Origin: a virus
Reading direction: 5' to 3' (one strand)
DNA length: 64,000 nt
Virus record (IMG/VR): IMGVR_UViG_3300009510_000002
Shown here: positions 1 through 64,000 of the stretch, one piece after another
How the letters are laid out: every line of letters starts with the position of its first letter
How positions within the stretch are numbered: position 1 is the first letter of the stretch
Position numbers and translations under genes: made by a program
The notes under the pieces: generated by a model
What the model saw: only the letters and a program-made list of their open reading frames with translations
Databases searched by the model: none
What the model was told of the DNA's origin: nothing

Positions 1-176
1 AGTACTTCGCGTACTACGTTATGGGCAAGAGTTAAAGACCTACCAGGGGATGCGTAGCTAGTCCCGTGCTCTAGAACCGGACGATTAAACATCTTTAAAG
101 GGGTTAAGGAAGTGTCGTCTGGAGAGTACCGACCCATAACATTGTCAAAGCTCACATTACCCCGAAAGGGAGTTTG

Positions 177-201
177 GTGAGTACCAAGACTTGGTACTCA
201 C
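177..201. promoter_or_regulatory. Perfect 12+1+12 palindrome GTGAGTACCAAG-A-CTTGGTACTCAC, candidate operator
   Basis: Read directly. It lies about 50 nt upstream of the ATG at 254. The 1-nt centre is too short for an RNA loop, so a dimeric protein site is more likely. Confidence 0.35.
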
Positions 202-253
202 ATATCATACTTATTCTCGCAGAAACCAAGTTAGTTCAAAGAAGAAGGGAAAA

Positions 254-718
254 ATGAGCAAAGTTAAAGAAGCACTCTCCTTAGACACTCAAGAAGTGCA
301 GAATATAGTCAACTCTCTCAACAGAGAGCGTCCAAAAAACTTAATTAAGCAGTATCAGAATGATCTCGCCGAATGGGTCATCCCAAAGTTTCCTCATTTG
401 GGGACTCAAGCGATCGCGGACTCCTTGGCTACTGACCCCCTACCCGCCTTTAAGGAGGTAGTGAAGAGTATGTCTTTGCTGGAATTACAGGAAGTAATAG
501 AGTACGAAACTCCAACTGGCATCGGACAATACATAGCCTCCGGAATCGTTAATGCAGCTGACTTCCTGACACTAGGTTTGGTGGGGAAAGCTATGTACGG
601 GCTGCTAGAGTGGTATTTTGGATTCAAGGTAATTAAGATCTCTAGTAAAAAGCTTGAGCCACTGAAGAGAGCATTGGTCTACATAGCTCTCCTAGAACTG
701 GTAGGAGAGAATAAATAG
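254..718 (+). CDS. hypothetical protein
   Basis: Same frame as ORF-track 191..718. First ATG at 254 follows purine-rich AAGAAGGGAAAA. No recognisable motif. Confidence 0.55.
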   Translation: MSKVKEALSLDTQEVQNIVNSLNRERPKNLIKQYQNDLAEWVIPKFPHLGTQAIADSLATDPLPAFKEVVKSMSLLELQEVIEYETPTGIGQYIASGIVNAADFLTLGLVGKAMYGLLEWYFGFKVIKISSKKLEPLKRALVYIALLELVGENK

Positions 719-778
719 CAGTTCAGGTCACACATATCACACATAACCAAGTTAATTCAGTTAATTCAAAGGAAAATC

Positions 779-1399
779 ATGCTTTATCTTGTTACTTCCA
801 GACCTGAAGTAATAGAAGAGATACGTAAGTCTCATCCTTGTAATATTATCGCAGTCGGCGAACCCATAGCAGGGATTGAGCCAAGGGTAGAACATGGGGA
901 TGTCTTCTACTGGAAAAGTGGTAAAAAAGACATCCAGATTGATGAAATGCCTTTCCCGGTACATTCTTCCCGTCTCGCTTGGGAAGATGGGCCACAAGTC
1001 AAATACAAATCGCAATACCCGTGTATTGCAGCATCCAAGCTTACTGTGGAAAATTATGTCACTGCTGCTTGGATGCAATTGACAAGAGCAGAGATTGTCG
1101 AAAACCTTGATCGCCTGAGAGCGATCGCCTACTTCTCCCAAGGGAACATAATCCCACCTCCAGAGCTACACTACCTTGAAAGCTTTGCGTTGGGGGTACT
1201 GGAATTCTTGGAGCGAGAACAACAGGAGGTCGAAGAACACCGAAGACAACTAGAGCATTGGTCTGCCAGCCTTCCGGGTCTGGGAGCAACTGATGCAAGA
1301 ATCGAAACAAACGAGGAGCTAGTTAACTCGGGATATTTCGCAGTTAGGACCGATTTTTTGGTGGAAGCTTGCACAGGTTATAGGGGATGGGAGGTTTAA
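779..1399 (+). CDS. hypothetical protein
   Basis: 206-aa ORF in a co-directional gene string. The antisense ORFs here are shorter and low complexity. Confidence 0.6.
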   Translation: MLYLVTSRPEVIEEIRKSHPCNIIAVGEPIAGIEPRVEHGDVFYWKSGKKDIQIDEMPFPVHSSRLAWEDGPQVKYKSQYPCIAASKLTVENYVTAAWMQLTRAEIVENLDRLRAIAYFSQGNIIPPPELHYLESFALGVLEFLEREQQEVEEHRRQLEHWSASLPGLGATDARIETNEELVNSGYFAVRTDFLVEACTGYRGWEV

Positions 1400-1656
1400 T
1401 CATGGTCAAACTGAAAGATAAGTTTTGTGCAAATGTGGATCAATTCGTTGATTCACTCGGTATTAATTCAATTGGCAAAGATGAATTAGAGAGAAGGGCG
1501 ATCGCGTGGTTGCAAGACACCACCGATTGGGAAAGTGTCTTCTACTCTGAGAAAGAGTGCGAAGAGTATATTAATGAAATCCTCAAGCAGGAATTCATTA
1601 ATTACTTGCAAGAAGAGTTCAAATATCTACTTACATTTACCATAGGTGCAAGATGA
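1387..1656 (+). CDS. hypothetical protein
   Basis: 89-aa ORF overlapping neighbours at start and stop (operon-style coupling). Alternative ATG at 1402. Confidence 0.5.
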   Translation: MGGLIMVKLKDKFCANVDQFVDSLGINSIGKDELERRAIAWLQDTTDWESVFYSEKECEEYINEILKQEFINYLQEEFKYLLTFTIGAR

Positions 1657-2090
1657 CTGAAGTTAATCATCCCAAAAGATTGGTAGAACTCTATCGCGCC
1701 TTCTACCGTGCAGATAAGCAGTATGATCCAACTGCAAGGAAGGCAGTACAACCAGTCGCCGAGGGAATTGAGATAATAATTGAAGCTGATCCCAGTTTCA
1801 GAAACCCCGACACCTTGACTGATGCTGTCGCGGGTAGATTAGGTAGGCTAATGGCTCAAATTCACACCTCAACAGGTGCGTTGGGGCGGTGGGTTATAGA
1901 AGACTCCGCACAAGAGAGGGAAGCTATTCTAGCTTTTGCCTCGTATTTGGTAAAAGATGTTTTTTATGGAGCATTCCAAGGAAGATTGGATTTGTTCCAC
2001 GGAAGGCAAGCTGATTTGCTTCGTAATACCTGCGAGCTAATTTACCGCCAAATACAGGACAAAGAGAATAGAGAATACGGAGAACAATAA
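1653..2090 (+). CDS. hypothetical protein
   Basis: ATGA start/stop overlap with the previous ORF. 145 aa. Confidence 0.6.
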   Translation: MTEVNHPKRLVELYRAFYRADKQYDPTARKAVQPVAEGIEIIIEADPSFRNPDTLTDAVAGRLGRLMAQIHTSTGALGRWVIEDSAQEREAILAFASYLVKDVFYGAFQGRLDLFHGRQADLLRNTCELIYRQIQDKENREYGEQ

Positions 2091-2159
2091 CTAACACTTG
2101 TAGGCGATCGCACTTTCCCCTGTGGAGGGCGATCGCATCAATAACAAATAGGAGGAGAA

Positions 2160-2498
2160 ATGGTAAATTCATACGGATTCAATGGTGCGATTCCCAAAGG
2201 GGCGATCGCTGCTAAATACAGTATCTACAATGGAGAATTCACTGGAAAGTTTTATTTTCCGCAAGAACTAATACCTGAGAACGATGAAAACTATTCTGTG
2301 GAAGCCCTGTATGGAGTATCTGTTAAAGATGCTCCTGCCTTGCAAAGCAGGAATGATAATTTTAGAGGGGTGTTTCTGATGCCAGAGCAGGCGATCAGCT
2401 ACTCCGATGAATGGGCAGCAGAATATGGCAATAAATATATTGTCCAAGATCTGCTCAATAATGTCGTTATTCACGAATCTAGTGTCAATAACAAATAG
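2160..2498 (+). CDS. hypothetical protein, paralog of the C-terminal domain of 3715..4557
   Basis: Strong SD (AATAGGAGGAGAAATG). Shares IPKGAIA..KFYFP..IPE..EGLY..A(I/V)SY..LLNN pattern with aa ~185-280 of 3715..4557. Confidence 0.65.
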   Translation: MVNSYGFNGAIPKGAIAAKYSIYNGEFTGKFYFPQELIPENDENYSVEALYGVSVKDAPALQSRNDNFRGVFLMPEQAISYSDEWAAEYGNKYIVQDLLNNVVIHESSVNNK

Positions 2499-2512
2499 GA
2501 GGAGAGATTAAC

Positions 2513-3307
2513 ATGACAAACGAAGAAATTCTACAAGAATTTAGACTTCTAGCCTCCACACTGAAATATATATCAGGCTCCAGCGAACTGCGAGTTTGTG
2601 CATACCAATATCCGGATCTACAGTACAGTAGGTTCGAGATAATCAAACCTGATGCGATCACAGTTTCAACTGTTAACAAAATTAAGAAACTACAACACGT
2701 AGTAAACCTTAATCTGAAAGACCGAACAGGGTATGACTGGTATCTCGGTTTTGATGTGGTGGATGAGTTAATTGAACTCGCAGATCGCTCTAAGTTTAAG
2801 GTACTAGATCTGAGGGAATTACCCGCCTTGGATATCAGGGGGAAAGAAGAGGTATCTGTCTGGGATTCTTTGCTATATGGTGGTGATTGGACATCAGAGC
2901 CATACAAAAGTGAGTCCATTTGGGATGGCACTGTTAGTAAGCTGACAGATCAGCAAATGGATTTTGTCTGGGAATCATTCCAGCGCCTACTTGATCACCA
3001 TGTAGGTAAAGATCATGATGTATTGTTCAGAACAGGGTGGAGGGAAATTTATTCCTACTCAGATACGAAATTCGTAGCTGTAATCTGCCAAGGAATGAAA
3101 AGTAAAGATTTTTTTGATTTGGGAGAAAGATGGGCAAAAATGCAGCCTGAGCACTGTATCCTCTCTGAACCCAATGCTTTTAGCGAACTAGTAATAGACG
3201 GAGACAGTGTGAAAACACTACTCTATCTGCGTAAAGCAGACTATTACAGTACCGAAGAAAGAGAATTTTTACCAAAGATAGAGATTAGGAGGATGTATGA
3301 CAGTTAG
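2513..3307 (+). CDS. hypothetical protein
   Basis: 264-aa ORF preceded by the same AATAACAAATAGGAGGAGA SD block as 2160. Confidence 0.65.
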   Translation: MTNEEILQEFRLLASTLKYISGSSELRVCAYQYPDLQYSRFEIIKPDAITVSTVNKIKKLQHVVNLNLKDRTGYDWYLGFDVVDELIELADRSKFKVLDLRELPALDIRGKEEVSVWDSLLYGGDWTSEPYKSESIWDGTVSKLTDQQMDFVWESFQRLLDHHVGKDHDVLFRTGWREIYSYSDTKFVAVICQGMKSKDFFDLGERWAKMQPEHCILSEPNAFSELVIDGDSVKTLLYLRKADYYSTEEREFLPKIEIRRMYDS

Positions 3308-3503
3308 AGCAAAAGCATTGGTAGCCCTGAATATTAAGAAAAATCGATTAGTTTGGGCTGGACGGGGCGAACAACCTAACGCCGATTTCCCACTCGGATC
3401 AGAGATTGGGGAAGTAGTTATAGGTAGTTCTGGTGAAAACTATGTACAGATCAAAAACGAGAGGGGGACGTTCTTTGTGTCCCATGCTGATTACATCTGC
3501 TAG
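3297..3503 (+). CDS. hypothetical protein
   Basis: 68-aa ORF overlapping the previous stop, preceded by AGGAGG. Confidence 0.5.
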   Translation: MTVRAKALVALNIKKNRLVWAGRGEQPNADFPLGSEIGEVVIGSSGENYVQIKNERGTFFVSHADYIC

Positions 3504-3714
3504 ATGCACTAATTAGATGTTCATGCGATCGCTCCTCATGGGTTTACGGATTGGGAGCGATCGCCCTACTAACCAATCTTGCCTGCACGAGTAGGGATTA
3601 ATCCCTCTGTTCAGAACTCCTTGTAAGGGTCAAATTCTTACCAATAAAAGGTTCTAAGACTTTTGAAGGGGATCTACTTGTAAGGGTTTTTTAAATTAAG
3701 GAGAGTCACAAATC

Positions 3715-4557
3715 ATGCTAAGATCATACAGCAGAGCAATTGACTTCAAGGTCGTCTGGGAAGCTACTAAAGCTCTTAGAAGTAATGGCTTCTATGTAGT
3801 CATAGGGAAAATGTTCGACTGCGATTCAGAAATTGCAGCATTAGCCATCTACTCAACACAGACCTATGTATTCGCAGGTTTTGTAAGGTTCGACCAAGGA
3901 TGCCAGATGTACGAAGATGAAAAACGCAATGTACCTAATGTATTTTTCGTCTCTAATAAATATGTTCAGCAAGTCAGGGAGGTTCTTTCCTATGGCGAAA
4001 TACAAGAGAATTTCGATTTTAGCCAATTCCCGCAAAGCTACTACCCAGACATTTTAGACACAACACTGCCTGAAGTATACAGATTCGACTTGGCACAGAT
4101 TTTTAACAGAATTTTGTCTCCTGAACAGGTCAGGAAAGAGTATGAAGAGTATTTGGAAGAAGAGCGGTTGAAGGAGGAAACCAAGAGACAGATAAAAGGA
4201 AACTCAGTGGAGTATATAGAGGATCTGGGAGTGTTAAAAAGTAAGCATTCTTCTAGGGATACTAAAGACATTAAAATCCCTAAAGGTGCGATCGCGGTTG
4301 AGTATAACACAGCAAATAAACGGGTATGTAAATTCTATTTTCCTGGAGACAAGATACCTGAATCCATTGGTATGTTTCGGGTAGAGGGGTTATACCAAGT
4401 CACGACGTTTATTCAGTGCGAAGATGAGGAAGATCCTGAAAGGATATTTTTATACCCACAAGATGCTGTCAGCTATTGTGATAGCTTGAGTGATGAAAGT
4501 GGTAAGAAATGTTTCGTCAGAAATATGTTGAATAACAACTATATTTACGAAACGTGA
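3715..4557 (+). CDS. hypothetical protein (C-terminal domain paralogous to 2160..2498)
   Basis: 280-aa ORF with SD AAGGAGAG upstream. C-terminal ~100 aa aligns by eye with 2160..2498. Confidence 0.65.
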   Translation: MLRSYSRAIDFKVVWEATKALRSNGFYVVIGKMFDCDSEIAALAIYSTQTYVFAGFVRFDQGCQMYEDEKRNVPNVFFVSNKYVQQVREVLSYGEIQENFDFSQFPQSYYPDILDTTLPEVYRFDLAQIFNRILSPEQVRKEYEEYLEEERLKEETKRQIKGNSVEYIEDLGVLKSKHSSRDTKDIKIPKGAIAVEYNTANKRVCKFYFPGDKIPESIGMFRVEGLYQVTTFIQCEDEEDPERIFLYPQDAVSYCDSLSDESGKKCFVRNMLNNNYIYET

Positions 4558-4635
4558 CTAGTGCCAGAAACCCCCAGATTCATCTGTGGGTTTGAAAAAT
4601 AAACAACAAAATCCCCCACTTATTTGCATGAGTGG

Positions 4636-4680
4636 GGAACTCAGTGGAGTATGTAGAAGATCTGGGTTAAAAAGTGCTTC
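4636..4680 (+). repeat. Displaced partial copy of an internal segment (4198-4250) of gene 3715..4557
   Basis: GGAACTCAGTGGAGTATGTAGAAGATCTGGG---TTAAAAAGTGCTTC versus GGAAACTCAGTGGAGTATATAGAGGATCTGGGAGTGTTAAAAAGTAAGCATTC. Confidence 0.7.
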
Positions 4681-4920
4681 CCAGTCTTGAATGAACTATC
4701 CCCCGATAGAGTTGGATTCCTGACGATATCGGATATAATATGGTTAAAGCACCTAATAAAAGGTGAGGATTGGAACACGTTAATGATCCTGGCTGCGGTC
4801 ATCGCCAAGAAGTTTTTACCTCTTGGCGATGACTATATTGAGGTTCTTGTACAGTCCCATAAACCAAAATCCCCCACTTATGCAAATAAGTGGGGGATTA
4901 GTCGTATTAGAGCATATGTT

Positions 4921-5202
4921 CTAATTATAGTAGCAGTTATCAAGAATTCCGTCGTATTTAACGATAATCAAGCGAATGCTTTCAAGCAAAAACTCAACAC
5001 TACATTGTTGTACAGAGTACTTGTTCGATAGCTCCTCAATTATCTCTGACAAATCGTAATCGCTTGGGTTGCCGGGATCTGCATCCATCCAAAATTGATG
5101 GATATCCTCACCAATCTGGCTGTTGTCTAAATAAACTTCCCCTTCCGCGATCGCCATCAACAGACGACGTTCTTTGATTGAAACTATTTGAGGATGTGGC
5201 AT
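4921..5202 (-). CDS. hypothetical acidic protein
   Basis: 93-aa ORF followed on its strand by hairpin ATCCCCCACTTAT/ATAAGTGGGGGAT plus a T-run (4866-4897). Competes with the less protein-like + strand ORF 4687..5031. Confidence 0.4.
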   Translation of the reverse strand: MPHPQIVSIKERRLLMAIAEGEVYLDNSQIGEDIHQFWMDADPGNPSDYDLSEIIEELSNKYSVQQCSVEFLLESIRLIIVKYDGILDNCYYN

Positions 5203-5387
5203 ATAATTACTGTAAATCTAGGTACACCATGTTCGCACCCACCCATTTTTTTAGTGGGTGATTTTTTATGTCTTAAATCTAACTCAATATGTATATATTC
5301 GTCAAGTATAAATACTTTAGCAAACTATTTCACTTTCCTAAAAAAATACCAACTAACATAGAAGTGTAAACTTTTCCCTCTTAAGAT

Positions 5388-5669
5388 ATGCTGCGAAAGT
5401 TACACCTCATAAGGCTAAAAAAGCCACACCAAATTAACTATACGGTGATGTTACTAATAACACTTCTAGCTATTTTAGGTACTACCAAGTGGCATATTGT
5501 CTATTCTTCAACCTCAAATAAACCAAATGGTTGGGAGGTCGAGACTTACCCCGATAAGCTGTGGCCATATACGACAACGTTATTATTTAGCCTTGGTATA
5601 CCCTTTGATAGCATCAACAAGGAAAAAATAGTTAAGCTCATCTCTGCTATCTCAGCATTATATAAATAG
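5388..5669 (+). CDS. hypothetical protein, possible membrane protein
   Basis: 93-aa ORF with a hydrophobic stretch (VMLLITLLAILG). Weak support. Confidence 0.3.
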   Translation: MLRKLHLIRLKKPHQINYTVMLLITLLAILGTTKWHIVYSSTSNKPNGWEVETYPDKLWPYTTTLLFSLGIPFDSINKEKIVKLISAISALYK

Positions 5670-5681
5670 TGGAATATATGT

Positions 5682-6305
5682 GTGATTCAATCAATCTTAA
5701 AAAAGCTGAAAAAAGCTTTACAAAAAACCAAAACTATCGGACAGAAACACCCCAAGGTAATTAAAACGAAATATGGAAAAAAATGCGCGGTCTTCCAAAT
5801 TCATGACCCCCAATTCATCGCCACATTCAGAGTCACACCGTACTCTGTCGAGGTGGGAGATTTTGAGTATATATTCAAAATTCGTATTTTGCCCGGTTTC
5901 GAGGAAGAAATTCTTGGGGAATTCGATGGGGAAGTTATCTCTGTACCATCGGATCTGTCTAAAGATGGCCTGTGTGTATATGAGTTTTCGATACTCGCTT
6001 TATTTCCTAATGGCGCTAGTCGGGTTCTGTATTGTATTTACATCGATTCTTATAATCCCAACCGTACCAGGGTTAGTAGAATCCTCGGCGCCACAGCTAG
6101 GAGGATCGCATATAAATCACTTCAGGTAGTCCACGACCCTAAAAACGGTTTAAGCCACACATGGCGATCGCTGATGGCAGAGAGAAACTGGCTTCTAGAA
6201 CTCAGTGAGGCGATCGCCATGTTTGAAGAATCAGATCCCGATCTCAAAAACCAACACATCAGTACATCGATAGTGCTGATGTATCAAGCGGATTTGTATT
6301 ACTAA
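5682..6305 (+). CDS. hypothetical protein
   Basis: 207-aa ORF with GTG start. The overlapping ORF 5773..6129 looks less protein-like. Confidence 0.5.
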   Translation: MIQSILKKLKKALQKTKTIGQKHPKVIKTKYGKKCAVFQIHDPQFIATFRVTPYSVEVGDFEYIFKIRILPGFEEEILGEFDGEVISVPSDLSKDGLCVYEFSILALFPNGASRVLYCIYIDSYNPNRTRVSRILGATARRIAYKSLQVVHDPKNGLSHTWRSLMAERNWLLELSEAIAMFEESDPDLKNQHISTSIVLMYQADLYY

Positions 6306-6357
6306 CTTTTTTGACATAAGAGTTATCTTTGGTGTTGATAACTCGCAATCAAAAATA

Positions 6358-6570
6358 ATGGGACGAAAGAAACGAAATAAAGATGCAGTAATCCTAAGGA
6401 TTTCACCAGAGAAGCGCGATCGCCTGGAGAAAGCCTTGGTACAGCTAGGTTTCACATATTGTAGAGGTGGAAATCGCTTCGCCTCATGGTCAAAATGGGT
6501 AGAGGCGATCGCAGATGGAGATATAATTTGTTACAAGAAAATCCCCTTAGACATTGACAACGATCAATAA
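6358..6570 (+). CDS. hypothetical small basic protein
   Basis: 70-aa ORF with basic N-terminus MGRKKRNKD. Confidence 0.45.
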   Translation: MGRKKRNKDAVILRISPEKRDRLEKALVQLGFTYCRGGNRFASWSKWVEAIADGDIICYKKIPLDIDNDQ

Positions 6571-6621
6571 CTGATTTACAGTTTCTGTAAGTATTTTCAA
6601 AAATGAAATGAAAGAGGAAAA

Positions 6622-7791
6622 ATGCCAATCGCTGGTTTAAAGCAGAGAACTGAAATAGGCAGAATTAAAATTAAAGTCTACAAAGGTGATCCCAAAAAGA
6701 ATGGGACCACCTTTGGTCCTGACCTAAACGAAAAACTCAGGATTACTACAGGTGATATGGCCTGTATGCACGTACTGAAAAAGTACTATGGTGATGTAAA
6801 GTACGACCAAGTAAATAAACTCTGGCACTTTCACACTGAGTCCATCAATATTTACCTTCCCTATGATCAAGTCACCAAGGTATTTGTTACCGCGATGGAA
6901 AGATGGGATGCTAGTACCTTAAAGCTGAGGTGCGATCGCAATACCATCACCCACGAAATGGTACAAACTAAGGACGCAAAAGGCAATGTTTGCAATAACT
7001 TACTAGAAGTTAACAAAGAATGCCCAGTTGCTGGGGAACATCTAGGGTATGAATGCCCCAACGGATGTGATGCGATCGGTGTTCTGTATTTCTACATCAG
7101 GGAGATAATGGACGAAGGATACCCGCTCATACCCTGCCAGCTAACTACGCACTCCTATGAGGATCTAGTGTATTTTGGGGATGAGGAGGAAGGTCAACTA
7201 GCAAGAATCAAAGAGTGGTTAGGTGGGCTATCGCAATCCCCATTCCCATGCCAAGCCTTTAGCCACTACATTCCCTACACCTTAGGGCGCACGAAAGTTG
7301 ATATTAAGCGACCAGTGCTAGATAACAAGGTGCGGACTGGCAAGAAAGCTGCTGGTGTAACCTTTGCCTTATCTTTGGAGGTTCTGCCTGTATATGTGCA
7401 GCTTTTCCAAGTTTGGCAACACATTCAGAGTCAAAAACAGTATCAGCTTCCGGTTTCTGACAAAATGGTAGCCGGACTGCTTAAGGGTGACATCATCGAC
7501 GTAGATGCTACACCAGTACAAGAAAGGCAGCTACCCCCCGCTGCTACGTCCCAACAACTGCCCCCAGCGGCTTCTTCCACTACTGAAGTTTGGCGTAGCT
7601 GGAGAAATGAGGAAGACGCGATCGCATGGGCGATGGCAGAACTGCCAAATTTCCCCCGTGAGGAGTTAGTTGAAGTATTAGCACAAGTTCTACCAGATCA
7701 ATCTGGTAAAAAAGCACCTGCATTTATGGCGCAGATATTACGATTTCAGCAACAGATTGAGGATCAAGAATATGACGAGAAGGAGTGGTAG
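6622..7791 (+). CDS. hypothetical protein (Cys-rich middle region)
   Basis: 389-aa ORF with SD AAGAGGAAAAATG. No family recognised by eye. Confidence 0.65.
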   Translation: MPIAGLKQRTEIGRIKIKVYKGDPKKNGTTFGPDLNEKLRITTGDMACMHVLKKYYGDVKYDQVNKLWHFHTESINIYLPYDQVTKVFVTAMERWDASTLKLRCDRNTITHEMVQTKDAKGNVCNNLLEVNKECPVAGEHLGYECPNGCDAIGVLYFYIREIMDEGYPLIPCQLTTHSYEDLVYFGDEEEGQLARIKEWLGGLSQSPFPCQAFSHYIPYTLGRTKVDIKRPVLDNKVRTGKKAAGVTFALSLEVLPVYVQLFQVWQHIQSQKQYQLPVSDKMVAGLLKGDIIDVDATPVQERQLPPAATSQQLPPAASSTTEVWRSWRNEEDAIAWAMAELPNFPREELVEVLAQVLPDQSGKKAPAFMAQILRFQQQIEDQEYDEKEW

Positions 7792-8378
7792 TGAGGAATA
7801 AACTAGATCGCTATAACTCACCATTCTGGTATGCAACATACCTGCAAGAAGAGATTCATTTTTACGGAAACATCTTTGAGCCGTGTAACGGTGGGGGGAA
7901 CTTATCTAGGGTTTTAGCCAAAATCCCCCATACAAGGGTTATCACTAACGATATCGATTTAGAAGAGGAAGCTGATTTTCATCTTGATGTCACCGAACCA
8001 TATAGTTGGAAGCATCTACCAGATTGTGATTGGGTGGTCACAAATCCACCCTTTAGTGATGCGTTCCCTATTCTAAAGAACGCCTACCAAAAAGCTACTG
8101 GTGGTGTGGTGATGTTTCTGCGGCAGTCATTTGCAGAACCGACAGGCGATCGCGCCATGTGGCTCTACGAGCACCCACCACACGTTGTCTATGTTTACCC
8201 CCGGTTCAAGTTCAAGATGAACGATAAAGGGAGGTGGCAGACAGACACCAGTACCATTGCTGCCTTTGTGTGGATAAAATTCGCCAAACCACCAAGGCGA
8301 TCAGGTTTGATTAGTGTACCTAAATCGCTAATCAAGGACTATTACGATAACCCCGATAAGGAACCTATCGAACCATGA
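7785..8378 (+). CDS. DNA methyltransferase, amino-MTase type (N6-A or N4-C)
   Basis: Motif I-like FEPCNGGGNL and motif IV VVTNPPFS (NPPF). Confidence 0.7.
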   Translation: MVVRNKLDRYNSPFWYATYLQEEIHFYGNIFEPCNGGGNLSRVLAKIPHTRVITNDIDLEEEADFHLDVTEPYSWKHLPDCDWVVTNPPFSDAFPILKNAYQKATGGVVMFLRQSFAEPTGDRAMWLYEHPPHVVYVYPRFKFKMNDKGRWQTDTSTIAAFVWIKFAKPPRRSGLISVPKSLIKDYYDNPDKEPIEP

Positions 8379-9163
8379 CAACTAAAATCGAGTGGACGCA
8401 GGAGACTTGGAACCCTATTGTAGGGTGTAGTAAAATCTCACCTGGTTGTGTAAACTGCTATGCAATGACAGCGGCGAACCACCCCCGTCTGCAACAATAC
8501 CCCCAGTATCAATCAGTCGCTAAATGGGACGGAACAATTGAGTTTGTACAATCTCAATTGAATAAACCGACGAAGTGGCGATCGCCCAAAAGGATTTTTG
8601 TCTGTTCAATGTCGGACCTATTCCATCCTAATGTTTCGCACGACCAAATACGGATGATAATGAATGTCATCAGGTCGTGCCCACAGCATACCTTTCAGGT
8701 TTTAACTAAGCGGCCAGATAAGATGGCGGAATTTTTTGAAATCAGCGGTGAAAACTCCTACACATTGCCTAATCTGTGGGTGGGCACATCGGTAGAAGAT
8801 AGCAAATCTGCAAAAGCTCGGATTCCCATACTCGCTAAAATACCTGCCGCGATCAGGTTTCTATCCTGCGAACCACTACTAGAGATGGTTGATCTGTCAT
8901 TTATGGGAAAGGAGATTGACTGGGTGATTGTTGGTGGTGAGTCCGGTCCCGATGCCCGCCCTTGTCAAATCAAATGGATAGAGGGAATAGTGCAAGATTG
9001 CAAGAACTCAAAAATCCCAGTATTTGTAAAACAATTAGGAAGCTTTTTCTTGGATGACCCTCATTCTATTCTGTACCCAAAACTTAAGGGTAAGCGATCT
9101 GATTTTGACCTTTTCCCAGATGCTGTACGCTACCGAGAATTCCCAAAACTAAAAAATGCCTGA
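8375..9163 (+). CDS. phage Gp37/Gp68 family protein (DUF5131)
   Basis: N-terminus KIEWTQETWNPIVGCSKISPGCVNCYA is the family signature. Translationally coupled to the MTase gene. Confidence 0.8.
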   Translation: MTTKIEWTQETWNPIVGCSKISPGCVNCYAMTAANHPRLQQYPQYQSVAKWDGTIEFVQSQLNKPTKWRSPKRIFVCSMSDLFHPNVSHDQIRMIMNVIRSCPQHTFQVLTKRPDKMAEFFEISGENSYTLPNLWVGTSVEDSKSAKARIPILAKIPAAIRFLSCEPLLEMVDLSFMGKEIDWVIVGGESGPDARPCQIKWIEGIVQDCKNSKIPVFVKQLGSFFLDDPHSILYPKLKGKRSDFDLFPDAVRYREFPKLKNA

Positions 9164-9347
9164 AAACCTTGATTTTTCTAACCTAGAAACTACTGCACAA
9201 ATCCTATTTAACGCAGTTAGCTCTGTCACAAACTGGAAAGACAGTAATGGTGCTCCAATCCCTAAATGGGATGAACTCTCACCCCAAACTCAAACATTTT
9301 GGGCGATCGCTGCAAACAATTTTTTAATTCTTCCTAGGAGAGAATAG
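9156..9347 (+). CDS. hypothetical protein
   Basis: 63-aa ORF overlapping the previous stop. Confidence 0.45.
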   Translation: MPENLDFSNLETTAQILFNAVSSVTNWKDSNGAPIPKWDELSPQTQTFWAIAANNFLILPRRE

Positions 9348-9351
9348 TCTG

Positions 9352-10089
9352 ATGCTCGACGAAGTAGACGCAATAGAAAGAATCGCAAGCTTTTGTAGGC
9401 GATTCGGGATAAATCACTGGTACTTAGCTTATCATGCTGCTTTCCCTCAGAGAATTACGCCTGAACTTCTTACTGAAATTCGAGAAAGATTTGTTCATGA
9501 TTCACACTGGGGAGCCATTAGTGACCTACTTTTATCCAGACTGTTTCAAGAGGTCGGATATGAACTTTACGAGATGGATGTTACGTTGCGTAATATTTTG
9601 TTACATGAATTAATTTCATTTGAGAAGTATGGTAAGCGACGATTGGTTGAGCTAGCTAACTTTTATCTCGAATGGGTTTCCAAAAATCCAAGAAGAGTTT
9701 CTGAAAAAGGGTTTACACACCCTTCTGTCTGGATACCACTGATCTTGGGTGAAGAACCCACAAAACATCTAAATTACCATCTAGCGATCGCAATTCAATC
9801 AGGGCTACAAAAAGGTGATCTAAAAGAGTTGTTTCGATTAGCAATGTTTGCAGAAAATACCCCACCAGTGTTGGTGGATATTAATCCTTTATTACTCACT
9901 TACTGTAAGGGATTACATGAACTCGTTGTTCTCAGCGGTGGTGTAGAATGTGCGCTAAAAAAGTTCAAGGAGCTTGTAGACCAAGGGTATACAAATCTAA
10001 ATGTTTTTGGTGTTAACTTACCAATCCTTGAAAGAGATACTCTGGAGAAATTGTTGAATCCAAGAAGACAGGAAGTGGAAGAAGAGTAG
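9352..10089 (+). CDS. hypothetical protein
   Basis: 245-aa ORF in the same-strand gene string. Confidence 0.6.
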   Translation: MLDEVDAIERIASFCRRFGINHWYLAYHAAFPQRITPELLTEIRERFVHDSHWGAISDLLLSRLFQEVGYELYEMDVTLRNILLHELISFEKYGKRRLVELANFYLEWVSKNPRRVSEKGFTHPSVWIPLILGEEPTKHLNYHLAIAIQSGLQKGDLKELFRLAMFAENTPPVLVDINPLLLTYCKGLHELVVLSGGVECALKKFKELVDQGYTNLNVFGVNLPILERDTLEKLLNPRRQEVEEE

Positions 10090-10177
10090 CTTTTAAGCTA
10101 TAATTTTGACAAAGATCGATAAATATAAATGCCGGGTGTGTTATACACACCCTTTTTCAAACTTAGGGGGAGATGAA

Positions 10178-10477
10178 ATGAGCGCCAGAATTAGACTTGA
10201 AACAGAATTGAAGAAGTACTTTCCTAATCTTGGATGGCGGATTGAAGGTTTAGGTACATATGCAAGAGCTACATCCGAGGTTTCTATATTATTGTTGAAA
10301 ATAGATACCACGAGTGATGGTTCAAATTACGCTAACGTTTTTGTCGGATCAACTTCGGGTCCTAGACTTTTTTATGTTAATCAACCTACTAAGGTTACTC
10401 TCCATCAAGCAGTTGAATCAATGCAAGTATTTTTGAGAGGATTAGGAACGCAATTAATGGAGGTAACTAATCAATGA
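10178..10477 (+). CDS. hypothetical protein
   Basis: ATG at 10178 preceded by AGGGGGA. The ORF-track start at 10106 is TTG. Confidence 0.5.
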   Translation: MSARIRLETELKKYFPNLGWRIEGLGTYARATSEVSILLLKIDTTSDGSNYANVFVGSTSGPRLFYVNQPTKVTLHQAVESMQVFLRGLGTQLMEVTNQ

Positions 10478-10929
10478 AGGCTTTCTCCGTGCAGCAGCCT
10501 TACGCAGGATTTTTTGTTGCTTTGAATAGGAGCGATAGTACTCCTATTAAGCAGTGGGAGACTGGAAGACTAAAAACAAATTACAGAGGACCAATAGTAA
10601 TTTGTTCAAGTCGTGTAAAAAGTGCAAAAATTAATAGAGAATTACGCGAAAAGTTCGCGGATCTGATAAACCAATCACACCTAAATCAGCTGATAACTTC
10701 TTATGCCGGAAGTGCGATCGCTATAGCTGATTTAGTAGATTGCCTACCAATCACCCAAGAGCTAATCGACCAACAGACAGAATTAGAGAAGAGAGTGGGT
10801 TTTTGGGTGTTGGGCGATCACACTAAATACGCTTGGAAACTAGAGAATGTCCGCCGAATCCCTGTACCATTCCCTGTACGTGGGCAATTAGGGATTTACA
10901 ATTTACCCTACGAAATTGAAATAGCATGA
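10474..10929 (+). CDS. ASCH (PUA-like) domain protein
   Basis: N-terminus MKAFSVQQPYAGFF...ETGRLKTNYRGPIVICSS resembles the ASCH pattern (MKAxSIxQPWA...E.R.....RG.lxIHA). Confidence 0.55.
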   Translation: MKAFSVQQPYAGFFVALNRSDSTPIKQWETGRLKTNYRGPIVICSSRVKSAKINRELREKFADLINQSHLNQLITSYAGSAIAIADLVDCLPITQELIDQQTELEKRVGFWVLGDHTKYAWKLENVRRIPVPFPVRGQLGIYNLPYEIEIA

Positions 10930-11939
10930 TCGACATCGGTAGTATCTGTTCCGGTATGGGAATGGGCTTACACGGGTTAGGTACGCCAAAGTGGGGAATT
11001 GAGTACGATGAAAAGATCGCCCAAGTCTACAAACTCAATCACCCTACCTCACAGATCTATGTCCAACCTGTAGAATCAATCATCCCATCCACGCTGCAAG
11101 ACGTAGACCTAATCATTGCTACTCCCAGTTGTCAAAATGCATCAATCGCCAAAGGTGAGTCCATCGAAGCTCCTGAAGACTACAGGGTAGGGCAGGCGAT
11201 CGCCCAAATAATTTCCACTAAACTCCCCAAATTCTTCATGCTAGAAAACGTCTGGGGATATCGTAATTTTGATGCGTTCAAAACCATTATTGCTGCTCTT
11301 AACAGGAATGGCTATTACTTGCAGTATTATCATCTGAACTTAGCTGACTGGGGTATTGCCCAATCCAGATTCCGTCTTTACCTGTTAGCTATCAGACATG
11401 GTGCGTTCTGGGATGTAGTCCCACCCCAACTACCAAAGGTAGGATGGTATGAGGCGATCGCGGATCTAATCCCCGAACTTCCAGAGTCTCAGTTATGTGA
11501 TTGGCAACTCAAGAAATTCCCCAATTTGTCTCAAGTCTGCCTAATCCCTGACCATTCCAACTGGACTCCTTTAGTCCCTCCCACAAAACCAGCAAATACT
11601 ATTCGCGCTGGACATACCACATTCAAAGCTTTGGTTAAACGGGCTGGTGGTGGACGGGACAGCGATCGCCTTTACCTCCCATCAGACCCACCACCAACTA
11701 TCAAAGCGATGTGTGGTCAGCAGTATCGCCAACTTGATGCAATAGTTGGGGATGCGATCGTTTGTGTGACTCCCCGCGCTTGTCTCCGGTTCTTTGGGAA
11801 TAAGGAGATAGCAGATAATATTTGGCTACCACCTCAAAAGGGTTTAGCTACAAAGGTGGTAGGGAATGGAGCTAGCTGGCAAATTTTCGGGCAATTGTTT
11901 AATCACTTACAACTATCATGTGACATTAACGTCGCTTAA
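10926..11939 (+). CDS. DNA (cytosine-5)-methyltransferase
   Basis: Motif I ICSGMGMG, motif IV TPSCQNAS (PCQ), motif VI MLENV, motif VIII QSRFRLY, motif X GNGAS. Confidence 0.85.
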   Translation: MIDIGSICSGMGMGLHGLGTPKWGIEYDEKIAQVYKLNHPTSQIYVQPVESIIPSTLQDVDLIIATPSCQNASIAKGESIEAPEDYRVGQAIAQIISTKLPKFFMLENVWGYRNFDAFKTIIAALNRNGYYLQYYHLNLADWGIAQSRFRLYLLAIRHGAFWDVVPPQLPKVGWYEAIADLIPELPESQLCDWQLKKFPNLSQVCLIPDHSNWTPLVPPTKPANTIRAGHTTFKALVKRAGGGRDSDRLYLPSDPPPTIKAMCGQQYRQLDAIVGDAIVCVTPRACLRFFGNKEIADNIWLPPQKGLATKVVGNGASWQIFGQLFNHLQLSCDINVA

Positions 11940-11943
11940 AACC

Positions 11944-12354
11944 ATGCTAAAAGTCAATCTTCATATCGCTGACAAAACCAATATTGTTCTTATTGTTCTT
12001 CTGCTCTACGAAGATAAAGAACAATTAGTCCAAAAAGGTTGGACCATGTATTATCCAAGTGACTGTGATGATACTTACTGGGATGCTTTTTATGCTGCAA
12101 CCATCGCCACATTAAAAGATTACCCAGAACAAGTCACAAAAGCTAATGTAGCGATCGCGCTTCACGAACATTTCCACCTACTCTTGGGTGAGACAGACCC
12201 CGACAAAATAACTGAGAACCTGAGCTATATGCGATGGGCAACGGGTATCATCAGGAACTTAAGAAAGGTTTACTACCCTTCTAGCGATAATGAAGTAACT
12301 GGGGAGGTAGTAGTTGAAGTAATCCCTCCAGAGCCATATCAGTGGGAAGGTTAG
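11944..12354 (+). CDS. hypothetical protein
   Basis: In-frame ATG just after the MTase stop. The ORF-track start at 11866 would overlap the MTase gene by 74 nt. Confidence 0.5.
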   Translation: MLKVNLHIADKTNIVLIVLLLYEDKEQLVQKGWTMYYPSDCDDTYWDAFYAATIATLKDYPEQVTKANVAIALHEHFHLLLGETDPDKITENLSYMRWATGIIRNLRKVYYPSSDNEVTGEVVVEVIPPEPYQWEG

Positions 12355-12379
12355 GTAATTTAAATAGGAGGCGCTAGCC

Positions 12380-12601
12380 ATGACATCAACAGTAATAAGA
12401 TATGAAATAGTAGAAGGACTACCAGAGGATCATGGCATTTACTTATTCCTGCTTCGTGATGGTAGTATCAAGGAAGGATTCTACTCGTCATTCCCATTCC
12501 CTCACCATGACAAACCTGTTCGCTACGGGAATCTGAAAGAAGAATTTCTTGAATATGGTGAGCCTACTGGATGGTTGAGACGCTTACCAGAACCGACATA
12601 A
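12380..12601 (+). CDS. hypothetical protein
   Basis: 73-aa ORF with SD AATAGGAGG upstream. Confidence 0.5.
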   Translation: MTSTVIRYEIVEGLPEDHGIYLFLLRDGSIKEGFYSSFPFPHHDKPVRYGNLKEEFLEYGEPTGWLRRLPEPT

Positions 12602-12697
12602 ACGCTTGGTGCGATCGCTAAATTGCCAAAATAGTATTATATTGTGGCAGAATTAGGGTAAAGTAACCTTAGTACTTAACAGAGCGATCGCACTTTA

Positions 12698-13321
12698 ATG
12701 AATCCAAGCATTCCTCAATACTGGGAATATCAACAAGATTTAGACAGAACACCAAAAAGATTTCGTGCGTTCTCACTATTTCGTGATCTTGGTAAAGATG
12801 TGCGAACGGTAGCAAGAGCGTGGGCAGCTTATAAAGGAATTCCGTATAGTGAATACGAGGAAAGTGTCAGGGAACACGTAGGTAGAAAGCAGGTCCCTGG
12901 ATATTTTAGGGAAATGGCAATAAATGCTAAATGGATGGAAAGAGCGATCGCATACGACGCTTTTTTAGACAGAAAACAAATAGAAACTTTCACAAAAGAA
13001 GAAAATATAAAACATAAGAGAAAACTAGAGATACATCGCCAAAAACAAGAGCACGTAGGCAGTTTGATGACGAGTCAAGCTATAGAAGTCTTGAAAGTTG
13101 CCAAAATAGCGATGGGTGAATACTATACAATAAATGACCCAGCAAATCCAAGTGACATTACTTTAAATAGAGTTTTAGATATACGTGAAATTTATAATTT
13201 ATGCCGTATTGCTAAAGAGTTAGGATTAGCAGGTAAACACCTAACATCTGAATCTCTTGGTATTAATCAAATTCTTTTAGAATTAGAAAAACTTGACTTC
13301 CCAAATATAGAAGAGGAGTAA
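12698..13321 (+). CDS. hypothetical protein, candidate small terminase subunit by position
   Basis: 207-aa ORF immediately upstream of terL. The functional call is positional only. Confidence 0.35.
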   Translation: MNPSIPQYWEYQQDLDRTPKRFRAFSLFRDLGKDVRTVARAWAAYKGIPYSEYEESVREHVGRKQVPGYFREMAINAKWMERAIAYDAFLDRKQIETFTKEENIKHKRKLEIHRQKQEHVGSLMTSQAIEVLKVAKIAMGEYYTINDPANPSDITLNRVLDIREIYNLCRIAKELGLAGKHLTSESLGINQILLELEKLDFPNIEEE

Positions 13322-13331
13322 TAATTAAGCA

Positions 13332-15743
13332 GTGAAATCAGTTGATCGCTTAGTAATGGACAGGGCTAGAAAAGCACTCCCATTATTAAATAAAGTTAAA
13401 AGTATTAACAAGAATTCACCCCAAATAGGAAAAGCGATTAAATCTTTCGCCGACAAGCTATGGAAACCACAAGCAGGACCGCAGACTCAGGCATTTAACC
13501 ATCAGGCAGATGAACTGTTATTTGGGGGAGCAGCAGGAGGCGGGAAAGCTCAACCATGCTACTCCATAGAGTGGGCGTTTGAGAATCTTAAATCATTTAC
13601 GGTGGATCAATATAGTAGTGTACTGTCTCAAATACCACAAGAGATTAGAAACAAAGACAGCAAAATACTAATGGGTGATGGACGCTGGAAATCGCTCGCT
13701 GAGATTGTAGTTGGCGATCGCATCATGAATCCCAGTGGTAGAACTCAAGAAGTATTACAGGTACATGAGAGAGGAATACTACACCTTTACCGGATTACCT
13801 TTGCAGATAAGACCACAGTGGAGTGCAGTGGTGATCATCTGTGGGGTTTTTGGAACATCAGGCCTCCTACTGTAAAAACTATTGACTGGGGTGTTAGCTA
13901 CATTTATAACACAAGAGTTAAAAATACGGAGTGGTTGTTTGAACAGTTTAACCAGTGGGGGAAATTTGCTATTCCCATCAATGATGCACTTAATTATACT
14001 GATAAATCCTTAAATAGTAGATGGGAAATCGCACGAAGATTGTTTGATGCTCATGGGGAAATCACTCAAGACAATGTTTTTATTGGGACTTTTGGTGACG
14101 ATTGTGACTTTGTGACTGACTTAGTGCGATCGCTGGGTTACATGGTTAGACACGAAGAAATCGACAGCGATCGCACTAAGCTTGTTGTCGAAGGTAATGA
14201 TAAATGGAAGTTATTTAGCCTTCCCTGTAAAGTAGAAGCAGCGAAAGAACATGAGCCAAATATCTGGGTGGGTAAAAGAATTGAGAATATCGAGGAAATT
14301 GGCTCAACCTACTGTAGATGCATAACAGTTTCTAACCCAAATGGTCTGTACATAACCGACGGATACAACGTCACCCACAATTCAGCCCTGCTACTGATAC
14401 TCGCTGGTCTATCCCATACTCAGTCAATCATTTTCCGCCGTGAATACTCTCGCCTAAAAGATATCATCGAGAAAAGCCGTAGGATGTTTGGCGAATTAGG
14501 GAAAAGCGCCAGGTATAACAGTACTGATAAGATTTGGCGCTTACCCAGTGGAAAGACAATTGAATTTGGAGCGATTCAGTACGACCAAGATATGGAGAAC
14601 TATCGCGGTCGTGAGCATGACTTAAAGGGATGGGACGAATTAACCGAGTTTACCCAAGAAATATACGAATTCGTCAATACTTGGAACCGATCGCCCAACC
14701 AAGTCCAACGCTGTAGAATCGTCGCTACTTGTAATCCACCATCCACAGAAGAGGGGCAGTGGATTATTGATTACTGGGGACCTTGGTTAAAGGAAGATTA
14801 CGAAGGTGTACCAGCACTACCTGGGGAAATTAGATGGTTTGCCCGTATTGGTGACAAAGACGTAGAACTGGAGTCAGGCGATCGCTTTTCCCACACCGAT
14901 GAAGATGGCAGAACCGAGCAAATTATTCCTCGTTCCCGCTCATTTATCCCAGCTAGGCTAGAAGATAATGCCTACCTGATGAACACCAACTACCGGGGGG
15001 CATTGCAACGATTACCTGAGCCACTGCGATCGCAGCTACTCTATGGTAGTTTCAAGAAAATAAAGACCAAAGACCATCCGTGGCAGGTTATTCCCTCGGA
15101 ATGGTACGATCAAGCGGTAGCCAGATGGACTGAAAACCCACCCGCACCACAATCGCATTTAGGTGTAGACGTAGCCAGAGGTGGTGAATGTAATTCAGTT
15201 ATTGCTAGCAGATACTACAACTGGTTAGCCCCACTAATTGTCATTCCAGGGACGGAAACCCCAGATGGTGACACACTGGCGATGGAAATATTAAAACATC
15301 GCCGCCATAATAAGGTAGAAATCAGGATTGACGTACTTGGTGTAGGTTATTCTCCCTATGATTCACTCAATCGCTTGAGAGTAAAAGAAGTAGTAGCGAT
15401 CAATGGTAATGCGAGCACAGGGGAGAAAAAAGATAAATCAGGAGTACTAGAATTCTTCAACCTGCGATCGTTTATGTATTGGCATTTTAGGGAAGCACTA
15501 GACCCTAAAAACCATTACGACATCATGTTACCGAATGATCCTCGACTGCGAAGGGAGATATTAGCTCCGCGATGGGAGTGCACAAAAGGTAGAAGTGATT
15601 TTGGGATTATTCGGGTTGAGAGTAAAGAAGATATAATTAAGCGTATTGGTGGTGGGAGTCCTGATAGAGCAGACGCTACGGTATATGCGTTCGCTGATTT
15701 AGAACTTGATGTTACTGATAATTATGATTGGTTGAGGGGATGA
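13332..15743 (+). CDS. terL: terminase large subunit, interrupted by an intein
   Basis: P-loop GGAAGGGK (aa 65-72), Walker B KGWDELTEF, ATCNPP, nuclease motifs GVDVARGG and SPDRADATVYAF. 803 aa with the Hint insertion, about 525 aa without it. Confidence 0.85.
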   Translation: MKSVDRLVMDRARKALPLLNKVKSINKNSPQIGKAIKSFADKLWKPQAGPQTQAFNHQADELLFGGAAGGGKAQPCYSIEWAFENLKSFTVDQYSSVLSQIPQEIRNKDSKILMGDGRWKSLAEIVVGDRIMNPSGRTQEVLQVHERGILHLYRITFADKTTVECSGDHLWGFWNIRPPTVKTIDWGVSYIYNTRVKNTEWLFEQFNQWGKFAIPINDALNYTDKSLNSRWEIARRLFDAHGEITQDNVFIGTFGDDCDFVTDLVRSLGYMVRHEEIDSDRTKLVVEGNDKWKLFSLPCKVEAAKEHEPNIWVGKRIENIEEIGSTYCRCITVSNPNGLYITDGYNVTHNSALLLILAGLSHTQSIIFRREYSRLKDIIEKSRRMFGELGKSARYNSTDKIWRLPSGKTIEFGAIQYDQDMENYRGREHDLKGWDELTEFTQEIYEFVNTWNRSPNQVQRCRIVATCNPPSTEEGQWIIDYWGPWLKEDYEGVPALPGEIRWFARIGDKDVELESGDRFSHTDEDGRTEQIIPRSRSFIPARLEDNAYLMNTNYRGALQRLPEPLRSQLLYGSFKKIKTKDHPWQVIPSEWYDQAVARWTENPPAPQSHLGVDVARGGECNSVIASRYYNWLAPLIVIPGTETPDGDTLAMEILKHRRHNKVEIRIDVLGVGYSPYDSLNRLRVKEVVAINGNASTGEKKDKSGVLEFFNLRSFMYWHFREALDPKNHYDIMLPNDPRLRREILAPRWECTKGRSDFGIIRVESKEDIIKRIGGGSPDRADATVYAFADLELDVTDNYDWLRG
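13548..14381 (+). mobile_element. Intein (Hint domain) inside the terL P-loop, probable class 3
   Basis: Block A-like DSKILMGDGRWKSLAEIVVGD, block B SGDHLW, block F YCRCITV, block G NVTHN followed by Ser. The C-terminal junction HN|S at 14381/14382 is clear. The N-terminal junction is ambiguous, at 13548 or about 13644. Confidence 0.7.
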
Positions 15744-15841
15744 CTTATGATGACTGAAGTGGAAGAACAAAATCAGCAAAGAGTAGATAAATTGTGTCAG
15801 AAACTGCTATAATCCAAACGAGATGCGGACTCACATAGAAG

Positions 15842-15878
15842 ATCAAAAGCGTCCTGAACAAATTGGGACGCTTTTGAT
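15842..15878 (+). terminator. hairpin after terL (ATCAAAAGCGTCC / GGACGCTTTTGAT)
   Basis: 13-bp perfect stem about 100 nt after the terL stop, with a U-rich 3' arm. Confidence 0.5.
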
Positions 15879-15907
15879 TGCCACCCACTAGAGCGATCGC
15901 CTATAAT
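15878..15907 (+). promoter_or_regulatory. sigma70-like promoter TTGCCA-N18-TATAAT with HIP1 in the spacer
   Basis: Read directly. Same architecture as 16308-16337 and 16808-16837. Confidence 0.45.
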
Positions 15908-15949
15908 CAATTCTAGTTAAGTCTATAATGTAAGTGTGTTATCATGGAT

Positions 15950-16016
15950 ACTCAACACTAATCTGTCCCTAACTACAGGGATGCACCTAAAGATTAGTAG
16001 TTGAGTATTTTTTATT
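15950..16016 (+). ncRNA. structured element A1: long bulged hairpin with inner TCCCT/AGGGA stem plus T-run (sRNA 3' end or terminator)
   Basis: ACTCAACACTAATCT...AGATTAGTAGTTGAGT followed by ATTTTTTATTT. Paralogous to 16079-16146. Confidence 0.5.
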
Positions 16017-16078
16017 TGAAAATCGCCTACAATATTAGTACCAACCTCCCCGTTGGTGCTATTTCCATATCTGTCGGT

Positions 16079-16146
16079 GTTCAACACTAATTGTCCCTAG
16101 TTACAAGGGATGCAAGGAAAGATTAGTAGTTGAACATTTTTATTTG
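16079..16146 (+). ncRNA. structured element A2, paralog of A1
   Basis: GTTCAACACTAAT...AGATTAGTAGTTGAAC followed by ATTTTTATTT. The stems are conserved while the loop sequence differs from A1. Confidence 0.5.
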
Positions 16147-16307
16147 TATGAATATTCGGTTTACCGTAATCTAGAGTTCGGTAAACCGAACAAGCATCAA
16201 GATCGCCAAACAAAAACACACCTTACTGTGGCTGGTAGATAACAGTAAGGTGTGGTGCTTAACTGTCAAAACCTATTTCCGTTATCTTAGTCGATCTTCC
16301 AAAAAAG

Positions 16308-16337
16308 TTGTACTCGGAGGAGCGATCGCACTATAAT
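16308..16337 (+). promoter_or_regulatory. promoter TTGTAC-N18-TATAAT (spacer TCGGAGGAGCGATCGCAC)
   Basis: Read directly. Near-identical to the promoter at 16808-16837. Confidence 0.5.
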
Positions 16338-16499
16338 CAGTCCAGTGCCAAACGGTGAGGATTGGAACGAATAGCCAATGGTCCTGTAAATTCTCCTCCT
16401 TCAACATTGCCCTAGACTCTGCCAAGATCTGGGGCGATTGTTTTGACGTGAGTTATAATCAGTCGAGATGGAGATTCAATCATGATATTATTACATCCT

Positions 16500-16536
16500 C
16501 ACCCTCAGTTTTTGTGACTGAGGGTGTTTTGTTTTT
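16500..16536 (+). terminator. intrinsic terminator CACCCTCAG/CTGAGGGTG plus TTTTGTTTTT
   Basis: 9-bp stem followed by a T-run. Would end a transcript of about 190 nt from the 16308 promoter. Confidence 0.65.
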
Positions 16537-16807
16537 GAGCCAAATCGACTAAAATGCAACCAGGTTGCATATATCGATACTGTCGCTCCTAGTTGCTGAT
16601 GCCTGGGAGCCTTTTTATGCGAGTGCTATAATATTCAAGTTTGGTAAGATTCATTTTTATGTCCCCTCGCTCTCAGCCATTAGGTTCTGGGGGCGATTGT
16701 TTATGATGGGCTATAATATTTCTGTTGCTGATAAAACAGCACGCAAAAAAAGATTTGGGTCTTGTTATCACCTCTGATGTCAAAATCAGGGGTGATTGTT
16801 TATTGAC

Positions 16808-16837
16808 TTGTAGTCTGGAGGAGCGATCGCCTATCAT
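16808..16837 (+). promoter_or_regulatory. promoter TTGTAG-N18-TATCAT upstream of the patatin gene
   Basis: Paralog of the 16308 promoter (spacer TCTGGAGGAGCGATCGCC). Confidence 0.45.
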
Positions 16838-16863
16838 GGTTTCACAAATGTAATTTACCCCCG

Positions 16864-16897
16864 CCCATCTATATAGAATAGATGGGTATTTTTTTGG
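16864..16897 (+). terminator. leader hairpin CCCATCTAT/ATAGATGGG plus TATTTTTTT between promoter and patatin ATG
   Basis: 9-bp stem, 5-nt loop and 7-T run, located 46 nt upstream of the ATG at 16943. Confidence 0.55.
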
Positions 16898-16942
16898 AAG
16901 TTTGGTTATATTTGTGGTGTCCAACCGTAAAGCACAACACTT

Positions 16943-17947
16943 ATGGCTTCCTATAACCGCTTCTACAAAATCCTGTCAATTGATGGTGGTGGTATTCGGG
17001 GGATAATCCCCGCAGCGATCCTAAAAGAGATTGAGCGACGGACCAACAAAAGAATCTACCAGTTGTTTGACCTTATTGCTGGTACTTCTACTGGAGGAAT
17101 ACTGGCTTTAGGCTTAACCACACCTAGGGAATTCAATAAAAATGGAAATTATGCACTATATTCAGCGGAAGATTTACTGAATTTGTACATAAATCAAGGT
17201 GCGGACATTTTTGCTAAATCCAGAACTTTGCCATCATTTATTCCGGACCAATTAGCTAGCTTGTTCTGTCCCAAGTACCGGGATACTGGCAGAGACAATA
17301 TTTTACATAGCTACTTTAAAGATGCATTTCTTGTAGATGCACTAACTAAAATCTTCATTACCAGCTACGATACCGTTGGACGTGTCCCAGTTTTCTTTAC
17401 TAATGATGTTGAACAAATAGGGGTTAGCTATAAAAAGCTATTTAAAGGAATAACAATGAGGCAGGCAGCGATCGCTACTTCTGCCGCTCCCACTTTCTTC
17501 CCACCATTTGAATTAGCTGATTTGTCTTTGGTTGATGGTGGAGTTTACGCCAATAACCCAGTCCACTTGGCTATAACTGAATCAATCATTAACAGCAAAG
17601 GTAGAGAAACCAGAACTCTAGATGATTTAATGGTTGTGAGTCTGGGGACCGGATCGCTCACCAGACCTTATCCCTACAATAAAACTAAAAACTGGGGAGC
17701 ACTTCAATGGGTCGGTCCATTAATTGATGTAGCTTTCGACGCACAGTCAGAGGCGATCGCATCTCAACTGGAACAAATGTTTCCTAGCGATCGCTATTAC
17801 CGTTTTCAAGCCCTATTGACTACTGCTGATGACGACATGGACAATACTTCACCGAGAAATATTTCAGATTTACTTGAAGTAGCCGATCAACTGATTATTT
17901 CTCAGGATAAAAATATAGATCGCCTTTGCCAGAATTTGATAAGTTAG
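16943..17947 (+). CDS. patatin-like phospholipase
   Basis: Oxyanion motif DGGGIRG, nucleophile elbow GTSTGG (GxSxG), catalytic Asp in SLVDGGVYANNP. Confidence 0.9.
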   Translation: MASYNRFYKILSIDGGGIRGIIPAAILKEIERRTNKRIYQLFDLIAGTSTGGILALGLTTPREFNKNGNYALYSAEDLLNLYINQGADIFAKSRTLPSFIPDQLASLFCPKYRDTGRDNILHSYFKDAFLVDALTKIFITSYDTVGRVPVFFTNDVEQIGVSYKKLFKGITMRQAAIATSAAPTFFPPFELADLSLVDGGVYANNPVHLAITESIINSKGRETRTLDDLMVVSLGTGSLTRPYPYNKTKNWGALQWVGPLIDVAFDAQSEAIASQLEQMFPSDRYYRFQALLTTADDDMDNTSPRNISDLLEVADQLIISQDKNIDRLCQNLIS

Positions 17948-18055
17948 TCCTAAAGCAACAACCCCGCCTTAGCAGCAGGGTTGAGTGAGAGTAAAAATTG
18001 GGTTATTAACAAAAAGTGTGAATAAGGTCCGAATCTCTACTAGCTTAACAAATTA

Positions 18056-18454
18056 TTAAGCGGTTGTGTTATTAGTGGTTCCAGAAACGACAGAATTGTC
18101 AACAGGTACTTGTGGTACTGGAGCTACGTTAGGTTCAGGTTCGGGCGTGGGGTTGGTGGCGGTGGAAGCAACATCGGTAGCAGTAGATGCGGTGGGATCT
18201 TCTGTAGATACCGTCGTCTCTTGAGGTGGTTCTGGTGCTGCCGCGATCGCACTAGAACTAGAGCTATCATCAGGTAGTGTAGGAGAAGTTTCTACAGTAG
18301 CTACATCTTCATTTTCACCACCTTCATCTTCATCACCACCATAATATTCTTCAGTGGTGGTAGTACGGCTATGGCTTTCAGTCTCTACAGTTACGACTTT
18401 TTTACGCTCTAATGCTGGAGCGTCGGGGTTACTAAAATCTGGGTTGTTAGACAT
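18056..18454 (-). CDS. hypothetical low-complexity acidic S/T/P-rich protein
   Basis: 132-aa ORF with biased composition. No overlapping alternative ORF in the track. Confidence 0.45.
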   Translation of the reverse strand: MSNNPDFSNPDAPALERKKVVTVETESHSRTTTTEEYYGGDEDEGGENEDVATVETSPTLPDDSSSSSAIAAAPEPPQETTVSTEDPTASTATDVASTATNPTPEPEPNVAPVPQVPVDNSVVSGTTNNTTA

Positions 18455-18597
18455 GGCGATCGCCTTTTATAACTAGAGAACAAACATTTTTGGTAGTACC
18501 ACCAAAAATGTAACTAATTTTTTAGCGATCGCCAAGCTATAATTTAGCTTATGCCCATTCTGTGGACATCTCAAAGGTTAGATTTCATCAATTGAAG

Positions 18598-18627
18598 CAC
18601 CTACCTATTACTTGGTAGGTGTTTTTG
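18598..18627 (+). terminator. orphan + strand terminator CACCTACC/GGTAGGTG plus TTTTTG
   Basis: No + strand CDS lies upstream. A GCGATCGC..TATAAT box sits at 18524-18543. Confidence 0.5.
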
Positions 18628-18630
18628 CTG

Positions 18631-18864
18631 TCAACTACCATTTCTTGTTTTTCCCCGTAGCTGTTTGTTCACCAACACTTTGTTATACTCCTCAGCCATA
18701 GCTCCTAGTCCTTTTGCAAGAACTAACCTATAGAACTCCGCCCTGGTATATCCTTGGGCCTCAGCCATTTCGTGGATCTCTCCAAGGAGGGGTGTTGGGA
18801 CGGAAAAGCTAATCTTGGTCATACCTCCCTTTTTTTCTTGCTCTAGCTCTTGGTCTTCAGTCAT
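18631..18864 (-). CDS. ribbon-helix-helix (CopG/Arc-like) DNA-binding protein
   Basis: KISFSVPTPLLGEIHEMAEAQGYTRAEFYRLVLAKGL fits the beta-strand, helix, helix RHH pattern. Confidence 0.6.
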   Translation of the reverse strand: MTEDQELEQEKKGGMTKISFSVPTPLLGEIHEMAEAQGYTRAEFYRLVLAKGLGAMAEEYNKVLVNKQLRGKTRNGS

Positions 18865-19002
18865 TTGTTTTTCTCCTTAGCTTACGTTTACCCTACATAT
18901 TCCCCACAGCCCCCACACAGAATCTATAGTGTATGCTGTAGAGTATATCCCATCTTTTTGGGAATCTACCAGAGGGAAAGTTGAGGAAGGGCACAATAAA
19001 TT

Positions 19003-19230
19003 ATGACACCACAGCAGTACGCGGAAAAATATGGATTAGCCCCAGAAAAAGTTTCTGAGGAAATAGCGATAGACCTTGGATCGTACTTTCGTTACAACTC
19101 ACGGGGAAAACGTAGGCGGACACCGTCCCCGCAGATTTTAACTATTTGTCAATTACTGGATTTTATTCGCCAGAACGGACTTGAGCCACCAACACCAACT
19201 ATCCCCGACCGGCGGACGTTGACTTTATAA
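19003..19230 (+). CDS. hypothetical protein
   Basis: 75-aa ORF divergent from the RHH gene. Confidence 0.45.
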   Translation: MTPQQYAEKYGLAPEKVSEEIAIDLGSYFRYNSRGKRRRTPSPQILTICQLLDFIRQNGLEPPTPTIPDRRTLTL

Positions 19231-19486
19231 TTTCACGATTTTACTATGCTTTTGAAGGGACATATGGTGAGAATTGTCCACGCAAAACCCTTGAAATACC
19301 GTTCCTTTTTGGCAGTTTACAAGGTTTTTGTCACATTTTTAGCCAAAAAAGACTGTCTCACCATATGTCCAAACCCATACACCAAGTTAGGTTCAAGGAT
19401 TATGACACGGAAAATGCCTATTGTCCCCCAGGGGGTGAAAGCGATCGCCTAAAGTAAAATTCCAGCTAGAAAAATCCGTTCTGCGA

Positions 19487-19942
19487 TTGGAATATGAACG
19501 TGTATTAGGCACGAATATCTCGGACAAAACGTGGAGACGGGTTAAGCGGGATTGGGCGATTGAAGACCAAGACGAAACTACTACCAAGCTATTTCCGTTG
19601 GTGGGGGCGATCGCTAGTCTTAGGAAACTCAATCCCAAAAAAAGAATCAAGGGAATAGATGTGGTAGTCTACACCACAATTTCCCAGAATTTACCAAGGC
19701 TCACCTGCAATGGTGTACAGCTGTACGAAGCTTTGCAGAGATTAAACCCACAACCGAGTGTGAAGACCCTTTACCGCTGGGGAATTAACATCGGAGTTCC
19801 TCTGAGAAAAAGCAAATCAGTTGTCTACACACCACAGCAGATACAGCAATGGGTGCAGAAGATAAGTTCACAAACGAGGTTTAAATTTAATGAACGACAA
19901 GCTAACCAAGTTAAAAACGATGCTCAAAGGGCATCAAATTGA
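19487..19942 (+). CDS. hypothetical protein
   Basis: 151-aa ORF. The competing antisense ORF 19393..19650 is less protein-like. Confidence 0.5.
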   Translation: MEYERVLGTNISDKTWRRVKRDWAIEDQDETTTKLFPLVGAIASLRKLNPKKRIKGIDVVVYTTISQNLPRLTCNGVQLYEALQRLNPQPSVKTLYRWGINIGVPLRKSKSVVYTPQQIQQWVQKISSQTRFKFNERQANQVKNDAQRASN

Positions 19943-20405
19943 AATGTCTGATGAGCAGTTGACTGCTTTCGTCAGGGGAAACGGTAAAAACCCCGAAAAG
20001 TTAACCGATGCTGTGGTTACAGCTTTGGTGAATATTGCGATCGCCCAAAAAGGCAGTATTGTTTCTTCGTCTCAGCAGTCAGAATTAGCCAGCAGTGAAG
20101 AGGGTCAAAAGGCAGCCCCGGTGGAACCCCCCAAGAGTGAATATTGCGAACCATCAAACTTCCAAGACGCGATCGCTAATATGGGTGGTCAAGTTTCTAA
20201 AGAAGTTACGGAACTGACTAACCCAATTATTAAAGGTGCAAAAGATTATGCTCAAGGAAGAGCTATGGAGACACTGCAAGTAATAGCAGATGTCCCTAAT
20301 CTTGTGGGACGGATAATTATTGAAAATGCTGCTGAGTACAAAGGCAATCCAGATGCCTTTCGCACAGCGGGTAGAGCAATTAGTAAGGGAATCTTCGGTA
20401 ATTAA
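19890..20405 (+). CDS. hypothetical protein
   Basis: 171-aa ORF. Confidence 0.5.
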   Translation: MNDKLTKLKTMLKGHQIEMSDEQLTAFVRGNGKNPEKLTDAVVTALVNIAIAQKGSIVSSSQQSELASSEEGQKAAPVEPPKSEYCEPSNFQDAIANMGGQVSKEVTELTNPIIKGAKDYAQGRAMETLQVIADVPNLVGRIIIENAAEYKGNPDAFRTAGRAISKGIFGN

Positions 20406-20473
20406 TCCTCACCCTTGGATGGCAGTTGTTGCCATCTTATTTCAACTCATTGGAATTAGTGTTTTGGTAGGTT

Positions 20474-20845
20474 ATGCAATTATCGAATCAGGAACAGGAA
20501 GTCAAACAACAACAAACACAGAGTTTTACCCCTCAGTCACCACCAGTACCTCCACCACGACAACTGGAATTTACACTCCAACCCAATGGCGGAGTAAAAT
20601 TCGTCGGTACCGCCGACACCGAAAGTATTAGGGACCTACTAGACCAAGCTTACTTAATTCAAAGGCGGCATCTTGAACAGGAAAGATTGCTTTCCTCAAT
20701 GAATAATTGGGTGCTAATTTTCTATGGATTTATAGTTTTCGGACTAGCGATCGCTATCCTCGCCACATTAGGAAATATATACAACCACAACAACCATGAG
20801 TCTCGCATCAATCTTCCAAGGAATGGGATCATTCGAGTCGGGTAA
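20474..20845 (+). CDS. hypothetical protein with C-terminal transmembrane helix
   Basis: WVLIFYGFIVFGLAIAILATLG hydrophobic segment. Preferred over the overlapping frame 20320..20631. Confidence 0.5.
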   Translation: MQLSNQEQEVKQQQTQSFTPQSPPVPPPRQLEFTLQPNGGVKFVGTADTESIRDLLDQAYLIQRRHLEQERLLSSMNNWVLIFYGFIVFGLAIAILATLGNIYNHNNHESRINLPRNGIIRVG

Positions 20846-21239
20846 CGAGTTCGGTTATGGGACTGAATCAGTTACCAGAGTCAACCAAGCGGCCAAGAAT
20901 ACCTTACGTCAACTTGGTTCATTGCCTGCTGGTGTAAGTGTTAGTACAGTTCTGCAACGGGCAAAAGCACATGGTGCATCAAGGGAGCAGAATTATTTGA
21001 TGGGGAAATTAATTGGACACAATACGGGGATAGCCACTGCATTAGTTGAGCGATACGAGGACGCTGTTAATTATTCAAAAAAGATGATGGAGCTAGAGCA
21101 GCGAGTACATCAACTTGACGGGCAACACCAAATTAATGTTGGACGTTACAAGCTAGATCGGGCAGAGCAAAAAGCTTTAGTCAGTGGACACCAAAGACAA
21201 TTACAGATCGCCGAAAACATTTTTTCTGCGAGGGACTAA
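20796..21239 (+). CDS. hypothetical protein
   Basis: 147-aa ORF. Confidence 0.5.
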   Translation: MSLASIFQGMGSFESGNEFGYGTESVTRVNQAAKNTLRQLGSLPAGVSVSTVLQRAKAHGASREQNYLMGKLIGHNTGIATALVERYEDAVNYSKKMMELEQRVHQLDGQHQINVGRYKLDRAEQKALVSGHQRQLQIAENIFSARD

Positions 21240-21523
21240 TGGATAAAGACTTCTTTTTTCATTTGAGTCTGGTTGGTATCGGGTTTATCATGTTCCAGAT
21301 TTTAGGATTTGGGATGGCGGGGTATGGTCTTGGTTTTGTTCTATTAGGTGCTTTAGGTGGTGTTCTTATTTGGCTTGTTGGTTACATCAATAAATGTGGC
21401 ATGGCAGCCAGAAATGGTGGGTACATCGAACCTAGTCAAATCACAATTGCCTACGCACCTTCCATTGTTTTCGGGTCACTAGCAGTTATAGCGATCGCCA
21501 TTGGTGTTTATGTTTGGCAATAA
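21239..21523 (+). CDS. small integral membrane protein (about 3 TM)
   Basis: Almost entirely hydrophobic/Gly-rich segments. TAATG overlap with the previous gene. Confidence 0.6.
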   Translation: MDKDFFFHLSLVGIGFIMFQILGFGMAGYGLGFVLLGALGGVLIWLVGYINKCGMAARNGGYIEPSQITIAYAPSIVFGSLAVIAIAIGVYVWQ

Positions 21524-22961
21524 TTTCAAACACAGAGTTGAAAAATATAAACTCCAAATTATTCTAGAACGGGGACTAGTTTGGGGGTTCTTAATCTGCG
21601 CCCTTGGAGGATCGACAATCCCCGTTATTTTCCACAACCAGTCTAGGTTTAGCAAACTGGTTGAAATGGTTGGGGGACTGGGAAATGCGATCGCCCTATC
21701 GGCCAGTTTGTATTTCCGCCAATCAGATGAAGAGATGTTCCAGTCTTTGGAGAAAGCAAAGACACACCTTGATAGGGAATATCTCAAATCTGAGTTGGTC
21801 AACGATGCCAACAAAATTAAAGTTGACGGTGACAGGCAGTTTGCGGGGAGAATTATTGACCAAGTGCCTGAATATGAGTATCCCCGCTGGGTAGAAACAT
21901 TTGGGCTACATGGATTAATCCCACTGTCATCGAGCAAACCTGATTTTGATGTACAGCTAGAAGATGGGACGGTAGTAAATGTACAAGATTTGCCAGAAAC
22001 CGTCCAATACAATGATCCGCGCGATAATATCTCCGACGACTGGATTAAGTATCTTGTAGCTGGGATGGCTCACCCGGACCCTGAAAAGCGAACGGATCAT
22101 CATTTTAAAGTTGACGGTCCGTCTCAAACAGGGAAATCAACTCTAATTAGCTACATTTTGTTTGGGTTAAATCAAGCATCTCAAAATCACGGTGGTAAAC
22201 TTTACGTCAACTTGATTGACCCCAAATATCCTGAAACTAATTGGATAATTGAGCCTAGCTTTACTGGATACGAGCAAGTAAAAGCCGGAGTAGAAACGGC
22301 TTTTCAAGAATTAAAAAGACGGAAAAACGTGCGGGTTGCAGACAAGCGATCGCACAAACCGCGAACGGTATTCCCCGACTACGTCTGCATTGTAGATGAA
22401 TGGGACAATATTTATAGTGAAGGTAACGGATATGATGGTAAGATATTAGACAAGAATGATGTAGCAGCTATTCGCTCTCAAATTTTAATTATCCTTAAGG
22501 AAGGTGCTGCCTACAATATTAGGCTAATCCTAATTGGGCAATCAGCTAATAGAGAATCACATGGTTTTAGCCATAGCCAGCTAAGGTCAACAACTCGGAT
22601 TACTTTAGGTATTGAAGCTTTACAATGGACAAAAAACTCTGAGTTTCCTTGGAAAGACATTGCAGAGAACCTACGGAAAGAGTTAACCTACTGGATTAGC
22701 AAAAAACAAAGATGTGCTTTAGTCTGTCCAAATATGGGTGTTCCCTATGTAGCTCCCATACCCAAGATAAAAATCAATGCCCCGCAAGATGCCAATAGTA
22801 ATATTCCAGAGTGGGAATTAATTGTTGGGCAATGGATTAAGGATTTGGGGCGACGACCGACAATTGATGAGTTAAAACCAATTGTCCAAGAACATACTAA
22901 TGCATCATTCTCAGACGAAGAAATAAAGATTATCATCAATCATTTTTGCGGGGAGGAATAA
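21501..22961 (+). CDS. FtsK/SpoIIIE-like P-loop ATPase
   Basis: Walker A GPSQTGKST, Walker B YVCIVDEWDN, FtsK-like GAAYNIRLILIGQSA. Start uncertain (TTG at 21501 or ATG at 21510). Confidence 0.65.
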   Translation: MVFMFGNNFKHRVEKYKLQIILERGLVWGFLICALGGSTIPVIFHNQSRFSKLVEMVGGLGNAIALSASLYFRQSDEEMFQSLEKAKTHLDREYLKSELVNDANKIKVDGDRQFAGRIIDQVPEYEYPRWVETFGLHGLIPLSSSKPDFDVQLEDGTVVNVQDLPETVQYNDPRDNISDDWIKYLVAGMAHPDPEKRTDHHFKVDGPSQTGKSTLISYILFGLNQASQNHGGKLYVNLIDPKYPETNWIIEPSFTGYEQVKAGVETAFQELKRRKNVRVADKRSHKPRTVFPDYVCIVDEWDNIYSEGNGYDGKILDKNDVAAIRSQILIILKEGAAYNIRLILIGQSANRESHGFSHSQLRSTTRITLGIEALQWTKNSEFPWKDIAENLRKELTYWISKKQRCALVCPNMGVPYVAPIPKIKINAPQDANSNIPEWELIVGQWIKDLGRRPTIDELKPIVQEHTNASFSDEEIKIIINHFCGEE

Positions 22962-22963
22962 TT

Positions 22964-23170
22964 ATGCGCTACAGAGATAGGCTAGTACCTTGGTCTGTAT
23001 TTTCATTGAACAACACTGGTGAATGGGCGATCGCTAGTCAACAACGTAATCGAGAAGATGCGATCGCCTACGGAAACATTCTTCTAAGACAAGGCGTACG
23101 GAGGGTTAAATTAATTAACTCAGAAACCTTGGAAGAGAAACTACTTAATTCAGATTTAGACGCTGCTTAA
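22964..23170 (+). CDS. hypothetical protein
   Basis: ATG preceded by GGGGAGGAATAATT. Confidence 0.5.
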   Translation: MRYRDRLVPWSVFSLNNTGEWAIASQQRNREDAIAYGNILLRQGVRRVKLINSETLEEKLLNSDLDAA

Positions 23171-23187
23171 TTTAGGAGGAGAATAAC

Positions 23188-23397
23188 ATGGACGTAATAT
23201 TTGCATCAGTTTTAATTTTAAGTGTCCCATTTGGAGGAGCCGGGATGCTGTTTTGGCTGGGTAGAGAATCCTACCTTCAAGAGAGGAAGGCGATTTTACA
23301 AAGACAACAGCTGTCAAGGGATTGGAACCTGACCGTAAATTCAACAGCTTCACCATCTACAAATCACCCAGAAATGCAGGAGCTAAATAAAAATTAA
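23188..23397 (+). CDS. small membrane protein (1 TM)
   Basis: N-terminal hydrophobic helix VIFASVLILSVPFGGAGMLFWLG. SD AGGAGGAG upstream. Confidence 0.55.
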   Translation: MDVIFASVLILSVPFGGAGMLFWLGRESYLQERKAILQRQQLSRDWNLTVNSTASPSTNHPEMQELNKN

Positions 23398-23912
23398 TGG
23401 GATTTTTTAAATCAACATTGGCATTTATTAAATTCCTAGCCCTTGGATTTGGTATGGCGATGGTTTGGTACGATACTGGACTATCAAGGGGCTGGATAGC
23501 ACACAACTTTCACCTTGATAAGTTGTTTTGGAATTTTTCATGGATATTTGCTTTTACTTCTGCGATCGTAGTTCTGTCATTTGGGGCGATCATTACATTT
23601 CCATATAGCTGGCATTTTGTTGTAACCGGTGGCAGAAGGCTAGCGGCAGTTGGTGATGATACAGAAAGAAAATTCTATATTGGGGGGATTTGTCTGTTGG
23701 TTGCCTTTCTGGCTGCTAATTTATGGTTCTTCTATGAAATTGACATTTTGTCAACTTACGAAAAAACCCATAATTGGTATATTACCACTGCGATTGTTTT
23801 CGCACCAGATTTACTTTTTCTACTTGCCAACGCACTTGAATTTATCATCAATTCTCAAGGCGGAGAATCTGGTGGGGCAAGAGGTGGTAAAGGCAGATCT
23901 TACGACAATTAA
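23397..23912 (+). CDS. integral membrane protein (about 4 TM)
   Basis: Four hydrophobic segments, Gly-rich C-terminus. TAATG coupling to the previous gene. Confidence 0.6.
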   Translation: MGFFKSTLAFIKFLALGFGMAMVWYDTGLSRGWIAHNFHLDKLFWNFSWIFAFTSAIVVLSFGAIITFPYSWHFVVTGGRRLAAVGDDTERKFYIGGICLLVAFLAANLWFFYEIDILSTYEKTHNWYITTAIVFAPDLLFLLANALEFIINSQGGESGGARGGKGRSYDN

Positions 23913-23977
23913 CAATTGACAATTTAATTTGTCTGTTGTAAGATTTAAAACATCCAAGTTAGTTCAAAAGGAAAAAC

Positions 23978-24292
23978 ATGCTACAACTCAAAGTCACAGA
24001 AAAAGAAAATTACACTTTAGTAGAAACACAAAAAAATGATAAGCCAACGGGGCAAATTAACCCTGTTCAGCTATCTGATTATTCAGATATTGAATTCCCG
24101 CAAATACGTGGTGAAATTTTAGTAATATCTGGTATGCCAACAACAGCTACTGGTATTATTGCGCTTTACTACAAAGCGTATTTTAAAGTAATCACATTTT
24201 ACAATCCTCGCGAGAAAAATGCTGAGGTAGCTTATTCAATTAATCCCAACATTCGATTAGGTCAGTCCGTTGAGATTGAACCTGTTGAATAA
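23978..24292 (+). CDS. hypothetical protein
   Basis: 104-aa ORF. Confidence 0.5.
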   Translation: MLQLKVTEKENYTLVETQKNDKPTGQINPVQLSDYSDIEFPQIRGEILVISGMPTTATGIIALYYKAYFKVITFYNPREKNAEVAYSINPNIRLGQSVEIEPVE

Positions 24293-24365
24293 GTTAAATT
24301 TTGCATATAACTCTTTAAAACGATCGCCCTCAATGGTGGTCGTTTTTCTTTAGGAGAAAAGGTAA

Positions 24366-25346
24366 ATGGATTTAAGAGTAGATTATGACTATTATATAGT
24401 TGCCTTCAGTGGGGGAAAGGATTCTCTAGCCTGTTTACTGCATCTGCTAGAGATTGGAGTACCCAAGTCCAAAATCGAGTTGTGGCATCATGAAGTAGAC
24501 GGTAGAGAAGGGTCAGATTTATTTGACTGGCCATGTACCACAGGGTATGTAAGAGCGATCGCGGCTCACTTTGAAATTCCTCTTTACTTTAGTTGGAGAC
24601 AAGGGGGGTTAGAAGGGGAAATGATGCGCGATAATACCCCAACCGCTGCCGTTAGCTTTGAAACCCCACACGGATTAGTAAATAGTGGAGGTAAAAGTAA
24701 TCATTTAGGGACTAGATTACAATTTCCTCAAACTTCAGCTAATTTAGCTGTACGTTGGTGTTCTTCTTATGCGAAAATATCAGTAATGGATGTGGGAATA
24801 GCTCATCAATCTAGATTCAGAAATTCCCGAATTTTAGTAATCACTGGTGAGCGCAGGGAAGAATCTACCAATCGGTCAAAATATGCTGAATTTGAGCCTC
24901 ACCGAAAACACTGTCAAATACGCCATGTAGACCACTGGCGACCAGTAATTGACTGGGAAGAACAAGAGGTATGGGGTATTATCAAAAGGTGGTCTGTGGT
25001 ACCACACCCGGCATATAAATTAGGATGGGGAAGAACATCATGTTTCCTGTGTATTTTCTCCTCCAACGACCAATTAGCATCGGCTTGGAAAGTGGCACCA
25101 CATAGGGTTCTCCGAATCGCTGCCTATGAAAAGTGTTTTGGGAAAACCATTAGCTTTAAAAAAGTAAAAGGTAAGGTTGTCCAAGTATCGGTACTAGACA
25201 GAGTCGCGGATGGTACACCTTTTGAAATGAATGAAGATGATATTGCTCAAGCCATGAGTAGTGATTGGTATTCACCTATTACAGTACCTCCAGAGGAATG
25301 GCAGTTACCTTTGGGGGCTTATGGTGATTCTGCTGGACCAAGTTAA
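24366..25346 (+). CDS. PAPS reductase-like PP-loop ATPase
   Basis: PP-loop motif VAFSGGKDSLA near the N-terminus. Size and Cys pattern are typical of phage PAPS-reductase/DndC-like proteins. Confidence 0.7.
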   Translation: MDLRVDYDYYIVAFSGGKDSLACLLHLLEIGVPKSKIELWHHEVDGREGSDLFDWPCTTGYVRAIAAHFEIPLYFSWRQGGLEGEMMRDNTPTAAVSFETPHGLVNSGGKSNHLGTRLQFPQTSANLAVRWCSSYAKISVMDVGIAHQSRFRNSRILVITGERREESTNRSKYAEFEPHRKHCQIRHVDHWRPVIDWEEQEVWGIIKRWSVVPHPAYKLGWGRTSCFLCIFSSNDQLASAWKVAPHRVLRIAAYEKCFGKTISFKKVKGKVVQVSVLDRVADGTPFEMNEDDIAQAMSSDWYSPITVPPEEWQLPLGAYGDSAGPS

Positions 25347-25385
25347 TTCAACCAAACAAGCAAGCAAGCAAGCAAGGACAAAACC

Positions 25386-26396
25386 ATGACTAGTAGAATT
25401 GAGAAAATCCAATCAGACTTACAAGAGATGTGCGATCGCGGTTTAGATTTCTTAGAAGAATTAGGAGCACACACAATAGAAACCGGATTAGACCCCGACT
25501 CTCTACTCTTGTCAAACATCGAGTTGATGGTTCAAAAGTTCAGGAGAGCAATGGTTATTGAAGAAATGAAGTCTTTGGGAGGGATGGAGTTAAGATGGCG
25601 ATACAATGGAGAGGAAATGTGGCGAAAAGAACGCCATATACCTATAAATATTCCAAGCGATACTACTTGGATTACCTACGTAGTTGTACATAGTAGTTCC
25701 CCAAAAGAAGTATCGGCAGTTCAAGGGTCCGCTATTTTAGCTTCATCTGATATCAACAGCAAAGATGCATGGATACAAGCTGCTAACAAATGGGAAAAGA
25801 AGCCCAACATTAGAGAACAATTCAAGCTAATTCAACAAAATTGGATGCAAATTGAGCGCTTGAGAAGTTACTTGGAATCAAAAAATGAACTGGGAAAGTA
25901 TGGCAAAAATGGAGCCAAGGCTTTTGAAGAACTTGCTCAGGAGATAGAATCAGGAGAATCCTACATTAGTTGGGTTGAAGTTGAAGATTATTCGTACTAC
26001 CCTCGCCGCCATGTAACGGTAGTAAACATAGAAGTTCATTGCACAGAGTTAGGTAAAATACTGTACGAGGACCGTCAAATATTTGCAGACGGTACTGTAA
26101 AACAACGTGGATTTAGTTGGGTTTCAGAAAAAATGAGTCCAGTAGATCACAATAACCCTTACTTTACAGCCAGTAGGGCGTTGAAAGAAGAACTAAACTT
26201 ACCAAATGATGGGTTTAGTTTCTTTGATGATCAGCCGATAATAAAGGAAACTACTAGCGATGATTCTTCCAGTTATCCGGGAATTCTCTCGATCTATGAA
26301 CTTCACACCATAAAGGTGGATTTGAAAGCAGAGTATTTCCAAGATGAATACAGGGAAGTTCAAGCGACTAAAACTACCGTTTTTAAATGGAGATGA
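25386..26396 (+). CDS. hypothetical protein (weak, degenerate Nudix-box-like segment near C-terminus)
   Basis: 336-aa ORF. GFSWVSE...ASRALKEELNL only loosely matches GX5EX7REUXEEXGU and carries an insertion. Confidence 0.55.
   Translation: MTSRIEKIQSDLQEMCDRGLDFLEELGAHTIETGLDPDSLLLSNIELMVQKFRRAMVIEEMKSLGGMELRWRYNGEEMWRKERHIPINIPSDTTWITYVVVHSSSPKEVSAVQGSAILASSDINSKDAWIQAANKWEKKPNIREQFKLIQQNWMQIERLRSYLESKNELGKYGKNGAKAFEELAQEIESGESYISWVEVEDYSYYPRRHVTVVNIEVHCTELGKILYEDRQIFADGTVKQRGFSWVSEKMSPVDHNNPYFTASRALKEELNLPNDGFSFFDDQPIIKETTSDDSSSYPGILSIYELHTIKVDLKAEYFQDEYREVQATKTTVFKWR
26350..26393 (+). repeat. direct repeat copy 1 (44 nt) at the 3' end of gene 25386..26396
   Basis: ACAGGGAAGTTCAAGCGACTAAAACTACCGTTTTTAAATGGAGA. 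40/44 identical to 26762-26805. Confidence 0.85.
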
Positions 26397-26728
26397 GCAT
26401 GGGATTGGAATCGTTAGCCAACAGTAAAATGTATTTGTTAGCACTAGAACACATTAAACATTGTTTGAATGAGGAGGAAAAAAGAGATTTAGCAGAGATC
26501 GAAAAAATATTCTCCTATTACGAAGAAGAAAAAGCCATTGAATTAGTTGAGACATGGATGTCAAATAAACCACATTTACTTGCTCCTTTCGCTGTAGAGC
26601 TAGAAAAGTTAGGTAATTTAAGTGGAAATGCCAAACTTCTTTTGGTTTCTTCTTTCATAAAGTCAACAGGATCGATAGTAACTGCTCATCATTTTACCCG
26701 CCATTTTGACATATCACCACCCACCTGA
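26387..26728 (+). CDS. hypothetical protein (gene bracketed by 44-nt direct repeats)
   Basis: 113-aa ORF lying between the two repeat copies. Confidence 0.5.
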   Translation: MEMSMGLESLANSKMYLLALEHIKHCLNEEEKRDLAEIEKIFSYYEEEKAIELVETWMSNKPHLLAPFAVELEKLGNLSGNAKLLLVSSFIKSTGSIVTAHHFTRHFDISPPT

Positions 26729-26761
26729 CATATTTGGCTTGGTGATAATTCTTCGCCGAAA

Positions 26762-26805
26762 ACAGGGAAGTTCAAGCGACAAAGACTACAGTTTTTAAGT
26801 GGAGA
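26762..26805 (+). repeat. direct repeat copy 2 (44 nt)
   Basis: ACAGGGAAGTTCAAGCGACAAAGACTACAGTTTTTAAGTGGAGA. Would encode the same peptide, REVQATKTTVFKWR. Confidence 0.85.
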
Positions 26806-26822
26806 GAACAAGGTGGGGAACA

Positions 26823-27041
26823 ATGATCAAATTTAAAGTTGAAATTGGTGATGAAAATACAGAATATACAACATCATCAATTACCAAAGATACCGCAATT
26901 GATCTGCTAGCAGTAGCAATAATTGTGCTTAATCTTACTCATGCCCCTAAATGGCATATAGAAGTATGGGACGGAGATGAAATTATTTGGAACGAAGGCA
27001 AATCAGATGATGATTCTTTAACTAACACACATTTTTCTTAA
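26823..27041 (+). CDS. hypothetical protein
   Basis: ATG preceded by AAGGTGGGG. The ORF-track start at 26799 is GTG inside the repeat. Confidence 0.5.
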   Translation: MIKFKVEIGDENTEYTTSSITKDTAIDLLAVAIIVLNLTHAPKWHIEVWDGDEIIWNEGKSDDDSLTNTHFS

Positions 27042-27145
27042 GTAACATAGAAGTGCGATCGCTATCATCACAAATTTACAAAAGATGAATAGCGATCGCC
27101 CTACCAATCCCCACAACTTACCAGTTCCCACTCAACATAATTCCT

Positions 27146-28018
27146 ATGCCCCACACACAAACCCAATCCCCCACCCCAGTAAAAGAAACCCCTTCACAGA
27201 TGGATGTGAATACAGAGGAAAAAGAGGAAGGTATCTTCCAAGCAATTGGGATAATTACGGGGGAGGTCACAATTGACCCAGATGGGAAAGAAAACACCAT
27301 TAAGATAGGCAATAAGATTTACCCACTGCTCTATATCCCCCAGAAGATTAGAGCGTTTGAGGGGTTAAAAAAAGAAATCCAGAATACTGGTAAGAAGATT
27401 CAGCGATTGGTCGTCTACCCCAAGGTGATTCACTTCCCTGGTAGAGACAATCCACATAAGATTAGCTTTCAAGTCGTAGGATTCGATACGGGGAAAGTTG
27501 GGAACTCTGTTTCCGAAGAATTGCAAGATATGGAATTTAAGTTTGCTGGGTTTTGGCAATTTATACCTGTATGCCAAACACCTTGTGTATCAATTTTCCG
27601 TAATTTTTCCACATCTCGGATAAATTACATCAAGAAAATTGAGCCATTTAAAAAAGTTAAGTTTATGAAGGCTAGCCATCTGCCTTTGCTGTGGAGGGAT
27701 TCAGTAGTCAGACCTTTTAGGTTTGATCCCAAGGCAGGGAAAGAACAGCAGGGACACCCAACATTCGTGACAGTAAAGGCTAAATTTTTGCCAGACCGCG
27801 ATTTGTTTGGGTTTCTGTCATTGCTATCACCTCCCCAAGATACACCACCTCGCTTTTTAAAAGCCTCCAAGAAGGATAAAGCGACGGTTCTGCATCAATC
27901 GAATAAAAATAAACCACCAACTGCAACAGCGAAGAAGTCAAAGCCAGTGGCACCAGTGGTGGTAAAATCAAACTCATCTACTACACCAATACCTAAACCA
28001 GTTAAGAAGGTCAAATAA
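27146..28018 (+). CDS. hypothetical protein with Lys/Pro-rich basic tail
   Basis: 290-aa ORF with C-terminus KKSKPVAPVVVKSNSSTTPIPKPVKKVK. Confidence 0.55.
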   Translation: MPHTQTQSPTPVKETPSQMDVNTEEKEEGIFQAIGIITGEVTIDPDGKENTIKIGNKIYPLLYIPQKIRAFEGLKKEIQNTGKKIQRLVVYPKVIHFPGRDNPHKISFQVVGFDTGKVGNSVSEELQDMEFKFAGFWQFIPVCQTPCVSIFRNFSTSRINYIKKIEPFKKVKFMKASHLPLLWRDSVVRPFRFDPKAGKEQQGHPTFVTVKAKFLPDRDLFGFLSLLSPPQDTPPRFLKASKKDKATVLHQSNKNKPPTATAKKSKPVAPVVVKSNSSTTPIPKPVKKVK

Positions 28019-28074
28019 GAAATAAAAAAGTATTGAGTTAGATTAGTATCGTCCATTTATTTGTGGTTTTTACA

Positions 28075-28105
28075 GTGCCTACCCATCGAGTTAGGCACTT
28101 TTTTA
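28075..28105 (+). terminator. intrinsic terminator GTGCCTA/TAGGCAC plus TTTTTTA
   Basis: Read directly, downstream of 27146..28018. Confidence 0.6.
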
Positions 28106-28143
28106 TTAGCTATAGGCTAAGATGGACTTGAATAGTTTTTGAA

Positions 28144-29691
28144 ATGTTGTGTCATTTTCCTTACTTCCTGATCAGTAAGGATTTTTTTGAAGAGTGTTTA
28201 AACGCAAACCTAAATCTCCCACGCCCGATCGCTATAACCCTTAAAGAATCAGAGAAAAAGTGTTTAATTGCAAATCTAGCTAAATATAAAAATATGTTAG
28301 TCAGAGATATCAAGTCTGGAAGTACCGCTCAAGTTATGGGGTTAAGTCTCCAGTTATTTGATGCTTTAAATGAAATTGCGCCCAATACTTTAGTCAGTTT
28401 TGAAGACTTAATCGAACAAGGTCTGGTTATCAAGGGTGATGAGGGTCTGGTTCCTTTCTGCCAACCACCAGCTAAAGAAGCATTGGTTAAATTCCTCAAG
28501 GTTCATGGGAAACCAATCACTATCAACAACTGCTGGCGATCGCTATTCGCTCAATATCTCTTGAAGCAGCAGCAGAAAGAGGGGATTATCAAGAATTTTG
28601 TAGCTGAAGTAGGTCACTCCAATCATGGTAGTGGTACAGCGTTAGATGTTAACGAAGCCAAAGAAATAGTGACATTAATGCAATTACATGGGTGGACTTA
28701 CCCATTTCCCGACGGTGATGGGATGCATTTTGAATTTAGACAAGCGGTGAAAGATTTACGAGAGCCAATGATTAAGGCGTTTCAGACACTCTGGAATATG
28801 GCTAACCCAGACAGGGTGATTGAAATTGATGGGTTGATGGGCGATCGTACCTTGGCTAGTATTGGTGATTCACCCGCTGCCGGGTTTTACAACATCAAAT
28901 ATCCCCGAATTCTTAGATATACTTATCCTCAACTAGAAGGCAAAGATGTGGGGGAGCTACAGTTAGCACTTAGAAAACTTGGTATCACTGTAAGGGCTAA
29001 CTGTGTTTTTGACATAACTACTTACTCAGGTGTAAGAACTTTTCAATTAAGTCGCAAATTACCACCAACTGGGGTAGTGGACAGAAAACTACGAGAACTA
29101 CTGGAACTGAAATGGGTAGGAACTGGTGAGAAAATAATTACACCACACCTGCCACCACTACCACCACCTGGCAGCTTTACTCCTACTCACATGCTCACAA
29201 GTTCATTGGTTTCAGAAAATCTAATACCACCTTGTGCGATCGCTCTAATCAAAAAATTCGAGGGATTATCCCTTAATGCGTATACAGACCCCAGGACAGG
29301 TGGAGAGCCAATTACCATCGGTTATGGATGCACTGTTAAACCAGACGGGAGTAAGTGGAAGCTAGGGGACAAGATCAATTTAGAGGAAGCAGAGCAATTA
29401 TTATTAGTGCAATTGCAAACTGAGTACTTGCCATTCCTACAAAAAATTCCCGTGTGGGCAGAGTTAAACCTTAACCAACGGGGTGCGTTACTATCTTTTG
29501 CTTATAATTTAGGTGCTAACTTCTATGGGAAGATCCCAGATTTTGCAAGTATTACCGAGGTTCTGGAAAACAAAGAATGGGACAAAATCCCATCTACTTT
29601 TGCTAAATACTGTAACCCTGGAAGTAACGTAGAAGAAGGATTGAAGACAAGGCGATTAGCTGAAGCCCAATTGTTCTTAAGCCCGTGCTAG
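28144..29691 (+). CDS. multidomain endolysin: M15 (VanY/LAS-type) peptidase + PG-binding repeats + GH24 lysozyme
   Basis: GHSNHGSGTALDV (LAS zinc motif). PG_binding_1-like GKDVGELQLALRKLG...LPPTGVVDRKLRELL. GH24 signature IKKFEGLSLNAYTDPRTGGEPITIGYG. Confidence 0.85.
   Translation: MLCHFPYFLISKDFFEECLNANLNLPRPIAITLKESEKKCLIANLAKYKNMLVRDIKSGSTAQVMGLSLQLFDALNEIAPNTLVSFEDLIEQGLVIKGDEGLVPFCQPPAKEALVKFLKVHGKPITINNCWRSLFAQYLLKQQQKEGIIKNFVAEVGHSNHGSGTALDVNEAKEIVTLMQLHGWTYPFPDGDGMHFEFRQAVKDLREPMIKAFQTLWNMANPDRVIEIDGLMGDRTLASIGDSPAAGFYNIKYPRILRYTYPQLEGKDVGELQLALRKLGITVRANCVFDITTYSGVRTFQLSRKLPPTGVVDRKLRELLELKWVGTGEKIITPHLPPLPPPGSFTPTHMLTSSLVSENLIPPCAIALIKKFEGLSLNAYTDPRTGGEPITIGYGCTVKPDGSKWKLGDKINLEEAEQLLLVQLQTEYLPFLQKIPVWAELNLNQRGALLSFAYNLGANFYGKIPDFASITEVLENKEWDKIPSTFAKYCNPGSNVEEGLKTRRLAEAQLFLSPC
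29051..29106 (+). repeat. left arm of a 56-nt inverted repeat, inside the endolysin gene
   Basis: GTCGCAAATTACCACCAACTGGGGTAGTGGACAGAAAACTACGAGAACTACTGGAA. 54/56 match to the reverse complement of 29945-30000. Confidence 0.9.
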
Positions 29692-29730
29692 GATATGTTG
29701 TATAGCACTTTAAGTCGAGTTGATGAAATA

Positions 29731-29773
29731 TCTCAGTCTTGTCCAACTCTGATACAAGACTGAGACTTTTTTG
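29731..29773 (+). terminator. intrinsic terminator after the endolysin gene (TCTCAGTCTTGT/ACAAGACTGAGA plus CTTTTTTG)
   Basis: 12-bp stem followed by a T-run. Confidence 0.7.
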
Positions 29774-29799
29774 TATTTAAATGAGGAGTAATTGCGCAA

Positions 29800-29931
29800 A
29801 TGGTAAAACTAACAAAATCTGAATCGGCTAGATACCAATTGATTGGGGAAATAATTGGAGCGATCGCTAGATATGTAGTTTTTGTGATTATTTGCCTATT
29901 GGCTTATCAGGTATACGTTAGCCATTTATGA
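29800..29931 (+). CDS. 43-aa single-pass membrane protein, below the ORF-track size cut-off (holin-like or other lysis accessory candidate)
   Basis: My translation is MVKLTKSESARYQLIGEIIGAIARYVVFVIICLLAYQVYVSHL. GAGGAG lies 9 nt upstream of the ATG. Located just after the endolysin gene. Confidence 0.4.
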   Translation: MVKLTKSESARYQLIGEIIGAIARYVVFVIICLLAYQVYVSHL

Positions 29932-29938
29932 TGATTAT

Positions 29939-30340
29939 TCACCATTCCAGTAGTTCTCGTAGTTTTCTGTCCACTACCCCAGTTGGTAGTAATTTGTGAC
30001 ATTCTTCTTCCTGTTCTTCCTCTTCTTCTTCATCAAATGACTCTAACTTCACCTTAAAATTTTCCTTTATTTGAACAACACAATAATCAAAAAAGCACTT
30101 GTCAGGGTCTTCGTTGTAGTGCTGTTCTTCGAGTACTGGTAGTTCAATAACGATACCTTTTGCTGGATTAGGCGTTTCTTCGGGTTGGTATGCTACGTGG
30201 GTATCTTTAAAGAATTTAACATACATCCCTCCACCAATTTCAGTGTTCTCTTTAATGTCTGAGTAGATATCCATCCAAACTCCAGATACATAAAGATCAA
30301 ATTGTTTTTGGATTAATTCTTCTAATGTAGACATGATCAT
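29939..30340 (-). CDS. hypothetical acidic protein whose last 19 aa duplicate an endolysin PG-binding segment
   Basis: 133-aa ORF. The C-terminus KLLPTGVVDRKLRELLEW comes from the inverted repeat. Confidence 0.55.
   Translation of the reverse strand: MIMSTLEELIQKQFDLYVSGVWMDIYSDIKENTEIGGGMYVKFFKDTHVAYQPEETPNPAKGIVIELPVLEEQHYNEDPDKCFFDYCVVQIKENFKVKLESFDEEEEEEQEEECHKLLPTGVVDRKLRELLEW
29945..30000 (-). repeat. right arm of the 56-nt inverted repeat, at the 3' end of gene 29939..30340
   Basis: Encodes HKLLPTGVVDRKLRELLE on the minus strand, the same peptide as in the endolysin PG-binding domain. Confidence 0.9.
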
Positions 30341-30415
30341 ATTCTCCTAGTTTTTAAACTGTTTACGATGTGGTGCGATCGCCCTAACTCAACCTAACTC
30401 AAATTGTTACACGTT

Positions 30416-30724
30416 CTATTCCCCCTCAATTGGAGTCTGAGTTACTTTATCCAACCATTCTTGATAGATTTTTGTTGCTGTTATAAAAGCCAAATTTAAC
30501 CCACCTTGAATAGCGATCGCTTCTCTTCTAGTGGAATAAAGTTTTTTGCCGGTATTGAATTCTTCAACCAATAAAACTCTCTCTTCTCGATTAATCCGAA
30601 TTAAAATTCGTTGATGTGATTTACAATCGTCAAATATATCTTCCCACGCTGTTTTATCAAGAACGTTCTCGAATATTCTGCGGATCTGGGCTAATTCGTC
30701 GATTATTTCTATTTCTTCTGACAT
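30416..30724 (-). CDS. hypothetical protein
   Basis: 102-aa ORF in a minus-strand gene string. Confidence 0.5.
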   Translation of the reverse strand: MSEEIEIIDELAQIRRIFENVLDKTAWEDIFDDCKSHQRILIRINREERVLLVEEFNTGKKLYSTRREAIAIQGGLNLAFITATKIYQEWLDKVTQTPIEGE

Positions 30725-30806
30725 GGTTTTATTCTCCTCGTTTGCAAATTATTTGTGGTTTGTGCGATCGCTATTTCTAAATTTGGGGAATAGCGATCGC
30801 GTTAGA

Positions 30807-31220
30807 TCATGGCTCGAAATATAATCCGCCATCAGATACTAAGTTAGACCAATACTTAGAAAACCTTGCCCCTTCAATTAAGGGATAAGCAGCACTTGAA
30901 CTGGTCCATTTTAATTTTTCCGGGTCCACAGGGGCATTTGGGCGAAACCGTAAAGGAATTGCGGGGCTGAAACCCTCTTCCAAATTTAATGCATCGACTT
31001 CTAGCTGATTGGGTCCCCATCCGCCTTCCACACCGAGCCACATAAACCACTCGCGAGGGAAATACCCGTTTTGGTGCACCACAATGTCATAATAGTCACG
31101 CTGCGGGAGTGTGACTTCGTTCCGCTTTATTGTCCAATTACTAGGTAGGTTAGATGCTACCTGCTCTACAAAGTCTTTTTTGATAGTTAATTTCAAGGGT
31201 TTACGTTGGTTGCTTTGCAT
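30807..31220 (-). CDS. hypothetical protein
   Basis: 137-aa ORF. Confidence 0.5.
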   Translation of the reverse strand: MQSNQRKPLKLTIKKDFVEQVASNLPSNWTIKRNEVTLPQRDYYDIVVHQNGYFPREWFMWLGVEGGWGPNQLEVDALNLEEGFSPAIPLRFRPNAPVDPEKLKWTSSSAAYPLIEGARFSKYWSNLVSDGGLYFEP

Positions 31221-31277
31221 ATTTCTGTCCTCTCGTTCGTTGGTTATTGTGGTGGCTGGCGATCTATTTAATTACCT

Positions 31278-31580
31278 TTACTCCAAAACTTTCAACCTTC
31301 GAGCTTTTTTGTTGAGCTTTCCGTTCCCGTCATCGCCGTTAGATTCACAGACTACGTGGGCATAACGGCAGTCTTGTCGAGGGCACCTAAAACCCCAATG
31401 GTTATACTGGCGTCTTTCTCTATGCTCAACAAGAACTATTTCATCTTTATATACTGGATTTTTACCGCTAATTAGATAGGCATCGCCTAGCATAAAAAAT
31501 CCCAGTCTTGTGTAGTATCGGTTAGTCCCGCTCAAAAGAGTATTCCAGATTGTGTCAAGGTCGATTGTGGCAACGTCCAT
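31278..31580 (-). CDS. hypothetical protein
   Basis: 100-aa ORF. Confidence 0.5.
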   Translation of the reverse strand: MDVATIDLDTIWNTLLSGTNRYYTRLGFFMLGDAYLISGKNPVYKDEIVLVEHRERRQYNHWGFRCPRQDCRYAHVVCESNGDDGNGKLNKKARRLKVLE

Positions 31581-31594
31581 TTTATTCTCCTAAT

Positions 31595-32206
31595 TTAATT
31601 ACTACTAGGCAATAAACCCGCGATCGCCCCTTTCAGTTGCTTTCTTTGCTCAGTAAAGCGAATATCGCAAACTTGAGATTTGCCTCGCCCTATTCTGGCT
31701 AACTTTTTCATGAAGGCGATCGCATCACTATTATCTTCAGGTCCAATATACAGGGTATTGATAATACCCGGATAGTTAGCAGCCACAGACAAAGCTGCTG
31801 TTTCATCATCTGGGATGCCATCAGAGACAACCAAGGTGTGTGAAGGTGTATGAGTTTTGCCAACTATTAACCCTGCCTCTAAATCGGTTGAGCCACTTGG
31901 GTTAGGAATAGATTGGAAGTTGGGGATTCTAAGACAATTACTGGAAAAAGTTAGAATCACCTCATTTGGCATCACATCTCGGTCAACCGCTTTGCGAAGG
32001 ACATCAATTTTTATTTCTCTCTGTGTACCTTTGATTGTCCTAGACGTGTACTCGTTCATCGACTCCGACACATCCAGTAAAATCACACTTTTACCCAATG
32101 GGCGGGGATTAATCCTTTCAGCGTAAAGTGTGATGTCTGCATCAGAAACAGGACTTTTAGCAGCTTTATTGATAAAAGCCTGTAGTGGGTCAATGATATT
32201 ACTCAC
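31595..32206 (-). CDS. von Willebrand factor type A (vWA) domain protein
   Basis: MIDAS motif VILLDVSESM (DxSxS) and downstream LVVSDGIPDD. Confidence 0.7.
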   Translation of the reverse strand: MSNIIDPLQAFINKAAKSPVSDADITLYAERINPRPLGKSVILLDVSESMNEYTSRTIKGTQREIKIDVLRKAVDRDVMPNEVILTFSSNCLRIPNFQSIPNPSGSTDLEAGLIVGKTHTPSHTLVVSDGIPDDETAALSVAANYPGIINTLYIGPEDNSDAIAFMKKLARIGRGKSQVCDIRFTEQRKQLKGAIAGLLPSSN

Positions 32207-32870
32207 GGGTAGTTACCTCCCTGATAATTTCCATGTACTCTTCTAAGTGCTTTTGGGAAGGTTCCATGTCAGGTTTTATATCACCAGACTTGATTCTAAT
32301 ATCACTTTTCCAGTGAGTTGAGACAAGGACCAGCAATTTATGGAGTTTACTCCAAGTCTTATCGTCGTTCTCGTCAAACCAACAAGCCTTACCCTCACCT
32401 TCGATACCCTTGGGGTGACGCCTGTTCCCGACTAAGTACACCGTATAGCACCAGAGGGGTTTCATGCTGTCACTTTTTTTGAAATAGACACGGCGATCGC
32501 TCTGATCGCTGCCCCAGATATTCAGACAAAATTCCCCGTCATAGCCCCATGCACGAATAGCGGCAGCAAAAGCAGCTTTAATTGACCACTGGCGGGTAAT
32601 AGTTTCAGCTTCTCTTTGGATTTTTTCTTGTTTTAGTTGGCGTTCGGTTTCTCTCCGAATCCTTTCCCGTTCTTCAGCTTCTTGTTCAGCTTGGAACTTT
32701 TGAGCCGCCTCCATCCGGATTTGAGCTTTCTCTTCAGCGGAAAGTAGCTCTTGGCTCATGGCGATGGCTATGTCACCACCACGCTTGAAACATTCAGCGA
32801 TCGCACCTTGAGCTAGTGCAAACAACTGCTGATCTGATAAACTTGAAAAATCAAGCATGATACTATACAT
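32199..32870 (-). CDS. hypothetical protein with E/R/Q-rich coiled-coil segment
   Basis: 223-aa ORF overlapping the vWA gene start. Confidence 0.55.
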   Translation of the reverse strand: MYSIMLDFSSLSDQQLFALAQGAIAECFKRGGDIAIAMSQELLSAEEKAQIRMEAAQKFQAEQEAEERERIRRETERQLKQEKIQREAETITRQWSIKAAFAAAIRAWGYDGEFCLNIWGSDQSDRRVYFKKSDSMKPLWCYTVYLVGNRRHPKGIEGEGKACWFDENDDKTWSKLHKLLVLVSTHWKSDIRIKSGDIKPDMEPSQKHLEEYMEIIREVTTRE

Positions 32871-32918
32871 CCCTTGAACTTAACTTGGTTTTTACGCACG
32901 AGTTCCCTCTACGTGCGT

Positions 32919-33191
32919 TTATTTTTGGGGTTTTTGAGGGAGACGAAACCCTCTACCCGGTACGGACTCTAGTCCCCATCCGTGTTTACAGGCTTGGCAA
33001 ATTGTTAAGACGTACTTAGGAGAAAGGTTTAACTCTTTACCAATTTTGGTAGAACTCCACCACCTCCCATCCTTTAAAAGGGAGAGAACATCGATCGCCC
33101 TCTGCTCCATAATTGAGCATGGACTAGAGTAAATACCTTTCAGCATTTGATTTGCAGCATTTCCTAATTTAGCCCGATACTTTTTGTCCAT
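32919..33191 (-). CDS. hypothetical small protein, possible winged-helix DNA binding
   Basis: 90-aa ORF. WSSTKIGKELNLSPKYVLTICQA resembles an HTH. Confidence 0.45.
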   Translation of the reverse strand: MDKKYRAKLGNAANQMLKGIYSSPCSIMEQRAIDVLSLLKDGRWWSSTKIGKELNLSPKYVLTICQACKHGWGLESVPGRGFRLPQKPQK

Positions 33192-33232
33192 AAACCCTCA
33201 AGAACTAATTTTATATTAGATCAAAATTTGAT

Positions 33233-33889
33233 CTAAATCAAGCTAGATTTCTCTAATTTCCTAAGAATTTCTTGGATTTCTGAAAACCTACAAGATAAGG
33301 ACTGTTTGATTTTCTTGTGAACTATTCCTATCGACAATTCTCCATCAAAATGGCCGTAGTTATCCTCCGCTAATCGCATATGACGTTGATAGCCTATCAT
33401 TACTTTCTCATAGAAAGTATAATTTTCTTGCTCAATACGATCCAACTTCTTACCTTTGCGAGAAAATGCAGTTTCATAGCTTACTTCTAGCCACACAACA
33501 TAATCGCATTTAACACCACCAGTAGCTAAATCATTGATTTCCCTGATGGATTTTTGGCTAATTCCTCGTCCATATCCTTGATAGGCAATTGTGGACTGGG
33601 TAAAGCGATCGCACAACACCCATTCATCTTTTGCCAGTGCTGGTTTGATTACTTCAGTAACATGGTGATAGCGATCGGCTGAGTACATTAGTAATTCAGC
33701 CACGGGGGAAATAGAGTATTTTTCGTCTAGAATTAAACTGCGAATTTCTCTTCCCAACAGGGTAGCTCCGGGTTGTTGTGTGGTGAGAACTGGGAGTCCT
33801 AAACTTCTCAACCATTTAGCGCATAAATTAAGTTGAGTCGTTTTACCACAGCCGTCAATACCTTCAAAGACAATTAGCTTTCCTGACAT
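33233..33889 (-). CDS. tmk: thymidylate (dTMP) kinase
   Basis: LIVFEGIDGCGKTTQ P-loop and overall Tmk pattern (DRF..S..AYQG). Confidence 0.9.
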   Translation of the reverse strand: MSGKLIVFEGIDGCGKTTQLNLCAKWLRSLGLPVLTTQQPGATLLGREIRSLILDEKYSISPVAELLMYSADRYHHVTEVIKPALAKDEWVLCDRFTQSTIAYQGYGRGISQKSIREINDLATGGVKCDYVVWLEVSYETAFSRKGKKLDRIEQENYTFYEKVMIGYQRHMRLAEDNYGHFDGELSIGIVHKKIKQSLSCRFSEIQEILRKLEKSSLI

Positions 33890-34371
33890 TATTCTGGTGT
33901 GTTTGGTTTTTCTCTCAAATGTTGCATAAGTTTTTCAAGGGGTATTTCAAAGTGCTTGATTCCCCCAGAGAAACCATGATCAACTTTTTCGGGTTCAGGG
34001 AAGAATTTGATAGTAAACTTACATCCTAGCGATCCAAAACTCAAGAATGTTTCCACCAGTTCTTTGCCCAGAGCATTTAAATGTTCTGTTTCGCAAATAC
34101 CCCATTCATAAGCAGGGATAAGAAACTTATTGCAGTTAGAATTAGTCTCTGGTTCTTTTTCGGCTACAGCTACCCTTCCACTACCAAAGAAATATTCAGG
34201 GTTGGTTGGCAGTTCGGTACAGAAGATAATCGGCAAACAAGCGTATTCTTGTAAGCCTCGTAAAATCACCTTGACTTGTTCATAACAATCTGAATTAGTC
34301 CGAATCAAAATATACGCCCTCGACGAAATTACAGCAATGGAAATGTCGGCAGGCTCTAGAAATCGTGGCAT
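33889..34371 (-). CDS. hypothetical protein
   Basis: 160-aa ORF, translationally coupled to tmk. Confidence 0.55.
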   Translation of the reverse strand: MPRFLEPADISIAVISSRAYILIRTNSDCYEQVKVILRGLQEYACLPIIFCTELPTNPEYFFGSGRVAVAEKEPETNSNCNKFLIPAYEWGICETEHLNALGKELVETFLSFGSLGCKFTIKFFPEPEKVDHGFSGGIKHFEIPLEKLMQHLREKPNTPE

Positions 34372-34515
34372 ATTTTTACTCCCCGACGAACAGAAATTAG
34401 CATTTGTCTAGTCTTATTGAATACCACGGATTGATATACCGTGTCTAGCCAAAAACAGAAAATGTGTTATTTTTTGACTTACTTTCAAAAATGGTAGTTT
34501 TAACGCTACAATACC

Positions 34516-35154
34516 TTGATTAAGGGCATAAAGCAATACCAGATGGGGGGAGATGTGTCGTTAGAATCGAAAATACACGAGGTCTGTTATCTACTGAAAA
34601 TTCGGTTTTTTGGTCGTTTTGACCAGATAAACCCTGCTGATATGGTTTACCTAGTCACTTATATTTTTGACAAACTTGGGTATCCAGCGATGGTGGTATT
34701 GGGAGAACTCCACGGGAAACCACATGCATGGAACCGGATTAATGGCCTTTTTGTAGATGCAATTTACCCAGAGGGGGAATACTCACAAATCTTTACAGGG
34801 AGGGAAGACCCAAGTGGCTACCAGTGGAAGGAATGCTTGGTGATGCGATCGCCCTTCATCGACACAGAAGAAATGAAGATCGCCATTGAGTGGGCAGATA
34901 GCTTAGTAGACTGGCTACCAATTGCATGGACAGAATATGCGCCTATGGACCCAAAAATACTAAGGGCATTTAAAAAATATCAAGACGTATCAGCCAAAGT
35001 CAATGAGTTTCGTGCAAAAGGGGTGAGTTTCTTTATTGATCACCCACCAGATAGAGCGATCGCCCTTGAATACTGGTGGAACATTAACTTTCCTAGTTTT
35101 CCGCTAGACACACAAATAACTACACCTAAAATTACAGCAGGAGCAACAGCATGA
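34516..35154 (+). CDS. hypothetical protein
   Basis: 212-aa ORF. LGYPAMVVLGELHGKPHAWNRINGLFVDA faintly resembles a transglutaminase-like core, but no catalytic Cys is evident. Confidence 0.5.
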   Translation: MIKGIKQYQMGGDVSLESKIHEVCYLLKIRFFGRFDQINPADMVYLVTYIFDKLGYPAMVVLGELHGKPHAWNRINGLFVDAIYPEGEYSQIFTGREDPSGYQWKECLVMRSPFIDTEEMKIAIEWADSLVDWLPIAWTEYAPMDPKILRAFKKYQDVSAKVNEFRAKGVSFFIDHPPDRAIALEYWWNINFPSFPLDTQITTPKITAGATA

Positions 35155-35906
35155 AAGTATCAGAAATTCTTGATTCTATATTTGCCCAGTATCCTTGGTA
35201 TCGCCGCTTGACAGGTGGTAGATGGATTTTAGTGGACAGTGATTTTAAGGACATTAAAGCCCCACAAACTATCTACCCTAAATGGGCCCGATATATTGAT
35301 ATCCTCAAAAGAGAAAAATCCATTGGGTATGAAGAGTATAGGCAAGAACAATGGAGTAAGAGTTTGCAACAACTCGAAAAGTACCAAGGCGAGGTAAATC
35401 AACTTAGGCAGGAACTAAGGGAATCCAATGAGAGGGCTAATAATTTAGCCGAAGAGTGCGATCGCCAAATTGCTACCTATCGACAACCTTACATAGATTT
35501 ACTTCGGGAGAAAGAGGAGATAAAAAATAAAGCTCTTTTGCTGGAGTGTAGGGCGATCGAGGCAGAGAGAAAAGTAGGTATTTCCGAAAATACCATTGCT
35601 GATCTTAGATCAGAAATCGCAAGACTTGAGGATGAGCAGGCTGTTTACAAAACTGCTTTTGAGCAAGAAAAAAATGAGGTAAGCAGACTAAGTTTTATTG
35701 CCGAACACAAAACCGCCCAGTTAGAAAGTGAACTTAGAAAAGCTCAAGATGAGCTTAATAAACAAAGTAGGATAGGAGTGGAGCTACAAAATGCTATTGA
35801 ATATTTAGTAGAAACTGGAGAGAAGAGAATTAATCAACTGGAAAATGATTTAAAAAATGCTCAAGATGAACTTAAAAAGGCAAAACAATATAGTGCATTA
35901 ATTTAA
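35151..35906 (+). CDS. coiled-coil protein
   Basis: 251-aa ORF. The C-terminal ~170 aa is heptad-like and E/K/Q/L rich. Confidence 0.6.
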   Translation: MKVSEILDSIFAQYPWYRRLTGGRWILVDSDFKDIKAPQTIYPKWARYIDILKREKSIGYEEYRQEQWSKSLQQLEKYQGEVNQLRQELRESNERANNLAEECDRQIATYRQPYIDLLREKEEIKNKALLLECRAIEAERKVGISENTIADLRSEIARLEDEQAVYKTAFEQEKNEVSRLSFIAEHKTAQLESELRKAQDELNKQSRIGVELQNAIEYLVETGEKRINQLENDLKNAQDELKKAKQYSALI

Positions 35907-35912
35907 AATCAA

Positions 35913-36356
35913 TTAAGCAAATTGTTTAATATCTATCTCCAATTCTTGCACAGTTGCAGCGGAAACCTTGACCAATATTCCTACACACTTTGGTTGGTTC
36001 CGCTGCTTTCTTATCTTATAAAATCTTCCACTACACCCTACCACATAGCCGGAAGAATCATTACTTAATATCTCTGCTTCTACCATCGCATCTAAAACAC
36101 TGCCGATTAAATTATCAGAATCGGAAGATAGGAAATTAATAAAGTGACACTCCACAAAACAGGGATATGTAATCTTAGGAACCTTAGATGCAATTAAATG
36201 AATGACTGCTGCACTTTTCCATCTTGAATATCTTGGGTCTGTATAAGTGCGTCCGTTGGAGAATCTTGGTCGTCCTTTGCCAACACCTTTATCGGGAATC
36301 CAGATTGAAATCATAGAATTAATTAAAAAAACTTGCCTGAATACCACATCAGACAA
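35913..36356 (-). CDS. rusA: RusA-family Holliday junction resolvase
   Basis: GKGRPRFSNGRTYTDPRY and DSDNLIGSVLDAMVEAEILSNDS match the RusA motifs (RPR..., DxDNxxKxxxDAL...DD). Confidence 0.75.
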   Translation of the reverse strand: MSDVVFRQVFLINSMISIWIPDKGVGKGRPRFSNGRTYTDPRYSRWKSAAVIHLIASKVPKITYPCFVECHFINFLSSDSDNLIGSVLDAMVEAEILSNDSSGYVVGCSGRFYKIRKQRNQPKCVGILVKVSAATVQELEIDIKQFA

Positions 36357-36385
36357 GAATAAGATACCAGATATTTAGAATTATT

Positions 36386-36790
36386 TTAGCCTGCTGCTGC
36401 CGCTTCTTTTGCAAGTAAACCCTCAGCGATCGCCCAAGAGTTTTCAACCACATTAGTAGTGTCGTGGGGCAGGAGGATACTTGGCCCACCTCTTTGAATT
36501 TTTAGATTGATAACTGCCGATGCAATTGAACCAGCAATTTCAGTTGCAATGGGGAGTACCCCATGAGCTTTATTAGCAGGAACAGTTGCTGGGTGAGGTG
36601 TGGATGCTGGTGGATTTGTAGGTGCAGGTGCGGCAGTTGCTACTACAGGTGTAACGGCGTTGGGGGGGATAGCCGTGGGGTTTGTACCAGTAGTTGCAGG
36701 GGTAGTAGTTGGATTAGGGGCAGTGGCAACTACTGGTGTAGTTGTTTCAGATGGTGTAGTCGGATTAGATTCAACGGTTGCGGTAGCCAT
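36386..36790 (-). CDS. P/T/A-rich protein, paralog of 37010..37354
   Basis: N-terminal MATATVESNPTTPSETTTP low-complexity region followed by a conserved C-terminal ~50 aa. Confidence 0.5.
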   Translation of the reverse strand: MATATVESNPTTPSETTTPVVATAPNPTTTPATTGTNPTAIPPNAVTPVVATAAPAPTNPPASTPHPATVPANKAHGVLPIATEIAGSIASAVINLKIQRGGPSILLPHDTTNVVENSWAIAEGLLAKEAAAAG

Positions 36791-36940
36791 AAATTAATTT
36801 CTAGAAAAATTACAACTTATTTAATTATAATCGCCAAAATTTTAAACCACCACTATTAAAAAGTTCTATCAGCGATCGCTAGTGACCGCCAACAGAACTG
36901 ATAAGCATTTACCATTACCCTATAATATCTTAACCACCAA

Positions 36941-36972
36941 TAAAAAGTTCTGTTTACTGGTGTAAACAGAAC
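36941..36972 (-). terminator. terminator GTTCTGTTTAC/GTAAACAGAAC (11-bp stem) with T-run on the minus strand
   Basis: Read directly, downstream of 37010..37354. Confidence 0.6.
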
Positions 36973-37009
36973 GATTTTTAAATCCATCTTGCTTGTAATT
37001 TATTTTAAC

Positions 37010-37354
37010 TCAGTTTTTACTAGTTTCTGCAATTATCTGTTTAGCCAGAGCGATCGCACTCTGGGAGATATTGCTAATATCAGCAGGACTCAGAACCAGA
37101 GGAATTCCTCTGGTTGCCTTGTTTCCTAGAACCTGCCCAGCCGCTATAGCGGCGATATTTAAAGCTGCCACTTGGAGCTTGTTTGGAGCGGGTTCTGGGC
37201 TTGTTGTCGTGGGTGTCGTCGGGGGTGTCGCTGGTTCAGGTACAGCAGCAGTAGTAGGAGGTGTTGATGGAGTTGTATTGCTATTTTCTGGTGGAGTATT
37301 AGTAGAGGGTTCTGGTGGAGTAGTTGGTTGGTTTGCTGTTGGAGTAGTAGCCAT
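37010..37354 (-). CDS. P/T-rich protein, paralog of 36386..36790
   Basis: MATTPTANQPTTPPEPSTNTPP..., C-terminal IAAIAAGQVLGNKATRGIPLVLSPADISN similar to its neighbour. Confidence 0.5.
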   Translation of the reverse strand: MATTPTANQPTTPPEPSTNTPPENSNTTPSTPPTTAAVPEPATPPTTPTTTSPEPAPNKLQVAALNIAAIAAGQVLGNKATRGIPLVLSPADISNISQSAIALAKQIIAETSKN

Positions 37355-37378
37355 ATTTTTAAGTAATAAACTATTTCC

Positions 37379-38488
37379 ATGATAATATACTCAAAACTTT
37401 ATTGGAGAATGGACATGATGTACCCTACTTTGTTTTTGATTCGTGGTATCACTGGCAATGGTAAAACCAGTTTAGCTAAAAGGATTGGAGGATGTGTAAA
37501 TATCGCAGCTGATAACTATCCGGGGTTATATGTGGATGGAGAATATCAGCAGCATTTACAGAAGGAATCTCATGAATGGGTTTTACAAAAAGTAGAAGAA
37601 TGGATGGGATCAAAACTTGATATCGCTGTTCACAATACTTTTGTTCGCACATTTTATCTGGATCAATACCTTAAATTAGCGAAGAAATATGGGTATGCGG
37701 TTCAGATAATCACGTCAGAAGCAGTTATCTTACCAAATGGTGAAAGAACAAAATCAACACACAATGTCCCTGAAAGTGTAATTGACCGAATGAAAGAGCA
37801 GTGGGAACCATTTAACCCACCTACACGCAAGGGGATGACTTTTAAAGATTTAGCTCGTCAATTTCATTGGGTCCCTCAAAAGTATGAGATTAGCTTTCCG
37901 CCAGATGTAATTATTTTTGACAAAGACGGTACAATTACCAAACCAAAAGATGATAATAGAATCTTCCAAAAAACACCTGATGATTTTATCCTCAACCTTG
38001 ACTTTTTTAACCTTATAGACTTTCTGAGCATTAACTCTGTTGAATTCTCGGCTTACGTTATTAGTAATCAGAAGGGAGTATCCACAGGGCAGAAAACTCT
38101 AGATTTTCTGAAGCAAGAAGTTGAGTTAATGCATCAAAAGATCTACAATGCTTTTTCTGGAATTTATAAGTCTTGGCATTTTACAAAAAGCTTTTTTGCG
38201 ATTAGCGATCGCGAGTATTTGACCTACGATCCTAACGAGAGGATTTGGGACAATAGAGCATCTAAGTTCGTGGTCTACAAGCCAGGGATTGAGTTGTATT
38301 GCCAAATTATTGAGAATACAGAAAACTACCAGTCCAAGAAGTTTTGGATTATTGGTGATGCACACACAGATGGATCGTCGGAAGATTGGCAAGCGGCTAG
38401 TAAGGTAATTAATCATTACGAAGATGTGGACATAGCTTACATCCCAATTGAAATTGCTTACCAACTAGCAGCCAGTGCACTGAAATAG
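37379..38488 (+). CDS. bifunctional polynucleotide kinase / HAD 3'-phosphatase-like protein (Pnkp-like)
   Basis: N-terminal P-loop GITGNGKTS. C-terminal HAD motifs IIFDKDGTIT (DxDGT), VISNQKG, IIGDAHTD. Start uncertain. Confidence 0.6.
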   Translation: MIIYSKLYWRMDMMYPTLFLIRGITGNGKTSLAKRIGGCVNIAADNYPGLYVDGEYQQHLQKESHEWVLQKVEEWMGSKLDIAVHNTFVRTFYLDQYLKLAKKYGYAVQIITSEAVILPNGERTKSTHNVPESVIDRMKEQWEPFNPPTRKGMTFKDLARQFHWVPQKYEISFPPDVIIFDKDGTITKPKDDNRIFQKTPDDFILNLDFFNLIDFLSINSVEFSAYVISNQKGVSTGQKTLDFLKQEVELMHQKIYNAFSGIYKSWHFTKSFFAISDREYLTYDPNERIWDNRASKFVVYKPGIELYCQIIENTENYQSKKFWIIGDAHTDGSSEDWQAASKVINHYEDVDIAYIPIEIAYQLAASALK

Positions 38489-38618
38489 AAGACAAAAAGA
38501 ACCCCAAACTATTTACATTAAATGAGGTGAGCAAATAGCTTGGGGTTCAATTAAAAACAATCTAAAAGGACAATGAACTACGATAATTTAACCTGGATAT
38601 ATTATAGTTGTCAACTAT

Positions 38619-39254
38619 TTAAACACTCATCTTTAATTTTTGTGCTTCAGACAAGTTCCCTTCTTGTAATTGCTTTAGTCTCTCCTCGCGGGAGACTTTC
38701 TTCGAGAATCCGTACAAGGAAGTAATTATTTCTTCCTTCGTACACTGTAATTCTTTTCCTCGCCTTTCAAGGAAAAGTTCATATTCTTCATAGTTGTAGT
38801 CTACGAATAGACCCAAACCTAAACATCCAATTTGATGTTTGTCAAACACTCCTCCACCTTCTTCTATGGCGCGCTTGTAAATCCTTTCCGGTACCTGTCC
38901 CCGGAAATTACATCGCCCCTCTGGAGGGAATTGGACAATTGCACTAGCTAAAAGGTTTTCGTGTTTTTTGAGAAATTCTAAGGCTAGGCGCATAGCTTCC
39001 ATAGCTACATGAGATTTACTGTAGCCAAGTGCCCCGCGTACTTGAATCACAGAATTATAAAGATTCGGGGGAACCATGATATTTAGTTCGACGGTTACTA
39101 ATTTAGTAACTAGTTCACCCTTTACTTTTCCTCGGTCGGGGTGTGACTGGATATCTTCTGCTAGTTCATGCTCAGTTTTTGGTTTTTTGCTCATTTTCCA
39201 GGAATCTCGGAACTCTACTAATTTAGATATACCATAATTAAGAGGTTCTTTCAA
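38619..39254 (-). CDS. hypothetical protein
   Basis: 211-aa ORF. Confidence 0.55.
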   Translation of the reverse strand: MKEPLNYGISKLVEFRDSWKMSKKPKTEHELAEDIQSHPDRGKVKGELVTKLVTVELNIMVPPNLYNSVIQVRGALGYSKSHVAMEAMRLALEFLKKHENLLASAIVQFPPEGRCNFRGQVPERIYKRAIEEGGGVFDKHQIGCLGLGLFVDYNYEEYELFLERRGKELQCTKEEIITSLYGFSKKVSREERLKQLQEGNLSEAQKLKMSV

Positions 39255-39345
39255 AAGAAGATCCGATATTCCCGTATTCTCAGCGTAAATACTGTTAAAA
39301 TGGTAAAGTCACGTCAAATGACAACACAAAACACCATAACCCAAC

Positions 39346-39373
39346 GACCCCAACTTTGGGGTCTTTATTTTTA
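39346..39373 (+). terminator. orphan + strand terminator GACCCCAA/TTGGGGTC plus TTTATTTTTATT
   Basis: No + strand CDS upstream. Confidence 0.5.
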
Positions 39374-39409
39374 TTGAGCATCTACCTACGACATGCGCGA
39401 CAATAACGC

Positions 39410-39916
39410 TTGTACTACGACAGACACGTCATCCTCGACATGGACAAAAAACAAGCTGCTGAATTTTTAGGTGTTAGTCAGCGCATGATTGAACGCTATA
39501 CTCAGTCTGGCGAGATTGGGTGTACATATATTAAGCAAGGACGGGTAAATAAGGCTATATATGACGAAGAGGAATTAAGGAGATTTAAAGAACGGCGAGA
39601 AAAACCAATTCGTCCATCCATTACCACTGATACACCACGACAATCTCCGACATCCCACGACATTATACCGTACCCTGACACCTCCGACAGTATTGAAGAT
39701 ATCGTTGAAATAACCAGGATTTTCACCATAGGATTACAGCAAATTAGAACCAGTGAAAAGCTGGTATTAACACTGAAAGAATGTCAGTTACTAACTGGGC
39801 TTTCTCGTAAATATTTGTTGGATGCGATCGCGTCTAAGAAGCTAAAAGCCAAGTATATTGGCAGGGGGTGGAAAATTACCAGAATAGATTTAAAGGCTTT
39901 TACTAGATCCTTTTAG
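39410..39916 (+). CDS. DNA-binding protein with two excisionase/MerR-type HTH segments
   Basis: KQAAEFLGVSQRMIERYTQSGEI and LTLKECQLLTGLSRKYLLDAIASKKLKAKYIGRGWKITRIDLKAF. Confidence 0.55.
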   Translation: MYYDRHVILDMDKKQAAEFLGVSQRMIERYTQSGEIGCTYIKQGRVNKAIYDEEELRRFKERREKPIRPSITTDTPRQSPTSHDIIPYPDTSDSIEDIVEITRIFTIGLQQIRTSEKLVLTLKECQLLTGLSRKYLLDAIASKKLKAKYIGRGWKITRIDLKAFTRSF

Positions 39917-40045
39917 ATCCGTCTTCTAAGAATAGGGGGTCAAACCCCCTATCTATTTTTCTTCCTGCTAAAGATAGATTTTAAGAAACAAGGCTATAAT
40001 TTTTTTTAATTATTGTATTTTGCAAGCAATTTATTTGGTTTAAAA

Positions 40046-40531
40046 ATGTTAACAATTCAGTTAAGTACAGGAAGCCTACGTACATCGCTAAGTAGGTTTT
40101 TGGATACACCCATATTGGTCGAAAAAGTTGGCGACAAATACCAAGGGCTTGTTTTTTTAGATGGGGAGAATTTATTTAAAACCCCACTTTACAATTCCCC
40201 CAAATATACTTTACAAAAACTTCAAAGGAAAGCAGTTGAAAATTATTGCTACTCATCAAGATACCCTACCGTTATGATGAGTATTCGTGGCCAAAAGCAA
40301 AAAGTGGTTGCATTGAACGAATTGGCAGAGAATTTTTTAGGGGACAAATTAAATGGGGAACCTTCGATTTTTAGTAAATGGGGACGGGAATATATGCGGA
40401 AACACTTACTTTCTTTAAAAATTGCAGACATTGATCATTTAAATACAAAAAATGCCTTGATAGAAATTAAAAGGGTATCAAAGGCACTTTTTGTTTATTC
40501 ATTTGTAAATTGGGAGGATTCTATTTACTAA
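40046..40531 (+). CDS. hypothetical protein
   Basis: First ATG in the ORF-track frame. The track start at 40013 is TTG. Confidence 0.45.
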   Translation: MLTIQLSTGSLRTSLSRFLDTPILVEKVGDKYQGLVFLDGENLFKTPLYNSPKYTLQKLQRKAVENYCYSSRYPTVMMSIRGQKQKVVALNELAENFLGDKLNGEPSIFSKWGREYMRKHLLSLKIADIDHLNTKNALIEIKRVSKALFVYSFVNWEDSIY

Positions 40532-41327
40532 TCTCTTCATACTCTAATATCAAGTCTTCAATTAACTTAATAATTTGTTCGTAGCAATTACCTAATTTAG
40601 CGTCCCAAGTACTTTGCAGGGTGGTTAACTTTCTTCTATCCAAATATTCTACCATGAACCAAGCTATGGTATAGAGTGTATTCTCTGATATCTCTATACC
40701 ATCTACATTATTTCTAATATGGTGCAAAGTCTCAAGCGGGATATTGGTCATTCCCGCGCAATCAACCAAAGAAAAATTTCTCTTGGTCAGTACGTATATA
40801 AAAGCTTTTTGTAAGCGATTTAAAAGATCTCCGGAAATTGTACTCTGTCTTTTGTCAGATTGCCCTTTTAATCTTTCGGCTAATAATTGGCTTGATATTG
40901 CGACAATGTTAGCCAGTTCAGCCGTAGAGGCATTCTGAAGCCGAGACTCTAGGTCTTCAGCCTCAGAGACAGTACAGTTTAGTTTGTTTATCAAAAAGCT
41001 GGCCAGTGACATCCCGTAAAATTTAGCCAGCATTGCCAAGTCTGTGACTTTTGGCACATCAGTTTGAGCCGGGTCAGACCAACGCCGGATTTTGTTTCTT
41101 CCTATTTCCGGAATTTTACTTTCTATTTCTGCGGACAACTTATAGGGTGTTAGATCTTTTTCTCTGGCTTCCTGCCTGAAAAAGGTTACGAGCTTGGCTT
41201 TAATATCTTCCTCGGGTGGAAAGTAATTCGCCGATTTTACGTTTCCACTTACATCACGATCATCACGATAATTATTATCTTCCTTACCATTCACTGAAGT
41301 CTCACCGCTTAGTAACACCATAACCAC
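40521..41327 (-). CDS. double XRE-type HTH regulator encoded directly downstream of the Cas12-like gene
   Basis: KIRRWSDPAQTDVPKVTDLAMLAKFYGMSLASFL and SLVDCAGMTNIPLETLHHIRNN resemble two XRE HTH units. Confidence 0.55.
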   Translation of the reverse strand: MVMVLLSGETSVNGKEDNNYRDDRDVSGNVKSANYFPPEEDIKAKLVTFFRQEAREKDLTPYKLSAEIESKIPEIGRNKIRRWSDPAQTDVPKVTDLAMLAKFYGMSLASFLINKLNCTVSEAEDLESRLQNASTAELANIVAISSQLLAERLKGQSDKRQSTISGDLLNRLQKAFIYVLTKRNFSLVDCAGMTNIPLETLHHIRNNVDGIEISENTLYTIAWFMVEYLDRRKLTTLQSTWDAKLGNCYEQIIKLIEDLILEYEEISK

Positions 41328-41455
41328 ATACTACCGCTTTGCAACTACACATATCTTATAATATTATCAAATAAATATTTTTGCAAAACAAGTATATTTT
41401 TGCAAATCGCATGAAATACTTGTGGTGGCAGTATTTCAGCGATTTCGTTTTTAGC

Positions 41456-43336
41456 TTAAGTTTTCACCACTATTGGTTTTATTCTCTTTGTTTTAGCCGT
41501 TTTTGGTTTAACAGCCTTTCTGGTTTTTTTGATAGTGCGTTTTTTGCTGTCTACACCCTCTAGCGATTCAGGTGGCACAGGCTTGTCAGTGCGGGTAATA
41601 TGAGAAAACCATTCATAGTGCTTAATATCTTTTTCATCACAAAAAGCACCGTAATAATCATTTTGTGCAGCATTTGTATCAGCGTTTTGTTGAATTTGAT
41701 AAAGCTTACAACGTTCGTTTAAGCAGTAAAACTCAAGAGCTTTTGGGTGTCTACCTAGTTCCCCACAACAGTGACATATCTGGCTGGAATAAGGAGATGG
41801 GGACAAAGTGAAGCTATCTGGTCCCCTAAATCGCCGACATTTCTCCTCCACCAGCGATCGGTATCGTCCCCATCTAGCATCTAAAATTTCGCGATTTAAA
41901 TCAGATTGGTGTTCCGCACCATTTGGTTCATATCCTTTACCATCTGCACTTGGTATCGGATCCGGACGCTTCACCATCTCGTCTGTCGGCATTTCCTCAA
42001 TAGTTATTTTCCCAAAGCGGCGTACCAGAATAGTTGAGGATTTATGCAAAAATGCATTGGCGGGTCGCCGGATCTTGGTTTCATTGATTTTACCTTTTCG
42101 GTGGAGCGTTTTTTTGTAATTATTACTATCTCCCCGCAAATGATCCACGGACAACCCTTGCTCTTGGCGCTCCTTGATTAATTTTTTCCTATCGCTGCGT
42201 TGTCTGGCTAGTTTACGCTCGATTCTTGCTAATTTTCGAGCTTGTTTGGCAGCAAACCGAGGATTTTTGACATGGCTACCAGGTTCGTCACTGGACATGA
42301 GGTTGATTAGCCCCGTATGGACAGCTATTCCCCGCTTCCGAGGTTTAATTTTGGCTTTTTTACGTACCTGTATTGATAATTCTGCCTTTAAATCACTGAT
42401 TTGCTGCTTAAGCAACTCTTTTTCCACAAACTCCGGAGTCTTTTTCAACTGAGCTTCCAGTTTACGAATTTTAACTTCCAAAGGATGGGCACTGACAATA
42501 CACACATACCACCCGGTGGGTTCTTCCTTAATAGTTACCGCCCTAATGGCTCCGGGGGTAGATCGCACCTCTTCGGGAATTCGCTCATGATTCTTATTTA
42601 CAAATCTTAGTGATAAAGGATGCTGCTTACCTTCACCATCTACCCATTTACCAGGGAGCCTAAGTCTATCGCCATCAAACCAGATCTGCTCTGGACTAAT
42701 GCAATGGAATGATGGCAACATCTCATTCTTTTTAAAATTAGGCATACAAGCTTTTTCTATCTTGGGGTTCAAATAAGCTTCCCAAGCAGCAACTAAGCGA
42801 TTAAACACAGTCCCCTTCATCCAAGACGACGGTACAGTGAGTTCCCCCAGTAGTTTTAGTTTCGGCTGACCCTTTTCTACACGATCCTTATTTATTAGCC
42901 GCCGGCGGGAGTCTTCTTCTTCACGCATCAAATCACATCTTGTCTTAGTCAGGTACCCTGTAAGGGTCATAAAAAGGTCTGGATTTTTGGGTCTAGCCTT
43001 ATTTTCAGGGTAATGGGACAACAGAGTTGGTTCCTCTGGTAGCATTTTTGGGGGTATGGGGGTGTAGACTCCATTTTTAATAATTGCAATTTCACAAGTT
43101 GGCGATGCCCATGCCCTCTTTTTATTTAAGCGGAGCCTACAGCGGAGAATCCCGTTCATGTTGATTTTTTCTTTTGCTGCGTTTTTTAACATGAACTCGT
43201 AATACCTAAACTGCTGATACTCAATCAGCAACTCTAGCGCCTTGTTCCAAATCCACCTTAAATTAGCTGCATTTCTGCCAGTAAAGAAATTTTTCTCCCA
43301 ATCATTCATGTAGATTTTGCACTCAGTCGTTATCAT
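41456..43336 (-). CDS. TnpB/Cas12-like RNA-guided effector candidate (type V-like), RuvC-I Asp replaced by His
   Basis: TnpB-like WED/REC strings. RuvC-I position reads RGIAVHTGL (H340), RuvC-II ITIEEM (E447). Zn ribbon C521xxC524...C538x4C543. RuvC-III NADTNAAQN (D553). Adjacent CRISPR array. Confidence 0.8.
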   Translation of the reverse strand: MITTECKIYMNDWEKNFFTGRNAANLRWIWNKALELLIEYQQFRYYEFMLKNAAKEKINMNGILRCRLRLNKKRAWASPTCEIAIIKNGVYTPIPPKMLPEEPTLLSHYPENKARPKNPDLFMTLTGYLTKTRCDLMREEEDSRRRLINKDRVEKGQPKLKLLGELTVPSSWMKGTVFNRLVAAWEAYLNPKIEKACMPNFKKNEMLPSFHCISPEQIWFDGDRLRLPGKWVDGEGKQHPLSLRFVNKNHERIPEEVRSTPGAIRAVTIKEEPTGWYVCIVSAHPLEVKIRKLEAQLKKTPEFVEKELLKQQISDLKAELSIQVRKKAKIKPRKRGIAVHTGLINLMSSDEPGSHVKNPRFAAKQARKLARIERKLARQRSDRKKLIKERQEQGLSVDHLRGDSNNYKKTLHRKGKINETKIRRPANAFLHKSSTILVRRFGKITIEEMPTDEMVKRPDPIPSADGKGYEPNGAEHQSDLNREILDARWGRYRSLVEEKCRRFRGPDSFTLSPSPYSSQICHCCGELGRHPKALEFYCLNERCKLYQIQQNADTNAAQNDYYGAFCDEKDIKHYEWFSHITRTDKPVPPESLEGVDSKKRTIKKTRKAVKPKTAKTKRIKPIVVKT

Positions 43337-43489
43337 CCCCGTTACCCCTAAACCGTGACATGAACTAATTTAATCCAAAAAAGAACATCTTGCCTTTTTT
43401 GAAATTATGGATCATAATGTGTTTACTTTGAATTTTTCAAAGTCTACGCGGCTTGGTCTGCGGAAGTTAAAGCTTGTTCTGAACTTAAG

Positions 43490-43804
43490 TTCAGTATTTG
43501 GGGGACAAAATACCAGTGGGAGTACCCCCAAGCGACCAGTAGGTGAAAGCCCTGGATTGAGACAAGTCCCTCAATGAGCGGGCCGGAATCCTGCTCCGAT
43601 CCCGGGCAACCGGAATACCTACACTCTTAGAGCGATCTGCTACCTGAACCTTGACAATTGCGCGCGTGCCACCCTTGCGATCTTTGCTCTGCAACGATTT
43701 TGGGTATCTGCTGTATCTCACGCGGGAATAAACACAGCTTGTTTACCTGAACTTCGGAAACCCTTTCTGGAATTCTTTCTACGACTGGGTTCTGGAGGGG
43801 AGGG
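43490..43804. ncRNA. ORF-free GC-rich structured region between effector gene and array: tracrRNA/leader candidate
   Basis: Stems such as GGGGG(43500-04)/CCCCC(43525-29). Anti-repeat CTTGCGATCT at 43674-43683 is complementary to the repeat 3' end. The ORFs predicted here look spurious. Confidence 0.5.
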
Positions 43805-44654
43805 GTGGCGATAGGCTTTAGATGTCTGGGTAGTCGCAAGCTTGTAATGCCCAAACTTTTTGGTGTGCATCCCTAGCGGTGGCGATAGGCTTTAGATGTC
43901 TGGGTAGTCGCAAGTTTACAATAGGCAGATTCTTGATCAGCTAACGCTTAACGTGGCGATAGGCTTTAGATGTCTGGGTAGTCGCAAGCTCAACCAGCTA
44001 ATTCCTAGCTATACTGGACAATCAGTGGCGATAGAACTTAGATGTCTGGGTAGTCGCAAGTGCCTATGATCCTCTGTTCCTTAGAGTGTTGGTGTGCTCT
44101 GTGGCGATAAGCCCTAGATATCTGGGTAGTTGCAAGAATACGAGTTATTGCCGCATCTTTATCTAGGTCAACTGTAGCGATAGGCTCTAGATGTCTGGGT
44201 AGTCGCAAGAATCACGGTTGGCACGAGAGCGTTTTTCGCTCAATTTCGTGGCGATAGGCCCTAGATGTCTGGGTAGTCGCAAGCTGATCCATTCTTTCGT
44301 CACTTTCCACCCCCAATCCAGGTGGCGATAGGCCCTAGATGTCTGGGTAGTCGCAAGGTTGACATAAGTTACTGAATTTAAGTCTCGATTTAATTAGTGG
44401 CGATAGGCTCTAGATGTCTGGATAGTCGCAAGTGGAGTTATTGGATTTGGATAAACACCACGAAAAAGTGGTGATAGGCTTTAGATGTCTGGGTAGTCGC
44501 AAGTAAAATTTGAGTGTTTACTTAAATCAGGGGGTTAAAAGTGGCGATCGCACCTAGTAGATGTTAGACAGTCGCAAGACACAGAATACAGGTTTAAACT
44601 TGTTAATGACAGCATTAAAGTCGCGATCGCACTTAAATATTTAGGCAGTTGCAA
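43805..44654 (+). CRISPR. CRISPR array: 10 conserved plus 2 degenerate 36-nt repeats, 35-41 nt spacers
   Basis: Consensus GTGGCGATAGGCTTTAGATGTCTGGGTAGTCGCAAG. Repeat starts at 43805, 43879, 43953, 44025, 44101, 44174, 44248, 44322, 44397, 44468, with degenerate copies at 44541 and 44620. Strand is inferred from the degeneration gradient. Confidence 0.9.
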
Positions 44655-44690
44655 TTCTGACTAATTATTAAAAAAGGTTAAGATCCGGGA

Positions 44691-45331
44691 GTGGCGATCG
44701 CAAGTGATAGTTCTGAATGATCGCAAGTTATCTTCCTGGTTGCCACAATTTTGGGGATGCCTGGCGAAAATCGCAAGTATCCAGGTCAGGACAAGACAGG
44801 GAATAGGGATTGCAAGGGTAAGGAATTTTAGGTCTGAGCGATCGCAGGTCCGAGTATGTCGCAAGTTGAATCGTGAGCCATCGACTGTTAAAGGTCTAGC
44901 GCAGGTTTAGACAATTCCCCAAAAAGTTGTTTTCTCCTGAAAACCTTACCCCACAAAGGTTTTGGTTGCACAAGTATTTGTACTTTGATTACGAAACACA
45001 TAAATTGGGCGTAGGTCGCAAGTCAGCAGGAATTTTATCACTTAGGTTCTCACAGGCAGTTTTAGGATTGGTGGCGATCGCTAAGTATTACAGTTTTCTA
45101 GTCAAGTAGGAAAGAAAGATCGCAAGCTGTGAACAATTACTTTAAATAGGTTTAGATCGCCAAGGATGAATAAAAAGATGAGATCGCAAGTCATGGGATT
45201 GGCAAGTCGCAAGACAAATTTCTCTCCCTATTCAGATCGCAAGCTGATCCAAAATGTCAGATAGACTATTTGCTTAATGTAGTGCGATCGCAAGAACGAA
45301 GGGAACATTCCGAGTTTTGATAGATCGCAAG
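44691..45331 (+). repeat. trail of 11 exact (plus ~7 near) copies of TCGCAAG, the 3' end of the CRISPR repeat, at irregular 17-69 nt spacing
   Basis: Exact copies end at 44704, 44727, 44777, 44865, 45022, 45126, 45190, 45213, 45243, 45294, 45331, all on the + strand. 44691-44704 GTGGCGATCGCAAG is a collapsed repeat. Confidence 0.8.
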
Positions 45332-45340
45332 CTGAAAAAC

Positions 45341-45994
45341 TTATTTACTGCTTCGTAAAGAAGATAGCCCAAAAGCTTTGAGAATTTGATTTTCTACCTG
45401 AACCTCAACAAATGAGGGAATAGAGCCTTTGGGTGCGAGACTTGGTACGTGATTATTGATCACAGTTCCAGCTTTCCAACATTTATCAAGAACTGACCAA
45501 ACTTCTACAGTATCGCCCAATGAGGGGTATTCTGCTAAAAATTTTTCTTGTTCAACTACTGCCGATTTTTTAACTTCTTGTGGTGCTATCAGAGTAACTT
45601 CACCTCCGTAGCATCCAGGTGAAAGCTTTTCCAAGAACTCTGCTACATCGTGACGGTGGCAGGGTTCATTTGGTTTTTCGTAGCATAAAAGCGTTACGGG
45701 TTTTCCTGCTGACAAGGTAGAATTGAGCCAATTAGTAATTTGCTCAGAATTCTTCCTCAGAATATTCAAAAAAGCTGGTTGGTAACTAACGGTATACAGA
45801 TTTTTTAAATAAGTCGAATAGTTTTCAACCTCAGCAGTTTTTGCTTTTTTCTCTATGAGTTTCCACTTTTTTAGTAGCTCCTCAGACGGGGCAAGCATAT
45901 TTAAGTGTGTCCCAGTGAAATTTTTTGGGGGACGACGGGAGATAGAAATACCTTCCCCGATAATTGGTCCGGAGTAGTAACTGGTGTGAATCAT
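45341..45994 (-). CDS. hypothetical protein
   Basis: 217-aa ORF, last gene of the replication-module string. The N-terminus faintly resembles DUF488-type proteins (not verified). Confidence 0.55.
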   Translation of the reverse strand: MIHTSYYSGPIIGEGISISRRPPKNFTGTHLNMLAPSEELLKKWKLIEKKAKTAEVENYSTYLKNLYTVSYQPAFLNILRKNSEQITNWLNSTLSAGKPVTLLCYEKPNEPCHRHDVAEFLEKLSPGCYGGEVTLIAPQEVKKSAVVEQEKFLAEYPSLGDTVEVWSVLDKCWKAGTVINNHVPSLAPKGSIPSFVEVQVENQILKAFGLSSLRSSK

Positions 45995-46809
45995 GCCAAC
46001 AGCCCCAGTAGTGGATAGTTTTCTTTGCAGTTTGGACTAAGCCATAAACACTCAACACCAGTACGAGAGCCATTAGTTTTAGCGTCCCACTTAATACACC
46101 GCCAGTCAGACAGCGATCGCTCATAAACTTCAGACCCGTACCCAGAAAGAATAACCATTGCATCTACTGATTGAAGTGTGGAGAGTAATTCTTGATGCTG
46201 GTGAATACTCATCTCATGGTCATAAATATTTTTGCTGACCCGCGAATCTGCGATGTAGGGAGGGTCACAGTAAAGCAGAAGGTCTGGATTTTCCCCTACA
46301 CGGCGAATTAGCTTTAGGGCATCCCCACATTCAATCTGAACCAGCTTTAGGCGATCGCGCACCTGCTCCAAATGGTTGGTTCTATTCCAAGTCTCAACGA
46401 CGTTTCGGCTATTGGATTGATGAATGAGTGACCATCCCCCGTTTTTAGTAACCGATGTTCCGCCGCCGTGGGTCTGCCAGCTGCGAATATAGAAATTAAC
46501 GGCACGTTGCAAGGGTTCGGTAGTTGGTTCAAAAGCTTTCTTCCAGACGGTTCGGGAGTAGGGAGTATTCTCTATCTGCCAGAGAAACTCCTGATAGCGA
46601 TCGCGGAAAACCTGGAAGAAATTAACCACGTCGTCGCTGAGGTCGTTGATAATTTCAACTGGGACTGGAGGTTTCTGGAGGAGTACTGATGCTCCGCCAC
46701 AGAAGGGTTCACAGTACGCAGAATGGGGAGGGAAGTGGGAGATAATCTTGGCAGCATCTCGGTACTTCCCCCCAAAGTATCTGAGCAATGGGGGTAAATC
46801 GGCGATCAT
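45991..46809 (-). CDS. dam: Dam-family DNA adenine methyltransferase
   Basis: LRYFGGKYRDAAKIISHFPPHSAYCEPFCGGASV and the catalytic motif LYCDPPY. Confidence 0.85.
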   Translation of the reverse strand: MIADLPPLLRYFGGKYRDAAKIISHFPPHSAYCEPFCGGASVLLQKPPVPVEIINDLSDDVVNFFQVFRDRYQEFLWQIENTPYSRTVWKKAFEPTTEPLQRAVNFYIRSWQTHGGGTSVTKNGGWSLIHQSNSRNVVETWNRTNHLEQVRDRLKLVQIECGDALKLIRRVGENPDLLLYCDPPYIADSRVSKNIYDHEMSIHQHQELLSTLQSVDAMVILSGYGSEVYERSLSDWRCIKWDAKTNGSRTGVECLWLSPNCKENYPLLGLLA

Positions 46810-48134
46810 TGATGCCTTGGTAGAATATCTCTAAAGGTGGTAAATTGTCTGTCAAACAGCATTTTTACTGTTCCGGTAGGACCATTACGGTGTTTGGCCA
46901 CGTTTATCTCAACTATTCCCTGTTCCTCTGACTGAGGGTTGTAGTAGTCGTCACGGTATAATATCATGACCATGTCTGCGTGTTGCTCGATAGCACCAGA
47001 CCCCTTTAAGTCGGATAAAAGTGGGCGCTTATCATTTCTGGATTCACACCCCCGATTGATTTGACAAAGCAGGATAACCGGTACTTTTAGCTCACCACTT
47101 AGCTGCCGGAAAGCCAAAGTAATCGCATCTAACTCTGATACTTCATTTGAAACTTGATTAGATTTACTCATTAACTGTAGATAGTCAACAACTACAGCCC
47201 CCAAAACACCATTGTTTCGTTTCTTGGCCCATCGGCATTGGGCAAGTATAGAGGACGGGGTAATATTCCGGCTATCGTTTACGTAAATCGATAATCCAGA
47301 AATTTTATTAGTAGCCTCAACTACCTTATCCCACTGAAAATCTTTTATATCCCTCATCTTGAATATGTTTGTGGGTAGTTGAGATTTTGAGCAAATCATT
47401 CTTTCTACTAATTGCTGACTGCTCATTTCTAGGCTGAATACAACTACTGGGGCAACTCTGGAAATATTCTCGGCTATCTCTAGCCCCAGGGCAGTTTTAC
47501 CCATTGATGGCCGTCCAGCAATAATTGTCAAAGTTGATTCACTAAGCCCCCCAGTTAGTCCATCTAGTGCAAGATACCCAGTTTTGACACTGGGGGATAT
47601 ATCACCACTTTGGACTCCTTCTAATTTTGTAAATCCCGCGATCGCTATTTCACTAATTGGTTTTAACTCAGAGGTAATGCTTTCTTGGAAACCATCAATT
47701 ATCCTTGAACCGTAAGCCAGTATTTCTTCATTGGTGTTTGCAGGGGTTTCTGCAAAATCCAAGAGTTCCCTAAATTGGGTAATTATTTGACGACGTATCC
47801 ATTTTTGGATCAACAAATCGGACAGCTGGTCGATGTTAACATCTGAAACTGTCCGATCTAGTAGGTCTGCTAATTTCGACCTACCCCCAACGTTGTGTAA
47901 TTCTTGGATTTCCTCTAGCTTATTTGCTACAAACATGGCATCCGTCGGTTTCCCTTCTAGACGCAGAGTAAGTATAGCTCTATAGATTTTTTGGTGAGTT
48001 ACCAAGTAAAAAGCTTCTTCCCTCAAGGTTTCAATCACCCTTTCTATGGCACCTGGGGATAACATCAAACCACCCAGAACCGCCTCTTCTGCCTCAATGC
48101 TGTTTGGTGGGACTTTCAAAAATTGAGATTCCAT
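46806..48134 (-). CDS. dnaB: replicative DNA helicase DnaB
   Basis: N-terminal PPNSIEAEEAVLGG, Walker A AGRPSMGKTA, DYLQLM, typical length of 442 aa. Confidence 0.9.
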   Translation of the reverse strand: MESQFLKVPPNSIEAEEAVLGGLMLSPGAIERVIETLREEAFYLVTHQKIYRAILTLRLEGKPTDAMFVANKLEEIQELHNVGGRSKLADLLDRTVSDVNIDQLSDLLIQKWIRRQIITQFRELLDFAETPANTNEEILAYGSRIIDGFQESITSELKPISEIAIAGFTKLEGVQSGDISPSVKTGYLALDGLTGGLSESTLTIIAGRPSMGKTALGLEIAENISRVAPVVVFSLEMSSQQLVERMICSKSQLPTNIFKMRDIKDFQWDKVVEATNKISGLSIYVNDSRNITPSSILAQCRWAKKRNNGVLGAVVVDYLQLMSKSNQVSNEVSELDAITLAFRQLSGELKVPVILLCQINRGCESRNDKRPLLSDLKGSGAIEQHADMVMILYRDDYYNPQSEEQGIVEINVAKHRNGPTGTVKMLFDRQFTTFRDILPRHQ

Positions 48135-48183
48135 AAAATTGCTCGGTTTTTTGTATTTAGTACAACAGGATACTACCTAAGCT

Positions 48184-50118
48184 CTAAGCTGTTTCTTGCA
48201 TTAAGTGGCCATATCGTTGGAAAACTTTTGGCGATCGCGACATTTTTACTCTGAAAAGACGACCGAATCCAGACTTACAAATATGCTCACCCCAGCGATC
48301 GACCTGAGCCTGATCACGGAAGAGTCGCCCAATATTAGACTGGGTAAGAAATTCTTCAAACCCGTGGATTTCAATTTGGTCCATCACATTTTCATGATGA
48401 ATTGAATCAAATTCCACAAAAAAGTCTACTTCGGGTTCCGCTTCTTTTTGGCGGAGTTTGCGAAGATAAGCTAAGTAGTCCTTGTAATATTCTTTCGCCC
48501 TGACGTAATTGCCGGAAATCTCACTCATGCAATTAACGCGCGTCGGTTGGTAATTGCTCTTACCGTTGATATTCGTGAGTTTACATTCCTCCTCACGTAC
48601 CTTAATATACCATCCGAGAAAATTCCTGTCAACATTATCACCATTCATCCACGGGTCAGCGGACGAACTGCGATGAACACCCTTGATCGGGTTAAGGTGG
48701 CGTTTCAAAAGTGAACCGCAGTATTCGTCTAGCTCATCATCGGTTTTGTTAATCCATTCATCCGTATGATCAGCAACATTTGGTCTATGTAATATTGGCT
48801 TGGGGATATTAGTTCGATTGTTCGGCTTTGTCGAACGAGGCGCGGAACCTTCTTTTTTAAATCCGTTGGGAAATGAGTGATCTGTGTGCTGCTTAATTTC
48901 TTCACATGGCGAAGATGTTGTTTCTGGTTCTTCTTCAGTTGTGCTGCTAACGGTAGGTTCTTCTGAAATTAACGTCAGGTTAATAGCTGGTAGATCTTGG
49001 ATTACCTCAAATCCAGGGATAAGGGGTAAATCTGGAAATTCCTCTTTGGCCATTTCTTCTTTCTCCTCCGATTTTGGAACAAAATCCTCCTCACTTGTCT
49101 TTGGGTGGGGGGTGGGATTTGTATTTGTAGTAGTTAATGAAGTAATAATTGAATTCCTTATATATAGGGTGTCTTCACTTCCTTCATTCACTTGGGGTGA
49201 ACAGTCTTGGCTACATACGTCTGTAGATGGGCCCAAAAAAACAGCCCCTGAATCCTGTAAACTAAGATCCTTTATCTCTGTCTTGTCAGGTACGAGAGAT
49301 AAGTGAGCTTTATCGGATCTAGAAAGCCCTCTCGATTTTTTTGATGATTGTTTGGATTTAAACTTCCCAGTAAGTATTGCAATTTTGCTGTGGTTCCTAA
49401 AATACCACGTCGTTCCCTCTAAGTGGTCGTGATAGCTGCAAAAGTATTTTTCTTCGCCATCCTCACTTAAAAATGGGTTTGGTGATGCAATAAACTGGGT
49501 GTAAGATTTATGCTTAACACCAATTTTGTCAAAAGCTGTTCTGAACTGAAATTCGCTAAAACCTAGTTCCTCGGTCCAACTGTCACCTAACCTGTAATGT
49601 CGGTTGTCGTTGGGGGATAAAAATTTGTAGAAACCTTCGCCTTTGGTTATGTCAAACCAGTATTCCAATCTGGTAAAGACAATAGCGGCGTTAATATCTT
49701 TTACAAGGTCAAGAATTGGGCGACTGTAGCCAATAAAGTCCATACGTTTTATACTGAGAAAGTTAGAAAAATTAGAAGAGTGCGATCTATCTAGATGTGT
49801 TTGGTGTGAACTTGAGTTTATATGCGACTGTTCACACGATTGGGCATCTATTTTTGTTGTTGGTGTATTTATGGTGGGCGACGAAAACATACTATCCCTG
49901 TCTCCGCCCCCATTCTTTTTTGCACCTCTGGGGCTAATACCTTTTTCCCTTACGGTAAGGAGATCTTGAGGCTTGTAATTTATAAAAATCTCAGAATTCT
50001 TGTTGACAGTATCGCTAGAAAATGATATATTCAGCATTGATTCTTTGTTTAACATTTCTTGCTCCTTCTTCTGCTGAGTTAGAGGTGTTGTAGATAAAGA
50101 TCCTTCTTTAGCTAGCAT
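48184..50118 (-). CDS. hypothetical protein, candidate replication initiator/organizer by position
   Basis: 644-aa ORF directly upstream of dnaB with a repeat-bearing AT-rich region upstream. Possible winged-helix segment (INAAIVFTRLEYWF...ELGFSEFQFRTAFDKIG). Confidence 0.55.
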   Translation of the reverse strand: MLAKEGSLSTTPLTQQKKEQEMLNKESMLNISFSSDTVNKNSEIFINYKPQDLLTVREKGISPRGAKKNGGGDRDSMFSSPTINTPTTKIDAQSCEQSHINSSSHQTHLDRSHSSNFSNFLSIKRMDFIGYSRPILDLVKDINAAIVFTRLEYWFDITKGEGFYKFLSPNDNRHYRLGDSWTEELGFSEFQFRTAFDKIGVKHKSYTQFIASPNPFLSEDGEEKYFCSYHDHLEGTTWYFRNHSKIAILTGKFKSKQSSKKSRGLSRSDKAHLSLVPDKTEIKDLSLQDSGAVFLGPSTDVCSQDCSPQVNEGSEDTLYIRNSIITSLTTTNTNPTPHPKTSEEDFVPKSEEKEEMAKEEFPDLPLIPGFEVIQDLPAINLTLISEEPTVSSTTEEEPETTSSPCEEIKQHTDHSFPNGFKKEGSAPRSTKPNNRTNIPKPILHRPNVADHTDEWINKTDDELDEYCGSLLKRHLNPIKGVHRSSSADPWMNGDNVDRNFLGWYIKVREEECKLTNINGKSNYQPTRVNCMSEISGNYVRAKEYYKDYLAYLRKLRQKEAEPEVDFFVEFDSIHHENVMDQIEIHGFEEFLTQSNIGRLFRDQAQVDRWGEHICKSGFGRLFRVKMSRSPKVFQRYGHLMQETA

Positions 50119-50154
50119 TTCTTGCTCCTTCTTCTGCTGAGTTAGAGGTGTTGT
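50053..50154 (-). repeat. tandem duplication (two perfect 39-nt copies, 63-nt period) duplicating the RBS and ATG of gene 48184..50118
   Basis: Copies at 50053-50091 and 50116-50154. The minus strand reads ACAACACCTCTAACTCAGCAGAAGAAGGAGCAAGAAATG. Confidence 0.85.
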
Positions 50155-50185
50155 GCTTAAATTGGTGAATTGATTTCAAAAAACA

Positions 50186-50236
50186 GTTCATCGTTTTACC
50201 TCACTTGACCGACTGTTACTTGACCGTTCATCGTTT
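50186..50236. promoter_or_regulatory. nested direct repeats GTTCATCGTTTT (x2) and ACTTGACCG (x2), iteron/operator-like
   Basis: Repeats at 50186-97 and 50225-36, and at 50203-11 and 50217-25. Lies in the divergent intergenic region next to the replication module. Confidence 0.4.
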
Positions 50237-50502
50237 TTCTTTGTTAATTGCCCTCTCCCCCGGTATCCCATACGCTCCCCGTGCCAATGAGGTAGTATGT
50301 GTGGTACATTAAGAGGAATTAAAACACCGATAAAATTTGAGTAAAATATTTTGCTTCTTGTCTCCTTCCCCCCCTGGGTAGGGGATATTTTTTTTGTTCC
50401 TTAGAGAACATACCATTTTACACTCCGTTTGACAATAAAATAAAAAAATCACAATTTTCAAAAAAGAACGAACAAATATGATATAAAAAATCTTATCAGA
50501 GT

Positions 50503-51372
50503 TTGGTCAAAAAAGTGCTGGCCGATAAAATTTCCACACAACCGACATCAGTTTCAAAAACGTCACCCGTAGACTGCTTTGTGGCAACCGTGCCTGAGCC
50601 AAAGTCTAAACTGCCATACGCCTCACAGATCGAGGCGTTCAGAAATGATATTCGAGTTCTATCCGATTCCCTTTCCCCCAATGGGGTAGCTTGGCTTTGG
50701 TGCAAGGATTTTATATGGAAGCCCATACCTAACTGGGATCTACCAGGTATAGGAGTTTCCTATCGAGATATAGCAAAAGATTACGTAGCTCGCCTATTGG
50801 GGGCAGAACCCCCTACTAATCCGCAGGATGAACCAAATAGGGAAGATTTTTGGTTTAAAGATGCAAGTCAAGGTAAATATATCTCTGTCCATGTAAAGTG
50901 GGTTCCCAATGGGAAAGATGCTTGCTTAGAAGTTGATTTAGGGAAGCTAGCCTCTGATGTTTATGTGCTTGTTCAAGGTGAAGAGATGAACATCTTAGGG
51001 TGGGCTGGTATCAATTATCTAAAATGTGTTGGCCCTACAAATCGTGGGGATGGATCTGGTGCTAAATATTATTTGCATCACACACGGCTTTTACCCTTTG
51101 ATGCTATAGAAGCACATTCACAATATCTTCGTTGGGGAGAATGGGCCCATTTCCCATCCCGGATAGTTAACCTGCTGCGGTGTGCTGGTTTTTTTATCCA
51201 AGAATTTAGGAAGGAAGATGATCGCCACATCCTGCTCGCCTCAAAAAGCAGAAGGACGACACCCGATCGCACTCCCCGGACATATCAAGACTGCATCGAA
51301 TTGGTCTGCGATCCATTTGACTCCCCAGTGGTTAGAACCCACTGGGGATTTTTGCGGGAAAAACGGAACTAA
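50503..51372 (+). CDS. hypothetical protein
   Basis: 289-aa ORF with TTG start in the track. True start uncertain. Confidence 0.55.
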   Translation: MVKKVLADKISTQPTSVSKTSPVDCFVATVPEPKSKLPYASQIEAFRNDIRVLSDSLSPNGVAWLWCKDFIWKPIPNWDLPGIGVSYRDIAKDYVARLLGAEPPTNPQDEPNREDFWFKDASQGKYISVHVKWVPNGKDACLEVDLGKLASDVYVLVQGEEMNILGWAGINYLKCVGPTNRGDGSGAKYYLHHTRLLPFDAIEAHSQYLRWGEWAHFPSRIVNLLRCAGFFIQEFRKEDDRHILLASKSRRTTPDRTPRTYQDCIELVCDPFDSPVVRTHWGFLREKRN

Positions 51373-51392
51373 CACAATTTAAAGGAAGCAAA

Positions 51393-51683
51393 ATGGTACG
51401 TATCTTTAGAAACATCCTTGCTGTCAGCTATTTCCTCGATAGAGGAACAATAATCAGAAATGTAAAGTGTCAGGGTAATGTCCTAACTGGACAGTTCTGG
51501 GATAAAGATAACCCCGACCAGGTTTCTAGTGTGGAAATCGTTCTAGATATCCCCAACCTTAAATACTCCCTATTCGTATCCAACCCATCTGGGGCTGGTT
51601 CTGCCTCTAGAGGTATGAACCTAGCCTACGCCAAAGGGTGGGAATCTCTGCTGTCAACTGCAAAATTACCTATAGCCGCTTAA
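51393..51683 (+). CDS. hypothetical protein
   Basis: 96-aa ORF with SD AAAGGAAG upstream. Confidence 0.5.
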   Translation: MVRIFRNILAVSYFLDRGTIIRNVKCQGNVLTGQFWDKDNPDQVSSVEIVLDIPNLKYSLFVSNPSGAGSASRGMNLAYAKGWESLLSTAKLPIAA

Positions 51684-51686
51684 CTT

Positions 51687-54137
51687 ATGTTCCCCCAATC
51701 AGCAACTTGTGCGTTCCCCGTGTTTTATAAATCTTACTCTCGCTATATCAAAGGAGCTAGAGAAAGTTGGAAGATGACGTGCGATCGCACTACACAAGCT
51801 TTGTTTGAATTGGGGGATTTTGCGGACTGGGAGCGACAGCTAGTCCGAGAGAGCCTAGATAAATTACACGTTATTCCCTCCGGCCGCTGGTTATGGGTGG
51901 GGGGAACAGAATGGTTAAACAAACCAGAGAACTACTCTGGAGCCTTTAATTGTACTGGTACAGATATTATTGATTGGCATAGCTTTGGCTTGCTAATGGG
52001 GTTAGCTATGCAAGGCAGTGGTACTGGTGCTGTCTTAGAGCCTCGCTGTATTAATAATCTGCCCATGATTCGCGTTCACATTGATGTGGAAGTTGCAGAT
52101 AACTTAGGGCAGAATTACCCCTATCCAGAGGGTGTAGGAGACACAACTGAAGTCCACCTAATTAAACCTGGCTTTTATAGCATGTCCGTGGGGGACTCCC
52201 GACAAGGGTGGGTAGATGCATATCAGTGGTTCTTGGAAAAGTCCAGCGATCCTGATGAGTTACCCAGTATTAAAGTCATCGTTGATCTATCCTTTGTTCG
52301 CCAATCAGGTTCTCCACTAAAAGGGTTTGGTGGAACTGCTAATCCAGTAAAGTTGCCGAACCTATTTAAAAAAATCACTAAAATTACCAACGCAGCTGTA
52401 GGCAGATATCTCACCTCACTTGAATGTTGCCTATTAATAGATGAAGCTGCTTTGTGTGTTGTAGCTGGAAATATCCGCCGTAGTGCCGGAATCCGCCAAT
52501 TTTGTGCCGATGACCTGATCGCAGAAAACGCTAAAACTAGCCTTTGGCAGCAAGATAGTTTAGGTAATTGGAAGATTGACCCAGACCGTGATGCCCTGCG
52601 GATGGCAAACCATACCCGTGTCTTCCACCGTAAACCTACCCTTGATGAATGTATTGGCTCGGTTCGGAAGCAGTACTATAGCGGTGAAGGTGCAATTCAA
52701 TGGGCTGGAGAGGCGATCGCCCGTGCCAACGCGGATATTCTTAACACCTCAGAATTAAAGCAGCAGTTTTTAGATAGCTACGAGGGAAATAGATTTTATG
52801 CCGCAAGCACTCTGAGGGCGATCAGTTATCGGGCGGGTGTTGAAATGGATGAGGATGAGCTAGATCATCGGATGTCTAGGTATTCTCTTAACCCATGTGG
52901 AGAAATTTGTGGTAAAGATTTTCACTGTAACCTCTCTGAGGTGCATTTATCACAAATTAACCCATTAGACTTTGAATCCCAACGTAAAGCTTTTAGGGCA
53001 GGAGCTTTAATCGTCTGTGCATTACTTAAGCGTGGATTCACCGAAGAACGGTACCAGCGATCGCGCGATTTAGATCCGATTGTGGCAGTGTCGTTTACGG
53101 GATGGTTTGACTTCTGCGTGAATCTGTTTGGTGTGAAGTATTTAGAATGGTATGCAGCGGGTCGGGGTTTAGATTGGGGGCAATACCCGGATGAGAAGTT
53201 TATCATCCTTAAACCCAACGCCACTTTTGATAAGTATCAATCTGTTCTGTATAAAGATCACCTGAAAATCTTTCTACCACCTGAGATTTATCGGATTTGT
53301 AGCGATCGCTTTTTAAGGCTTGGGGATGAGTTCCGGCAAACACTAGGTCAGGTATTCCAAATAATTGAGGAAATATATCTTTCGCAATGGAAAGGTATAG
53401 TTGCCCAGATGGTTGAGAGTTACTGTGACTACCATTTACTCAAACAACCAAACCGATTTACCACTGTTCAGCCCGCTGGCACCAAAAGTCTCCTAACTGG
53501 CTCAAGTCCAGGGTGGCATCCTCCCAAGGATACCTACTACCTTCGCCGGATTACGATGCCCAAAAATGATCCGGTGGCTCTAGCATGCATTGACTACGGT
53601 TACAGTGTGGTTCCCTCTCAGCTAGATAAGGATAAGCATGGTGTTCTGCTAGATGACCCCTTTGACCCCCGCTGTACTGAATGGTTAGTTGAAATTCCTA
53701 CTTGCACTAATTGGGCACATCTGCCGGGTGTTGATCAAGTTGATATTTCCCAACTCCCATTTATTGCCCAATGGCGAGCCTATATGACTGTCCAGCAGCA
53801 CTGGACAACCTTCAACACCAGCGCCACTTTGGAAATTACCGCAGATGAAATCGAGGAAGCTGGACGCTGTATCCACCAAGCCATTGAGCAGGACCAAGGA
53901 TATGTGTCTGCTGCAATCCTAGCTCGGTTCCATGATAAACAAACCTTTCCCCGCCTCCCATTTGAGCCAATTACTAAAGATCAGTACGAAGTGTTGATGG
54001 CGATCGCTCTAAGTAGGCGAAAAAATGATGATTTTGACTATTTAGTTAATTTACACACACCTACAGACTTTTCTCAATCTAAAGAAGCTGGTGATGGTGT
54101 GGTGGGATGTGATTCAGGAGCCTGTTTATTGCCATGA
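51687..54137 (+). CDS. nrdJ: ribonucleotide reductase, class II (B12-dependent)-like
   Basis: N-terminal PVFYKSYSRY...RESW, catalytic region SLNPCGEICGKDFHCNLSEV, C-terminal redox Cys pair CDSGAC. No nrdB seen nearby. Confidence 0.8.
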   Translation: MFPQSATCAFPVFYKSYSRYIKGARESWKMTCDRTTQALFELGDFADWERQLVRESLDKLHVIPSGRWLWVGGTEWLNKPENYSGAFNCTGTDIIDWHSFGLLMGLAMQGSGTGAVLEPRCINNLPMIRVHIDVEVADNLGQNYPYPEGVGDTTEVHLIKPGFYSMSVGDSRQGWVDAYQWFLEKSSDPDELPSIKVIVDLSFVRQSGSPLKGFGGTANPVKLPNLFKKITKITNAAVGRYLTSLECCLLIDEAALCVVAGNIRRSAGIRQFCADDLIAENAKTSLWQQDSLGNWKIDPDRDALRMANHTRVFHRKPTLDECIGSVRKQYYSGEGAIQWAGEAIARANADILNTSELKQQFLDSYEGNRFYAASTLRAISYRAGVEMDEDELDHRMSRYSLNPCGEICGKDFHCNLSEVHLSQINPLDFESQRKAFRAGALIVCALLKRGFTEERYQRSRDLDPIVAVSFTGWFDFCVNLFGVKYLEWYAAGRGLDWGQYPDEKFIILKPNATFDKYQSVLYKDHLKIFLPPEIYRICSDRFLRLGDEFRQTLGQVFQIIEEIYLSQWKGIVAQMVESYCDYHLLKQPNRFTTVQPAGTKSLLTGSSPGWHPPKDTYYLRRITMPKNDPVALACIDYGYSVVPSQLDKDKHGVLLDDPFDPRCTEWLVEIPTCTNWAHLPGVDQVDISQLPFIAQWRAYMTVQQHWTTFNTSATLEITADEIEEAGRCIHQAIEQDQGYVSAAILARFHDKQTFPRLPFEPITKDQYEVLMAIALSRRKNDDFDYLVNLHTPTDFSQSKEAGDGVVGCDSGACLLP

Positions 54138-54340
54138 TCGAATTAACAACAGAGCAGGAGTTTAAAATTCATGCTTTTAAATTACAAGTTGAAAGCATGA
54201 ATGATGAACAAATCAAGAGTATGTTGGTTAAAATACATGAGCGGATAATCGTAGCCGATACCTTGTATATGCGAGAAATTAAGAAACGGTGGGGATTAGA
54301 TGCACCAGATGCAACTGTACTACCAGAAAGTTTAGGTTAA
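54134..54340 (+). CDS. hypothetical protein
   Basis: 68-aa ORF coupled (ATGA) to the RNR stop. Confidence 0.5.
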   Translation: MIELTTEQEFKIHAFKLQVESMNDEQIKSMLVKIHERIIVADTLYMREIKKRWGLDAPDATVLPESLG

Positions 54341-54356
54341 AAATATAGGAGTAAAA

Positions 54357-54728
54357 TTGATTAAAGTATCTGATGAACAAATTGAGTTAGCTGCTAAGCG
54401 GGTTTTCTGTGCCTACTTCCCAGAAAAAAATTGGGATAATATCCCAGAACAAGAACGCCAAACTTGGATTCAAGATGCTAAAAAGGCCATAACTGGAGAA
54501 AAAATGACTGAACAATTTACAGTAAAAGAAGTAGTAATTAACGAACCTGCGGTAGCCGAACTTGATATGTCCGCGATCGCTGAATTATTGTATGAAGCCT
54601 ACGGTGACGCAGCTTGTTGGAAAAATTATCAAGGTAAATCAATGCCAAGATGGGGAGACTTACCAGAGAATATTCGTACTTACTGGACTGCATCGGCAGA
54701 TAAAGCTAGGACAATTTTTACATCTTAA
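54357..54728 (+). CDS. hypothetical protein
   Basis: 123-aa ORF with TTG start and AGGAG upstream. Confidence 0.5.
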   Translation: MIKVSDEQIELAAKRVFCAYFPEKNWDNIPEQERQTWIQDAKKAITGEKMTEQFTVKEVVINEPAVAELDMSAIAELLYEAYGDAACWKNYQGKSMPRWGDLPENIRTYWTASADKARTIFTS

Positions 54729-54732
54729 TCCC

Positions 54733-55191
54733 ATGTCATCCCCTGTATTTTCCTTTGAGTATGATGACACCCAACTACAGCAAGCACTAAAAAGATTGTC
54801 TGTTGCTTGTAATGACCTTACACCTACAATGACAGAAATTGGTGAGGCAGCATTGCTTTCTATTGATCTGCGATTTCAGCAAGAAGTAGACCCAGATGGA
54901 TTAGCGTGGAAACCATTATCTACCTATACGCTAGCTCTCAAAAAATCTGAAGGCAGAATCCTCAAAATTCTCCAGTGTACAGGAATGATGCGAAGCAGCT
55001 TCCGCTATCGTGTTACCTCCAATAGTTGTACCGTAGGGACTAATGATCCAAAGGCAGTTAAACACCAGTTAGGGATTGGGGTACCTCAGCGGAAAATACT
55101 GGGTTTCAACGAAGAAGATAAGCAGGAGTTCTTAGCAATAATTGAAGACAACATAGCATCAGCAATTAATAATACTAAATTAAACGGATAA
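54733..55191 (+). CDS. phage virion morphogenesis protein (Mu gpG-like)
   Basis: In-frame ATG at 54733 of track ORF 54562..55191. LTPTMTEIGEAALLSIDLRFQQEVDPDGLAWKPLS...LQCTGMMRSS matches the family pattern. Confidence 0.6.
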   Translation: MSSPVFSFEYDDTQLQQALKRLSVACNDLTPTMTEIGEAALLSIDLRFQQEVDPDGLAWKPLSTYTLALKKSEGRILKILQCTGMMRSSFRYRVTSNSCTVGTNDPKAVKHQLGIGVPQRKILGFNEEDKQEFLAIIEDNIASAINNTKLNG

Positions 55192-55211
55192 ACGGAGGGT
55201 AATAAAATGGC

Positions 55212-55424
55212 ATGGAAAAATACTTTGTAGAATTTGCAGCTTACGAATGGACAAAATTAGTAGCAAACGGTAGTTACGAAGTTTATTGTTGTAATGACGG
55301 ATGGTCTTTCTCAGCAATTACTAAACTTAAAAAAGAGATTATGGAAAAAGTAGAAGCTAAAGGGCATACACCTACTTATATTCAAATAATTAATTTATAT
55401 CCAATAACATCTGAAACTTCATAA
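55212..55424 (+). CDS. hypothetical protein
   Basis: 70-aa ORF. Confidence 0.45.
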   Translation: MEKYFVEFAAYEWTKLVANGSYEVYCCNDGWSFSAITKLKKEIMEKVEAKGHTPTYIQIINLYPITSETS

Positions 55425-55432
55425 ATTAAATC

Positions 55433-55831
55433 ATGAAAACCTCCCCCTACTGCAAAAAACGGCATGGTACCCCCAATGGTGCCTGCAACTCATTCCCGGT
55501 TCCCGACTGTAAGATTTGCGGACAGAAAAACCTCGACAACCATAACTGGTACTGCCCTAATTGCTTCCGCTGCCTTGAGTGCGAAAAAGTAGTTGAAAAG
55601 TTTGTCAAAGATGGTGAATTACCGGAAATTCCTTCAACTATTTTGGTTGATCCGCATAGGGGAAAAGATAGAATTAGAATTCCTAAATTCACTCACTCTA
55701 AAGAGGTTTGCAGGGTTTATCGTTTTAGTCCTGTAAATAATGCTTATGTTAGCGATCGCCCCACAGGAATAGTATTGAAAGGTGAACAAATTGGTCAATT
55801 ACTCAATGGCAATTTAAATTTGTTAAGATAA
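55433..55831 (+). CDS. Cys-rich zinc-ribbon protein
   Basis: CxxC pairs: CKICGQ...CPNCFRCLEC. Confidence 0.55.
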   Translation: MKTSPYCKKRHGTPNGACNSFPVPDCKICGQKNLDNHNWYCPNCFRCLECEKVVEKFVKDGELPEIPSTILVDPHRGKDRIRIPKFTHSKEVCRVYRFSPVNNAYVSDRPTGIVLKGEQIGQLLNGNLNLLR

Positions 55832-55858
55832 AATTCAAGTGTGCATATTCTTTTTTTG

Positions 55859-55897
55859 ACCCCCAAGTAAGTTTGAGTATTTGGGGGTTCTGTTTTG
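55859..55897 (+). terminator. intrinsic terminator ACCCCCAA/TTGGGGGT plus TCTGTTTT (copy 1 of a duplicated ~56-nt module)
   Basis: The module GCATATTCTTTTTTTGACCCCCAAGTAAGTTTGAGTATTTGGGGGTT recurs at 56567-56623. Confidence 0.7.
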
Positions 55898-55989
55898 GCT
55901 TTTTTATTGACTTTATACGTATACTACTATATTGTTTAAATAATCAATTATTTCCAACCAACCAATTAATCAATCAACCGAGGTGCGAC

Positions 55990-56526
55990 ATGGCTAATTT
56001 TCGGGCTTTTTTCCCTAGAACAGATAACTTGGTAAGAGTTGCAGGCTACAATTTATTGCACAACAAAATAGTCCAATTACCCGACGGCATGCACAAAACT
56101 ATTGTGGATACAAATCATCTGACCAGCGTTGATTTTAGATTTAGTATTGAAATCATTATCGATCCACACAAACTTGAGAAAACAGGAAAACCTGAATTAG
56201 TTTCGCTATTTAACTCCACGGATACCTACAATTTAGGTATCATCCATGATGGAGAACTCATGGATGATGAAGATATCATAGCGTTATTTAATCTGGTCAA
56301 ATCCAGGCTAAAGATTGTACACGCTATTAAAACGTCCCACGCTTCTTATAGCCTCCAGTGTGAGGCTGAAAATGATTGGGAACTGTTAGAATTTTGCCTT
56401 AAGTATCAAAATTTGATATCTGACAGAGCAAAACACGAATCTGCTATAAATTCACTCAAGTCACTCAAGCCTCTAAAGCCAAAAAAAGATGAGCAAGAAG
56501 ATGAGGAATATTATGTATGTAGATAA
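55990..56526 (+). CDS. hypothetical protein
   Basis: ATG at 55990 (MANFRAF...). The track start at 55873 lies inside the terminator. Confidence 0.55.
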   Translation: MANFRAFFPRTDNLVRVAGYNLLHNKIVQLPDGMHKTIVDTNHLTSVDFRFSIEIIIDPHKLEKTGKPELVSLFNSTDTYNLGIIHDGELMDDEDIIALFNLVKSRLKIVHAIKTSHASYSLQCEAENDWELLEFCLKYQNLISDRAKHESAINSLKSLKPLKPKKDEQEDEEYYVCR

Positions 56527-56583
56527 AATAGTCTAAAATAATCTTGTTAACCCTGAATATAGGCTTGCATATTCTTTTTTTTG

Positions 56584-56621
56584 ACCCCCAAGTAAGTTTG
56601 AGTATTTGGGGGTTTTGTTTT
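56584..56621 (+). terminator. intrinsic terminator, copy 2 of the duplicated module
   Basis: Same stem and T-run as 55859-55897. Confidence 0.7.
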
Positions 56622-56687
56622 GGGTGTTAATGGCGATCGCTACTTTATTCAAGTAAAATAATTATGTAATCATTGTATAAAAATAAT

Positions 56688-56954
56688 ATGAACACAGTCA
56701 CTCAAGAACAAATTACCGCTTTATTGGATGAAGCAGAAACGCAAGAACATACTTTTTGGGGAAAAGAATTAGTGGTTAGTTACAAACTAAAATCGGGTTT
56801 TACTATTTTGGGTAGAGGGGCATGCGTAGACCCAGCTAATTTTGTTTTAGAAGTTGGCAGAGAATGGGCACGTAAAGACGCTGAACGCCAGTTATGGCAA
56901 CTTGAAGGATACATACTTCAAAATGTTTTAGCTGGTACAATTACAAAACAATAG
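56688..56954 (+). CDS. Gp49-like (N4 gp49 / Sf6 gp66 family) protein
   Basis: VSYKLKSGFTILGRGACVDPANFVLEVGREWARKDAERQLWQLEGYIL matches the family core (GeSAC.dP.NFd.eiG...A...A...iW.LEGY). Confidence 0.65.
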   Translation: MNTVTQEQITALLDEAETQEHTFWGKELVVSYKLKSGFTILGRGACVDPANFVLEVGREWARKDAERQLWQLEGYILQNVLAGTITKQ

Positions 56955-58763
56955 GTGAAAGCCTATTTCTTAGCGATCGCCATTAACCCGCCTAAAATTA
57001 CTCCGGAGTATTCCGGAGTAAAAATTGACCTTTTCTAATAATCAATTTTTTCAGTCTTTTTAAAACGGGAAGCCATGTATAGTAATGACTCTGAATTTTG
57101 CGGAATATTCCTGAAAATTCAAACACAAGTCAATTCTTTAAAGGAGATAATATTAGTAATTAGTTCACATTATGGGGTAATTCCCATTTTTGCAGGATTT
57201 CCTGCAAAAATCAATGTGTCGTAAATGATTTAGCTTTTACCAAAAAGTGGTATCACAGTTAAACCCTTGCAGGGCAGGTATTCTAGCCAAAAAATTTAAG
57301 AAGTGGTAAGTAAAACCTTCAAGTGAAGGCGATCGCCCTCACTTGAAGTCCGGTTATGATCCAAAGCATAATAATGGGTACTGCCTATTTGTTATGCTTT
57401 TTGGTACTCTATATAACCCAGAAATAGTCTGAGTATACTTAAAGATCTTAGATGCACCAACATCTAAGGCTTTTTCTTTCTGATATATCCATCATATCTT
57501 ATCCGCCTTCACTTGTATTTGTCAGAAAATTGATTTTGTTACATATTCAAAACCGTTCCGGGAATTCCCGGAACGGGGAAGTACCCTATATCAAACAATC
57601 TTGAAAATTACCTGAAACCTTATCTTCGTAAGGATTGAAGGTTCATATTGAATGATCCTGAGGTCGTAAAGTTGTCATAGATGAACTTTGTCAAGCTATT
57701 GCTAAATATTATGCCTTTGATGCTCGATCAATGCTTTCAGCTTTTAATTATGGGGATGTTTTTAGGATTTTTGGTCACATATCAAACACGGGATTTCCCG
57801 TAATTGAGCAATATCAAGGGTTTCAGCTACTCAATACGGAGAAATATTGATTTAGCCCCAAAGGGTATCAGTTGCAGTGATACCCTTTTTGAAACTGTTA
57901 CAAGTTCAATGATTTTTCCGGGTTCAAACCGGAAAAATAAAAACCCAAAAAAGTAAACACTCTCAAACATATACCAGAAGCAAGTTTCAAGTAATTTAAA
58001 TATAAAAAAGTAAACACCTCCTATGATATCGTAACAAATTCAAAACAGTAGTAAGTTTAACTCACTGGGGAGCATGCCATCTTTGCAATGGAGTGTTTAT
58101 ACTCATGACTCAAAACGCTCTACTTATAGGCTTTCAACTACCTCATTGCCCAGGCACTCAATTTATGTATCTTCAAAAGTGACATGGTCCCACTCGTTGC
58201 CCTGTAAAGATTTAAGGGACGTGAGAGGTAATATACCTTTCAGCGATTTAATCACTATTTGATTTATTTCGGTCAACCTGAAAATATTGCCAAATGGTAG
58301 TTTTGGGAAATAAAGTACATTATTTCGGTCAACCTTAAAGGGTACAAACGATCTTCGTACCTTTTATTGATTCCGTTACAAGCTTAAAAAGGGTATAGCC
58401 ATAACCTATACCCTTTTACTTTAGTGGTTTAGTACGGAGGGTTTGGCGATCGCCAAACCCATCCGAACGAATTTAATTATTTTTCTACTTTAATCCTTGC
58501 AAATGCTGTCTTATAAGGATTTTAGTAATGTGGGCGATCGTAAAAGATGAAAGTTCATTCCGGGAATTTATAGGGTCAAATAGCCCAGAAGCTTTGCCCT
58601 ATAAGGATTTCAAATCCGGGAAAATTAAAACCGATGATACAATTTTGATTAACCTCAAAGGGTAAGAAGATAATTCTTACCCTTTATTGATCCTGTTACA
58701 GGTTTTAGAAAATTATCTGCTATCCTTAATTGAAAGTGTTACAGAATCAAAGGTAATTAGTTT
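56955..58763. repeat. 1.8-kb ORF-poor, repeat-dense region: TTCCGG/CCGGAA-type palindromes plus a family of AAAGGGTA..TACCCTTT hairpins followed by GTTACA
   Basis: See findings. The only track ORF here (58074..58262) is unconvincing. Confidence 0.7.
57553..57576. promoter_or_regulatory. perfect 24-nt palindrome CCGTTCCGGGAATTCCCGGAACGG (strongest member of the palindrome family)
   Basis: Read directly and checked to be self-complementary. Confidence 0.5.
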
Positions 58764-59060
58764 ATGCCGCGTGGTGGGACTAGGTTAAATGCGGGGGCTA
58801 AATTTAAGTGGAAGCGTGGTAAAACTAAGGTAATAAGAGTTCCAATCTTGCTATCCGATAAAATACTTGATTATGCTAAATCTCTCGATTCTGCACAGGT
58901 TATAGAAATCGAAACAGAATCAAAAACTTTAGATTTATCAGGAATAAGTATTCGAGTTTGCAATGGTAAATCCGCTGTTTACTTAGAAGATTTAGCTAGG
59001 GCAGGATTTGAAATCCTACCTGAGCGACTAGGAAGAATTTTCAAATCTATTTCAGGCTAA
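58764..59060 (+). CDS. hypothetical small basic protein, possible DNA binding
   Basis: MPRGGTRLNAGAKFKWKRGKTKVIRVP basic N-terminus. Confidence 0.5.
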   Translation: MPRGGTRLNAGAKFKWKRGKTKVIRVPILLSDKILDYAKSLDSAQVIEIETESKTLDLSGISIRVCNGKSAVYLEDLARAGFEILPERLGRIFKSISG

Positions 59061-59229
59061 AGCGAAAAGGGTCTGGCTTCAAGTATTTCTCCGTTTTGAA
59101 AACGGAGTGAACTAAATCTATCCTGCCCAAGAAAGAAATTGGCCCGCACCCTCAAGCCTTGATATATCAATGGTTTCAGCATAAAATATGAAGAATTGGC
59201 CCGCACCCCCTTTTGAACTTGTAACAGAT

Positions 59230-59844
59230 TCAAGCTAATGTTAGTTTCAGGTAAGTTTGGTGATTCGCCATAAATGCTGTCCTTGTGGCAGGGACTTCCC
59301 ATTTTTGTACAGATTTTTGCCACACCTCACCCCATTTTGTGGAGTAAGCTAGAGCGTGGAATTTTGTGAGTAATTTACTATCGGTTAATATCTCTTGTCC
59401 TTGCGGGCAGTTTTTATGCACCATTACCCACAAGAAAGTGTCATCTACTATTTTTGGGCGTGGGTACATTCCCCCTAATATCCTTATCTCGCTACCAAGA
59501 ATCCCTTGTAAAAATTTATCAACTTTAGTAAATGCAAATGCACCGATTTTCTCGATGTTTTCTTTTGTATAGTCTAAAATGGCTCGGATTGTCTCAATCC
59601 TGGTACTTGCATTTGTTATCGTTATATTTTTGACTCCTATTGATTGTTGGAGTCTCAAAATATCCATCATCATATATCCCGTGACAGTATTAATATCCTC
59701 CTGAGTTAAAAACTTTTTGGTTTCCCATTCCTCTAATTCGTCTAAAAACCTATAAGCTTGATCCATCGCTTTCTCCTTTTGGCTTTTTGTAACTGCAATA
59801 TTTAACTCCTGAATTCCCTGTGAACTCTTACGCCTTGCTTTCAA
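59230..59844 (-). CDS. hypothetical protein
   Basis: 204-aa ORF coupled to the upstream regulator gene. Confidence 0.55.
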   Translation of the reverse strand: MKARRKSSQGIQELNIAVTKSQKEKAMDQAYRFLDELEEWETKKFLTQEDINTVTGYMMMDILRLQQSIGVKNITITNASTRIETIRAILDYTKENIEKIGAFAFTKVDKFLQGILGSEIRILGGMYPRPKIVDDTFLWVMVHKNCPQGQEILTDSKLLTKFHALAYSTKWGEVWQKSVQKWEVPATRTAFMANHQTYLKLTLA

Positions 59845-60605
59845 TTGCGGACAGAAGTTATTGATACCTCCGAGGTTAATGCAACTTCCTCCGCCTTCAC
59901 TTGACCCTCAGAAGCGCGATCGCTATTTACCTCTATCTGCGTTTCTAGCGATGGTGACAATAATTGCCGATGTCGCTTACCACAATTCCCGCAGAAATAG
60001 TACTGATACATCTTACTACCACCAAAATGAAACCTTCTGTATGACTTGATGAAGAAATAGCAGGAACAGTTGGTGCATTTTGGTGGTAGCTTGTCTTTGA
60101 ATCTGATGGTTTCATCGTTTTCTATAATTTCACAAGCAAAATCTTTGCGGCAGTGAATATTGGTGCAATGGTAAAAGGTAAATTGCTTATCAAATATTGT
60201 TTTATAGGTCTGTATTAGTGATAATTTTTTGCAGCTAGGGCATTCTATTGGGGATAAGTATTTAAACTCTCCCTCGGTGACTTTAACTAGCTTGTTATAT
60301 TTATGTCTAATATCCTTAATTTTGTCTTGATTTAATAGAGATAGGTTATTTTTAACCGAAATCTCGTCCGTGCTACTAACTCCAAAAAAAGCGCAAATCT
60401 GTTTTAAAGCTACATAGCAGAGTTGTTTTATGTGCCCTGCCTCTAAACAGGAGATGTTTCTCCCTGAATAGTGAATAATTCCACCAAACTCTATTTGGCT
60501 CAAGGGTACCATCTCTCTTAGATACCTGATGTTATCTCCAATAATCAGGTATATTTTATTGCGTTCTTCGATGGGAACTATGGATCGCATTGCCCAAATT
60601 TGCAA
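59841..60605 (-). CDS. XRE-family HTH regulator with C-terminal zinc ribbons
   Basis: IGDNIRYLREMVPLSQIEFGGIIHYSGRNISCLEAG (HTH) plus CPSCKK...CTNIHC...CTNCSC...CGNCGK. Start uncertain (TTG at 60605 or ATG at 60590). Confidence 0.6.
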   Translation of the reverse strand: MQIWAMRSIVPIEERNKIYLIIGDNIRYLREMVPLSQIEFGGIIHYSGRNISCLEAGHIKQLCYVALKQICAFFGVSSTDEISVKNNLSLLNQDKIKDIRHKYNKLVKVTEGEFKYLSPIECPSCKKLSLIQTYKTIFDKQFTFYHCTNIHCRKDFACEIIENDETIRFKDKLPPKCTNCSCYFFIKSYRRFHFGGSKMYQYYFCGNCGKRHRQLLSPSLETQIEVNSDRASEGQVKAEEVALTSEVSITSVRN

Positions 60606-60725
60606 ACAAGGAATGTTGATATTCCTAGTGTAGTTCTAAATCTAGAATTATTGGAATCAATTACTCACTGCACATAAATAACTAACATCAGTGATATAAG
60701 TCAATTTTTAGGCACACATACGAAA

Positions 60726-62207
60726 ATGGCAGTTAGGGTTGATGCTTGTAGGACTACACGCAGTCCCGTTTTTAGGGAAGATGGTACCGCCATACTAGAG
60801 GGATGGTTTGCCAAATCTGGTGTGTTGGAATACAAGACACCCGATGGCAAAATTATTAGGGAATTTCGCCCTCCAGAAGAAAATGCTAAAGCTGCCCACA
60901 AGTGGGGGTTAATTCCAGTTACTTTGGAGCATCCTCCGGGGTTGCTGGATTCTTCAAGTAATCCCAGTTATTTAAAAGGGCTAACCGGCTCAGAGATCAA
61001 CACTACCAAGGATGGTTTTATTGGTGGGTTTATCACTGTTACCCACAAAGATGCAGTTGATTCCATTGTTCGCAAAGAAACTGTAGAACTTTCTACTGGT
61101 TACAAATGCCGTATTGACCATACCCCAGGAGTATGGAAAGGGCAAAAATACGATCGCATTCAACGTGATATTGAACCTAACCATGTAGCACTTACAGCTA
61201 AAGGCAGAGCCGGTCCTGAAGTAGCTCTGCACTTGGACAGTGCTGATGACGATTTTGCATATCAATTAGAAGAAGAAACTATGGGCACAAATCCTACAAT
61301 TACTACCAGATTAGATATGGGCAATGGGGTCATCATCGACAACCTTGACCCTAGTATTCATGCCGCGATCGCTCCTCGGTTTGATGATTTGAATCAGACT
61401 ATTGCTAAATTGACCGAAGAGAAAAATAATCTGGAACAAGAAAATGAAGAGTGGCAATCAGCGTATCAAGAGATAGCTTCCTTAGTTATTAAGGAAGGCT
61501 ACGAATGGGACGACCAACTAGGTACTTATGTTCGTGGCGATAGCAAAAAATCTAAGGCAGAAGATGATGACGACGACGATGAACCACCCAAAAAGAAATC
61601 ATCTTCTAAAGGTAAGAGTAAAGCCAAAGACGAAAGTAGTGACGATGGCGATGAAGATGATGACGATGACGAAGAAGGGTATGACGGTGACTATGCCGAC
61701 GATGATGATGAGGATGGTGGTAATGACGATGATGATGATGACGATGAAGATGATGACGACGACGACGATGAGGAAGAACCACCCACAAAAAAACCAGCTA
61801 AGAAAATGTCAGCAAAAAAATCCACTAAGAAAGATTCTAGTTCCAGCGACCTAAAACATTTTGCTGCTCGGTTAGCAGGTGCTGCTGTATTGGCTCAACA
61901 ATTAAATGTTCAAGTGAACATGGATTCTGTTGAATCACCAGAAGATATCTACGATGCAATTATTAAGGAGCATCTTCCCGAGATTAACCCTGAAATGTAC
62001 TCTGCTGCATACAAGGAAGGGGTTATCGAATCTTTGCTGGACCAAGCTTTAAAGACAGACAGTGAGGATGAAAGCAAACATACCAAAAATCTAACTACTG
62101 CTGTTTGGTATACCCAAAATCACGATCCTGAAAAAACTCGCAAAGACTCAGCAGAAACTCCTGAAGTTGAAGCTTGGAAACAACCTCTTGCTTTGAATAA
62201 AAAATAA
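60726..62207 (+). CDS. head scaffold/prohead protease-like protein (DUF2213-like) with hyperacidic tract
   Basis: N-terminal RSPVFREDGTAILEGWFAKSGVLEYKTPDGKIIREFRPPEE...IPVTLEHP resembles DUF2213. D/E-rich tract at about 61555-61790. Sits before the capsid gene. Confidence 0.6.
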   Translation: MAVRVDACRTTRSPVFREDGTAILEGWFAKSGVLEYKTPDGKIIREFRPPEENAKAAHKWGLIPVTLEHPPGLLDSSSNPSYLKGLTGSEINTTKDGFIGGFITVTHKDAVDSIVRKETVELSTGYKCRIDHTPGVWKGQKYDRIQRDIEPNHVALTAKGRAGPEVALHLDSADDDFAYQLEEETMGTNPTITTRLDMGNGVIIDNLDPSIHAAIAPRFDDLNQTIAKLTEEKNNLEQENEEWQSAYQEIASLVIKEGYEWDDQLGTYVRGDSKKSKAEDDDDDDEPPKKKSSSKGKSKAKDESSDDGDEDDDDDEEGYDGDYADDDDEDGGNDDDDDDDEDDDDDDDEEEPPTKKPAKKMSAKKSTKKDSSSSDLKHFAARLAGAAVLAQQLNVQVNMDSVESPEDIYDAIIKEHLPEINPEMYSAAYKEGVIESLLDQALKTDSEDESKHTKNLTTAVWYTQNHDPEKTRKDSAETPEVEAWKQPLALNKK

Positions 62208-62239
62208 GCCGTTTATCTAAATAAAATCCCCTAAAACTT

Positions 62240-63157
62240 ATGGTTTTTACCCCTCCCGGCACGATGCCGTTTAATATGTTCACTGGTTACGACGTACAAG
62301 GTGATAGCTTGTACAAGCGTTATATGGATGAAGCTGTACCTGGGCTATTGGCTGGGTACGGACAAGTCCTGATTGGACCAGGGATGAATACTCTGGCAAA
62401 CCCAGATACTTTCACCTTGACCCCACCTACGTCACCTGATAACTCTACGGTTTACACAATTAACGCATCTTTTGACGTTAGTTCTGAGTCTGTTAGCTAC
62501 ACTACCGTCTCAAGCAGTAGCCCGGCCGACCTGATGACTGGTCTATATAATGCCATGTTGGTAGACCCACTGTTCTACTCAATATGCAGCATTAGTTTAA
62601 ATACCAGCACTAATGTCATTACTCTGCAAGGGCGATCGGCTGGTATTTCTTTAGCTGTGACAGTTACCAGTGTTAATACTAACTTAATTACCGTCGCTCA
62701 TACCGTAACAGCTAGTACTAACCCCATTATTCCCTTTGGGCGGTTTGTTGGTTATCAATCCACCTACCCCATTGACGGTAATGGTGTCCCAGCACTGACT
62801 CTGATAAATACTACTAGTGGGTGGACCATCTACGGTGTAACCAAGATCTACGGTCTGACGGAACAAGTTGGGCTATTTCAAAACGCACAACAAGGTTATC
62901 CCTTTGGATACATCATGGAGGTGGTACGTAATATCGGTACTTATAATGGCATTTGGGTAGATACTGTAGAGTCCAATATTGCCCCTGGTACTACTCCTTT
63001 GTATATTGCGACTTCCGGTGCTAATGCTGGGATGCTTACAGCCACTAGTACTGGGAACTTGGTAATTCCATCTGGCACCGTGAGCATAGCCCAAGGTACC
63101 CGTCCCGCACTGGGTCGAAACGCAACTTTAATCCGCTGTGCTTTTGCAACGCCCTAA
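62240..63157 (+). CDS. hypothetical structural protein (between scaffold and major capsid genes)
   Basis: 305-aa S/T/G-rich ORF. The structural call is positional only. Confidence 0.5.
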   Translation: MVFTPPGTMPFNMFTGYDVQGDSLYKRYMDEAVPGLLAGYGQVLIGPGMNTLANPDTFTLTPPTSPDNSTVYTINASFDVSSESVSYTTVSSSSPADLMTGLYNAMLVDPLFYSICSISLNTSTNVITLQGRSAGISLAVTVTSVNTNLITVAHTVTASTNPIIPFGRFVGYQSTYPIDGNGVPALTLINTTSGWTIYGVTKIYGLTEQVGLFQNAQQGYPFGYIMEVVRNIGTYNGIWVDTVESNIAPGTTPLYIATSGANAGMLTATSTGNLVIPSGTVSIAQGTRPALGRNATLIRCAFATP

Positions 63158-63219
63158 TTAGCTTGGTTGGGAAGGTGTGTTTAAGGTCTGAATCACCAGC
63201 AAACTACACCTGAAATACT

Positions 63220-64000
63220 ATGGGCCTTTCTACGCAAACTAGGGCAGATGCTCTAAATATAGGTTTTTTTGAGCGGGAGCTTGAGTATCGCGAAACCGAA
63301 ATTAAAAAGCGACTACTCCCCGACTACCCGGCCGCAGAGGGAAAGATTGTCCCCTTCGATACTGAAGAAATGCGTTGGGCACAACGAACTTCCTACAAAG
63401 TCATTGACGGTATAGGTAAATTTGAGCGTGGTACAGCCATGACCTCTAACCTGCCAATGGTGCAAATGGTAGGGAAAGAATTTGCTCAACCTGTGCAGGA
63501 ATACCGTTCTGGATACATGATTAGTGAAGATGAAATTATCGCTTCACAAGAAAGAAATATCCCCATCGAAGAACAGAAGATCGCTCTTGTACAACAGGCA
63601 TACGTTGAGCAGTTGAATCTGTTAGTTTTACAAGGTGATTATTATGATCGGATGCCAGGATTAATTAATAATCCCTCTTGGCTTTACACCAAATCATCTA
63701 TTAAATTAGATGGCTCTACCACAGACCCTCGCACCATTCTCGCTCAGCTTAATGCTGGTGTGCAGGCAGGTTTGACAGTTACCAACAAAATCATGAAGTA
63801 TGATACGTTGCTGCTGCCAAAAAACCGCTACGACTTGTTACTGTCTGAACTGTACATGAGTGACCTTAACCTCATGTCAGTGTTGACTTACTTCCTGCAA
63901 AATAACCCCAGTATTACCAGTGTTCAACCCCTAGCTGAATTAGAAAATGCTGGAATTGATGGAGGGGCGATCGCTATTTTCTATAAGCGCGATCCCCTGT
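63220..64000 (+). CDS. major capsid protein, DUF2184-like, truncated by the window end
   Basis: My own translation from the ATG at 63220 is open to the window end (260 codons): MGLSTQTRADALNIGFFERELEYRETEIKK...NLPMVQMVGKEFAQPVQEYRSGYMISEDEI. Not in the ORF track because it has no stop. Confidence 0.6.
   Translation, partial: MGLSTQTRADALNIGFFERELEYRETEIKKRLLPDYPAAEGKIVPFDTEEMRWAQRTSYKVIDGIGKFERGTAMTSNLPMVQMVGKEFAQPVQEYRSGYMISEDEIIASQERNIPIEEQKIALVQQAYVEQLNLLVLQGDYYDRMPGLINNPSWLYTKSSIKLDGSTTDPRTILAQLNAGVQAGLTVTNKIMKYDTLLLPKNRYDLLLSELYMSDLNLMSVLTYFLQNNPSITSVQPLAELENAGIDGGAIAIFYKRDPL

Follow-up and report, generated by a model that had tools for sequence, protein, structure and literature searches.

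Organisation and genomic setting of the locus

The locus described here lies in a 64,000-nucleotide stretch of viral DNA (hereafter, the window), and its main parts, along with the compositional island in which most of them sit, are the following.

41456..43336, minus strand: effector gene, 626 aa (ORF; HMMs, PDB match, AF2 model with Foldseek)
43443..43804, plus strand: putative full tracr/scaffold region, 362 nt (GC 0.52 versus 0.41 for the window)
43805..44503, plus strand: array of ten 36-nt repeats (GTGGCGATAGGCTTTAGATGTCTGGGTAGTCGCAAG) and nine spacers of 35-40 nt, with a 71-76-nt periodicity
44504..44727, plus strand: trailer end of the array, with three more spacers and three degenerate repeats (44542-44579, 44620-44655 and 44691-44727)
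39832..44543, no strand: the window's largest HIP1-free stretch, spanning two unknown ORFs, the effector, the scaffold and the ten good repeats

The Met1 start of the effector is backed by its N-terminal alignment with homologues from Met1 (alignment A1). The array lies upstream of this start codon, as an earlier reading of the sequence alone had it, with a gap of 468 nt (43337-43804) between the two.

The window belongs to a cyanophage related to Aphanizomenon phage vB_AphaS-CL131, the TerL proteins of the two being 59% identical. The window encodes TerL, a head maturation protease, an endolysin, RNR, DnaB and NblA, and no Cas1, Cas2 or Cas4 Pfam family was found among its 86 ORFs, in line with the phage context and the lack of adaptation genes given by the sequence-only reading. 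What is more, in at least 24 of 60 IMG/VR loci (phage contigs), arrays adjoin relatives of the effector. The window contains 101 HIP1 sites, where 0.16 would be expected, and the largest gap between them measures 4720 nt, the expected number of gaps of that size being 0.06. It is possible that the HIP1-free stretch is a recently acquired island.

The effector

On the basis of its sequence and of a structural model, the effector can be placed as a divergent TnpB-derived protein of the type V-U2 (C2c8)/Cas12p neighbourhood. The sequence-only reading had rightly called it TnpB/Cas12-like, but had been unable to place it in a named subtype from sequence alone. Namely, its best NCBIfam family is V_cas_c2c8 (NF038192; E 7e-50), at 170.5 bits and thus below the cutoff of 350, while among defence-system HMMs PADLOC Cas12u2 ranks first (1.2e-47), above the Cas12f models and Cas12u4. 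C2c8 is also the best family of all ten near relatives tested, of which P0006 and P0011 pass the cutoff, and P0002-P0005, at 225-321 bits, likewise remain below it. The top PDB match by sequence is Cas12p (9jfs; 3e-32 over residues 164-572), with an identity of only ~20%, and Foldseek with the AF2 model (pLDDT 79) again puts Cas12p first (1e-24), with TnpB at 3.5e-11 and TM-scores versus 9jfs of 0.32-0.38. The closest of 1.84 billion representatives shares 39% identity with it, the CL131 effector is ~29% identical over the C-terminal third, and an independent Logan assembly encodes exactly this protein. The residues discussed below are encoded as follows.

42317..42319, minus strand: His340, codon CAT, where RuvC-I normally has its catalytic Asp (GIAVHTGL versus consensus GIDPGV; alignment A1 and the DNA itself)
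41996..41998, minus strand: RuvC-II Glu447 (ITIEEM), retained (invariant in A1; Glu in 114 of 120 sequences)
41678..41680, minus strand: RuvC-III Asp553 (NADTNAAQN), retained (invariant in A1; Asp in 111 of 120 sequences)
41708..41776, minus strand: zinc ribbon/TNB cysteines C521, C524, C538 and C543 (columns conserved in 113-114 of 120 sequences)
43094..43096, minus strand: Cys81 of the CxIA motif, aligning with Cas12p Cys127 (invariant in A1; present in 68 of the 76 homologues having this region)

The RuvC-II motif, the RuvC-III motif and the zinc ribbon picked out earlier are all conserved, and Pfam Cas12f1-like_TNB (PF07282; 2.3e-6) scores 28.1 bits, above its cutoff of 26.3. The claim of a full TnpB/Cas12 layout, however, fails at RuvC-I, where the replacement of the catalytic Asp had been overlooked: the triad reads H340, E447, D553, and a complete RuvC D-E-D is absent. 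Among 119 homologues, 115 carry Asp at this position and none carries His. It is established for RNase H-fold nucleases, and from D-to-A mutants of Cas9 and Cas12, that both catalytic metals are bridged by the first RuvC Asp and that cleavage is abolished when it is replaced. With this residue changed to His and RuvC-II/III intact, a strong reduction or complete loss of activity is to be expected, and cleavage by the effector is, as far as its sequence tells, probably weak or lost.

Would the protein nevertheless cut? Given the role of the first RuvC Asp, and a substitution without parallel among the homologues, we find it doubtful that it is a fully active RNA-guided nuclease, in which His340 would bind a metal (e.g. 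Mn2+) or a neighbouring acidic residue would substitute, and which would cut rival DNA in the manner of Cas12p/V-U2. That said, the effector has an undamaged zinc ribbon and intact RuvC-II and RuvC-III motifs, Cas12p works with Mg2+ or Mn2+, and the four homologues that have lost the RuvC-I Asp have also lost both other acidic residues, whereas the window protein has kept them.

In Cas12p, C127 is the reactive cysteine of the thioredoxin-binding TB.a pocket (bioRxiv 10.1101/2025.01.20.633832). C81 and I83 of the effector align with C127 and I129 of this pocket (9jfs numbering via P0014), and I63, L64 and L68 correspond to I110, I111 and L115. By analogy, host thioredoxin would probably dock on the effector at the conserved pocket around Cys81. 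In Cas12p, a basic loop termed TB.b (K137, R138, K156, K159), inserted after the CxIA motif, couples thioredoxin to DNA cleavage. This loop is absent from the window protein in alignment A1: the ~35-aa insertion found after CxIA in P0008, P0009, P0014 and 9jfs is missing from it.

The putative tracr/scaffold RNA

Between the effector gene and the array, the following elements were located.

43443..43484, plus strand: 5' element of the scaffold, the S1 hairpin followed by GGAAGUUAAAGCUUGU (model R3 and S1 covariation)
43452..43455, plus strand: CUUG, pseudoknot partner of the last four nucleotides (CAAG) of every repeat (loop-repeat complementarity)
43632..43646, plus strand: strongest anti-repeat candidate, GCGAucugCUACCUG, which would pair with repeat nt 23-33 (the alternative being CGAC at 43533-43536)
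43646..43659, plus strand: the 14-mer GAACCTTGACAATT, identical to one upstream of the L012/15/16/17 arrays at a similar distance (~150 nt)
43390..43440, no strand: overlapping divergent promoter-like sites, TTGCCT-17-CATAAT (+) and TTGAAA-18-TATGAT (-) (consensus scan)

That a tracr-like region lies here, as had been proposed, is borne out by comparison. Namely, the top match in the whole window to R3, a model of the first hairpin of the scaffold derived from nine relatives with the window left out, is at 43443-43484 on the plus strand (22.2 bits, E 6e-5), the next best reaching 14 bits. The S1 stem pairs 43447-43451 with 43458-43462 around the loop CUUGGU (43452-43457), and its helix is 87% paired, with compensatory changes in four of the five pairs, which none of 500 shuffles matches. 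Furthermore, the S1 loop is complementary to the repeat end in 13 of 13 loci, with five pair types (2 of 720 permutations being equal), and this pairing covaries over five repeat families. A pseudoknot between the loop of tracr hairpin 1 and the repeat end is seen in the cryo-EM structure of Cas12p (bioRxiv 10.1101/2025.01.20.633832).

Since the R3 match is on the plus strand and the CUUG:CAAG pairing covaries, the RNA module would be transcribed away from the effector gene. In other words, it is, by sequence comparison, divergent from the effector, unlike in most relatives, with a precedent in the divergent upstream tracr-array modules of L005 and L059. The promoter-like sites are suggestive only, being no more numerous than in shuffles; the one on the plus strand aligns with TTGCTT-17-TATAAT upstream of the L003 scaffold.

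The rest of the putative scaffold region is less well delimited by comparison. The distance from S1 to the array is 184-426 nt in relatives. No Rfam family was found in the region, and nhmmer searches of the window with the scaffold regions of relatives returned nothing. Covariance models of whole Cas12p-type tracrRNAs (R1 and R2), which do detect Cas12p-like and Cr-phage copies (E 1e-10 to 1e-44), gave no match in the intergenic region of the window. By duplex energy, no anti-repeat exceeds the window-wide background, and at the homologous position the anti-repeat would form no more than 4 bp.

The CRISPR array

The 20-nt repeat core has ten matches, versus 0.00 expected, and is absent elsewhere in the 64 kb. 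The sequence-only reading had counted the ten good repeats and two degenerate ones, all confirmed here, but had overlooked the third degenerate repeat (44691-44727), and the feature therefore extends ~70 nt beyond the end that it had set. The spacers are all unique, as it stated, and are 35-40 nt long. Its remark that repeat variation is clustered also stands, with 15 substitutions in nt 1-22 versus 2 in nt 23-36 (Fisher p=0.02). The window repeat is identical to the CL131 repeat at 18 of 36 positions, in register and on the strand that is effector-sense in CL131, and to the L146 repeat at 17 of 24 positions at the 3' end, again on the effector-sense strand. Together with the conserved 3' handle, this homology supports the plus strand as the crRNA sense, and with it the earlier suggestion that the nearly invariant 3' side of the repeat provides the handle of the crRNA. 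Matching the spacers to find protospacers and a PAM, another suggestion of that reading, was unsuccessful: none was found in the window, GenBank phages or plasmids for any spacer, or in IMG/VR for six spacers, and hence no PAM.

Less probable than an active nuclease, though still to be reckoned with, is a horizontally acquired, decaying and non-functional remnant. The nuclease would be dead (D340H, His340 being unique among 120 sequences), the array unrenewable (adaptation genes are absent from the 86 ORFs), the anti-repeat reduced to its 4 bp, the spacers matchless in the collections searched, and the oldest repeats eroding: the three degenerate repeats sit at the far end of the array, each converted to carry a HIP1 site (GCGATCGC), and seven of the ten good repeats have point changes. 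However, no differences separate the three repeats nearest the leader, the last 14 nt of the repeats are intact, as are the S1 hairpin and its pseudoknot partner, all still mutually complementary, and the 626-codon ORF is uninterrupted and retains E447, D553, the four zinc-ribbon cysteines and Cys81. What is more, failure to find protospacers is usual for environmental phage arrays, given such limited collections. Finally, an IS200/IS605-type TnpB transposon, whose repeats would be IS ends or a dispersed host or phage repeat family, is very improbable: weak OrfB_IS605 and TnpB HMM matches and the GenBank label 'transposase' on homologues in CL131, Cr-LKS4 and CrV-01T point that way, but IS200_TnpB scores 65.6 bits versus a cutoff of 425 and IS607_TnpB 46 versus 350, no TnpA (Y1), serine recombinase or second TnpB occurs among the 86 ORFs, the repeat is confined to a regularly spaced array with unique spacers, and relatives adjoin arrays in at least 24 phage contigs. 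The IS-borne TnpB with repeats as IS ends, which the sequence-only reading had named as its own refutation, is thus effectively refuted within the window.

Relation to known systems

Similar phage systems have been described before, and the sequence-only reading had overrated the novelty of the locus. Namely, a V-U2 effector with an array in cyanophage CL131 was published in 2018 (PMC6293099), and Cas12p, which is encoded by phages, was characterised together with its tracrRNA in 2025 (bioRxiv 10.1101/2025.01.20.633832; PDB 9jfs, 9jg3). Like the window effector, Cas12p ('Cas12 hacker', V-P) is phage-encoded, miniature (500-700 aa) and TnpB-like, and it has in common with it the thioredoxin-pocket cysteine (C127, equivalent to Cys81) and several hydrophobic residues. 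It is tracrRNA-dependent, the hairpin-1 loop being joined by a pseudoknot to the final 4 nt of a ~37-nt repeat, as proposed here, and it depends on host thioredoxin and uses a 5'-GTN PAM (bioRxiv 10.1101/2025.01.20.633832). Cas12p is the best match in the PDB by both sequence and structure, yet at ~20% identity, and it differs in possessing the TB.b loop, in having Asp rather than His at RuvC-I, in its pseudoknot pair (GUUU:AAAC versus CUUG:CAAG) and in its array, which lies downstream and not upstream and divergent. Of the Cas12p-type tracrRNA (stems 1-5), only the S1 element is common to the scaffold of the window.

The V-U2 (C2c8) locus of CL131 comes from the same phage lineage, with 36-nt repeats, no other cas genes, C2c8 as best HMM, and the same S1 hairpin and CUUG:CAAG pseudoknot. 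However, it sits elsewhere in the genome, next to TerL, its array follows ~255 nt downstream of the effector gene, and its effector keeps the RuvC-I Asp. The authors of the CL131 study found no tracrRNA (PMC6293099), while our comparative evidence suggests that the Cas12p-type pseudoknot is common to V-U2 loci, including that of CL131. In CL131-type genes, the 5' end of the scaffold lies within the coding tail (VYRAWAWE), whereas in the window it is non-coding and on the opposite strand. More generally, the window matches V-U2/C2c8 in its lack of adaptation genes and in its repeats (36-37 nt, ending ..G(C/G/A)AAG on the crRNA strand), and departs from it in having the array upstream and divergent instead of downstream.

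Other systems are more distant. Cas12k (V-K, formerly V-U5), of cyanobacterial CAST, is likewise a small, tracrRNA-dependent protein of cyanobacterial lineage, with repeats ending ..GAAAG and a naturally impaired RuvC that binds DNA without cutting, but nothing of its RuvC triad remains, it acts together with TnsB, TnsC and TniQ, whose Pfam families, like Tn7-like genes in general, are absent in the window, and it is a much weaker structural match (Foldseek E ~1e-3 to 1e-4). Cas12m (V-M, formerly V-U1), also miniature, interferes by binding and transcriptional blocking, without cleavage of its target DNA, and so provides a functional precedent for a binding-only reading, although it keeps an intact RuvC triad, needs no tracrRNA and is distant (Foldseek 6e-8). 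Cas12j/CasPhi of huge phages is, like the window system, a phage effector with an array and no adaptation module, but it needs no tracrRNA, processes its own crRNA and matches poorly (Foldseek 6e-4). TnpB (IS200/IS605, with omega/reRNA) is the evolutionary ancestor and has the RuvC and zinc-ribbon core in common with the effector; most V-U2 relatives resemble it further in that the 3' end of their effector gene is overlapped by the scaffold RNA. The window, in contrast, has no TnpA or IS ends, a single-copy gene and a guide drawn from a multi-spacer array.

Proposed mechanism and implications

We conclude, with a probability of about 0.78, that the locus is a compact class 2 type V CRISPR-Cas system carried by a CL131-like cyanophage and composed of an effector of the V-U2/Cas12p neighbourhood, a tracr/scaffold RNA and a 12-spacer array, for which we infer a Cas12p-like mechanism. 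The sequence evidence establishes which parts are present and how they are oriented, the first hairpin along with its pseudoknot partner, and the His substitution, whereas expression, RNA processing, use of thioredoxin, PAM, targets and activity are predictions. The title under which the sequence-only reading had presented it holds throughout: the locus is borne by a phage, has a TnpB/Cas12-like effector and an array of about 12 repeats with a tracr-like region between them, and lacks adaptation genes. Following the Cas12p analogy, the CUUG in the loop of the first scaffold hairpin would form a pseudoknot with the final CAAG of the repeat, and a second, short anti-repeat would pair with the nucleotides just upstream of it. 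The tracr:crRNA pair would be bound by the effector, probably with host thioredoxin at the Cys81 pocket, and the complex would recognise double-stranded DNA that is flanked by a PAM and complementary to the spacer, most likely DNA of competing phages or other mobile elements. The phage alone would be unable to gain new spacers.

That the effector works mainly by RNA-guided binding or blocking we put at slightly under an even chance, ahead of continued cutting and, a little less likely again, of a remnant disabled only recently. A more specific version, and one that we offer only tentatively, is that a cleavage-deficient effector has been kept for RNA-guided DNA binding, as a phage 'CRISPRi' that would silence, and not cut, genes in rival phages or in the host cyanobacterium and would perhaps be gated by thioredoxin. 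Gating by host thioredoxin would in turn mean gating by the photosynthetic redox state of the cell.

Phage miniature type V systems matter both as weapons in virus-virus conflict and as compact scaffolds for genome editing. In this setting, the effector represents a strongly diverged branch lying between Cas12p and canonical C2c8, which keeps the cysteine of the thioredoxin pocket but not the loop that couples thioredoxin to cleavage, and the locus provides an example of an RNA module unhooked from the coding tail of the effector and inverted. If the protein is functional, its natural His at the first RuvC position would make it a ready-made DNA-binding variant. The locus does not overturn current understanding; rather, it refines a recently opened family.

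Effector family and phage context

The locus studied here falls within the V-U2 / Cas12p neighbourhood as a divergent member. The 626-aa ORF is indeed present, and its sequence-only reading as a TnpB/Cas12-like effector was right in kind; that reading held that no named subtype could be assigned, but profile HMMs, together with AlphaFold and Foldseek, lead to this neighbourhood. The parts of the locus are as follows.

Features of the locus in the window
41456-43336 (-): effector ORF, 626 aa
43337-43804: intergenic region between effector and array
43805-44503: ten good 36-nt repeats, consensus GTGGCGATAGGCTTTAGATGTCTGGGTAGTCGCAAG, spacing 71-76 nt
44691-44727: third degenerate repeat, following the two degenerate copies already noted

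The annotated start codon of the effector is supported, since its N-terminus aligns with those of the homologues (M1, T3, W28, W30 and N31). The Pfam Cas12f1-like TNB zinc ribbon is found above threshold, the best NCBIfam family is type V C2c8 (V-U2; 7e-50; 170 bits, the cutoff being 350) and the best PADLOC model is Cas12u2 (1.2e-47). C2c8 is likewise the best family for all 10 of the 10 effector relatives tested, two of which pass the cutoff. When 1.84 billion representatives were searched exhaustively with HMMER, just nine proteins fell below 1e-30, the nearest being 39% identical. A word-indexed protein search with the effector returned nothing beyond the query's own cluster and the output of a metagenome scan using the RuvC-III pattern was dominated by generic TnpB. 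Among solved structures, Cas12p (PDB 9jfs, 3e-32) comes closest in sequence. The AlphaFold model built from a 10-sequence alignment (pLDDT 79; a single-sequence model was discarded at pLDDT 43.5) has Cas12p-TrxA-guide-DNA complexes as its top Foldseek matches (1e-24), followed by TnpB (3.5e-11) and then by Cas12f, TranC and Cas12m.

PHROG and Pfam matches identify the window as tailed cyanophage, with genes for the large terminase (TerL), a head maturation protease, an endolysin, a B12-type ribonucleotide reductase (RNR), DnaB, two DNA methyltransferases and NblA, which confirms the phage gene neighbourhood described from sequence. The terminase shares 59% identity across 98% of its length with its counterpart in the sister phage vB_AphaS-CL131 of Aphanizomenon (CL131), from which a V-U2-type system has already been reported (PMC6293099). 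Among the 86 ORFs of the window, Cas1, Cas2, Cas4, TnpA, serine recombinase and Tn7 families are all absent, as had been noted for cas1, cas2 and cas4, and the effector is the sole TnpB-like protein. A multi-copy TnpB borne by an insertion sequence, the case that had been named as refuting a CRISPR locus, is at odds with this single protein and with the absence of TnpA.

The phage carries other unusual cargo. One of the 86 ORFs matches the PADLOC Cas10_Id / Cas10d models (6.5e-36, 9.6e-23 and 2.4e-21) and is not among the 40 window ORFs that were scanned singly; it could be a piece of the type I-D large subunit that the phage carries as a decoy or anti-CRISPR. A patatin-like phospholipase at 16943-17947 (+), unusual in a phage, matches PADLOC phospholipase 'Effector' models (1.9e-66), and there are strong candidate-defence matches at 8375-9163 (+) (PDC-M41B/M30B, 1e-75), 33233-33889 (-) (PDC-M51B, 3e-14) and 24366-25346 (+) (a BrxP/DndC-like PAPS-reductase domain, 5e-16).

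The CRISPR array and its orientation

The array begins 468 nt upstream of the effector's 5' end, and the ten good and two degenerate repeats reported from sequence are all there, with a third degenerate copy to be added. Its 20-nt repeat core is present in 10 copies against 0.00 expected and has no copy elsewhere in the 64 kb, so the repeat is not dispersed, which speaks against the refuting case of a generic host repeat family. The twelve spacers, of 35-40 nt, are all unique. The protospacer check that had been proposed returned none: with up to 9 mismatches allowed, there are no self-targets in the window, only chance 13-14-mers in 149 fetched loci, only chance-level matches in GenBank phages (E of at least 2), no match in PLSDB plasmids and no IMG/VR sequence identical to 22-23-mers from six of the spacers.

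Spacers 1 and 2 (43841-43952) resemble each other above chance (15/38 ungapped), and Tandem Repeats Finder has a 74-nt period running on through both with 83% matches. They could be directed at variants of one target site or be the product of a partial duplication.

Four lines of evidence agree on the plus strand as the predicted crRNA sense, divergent from the effector gene. Namely, the array opens on the effector side with three identical repeats and closes with the degenerate ones, and substitutions number 15 in repeat nt 1-22 as against 2 in nt 23-36 (p=0.02), which bears out the near-invariant 3' part seen by eye. In at least 24 of 60 IMG/VR loci encoding effector relatives the array lies downstream of the gene on the same strand, with repeats ending, on the gene strand, in ..GCAAG, ..GGAAG, ..GAAAG or ..GAAAC. 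Finally, the plus-strand repeat is identical in register to that of CL131 at 18/36 positions, and, in its 3' part, at 17/24 positions to the repeat beside P0005, a protein among the effector's nearest relatives.

The scaffold RNA

The tracr-like region proposed from sequence gains support from R3, a 41-position covariance model of the scaffold's first hairpin (S1) and the GGAAnUUAAGCCUGU motif that follows it, built from nine relatives with the window excluded. Over both strands of the whole window, its top match is 43443-43484 (+), at 22.2 bits (E ~6e-5), the runner-up reaching 14 bits. The S1 helix is 87% paired over 11 sequences, with compensatory changes at 4 of 5 pairs, the window itself contributing a C-G to G-C swap; none of 500 shuffles equalled it in cells paired, in cells changed on both sides or in covariation score. 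What is more, the first four nucleotides of the S1 loop complement the last four of the repeat in 13/13 loci, through five pair types, CUUG:CAAG (the window, CL131 and others), CUUC:GAAG, CUUU:AAAG, CCUU:AAGG and GUUU:AAAC (Cas12p-like), a match equalled by just 2 of 720 permutations. The same pseudoknot between loop and repeat end is resolved in the Cas12p structure (bioRxiv 10.1101/2025.01.20.633832). Weak tblastn matches join the C-terminal tails of relatives (VYRAWAWE..K) to a single intergenic reading frame on the plus strand (KVYAAWSAEVK), and the DNA behind them is S1, which in CL131-type genes lies within the coding tail, directly 3' of RuvC-III. On the plus strand, the scaffold would start near position 43443, 362 nt ahead of the array (184-426 nt in relatives). 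At the position homologous to the relatives' second anti-repeat, ~113-125 nt past S1, the sole pairing is CGAC (43533-43536), and GCGAucugCUACCUG (43632-43646) makes the better candidate for this anti-repeat.

Other approaches to the scaffold gave little. By whole-repeat duplex energy the intergenic region ranks only ~170-200th of 6293 positions across the window, and a long anti-repeat there was rejected on this ground; the strong matches between 36.5 and 37.3 kb fall in G/T-rich coding sequence and do not represent repeats. Rfam contains no relevant family, and neither strand of the intergenic region folds more stably than shuffles. R1 and R2, covariance models of the whole Cas12p-type tracrRNA, have no match in this region, although they do detect the tracrRNA of Cas12p-like loci and of Cylindrospermopsis phages. 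Likewise, nhmmer queries taken from four relatives (scaffold/tail regions) found nothing, and megablast and blastn of the locus and the intergenic region found no match among GenBank phages.

Two further observations concern this part of the analysis. The 14-mer GAACCTTGACAATT at 43646-43659 (+), which includes TTGACA with no matching -10 box, has an identical copy in four relative loci (L012, L015, L016 and L017), in each ~150 nt upstream of the array, roughly as far as in the window, the surrounding scaffolds being otherwise dissimilar. The second and third matches of R3, at 50348-50382 (-) and 50654-50690 (-) (E ~0.04-0.05), are mutually similar intergenic hairpins, CUACCC(C)-4 nt-GGGGAAG, ~300 nt apart; they are probably unrelated to S1, because their loops are too short for the pseudoknot tetranucleotide.

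Tandem tracr-like genes of Cas12p type are found in two Cylindrospermopsis phages.

Tracr-like gene pairs in Cylindrospermopsis phages
L148, 1362-1900: phage Cr-LKS4 (OQ625504)
L149, 1140-1900: phage CrV-01T (MH636380)

They lie upstream of, and on the same strand as, a 668-aa Cas12p-like 'transposase', match R1 at E 1e-10 to 1e-17 and have the S1 loop GUUC. A perfect TTGACA-17-TATAAT promoter precedes both Cr-LKS4 copies and the one CrV-01T copy that was read upstream. The gap upstream of the effector holds no CRISPR array, and an RNR gene follows directly 3' of the effector. These genes may be stand-alone guide RNAs.

Relation to Cas12p

Cas12p, the 'Cas12 hacker', is a biochemically characterised, phage-encoded, tracrRNA-dependent nuclease of 500-700 aa that uses a GTN PAM and is switched on by the host's thioredoxin; its C127 contacts thioredoxin, I129 is a pocket residue, and the basic loop TB.b links thioredoxin to DNA cleavage (bioRxiv 10.1101/2025.01.20.633832). 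With 9jfs numbering transferred through P0014, a close Cas12p relative, Cys81 and Ile83 of our effector, in the family-invariant CxIA motif, align with C127 and I129, and several further thioredoxin-pocket positions are conserved hydrophobics. In contrast, the ~35-aa insertion that follows CxIA and forms TB.b in Cas12p is missing from the effector, as it is from canonical C2c8, and the window's tracrRNA resembles the Cas12p type no further than S1. Taken strictly, the locus falls outside both named families, C2c8 and Cas12p, by these two differences, by its C2c8 score below the cutoff and by an incomplete RuvC triad.

Architecture and history of the locus

In nearly all relatives, effector, scaffold and array follow each other on a single strand, with frequent overlap between scaffold and coding tail. 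In the window, the scaffold-array module is upstream of the effector and inverted, and the effector has no long tail. A simple inversion of the effector body was not adopted as the explanation; a weak alignment between the effector's own C-terminal end and the VYRAWAWE region persists. An ancestor with two modules, of which the downstream one was lost, is as plausible as inversion, because two Cas12p-like phage loci on IMG/VR contigs each have two tracr-array modules, one downstream on the same strand and the other upstream, divergent and with a diverged repeat.

Loci with two tracr-array modules
L005: 1-1000 and 5002-5523
L059: 1166-1901 and 7269-7867

CL131 belongs to the same phage lineage; its V-U2 locus is sited elsewhere in the genome, beside TerL, and its effector differs, with 29% identity over one third of the length.

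The cyanobacterial octamer HIP1 (GCGATCGC) occurs at 101 sites in the window against 0.16 expected, or about one per 630 nt. The longest stretch free of it, 39832-44543, contains the locus (0.06 such gaps expected), and all three degenerate distal repeats have turned into HIP1 sites. This suggests that the locus was acquired fairly recently, the trailer end being its oldest part. The same HIP1-free island holds two ORFs adjoining the effector at 40013-41327, of 172 aa (+) and 268 aa (-), neither of which matches anything in PHROG or PADLOC; the two may have entered together with the CRISPR locus. The second-longest HIP1-free stretch, 48239-51780, surrounds an unannotated 644-aa ORF (48184-50118).

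Catalytic residues and DNA cleavage

The catalytic layout read from sequence stands for RuvC-II, RuvC-III and the zinc ribbon, with E447, D553 and the four zinc-ribbon cysteines all kept, but not for RuvC-I, which had gone unlisted. Namely, RuvC-I GIDPGV aligns with GIAVHTGL in the effector, and the catalytic Asp is replaced by His340 (codon CAT, as read in the DNA). Of 119 homologues 380 aa or longer, this position is Asp in 115 and His in none; in the four others without the Asp, the acidic residues of RuvC-II and RuvC-III are gone too. An assembly artefact is unlikely, since an independent Logan assembly (SRR5829575), whose reads possibly come from the same sample, encodes exactly the same 626-aa protein. 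In RNase H-fold nucleases, the first RuvC Asp bridges both catalytic metals, and its substitution abolishes cleavage. Given this role and the change to His340, we infer that DNA cutting by the effector would be reduced or lost. That it is a naturally cleavage-deficient, binding-only phage protein is the most interesting possibility, if in our view less likely than not.

Follow-up and report, generated by a model that had tools for sequence, protein, structure and literature searches.

The cyanophage analyzed here, a virus of filamentous cyanobacteria with a presumably HIP1-rich host, carries beside its own CRISPR array a gene for a compact type V effector in which the first catalytic Asp of the RuvC nuclease center is replaced by His. 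The gene lies in a 64,000-nt stretch of viral DNA (IMG/VR virus record IMGVR_UViG_3300009510_000002), referred to as the window. Its product, the query, is by sequence a divergent member of the Cas12p/type V-U2 family. With a probability of roughly 0.6, we propose that this protein binds DNA in a guide-dependent manner while cutting it poorly or not at all, and thus acts by occupancy.

Four independent alignments (HMMER, two multiple sequence alignments, and AlphaFold) confirm that residue 340 occupies the position of the first RuvC catalytic Asp. Codon 340 (42317 to 42319, minus strand) reads CAT, visible as ATG on the plus strand, and encodes His within the peptide R335-G-I-A-V-H-T-G-L-I-N-L, which the original prediction had assigned to the RuvC-I strand. 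Both this assignment and the register behind it held up against the solved Cas12p structure and a confident AlphaFold (AF2) model. Specifically, a phmmer comparison with PDB chain 9JFS_A sets the query segment GIAVHTGL opposite SVGIDPGV, placing H340, by counting, on chain residue D506. The chain numbering is offset by 128, as verified with native E478 (chain E606), which sits opposite E447 of the query; D506 is therefore native D378, a residue named as catalytic in Cas12p (bioRxiv 10.1101/2025.01.20.633832). The H340 column holds Asp in 25/25 relatives of a 26-sequence alignment (A1) and in 128 of the 133 relatives of a 134-sequence alignment (A2). In the AF2 model, H340 stands at the end of the RuvC strand β1 (residues 335 to 340), while strand 443 to 447 ends in E447 and helix 552 to 565 starts at D553. 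These other two catalytic residues are kept, as had been claimed: codons 447 (GAG; 41996 to 41998, minus strand) and 553 (GAT; 41678 to 41680, minus strand) encode the RuvC-II Glu and the RuvC-III Asp, both in invariant A1 columns and aligned with E478 and the QADTNAA motif of Cas12p, respectively. The H-E-D triad, read from the codons and from the alignments to 9JFS, A1, and A2, is unique to the query among the 133 relatives aligned.

The effector gene spans 41456 to 43336 on the minus strand and encodes 626 aa, as defined by its ORF and by phmmer, profile, and Foldseek matches. Its M1 start is backed by alignment, with the query's MITTECKIYMND opposite the MKTLEFKL N terminus of relatives; the alternative start chosen by a gene caller, M10, would give 617 aa. 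Residues 164 to 572 match Cas12p (9JFS) by phmmer with an E value of 3e-32, the family profile A1 matches 9JFS over its full length (E = 5.7e-185), and 9JFS is also the top Foldseek match of the AF2 model (pLDDT 86.6; E = 8e-25; TM 0.61/0.72). The best-scoring NCBIfam model is V_cas_c2c8 (NF038192), whose 170.5 bits fall below its cutoff of 350 and so below the score expected of a C2c8 member; the guided_TnpB model reaches 80 bits, under a cutoff of 100. Pfam Cas12f1-like_TNB matches the zinc-finger region (41708 to 41776, minus strand), in which cysteines C521, C524, C538, and C543 are all kept. Codon 81 (TGT; 43094 to 43096, minus strand) encodes the aligned counterpart of the thioredoxin-reactive C127 of the "Cas12 hacker," a conserved C-x-I-A motif bringing C81 and I83 onto C255 and I257 of the 9JFS chain, that is, native C127 and I129. 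Overall, the query keeps 49/70 family-conserved columns and is best conserved in the TNB plus RuvC-III segment. Its nearest relative shares 37 to 39% identity, hacker-like representatives only ~23 to 24%, and the subgroup containing it also contains CL131 gp061. The query thus groups most closely not with Cas12k or TldR, cited in the original prediction as RuvC-defective relatives, but with the Cas12p/type V-U2 family, whose members are active, thioredoxin-assisted nucleases.

That the effector is phage-encoded and array-associated, as had also been proposed, is plain from the window, which contains terminase, head protease, endolysin, DnaB, and RNR genes along with an array of ten 36-nt repeats (GTGGCGATAGGCTTTAGATGTCTGGGTAGTCGCAAG) and nine spacers of 35 to 40 nt (43805 to 44503, plus strand). 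Several repeats carry 2 to 5 mismatches, and 12 of the 17 repeat mismatches fall at positions 10 to 14; the three repeats closest to the leader do not differ from one another, and the 22 nt at the 3′ end hardly vary over all ten. Judging from this pattern, the array looks constrained. Its orientation was inferred from a related locus (L001) and from CL131, in both of which the array comes after the gene, on the gene strand, and ends in GCAAG. Beyond the array extends a degenerate trailer (44504 to 45331, plus strand) of two to three decayed repeats, followed by about 12 orphan repeat 3′ ends, mostly GATCGCAAG, at irregular spacing.

Between gene and array lies a divergent promoter/leader region (43337 to 43804, plus strand) with a candidate tracrRNA, suggested by fold bias: segment 43480 to 43840 gives z = -2.55 on the plus strand (2 of 100 shuffles) and z = -0.11 on the minus strand. 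Promoter-like sites are present at 43390 to 43418 (plus) and 43440 to 43411 (minus), their number being not above chance. A putative anti-repeat, CTTGCGATC (43675 to 43683, plus strand), complements the 3′ end of the repeat, (G)UCGCAAG, and represents the sole reverse-complement copy of TCGCAAG within the 64-kb window. A long-duplex tracrRNA was rejected in favor of a short pseudoknot partner, the repeat-leader duplex energy being no better than that obtained with shuffled repeats. For comparison, the Cas12p tracrRNA is distinguished by a pseudoknot with the last repeat bases, for which the leader offers the single CTTGCGATC together with the plus-strand fold bias. BLAST of the leader against the flanks of relatives returned no similarity, and no Rfam family was found for it.

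A family scan covered 66 window ORFs, namely, all but 13 of the 76 that reach 100 aa, plus three shorter ones. Neither rve, TnsC, nor TniQ families were present among them, nor was a sigma-factor family in any scanned ORF, in contrast to dCas12f-sigmaE systems, which are marked by an adjacent ECF sigma gene. The window encodes no Trx-like CxxC ORF, and no partner genes of the effector were seen.

Since mutation of any DED residue abolishes cleavage by TnpB or Cas12 (bioRxiv 10.1101/2023.11.30.569447), we infer on good grounds that cleavage by the query is probably lost or strongly impaired. The original prediction of nuclease impairment stands in this form, as a sound deduction, although the His might in principle bind metal. 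The RNA-binding, DNA-recognition, and zinc-finger parts of the protein are intact, and with an uninterrupted ORF, E447, D553, and the zinc-finger cysteines kept, most conserved columns retained, and a confident model, the remainder of the protein appears fit to work. Occupancy could then arise as follows. With the first, metal-bridging Asp of the RuvC site replaced by His, the effector would still assemble with crRNAs from the adjacent array, probably also with the leader tracrRNA, and the RNP would form R-loops on matching DNA with very poor or no cutting. Once bound, it may block transcription or replication at matches of its roughly ten spacers, much like the protection by binding ascribed to Cas12m and Cas12c. 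Speaking against a nuclease-dead reading, a single catalytic residue is changed, the kind of case that the TldR study left out owing to false positives (bioRxiv 10.1101/2023.11.30.569447).

RuvC-dead, array-linked relatives arise repeatedly in the family, making a binding-only role plausible. The first Asp is missing in 5/133 relatives, all five of which also lack the Glu and four the last Asp; four further relatives among the 133 are changed at the Glu or the last Asp. The three RuvC-dead relatives whose loci were examined adjoin direct repeats at ~70-nt spacing, with 11 repeats at L012, seven at L014, and three short ones (21 nt) at L013. A transposase pair at L012 was ruled out as a CAST component, being IS21-like, and L014 was ruled out as sharing the query's divergent array layout, its gene-strand repeat ending in AAAC. 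We tentatively suggest that the cyanophage, whether lytic or temperate, maintains a nuclease-dead Cas12p-like effector and its array to silence host genes or rival mobile elements; in that case, the query might represent an early (H-E-D) step on the path to complete RuvC loss taken by the family members P0107, P0092, P0084, P0067, and P0091. A silencing role is only hypothetical, and the repression of host or competitor genes named in the original prediction stays speculative, with no spacer target, partner gene, or close homolog found. If the His state is functional, the locus would constitute a type V system that is encoded by a virus, programmed with multiple spacers, and limited to binding, whereas phage-carried natural CRISPRi has so far, to our knowledge, been limited to fixed-guide TldRs. 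It would also provide a naturally dead Cas12 scaffold of compact size (626 aa), drawn from the Cas12p family with its thioredoxin-assisted members. Furthermore, having lost a single catalytic residue out of three, it would represent an intermediate on the route by which TnpB/Cas12 nucleases have repeatedly become DNA binders.

A serious rival, although one that we consider unlikely, is that D340H is a recent loss-of-function lesion: a neutral or slightly deleterious knockout without a new role, in a decaying CRISPR-Cas12p module that has yet to accumulate further damage. The locus would then simply be a broken phage CRISPR module. A recent mutation had been considered from the outset and stays a strong competitor, as GAT to CAT takes one nucleotide change, and His is found in none of the relatives. 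Moreover, E447 and D553 have not drifted in the query, unlike in every clearly dead relative, as would suit a recent change or a site that still works. The strongly degenerate trailer and the mismatched repeats point the same way, as does the failure to find spacer targets in the window or in phage, plasmid, viral, and metagenome collections. That is, neither 11 spacers nor 24 guide candidates matched the window above chance, BLAST of the array against a phage collection gave no match, and exact 21- to 22-mers of six spacers were absent from IMG/VR and JGI metagenomes. The single plasmid match by BLAST, weak and non-array, was to Picosynechococcus pAQ7 and was dismissed as a target. Searching for related arrays by repeat-end pattern yielded three chance Pseudomonas matches in GTDB genomes and one unrelated high-GC array in IMG/VR.

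Against a recent lesion, the 626-codon ORF is free of frameshifts and stops, its product retains the zinc finger, Trx-pocket Cys, and WED/REC motifs, and the 3′ halves of the repeats are nearly invariant. In addition, the whole RuvC-I region is unusually diverged, suggesting that time has passed since constraint changed. Residues 331 to 400 share 15% identity with an outgroup, versus 20 to 38% for sister proteins, making the RuvC-I neighborhood the most diverged part of the query, and 4/19 near-invariant columns deviate, every one in RuvC; such divergence speaks against an isolated point change of very recent date. Unusual residues near H340 comprise T341, Q373E, and K477Q, while G338A and I339V fall inside normal family variation. 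Reading "four consecutive substitutions in GIDPG" as a sign of an old change is weak, given A338/V339 in intact relatives and the variability of position 341.

Homologs were also consulted at codon 340, as the original prediction had advised, and the relatives carry predominantly Asp there; no close homolog shows the His to be maintained or serves to date the change. A word-indexed search of 5.8e9 proteins returned nothing but the query protein itself, and the best relative in an exhaustive HMMER search against 1.8e9 representatives had 39% identity. No related loci were found in IMG/VR and JGI metagenomes, and look-up gave no record of contigs carrying the exact protein. The query sequence is a singleton.

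It is improbable, in our view, that the H-E-D center belongs to an active nuclease, in which His340 would bind a divalent metal (e.g., Mn2+) or another acidic residue would compensate, perhaps with an altered metal preference or rate. Some nucleases with the RNase H fold do use His to bind metal, as in the Argonaute DEDH tetrad, and either Mg2+ or Mn2+ supports the activity of the Cas12 hacker. Likewise, E447 and D553 are conserved together with the pocket around them, within a protein whose TNB plus RuvC-III segment is its best kept. However, no residue of the fold is more conserved than the first Asp, which nearly all the relatives retain; the sole acidic residue nearby, D350, is a family-conserved hairpin residue and not new; and we know of no catalytic-residue relocation at RuvC-I. 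Alternate catalytic-residue positions are known elsewhere, in TnpB and Fanzor (bioRxiv 10.1101/2023.11.30.569447).

A sequencing or assembly error hiding a true GAT codon, the other caveat originally raised, is very improbable: one wrong base in a metagenome-assembled contig would do, but the exact 626-aa protein has entries in JGI/IMG, Logan, and GEM (and the 617-aa call one in JGI), marginal coverage is unlikely on a 134-kb contig, and T341, Q373E, and K477Q show the region to be truly diverged.

Binding without cutting, the reading we prefer, has precedents among known systems. TldRs are TnpB-derived, RuvC-inactivated, often prophage-borne proteins that repress by occupancy (bioRxiv 10.1101/2023.11.30.569447). 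They use one fixed guide beside the gene and have usually lost at least two catalytic residues or part of the C terminus, whereas the query has a multi-spacer array, a single substitution, and a full C terminus. Cas12k of type V-K CASTs is likewise cyanobacterial with a naturally defective RuvC, and is akin to Cas12p in its PI domain and GTN PAM (bioRxiv 10.1101/2025.01.20.633832). The 3′ end of its repeat resembles that of the query, but its fold is only weakly similar (8RDU, E = 6e-4), and tnsB, tnsC, and tniQ adjoin the CAST effector, in contrast to the scanned window ORFs. Cas12m and Cas12c are only distant from the query (Foldseek E = 1e-6 or weaker), and their RuvC triad is intact, serving crRNA processing. 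Both are array-programmed type V effectors reported to confer protection by blocking DNA without cutting it (PMC11013384).

Closer to the query is type V-U2 (C2c8) of cyanobacteria and cyanophage vB_AphaS-CL131 (PMC6293099), likewise a phage of filamentous hosts, sharing with the query a minimal locus of effector and array without adaptation genes and 36-nt repeats ending in GCAAG. In CL131, gp061 retains the Asp, and gene and array share a strand, with the array downstream; in the query, the residue is His, and the array is upstream and divergent. The best match in both sequence and fold is Cas12p, or Cas12 hacker (type V-P; 9JFS, 9JG3; bioRxiv 10.1101/2025.01.20.633832), another phage-borne, array-associated miniature Cas12. 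It shares with the query the domain order WED, REC, PI helices, RuvC, and zinc finger, as well as, by alignment, the Trx-reactive Cys and the hydrophobic TB.a residues. Its basic TB.b loop is absent from the query and sister proteins, and its repeat ends in AAAC instead of GCAAG. The Cas12 hacker cuts dsDNA with D378/E478/D582, where the query presents H340/E447/D553.

The effector gene (41456..43336, minus strand) encodes a protein of 626 aa whose codon 340 is CAT, for His; the plus strand reads ATG at 42317-42319. According to the original prediction, this His occupies the place of the RuvC-I catalytic Asp, giving an H-E-D triad and an impaired nuclease. Both the predicted peptide around H340, KRGIAVHTGLINLMSSDEPG, and the KLARIERKLARQR helix after it are present in the translated ORF, which also retains E447 (GAG), D553 (GAT) and all four zinc-finger cysteines (C521, C524, C538 and C543). 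Probing all PDB sequences with phmmer returned a single strong match, chain 9JFS_A of Cas12p, also known as Cas12 hacker (E 3e-32), in which SVGIDPGV lies opposite GIAVHTGL of the query. Counted along the alignment rows, the Asp facing H340 is chain residue 506. The catalytic centre of Cas12p is formed by D378, E478 and D582 (entries 9JFS/9JG3; bioRxiv 10.1101/2025.01.20.633832). Since an offset of 128 is confirmed by native E478, which becomes chain E606 and aligns with query E447, chain D506 is native D378, and H340 therefore sits at the RuvC-I catalytic position.

The column of H340 holds Asp in 25/25 best representatives (MAFFT alignment) and in 128 of the 133 relatives of a 134-sequence alignment. 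An AlphaFold2 model built from the 25-representative alignment (mean pLDDT 86.6, pTM 0.76) shows the RNase H-fold order of secondary structure: strands at 335-340, 345-349 and 355-357, then a long helix, a strand at 443-447 ending in E447, and a helix at 552-565 beginning at D553. The 9JFS match, both alignments and the model agree on the register, and the predicted H-E-D triad held up in codons, alignments and model alike.

As to its family, the protein carries a Pfam Cas12f1-like TNB domain, with OrfB_IS605 below its cutoff, and its two best NCBIfam models, type V C2c8 (V-U2; 170.5 bits, cutoff 350) and guided_TnpB (79.8 bits, cutoff 100), both stay under threshold. Foldseek against the PDB ranked Cas12p first (E 8e-25, TM 0.72 on the target-normalised side), followed by TnpB and Cas12f, with Cas12k reaching merely E 6e-4. 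A profile built from the query together with its 25 nearest representatives covers full-length Cas12p (E 5.7e-185), which places the query in the wider Cas12p / V-U2 family. Its closest group comprises P0002-P0007 and gp061 of cyanophage CL131, the latter a published type V-U2 effector (PMC6293099). An exhaustive search of 1.84e9 representatives gave no relative above 39% identity, the nearest being a protein of Anabaena sp. 90 that carries a TnpB family annotation, and a word-indexed search of 5.8e9 clusters found no protein other than the query itself; judged by these searches, it is an isolated lineage.

Within the family alignment, five relatives lack the RuvC-I Asp. The Glu is also gone in 5/5 and the last Asp in 4/5: the three positions read S, A, N in P0067; S, A, D in P0084; S, Q, V in P0091; and K, K and K, N in P0092 and P0107, whose truncated C-termini lack RuvC-III. 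Four further relatives are altered at the Glu or the last Asp (P0130, P0144, P0141 with D553H, and P0090). A lone RuvC-I change (H, E, D, beside ten repeats in the window) is seen in the query only among the members aligned. Direct repeats about 70 nt apart adjoin the effector in 3/3 fetched loci of dead relatives, and these relatives are interspersed among intact ones; RuvC loss with array retention is therefore a recurrent event in the family. These three loci place effectors with fully degraded RuvC beside CRISPR-like arrays, namely P0084 with 11 repeats (L012, 10001-12737), P0107 with seven (L014, 1-2242) and P0067 with just three of 21 nt each (L013, 5486-7355). All are metagenomic, on contigs resembling mobile elements, and P0107 is clearly related to Cas12p (E 6.6e-75); they seem to be array-linked, nuclease-dead effectors of the Cas12p family, as yet uncharacterised and with independent origins.

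The CRISPR array of the window (43805-44503; ten 36-nt repeats, spacers of 35-40 nt) lies upstream of the effector gene and divergent from it. We read it on the plus strand, as repeat ...GTCGCAAG then spacer, because same-strand arrays after the gene in Kamptonema (L001) and CL131 have repeats ending GCAAG; because the repeats are intact at the 43805 end and decayed at the far end; because 43480-43840 folds better than shuffles on the plus strand (z = -2.55) and not on the minus (z = -0.11); and because the sole reverse-complement TCGCAAG in 64 kb is CTTGCGATC, in the leader at 43675-43683. A short repeat:tracrRNA pseudoknot has been described for Cas12 hacker (bioRxiv 10.1101/2025.01.20.633832), and CTTGCGATC is a candidate partner for such a pairing; it stays a candidate because no long anti-repeat is detectable in the leader. 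Across the ten repeats, 12/17 mismatches fall in positions 10-14 and the 3' 22 nt are near-invariant, which suggests that the part expected in mature crRNA is still constrained, with the caveat that variants shared between repeats do not count as independent.

Downstream, in the trailer at 44504-45331, TCGCAAG, the 3' end of the repeat, recurs about 12 further times, mostly as GATCGCAAG, all on the plus strand and at irregular spacings of 23-157 nt, so that 21/23 plus-strand copies of the 64 kb fall in 43834-45325. Some copies resemble collapsed repeats, GTGGCGATCGCAAG, made of the first 8 nt and last 6 of the repeat, and create HIP1 sites. The region may be a decayed trailer or may hold truncated repeat-guide units as described for Cas12k. 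Within the effector CDS, 24 nt at 42651-42674 (plus strand) are 75% complementary to repeat positions 2-25, making the mRNA strand repeat-like, TGGCGATAGACTTAGGCTCCCTGG, at roughly chance level for 64 kb. In the Kamptonema P0005 locus, the first 37-nt repeat of a two-repeat mini-array (L001, 7942-8050) shares 18 nt with the 3' end of the effector ORF, a layout intermediate between TnpB omega-RNA and a CRISPR array.

The window, which is phage DNA, belongs to a 134-kb contig and encodes a large terminase, head maturation protease, endolysin, DnaB helicase, ribonucleotide reductase, Dam-type methylase and tail morphogenesis protein; the DnaB has its closest counterparts in Planktothrix phage PaV-LD (42%) and Aphanizomenon phage CL131 (36%). 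Among 66 ORFs scanned (63 of the 76 of at least 100 aa, plus three shorter ones), none encodes Tn7-like, sigma-factor or adaptation functions. HTH proteins lie near the effector, the nearer one a weak assignment: directly downstream, a 268-aa ORF (40521-41327, minus strand) has no Pfam match and a weak PHROG repressor match, and beyond it a 168-aa protein (39410-39916, plus strand) carries a double HTH_17 / MerR-like domain. At the P0003 locus (L004), an HTH_26 gene overlaps the start of P0003. A regulatory link between such neighbours and the effector is possible.

The cyanobacterial HIP1 octamer GCGATCGC occurs 101 times in the window, at a mean spacing of ~630 bp. Its longest gap, 4.7 kb at 39824-44544, takes in the cas12p-like gene and its leader, the array as far as it is intact, and two uncharacterised ORFs, and may be the trace of a module gained recently; the octamer has another gap, of 3.5 kb, at 48231-51781. 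Elsewhere, an Rfam HEARO RNA (RF02033, IscB omega-RNA; 100.8 bits) occupies 1-160 (plus strand), its 5' end cut by the window edge; no IscB is evident beside it, as neither of the next ORFs (191-718, 779-1399) matches a Pfam or PHROG family. In the 803-aa large terminase ORF (13332-15743, plus strand), residues 108-160 weakly match a Hint (intein) domain and the terminase matches are split, a pattern suggestive of an intein or other insertion in the ATPase domain.

In RNase H-fold nucleases, the first RuvC Asp bridges both catalytic metals. Change at any DED residue abolishes TnpB/Cas12 cleavage (bioRxiv 10.1101/2023.11.30.569447). With residue, register, fold, family, phage context and array established, the best-supported reading is that the effector is an RNA-guided DNA binder with cleavage lost or strongly reduced; we infer this loss, the guide-dependent binding and any role. 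The H-E-D finding itself depends on a single residue of a single metagenomic sequence.

The main rival is that the module is decaying and the effector was knocked out recently: one base change suffices, the other two catalytic residues are untouched, the array trailer has degenerated and the query is a singleton. As for the age of the change, the query departs at 4/19 near-invariant columns, all in RuvC (G338A, D340H, Q373E and K477Q); intact full-length relatives depart at 0-3 (exception P0081, four) and clearly dead ones at 5-12. Measured against an outgroup of 11 Cas12-hacker-like proteins, the query is the most diverged of its subgroup (25.4% identity vs 28-33% in sisters), with a deficit that peaks in residues 331-400 (15% vs 20-38%) and vanishes in 511-565, where its 43.7% is the top value of the subgroup. 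These figures, alignment-dependent and not conclusive, suggest a change of constraint around RuvC-I that goes back some time. The argument that the whole motif is changed is weak, as G338A and I339V also occur in intact relatives. A less probable rival is that the H-E-D site still works as a nuclease; in its favour, the pocket is well conserved and Cas12 hacker accepts Mn2+. A sequence error at codon 340 is improbable, since JGI/IMG, Logan and GEM all record the identical protein, although these records perhaps share reads.

Type V and TnpB relatives with a naturally defective RuvC are familiar (Cas12k, TldR and dCas12f-sigmaE); the literature searched contained no description of a dead Cas12p / V-U2 effector. 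As a guided binder, the phage protein would most resemble Cas12m or Cas12c in its action, by occupancy, because it has a multi-spacer array instead of one fixed guide and no transposon or sigma partner. Both are known to protect by binding-only interference (PMC11013384). In the alignment with Cas12 hacker, its thioredoxin-reactive C127 and its I129 are matched by C81/I83 of the query, with hydrophobic residues near this Cys kept; the basic TB.b loop is missing from the query and its sister proteins.

Follow-up and report, generated by a model that had tools for sequence, protein, structure and literature searches.

The window analysed here comprises 64 kb of the IMG/VR record IMGVR_UViG_3300009510_000002, and the region under study, 43337-43804, lies between the start of a gene for a TnpB-derived Cas12-like protein and the first repeat of a CRISPR array. 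The genes around the locus encode a phage lysozyme, a thymidylate kinase, a class II ribonucleotide reductase, DnaB, a Dam methylase, a DUF2213 protein and a cement protein, and the cyanobacterial octamer HIP1 is present in 101 copies in the window. The phage-type neighbours and the HIP1 copies together indicate a cyanophage or prophage origin, and the source genome looks like that of a cyanophage. A DNA search of GenBank phages with the locus gave no match. The features of the locus are as follows.

41456-43336, minus strand: effector gene, 626 aa, TnpB-derived Cas12-like, related to V-U2/C2c8 and Cas12p
43337-43444, no strand assigned: AT-rich divergent control region (GC 0.36-0.37) with the effector 5'UTR and back-to-back promoter-like sites
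43445-43465, plus strand: block A, hairpin H1, stem 43447-43451 with 43458-43462, loop 43452-43457
43479-43494, plus strand: hairpin CUGAAC-UUAA-GUUCAG from minimum-free-energy (MFE) folds, including the palindrome GAACTTAAGTTC; lineage-specific and not alignable to relatives
43498-43531, plus strand: hairpin UUGGGGG...CCCCCAA (the GGGGG/CCCCC stem) from MFE folds
43535-43556, plus strand: block B-like hairpin (ACC, AGUAGG, UGAAAGC, CCUGGA) with the UGAA loop start kept
43557-43643, plus strand: GC-rich lineage-specific insert with extra hairpins, e.g., AUUGAG 43556-61 with CUCAAU 43570-75
43644-43659, plus strand: conserved block CUGAACCUUGACAAUU, identical in 16/16 nt to the viral relatives L001m and L274
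43674-43683, plus strand: anti-repeat CUUGCGAUCU of the sequence-only reading, a plausible second anti-repeat
43684-43804, plus strand: leader-proximal scaffold part with UUCGGAAAC (43753-61) and CUACGACUGGGUUCUGG (43779-95)
43805-44515, plus strand: CRISPR array located by a repeat finder, with the 36-nt repeat GTGGCGATAGGCTTTAGATGTCTGGGTAGTCGCAAG in 10 well-kept copies spaced at a period of 71-76
44516-45331, plus strand: decayed distal array, first degenerate repeats and then irregularly spaced short motifs of the (A)GATCGCAAG type, about 12 in number

The effector is a near-singleton whose nearest relatives are 30-39% identical. A protein search of 5.8 billion clusters matched it to itself alone, the profile version of that search was flooded with ordinary TnpBs, and a metagenome scan returned distant TnpBs only. 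Its Pfam match is Cas12f1-like_TNB and its best PDB match is Cas12p (9jfs, E 3e-32, residues 164-572). The best NCBIfam model is V_cas_c2c8 (NF038192), with 170.5 bits, which is below the cutoff of 350 and places the protein outside C2c8 by this model; the cutoff is passed by the protein of cyanophage CL131 (451 bits) and by P0012, P0017, P0023 and P0067, and not by P0002-P0005. In the alignments with both 9jfs and the relatives, His340 (codon 42319-42317) stands opposite the RuvC-I Asp of the motif GIDPGV. Glu447 of RuvC-II and Asp553 of RuvC-III are retained, leaving the D-E-D triad of an active RuvC incomplete. With this substitution, the effector may bind its targets without cutting them. 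No Tn7 genes were found near it.

The locus was compared with those of the nearest protein relatives P0003-P0005 (L082, L261 and L263), with cyanophage CL131 (L163), and with L264, L266, L267, L268, L270, L271, L001m and L274, where L001m denotes an additional, minus-strand locus of the viral contig L001 and L274 is its near-twin. Wherever these relatives carry an array, it is co-directional with the effector, and repeat 1 follows the effector gene or overlaps its stop codon. The 290-510 nt ahead of repeat 1 code for the C-terminal tail of the effector, which is poorly conserved and opens with the motif YRAWAWE, and the same stretch forms a conserved, covarying structure at the RNA level. L261 has no array, only one repeat-like end and one guide-like stretch. 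No related array turned up when viral contigs were scanned three times for repeat patterns; L180, with two repeat-pattern matches, was rejected because it is a coding tandem repeat.

The repeats of the window are homologous to those of CL131, L263, L082, L264 and L267 read in the direction of the effector. The relatives' repeats share the form G(G)UG ... G(C/A)AAG of the window's plus strand, with 17-25 of 36 positions identical, and therefore the sense strand of the array is plus. Since the effector is encoded on the minus strand, the array is inverted relative to it. The folding energy of the repeat is -10.9 kcal/mol on the plus strand, where it forms a G-U-rich hairpin, and -1.8 kcal/mol on the minus strand, and the G-U pairs in the repeat hairpin and in H1 fit the plus strand only. 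The polarity of repeat decay would fit a leader here: the best-kept repeats adjoin the region, the degenerate ones lie at the far end, and the motifs near repeat 1 resemble those of the relatives. Neither the spacers nor the short-motif 'guides' had a convincing target in the rest of the window, the best match being 14 nt long.

The sequence-only reading described the entire region as GC-rich and structured, and proposed it as a tracrRNA and leader candidate. At 43475-43700 the GC content reaches 0.53-0.56, compared with 0.36-0.45 for the flanking sequence, so that the description fits the core and fails for the first ~108 nt (43337-43444), which are AT-rich and promoter-like. The plus strand folds better than its shuffled versions (z = -2.8, 0/100 shuffles as good), whereas the minus strand does not (z = -1.05). 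All motifs quoted in that reading are in place, namely GAACTTAAGTTC at 43481-92, GGGGG at 43500-04, CCCCC at 43525-29, CCGG/CCCGGG at 43578-43605 and CTTGCGATCT at 43674-83. The quoted stems and the palindrome are lineage-specific and do not carry the evidence. Rfam covariance models matched nothing in 40000-47000 at E <= 1, which leaves the region outside the Rfam families. A blastx comparison of the region with the retrieved effector relatives showed no similarity, and no match besides the 16-mer at 43644-59 was significant in blastx and blastn searches against the relatives.

A consensus scan of the AT-rich part detected two promoter-like sites, TTGAAA-18-TATGAT on the minus strand (43440 to 43411) and TTGCCT-17-CATAAT on the plus strand (43390-43418). 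As evidence of promoters these are weak, because such sites are no more numerous than in shuffled sequences. Similarity to the scaffolds of the relatives starts only at ~43439-43445. The findings support a region made of two parts, an AT-rich zone of putative divergent promoters and 5'UTR followed by a predicted scaffold at 43445-43804 on the plus strand.

The scaffold is predicted to begin with hairpin H1. In the relatives, the codons for YRAWAW fold as CCGCGC-UUGG-GCGUGG. Eight relatives served to build a position weight matrix, whose top score among 127,950 window positions fell at 43445 on the plus strand, and a covariance model built from relatives only (R1, run with filters off) had its best window match at 43439-43480 on the plus strand (19.4 bits, E 6.3e-4). 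The same model found no match at the effector's own 3' end, and a scaffold still residing there was rejected. In an alignment of 12 loci, the six pairs of H1 are formed in 91.7% of cells with double changes in four of the six, a result that 0/500 shuffles equalled; three of these double changes are the window's own (CGCGG with CUGCG). Translated on the plus strand, block A of the window reads YAAWSAEVK against YRAWAWEVK in the relatives and then runs into a stop, so the frame is dead. Pairing that is kept by double changes in a dead reading frame points to conservation at the level of RNA and not of protein. The loop CUUGG is likewise intact in the window after coding was lost.

The loop of H1 also offers a partner for the repeats. 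Its CUUG (43452-55) is complementary to CAAG, the last four nucleotides of every repeat in the array. Across the family, H1 loops have the form (C/G)UU(G/U) and the cognate repeat ends the form (C/A)AA(G/C). In ten loci this pairing of loop and repeat end is formed in 97.5% of cells, with compensatory changes in L266 (GUUG:CAAC) and L082 (CUUU:AAAG) and one pair broken in L268. The covariation of the pseudoknot comes from these two variant loci, a small sample, and the relatives' loop also encodes a conserved Trp, which confounds it with coding. At the sequence level, the complementarity for a pseudoknot between a 5'-proximal segment and the repeat end is present in the window, and we infer that the partner of the repeat 3' end conserved in the family is the CUUG of the H1 loop and not the site 43674-83 proposed earlier.

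Block B is the second hairpin. The family hairpin has a 6-bp stem and the loop UGAAYAU; the window retains four of the six stem pairs (43540-43 with 43551-54). In an alignment of nine loci, registered by hand, 96.3% of cells are paired with 17 double-change cells, and 0/500 shuffles did as well; the sole two unpaired cells are those of the window. Upstream of block B, MAFFT sets the hairpin 43498-43531 opposite a GGAACCAGUAGCGG-type segment of the relatives, and its loop carries ACCAGUGG (43512-19), similar to their ACCA(N)UGG motif. Closer to the array, UUCGGAAAC and CUACGACUGGGUUCUGG have counterparts of similar sequence in the relatives, CUCGGAAAC and CAGCUUAC-CUCUGG, whose offsets from repeat 1 are the same. 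The conserved block at 43644-59 spans -161 to -146 from repeat 1 here and -156 to -141 in L001m and L274, and in these two loci it complements the repeat 3' end (CUUG-A-CAAUU against AAUUG-CAAG). The 16-mer CTGAACCTTGACAATT was found in 22 viral contigs, including L285, the source contig of L001; besides L285, only L274 has H1 as well and was accepted as a further relative. Separately, a 27-nt similarity between 43634-60 and 45388-414 is only borderline (E = 0.078) as a sign of a duplicated cassette.

Over its whole length, the segment 43445-43804 (+) aligns with the L001m scaffold at z = 4.9 over dinucleotide shuffles, with the identical 16-nt block at the same offset, and none of the 2,814 other 360-nt segments in the window scores as high. 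For L268 and L264, the numbers of segments that reach its score are 5 and 16. Whole-length similarity was not significant for seven of the ten relatives, and an nhmmer search with a whole-scaffold profile of eight relatives, based on a noisy alignment, did not detect the region. Taken with H1, block B and the V-U2-type repeat, these comparisons show by sequence homology that 43445-43804 (+) is a homologue of the omegaRNA/tracrRNA-like scaffold of V-U2 (C2c8)-type loci. The combination expected of such an RNA, a structured non-coding sequence beside effector and array, is present, with no credible ORF, a better fold than shuffles and covarying hairpins. The tracrRNA and leader candidate is in this way borne out in substance, through homology and covariation with the relatives, although its key elements differ from those first proposed. 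The check suggested for it, covariance across homologous loci, came out in its favor for H1, the pseudoknot and block B, and the objection that homologous loci might lack the region does not apply, the scaffold being common to the relatives. The window scaffold is nearer to canonical C2c8 loci (L001m, L268 and L264) than to the scaffolds of the effector's nearest protein relatives. This suggests that effector and RNA module may differ in origin; they may have been joined secondarily, and possibly do not work together.

We hypothesize that 43445-43804 on the plus strand is an omegaRNA-derived, V-U2-related guide scaffold with a tracrRNA role that runs into its own array, and that 43337-43444 is a shared divergent promoter; we regard this account as probable. 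A plus-strand transcript would start near 43425 and continue through the scaffold into the array. The CUUG of the H1 loop would pair with the terminal CAAG of each repeat beside the spacer, as in the guide RNAs of Cas12p, Cas12k and TnpB, and CUUGCGAUCU at 43674-83, possibly together with 43597-43645, would add repeat:anti-repeat contacts. The scaffold would serve the first repeat-spacer unit in cis and later units in trans as a tracrRNA, and the 626-aa effector would bind the scaffold RNA.

The module could instead be a relic. A second copy of the effector would have been lost except for its decaying 3' tail, now ahead of an orphan array, and the region would act as a leader or promoter at most and make no functional tracrRNA. 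The reading of block A as YAAWSAEVK before the frame stops, the loss of two of six pairs from block B, the missing canonical anti-repeat, the decay of the far array end, the mutated RuvC-I of the effector and the possibly different origins of module and effector are all consistent with decay. Against it, three pairs of H1 have changed on both sides and still pair, the loop CUUGG has outlived the coding function, the ten leader-proximal repeats are nearly identical, and the effector has no other scaffold nearby. We therefore consider a mere relic rather unlikely.

A system that needs crRNA only, of the Cas12a type, would use the repeat hairpin as the handle for the effector, and the 470 nt would be leader and promoter. 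The self-hairpin of the window repeat is the strongest of the family (-10.9 against -2.1 to -7.5 kcal/mol), the trans anti-repeat is weak in the window, and the authors of the CL131 study, who found no tracrRNA, suggested a handle resembling that of V-A (PMC6293099). The scaffold is nevertheless conserved and covarying across V-U2-type loci, CL131 included. In the relatives, a long anti-repeat to repeat nt ~11-32 follows directly after block B, and anti-repeats co-evolve with their repeats, since complementarity is higher for cognate than for non-cognate pairs of repeat and scaffold (p = 0.0025). Moreover, the TnpB-derived relatives with solved structures, Cas12p included, all use scaffold RNAs. 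On this evidence, independence from a scaffold is improbable. The long anti-repeat after block B was not recognisable in the window, where the GC-rich insert occupies its place. RNAduplex suboptimal structures offer two weak candidates, CGAUCCCGGGCA (43597-43608) with repeat nt 19-32 and GCGA[UCUG]CUACCU (43632-43645) with repeat nt 24-34, neither above chance. We speculate that the 5' half of the repeat itself may replace part of the anti-repeat role.

The sequence-only reading had placed the anti-repeat at 43674-83. As it said, CTTGCGATCT and the short-motif form AGATCGCAAG are exact reverse complements of each other (10/10), and CTTGCGATCT makes seven Watson-Crick pairs and one G-U pair with the canonical repeat end TAGTCGCAAG; with the older or short-motif forms ending in (A)GAUCGCAAG it makes 10 to 12 perfect pairs. 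The repeat-end motif RTCGCAAG has 24 copies in the window, 21 of them on the plus strand in the array, and its sole minus-strand copy in the 64 kb is at 43674-81. Among dinucleotide shuffles of the region, 0.2% contain a perfect 12-nt complement of AAAGATCGCAAG (45115-26), the short-motif form (p ~0.002), and 12% contain an equally good complement anchored on the canonical repeat 3' end (p = 0.12). The site is present and exceeds chance against the short-motif form, but is at chance level against the canonical repeat. Co-folding, which had been suggested as a check, did not help the claim, as the RNAduplex energy of repeat and region was no better than that of shuffles on either strand. In another alternative, this site would form the main duplex of a short tracrRNA starting at ~43660, with the GC-rich upstream part unrelated. 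Six of ten loci do have a CTTGC motif at a similar distance, 106-131 nt ahead of repeat 1, yet cognate repeats are not distinguished from non-cognate ones (p = 0.17), L001m, the closest scaffold relative, lacks a complement of this kind where it aligns with the site, and the conserved homology and covariation begin 230 nt further upstream. A short tracrRNA of this kind is very improbable, and the site plausibly acts as a secondary anti-repeat, not the defining one.

Protein coding on the minus strand by the two predicted ORFs (43491..43721 and 43627..43854, 76 and 75 aa) is hardly credible, as they begin with GTG and TTG, have no Pfam match at E <= 1, lie antisense to the conserved structured RNA and show no blastx similarity to effector relatives, and one of them enters repeat 1; their dismissal as artefacts in the sequence-only reading was correct.

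A bolder version of the scaffold hypothesis, which we put forward only tentatively and consider unlikely in full, is a V-U2-derived phage system that has undergone three changes. The scaffold would have been freed from the nuclease ORF and inverted into a divergent transcription unit of its own, a tracrRNA born from an omegaRNA; the RuvC-I Asp would have become His, which would suit an RNA-guided role in binding or repression, or else a changed catalytic site; and the array would run out into ~10-nt mini-units ending in GAUCGCAAG that exactly match the anti-repeat at 43674-83. If this were true, the ~10-nt units could serve as repeat-less mini-guides, comparable to the truncated repeat-spacer units of Cas12k transposons (10.1101/2021.02.06.429022).

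Our results provide a model of the V-U2 family RNA, in which the loop of the 5' hairpin pairs with the repeat end as a pseudoknot, a further hairpin also covaries, and an anti-repeat follows this second hairpin directly. In most members this RNA is hidden in the C-terminal coding tail of the effector, whereas the window copy is free-standing, oppositely oriented and has lost coding, and so it separates selection on the RNA from selection on the protein. In practical terms, the model names the RNA that should be supplied for reconstituting small phage Cas12-like proteins.

The position of the module is unusual among Cas12 systems. It had been regarded as typical of a tracrRNA, but the module lies upstream of the effector and divergent from it, while in the relatives and in nearly all Cas12 systems the array is downstream and co-directional (PMC10691335). 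Type V-P (Cas12p, 'Cas12 hacker') resembles the window in being a phage-encoded, miniature TnpB-like Cas12, and it provides the nearest solved structure. Cas12p needs a 185-nt tracrRNA, in which nt 7-10 form a 4-bp pseudoknot with crRNA positions -1 to -4, and such pseudoknots have been described as general for Cas12 tracrRNAs (bioRxiv 10.1101/2025.01.20.633832). A 5'-proximal tracrRNA segment pairs with the last four repeat nucleotides, and the same pairing is proposed here for the H1 loop. The pairs differ, AAAC:GUUU there and CAAG:CUUG here, the protein match covers residues 164-572 only and the window lacks the RuvC-I Asp. Eleven of the twelve known Cas12p members are more than 70% identical (bioRxiv 10.1101/2025.01.20.633832). 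With repeats ending in CAAG and not AAAC, and with only partial protein similarity, the locus falls outside V-P. The Cas12p-like viral loci L001, L002, L004, L006 and L010 have their array downstream and co-directional, unlike the window.

Cas12k (type V-K) of cyanobacterial CAST elements shares 36-37-nt repeats ending in G(A/C)AAG, a pseudoknotted tracrRNA and an inactivated RuvC. Its tracrRNA lies between cas12k and the array with everything in one direction, and the window has no Tn7 genes nearby. The closest likeness in the RNA is to V-U2 (C2c8), e.g., of phage vB_AphaS-CL131 (PMC6293099), with 21 of 36 repeat positions identical, GUxx...GCAAG ends, H1, block B, the spacing of motifs before repeat 1, and cyanobacterial or cyanophage hosts. 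We found no description of a guide RNA, tracrRNA or scaffold for V-U2 (C2c8) in the literature searched. In V-U2 the scaffold overlaps or follows the effector 3' end and the array downstream is co-directional, whereas in the window the effector is on the minus strand, array and scaffold are on the plus strand, and the module stands apart from the effector gene, upstream of it and in divergent orientation. The V-U2 relatives themselves recall the TnpB omegaRNA of IS200/IS605 elements, as their scaffold extends over the 3' end of the nuclease ORF and ends in a guide-adjacent segment that forms a pseudoknot; the window differs from the TnpB omegaRNA by its multi-spacer array, the lack of a transposon context and a scaffold apart from the ORF. 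Arrays have apparently arisen by duplication of the scaffold 3' end (PMC10691335), and the window may be an example of how an omegaRNA can become a tracrRNA with an array.

The catalytic aspartate of RuvC-I is replaced in the window effector, the 626-aa TnpB-derived Cas12-like protein encoded at 41456-43336 on the minus strand, by His340 (codon 42317-42319, minus strand), and in the alignment its RuvC-I motif reads GIAVHTG, whereas all close relatives and Cas12p carry GIDPGV. Glu447 of RuvC-II and Asp553 of RuvC-III are retained. The protein may be a binder that does not cleave, or its active site may be altered. One V-U group whose RuvC-I is non-canonical, and which is linked to an HTH protein, is mentioned in the literature (PMC10691335). 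About 1.5 kb past the effector 3' end lies a regulator gene:

39410-39916, plus strand: HTH_17/MerR-like regulator gene

In several relatives (L264, L268 and L269), an HTH_3/HTH_19 gene located directly upstream overlaps the effector.

The HIP1 motif (GCGATCGC) occurs 101 times in the 64-kb window, i.e., about once per 630 bp, and because not a single copy is present in the 4.7 kb at 39832-44543, which comprise the effector, the scaffold and the well-kept repeats, this segment is suggested to be recently acquired DNA. HIP1 sites are present in the decayed array tail. The genes found at 25000-64000, i.e., a phage lysozyme with a PG-binding domain, thymidylate kinase, B12-dependent RNR, DnaB, Dam methylase, PNK, DUF2213 and a phage cement protein, point to a cyanophage or a prophage as the source of the window.

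The tail that follows the regular array holds a further class of motifs:

44690-45331, plus strand: about 12 short (A)GATCGCAAG-type motifs, irregularly spaced at 17-157 nt

The exact 9-mer GATCGCAAG accounts for seven copies in this interval, compared with 0.26 expected in the whole window, and GTGGCGATCGC is also the start of the older degenerate repeats. Since the canonical repeats of the relative L264 end in GGGCGATCGCAAG, the short-motif form may represent the ancestral end of the repeat. The sequences 3' of the short motifs gave no self-targets. Moreover, the whole array region is flanked by a 27-nt direct near-repeat (43634-43660 and 45388-45414), whose 22 of 27 identical positions make a borderline match (E = 0.078); one copy contains the conserved scaffold block CUGAACCUUGACAAUU and the other lies within the 3' end of the DUF488 gene.

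A single viral contig, L001 (IMGVR_UViG_3300042378_000447), carries two convergent type V loci:

L001 4001-6273, plus strand: Cas12p-like effector and 11 repeats ending in GTTGAAAC
L001 8667-6300, minus strand: V-U2-type scaffold and 28-repeat array

The changes that distinguish L274, a close variant of the minus-strand locus, preserve pairing: the hairpin UUCC/GGAA becomes UUCU/AGAA, and in the anti-repeat duplex a U-G pair takes the place of a U-A pair.

At 41340-41470 (minus strand), immediately beyond the effector stop, the terminus of the ORF reads GGTGAAAACTTAAGC..., similar to the GGTGAAA that opens the first repeat of the relatives and there overlaps their stop codons, and a second stretch, TAGTTGCAAAG at about 41342-41352, looks like the end of a repeat. 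Both could be what is left of a former guide module reading in the effector direction. In the locus of the Cylindrospermopsis phage Cr-LKS4 (L164), an effector homologue is present and an array is not detectable; upstream of the effector lie two tandem units, each about 360 nt long (L164 1330-1900), which begin with a promoter close to consensus, TTGACA-N17-TATAAT, and continue with a GC-rich hairpin (CCGCAGTTCGGGCGG). L165 likewise has the equivalent gap and no array. In Cr-LKS4 and RM-2018a the RNR gene directly follows the effector homologue, whereas in the window it is located beyond the array, about 8 kb from the effector start. The locus of P0004, one of the nearest relatives of the effector (L261/L262 5984-6060), has no array either; one repeat-like sequence (GGTG...GTTGTAAG) closes its ORF, with unique sequence after it. 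This layout, in the clade to which array-bearing loci also belong, resembles that of an omegaRNA with one guide.
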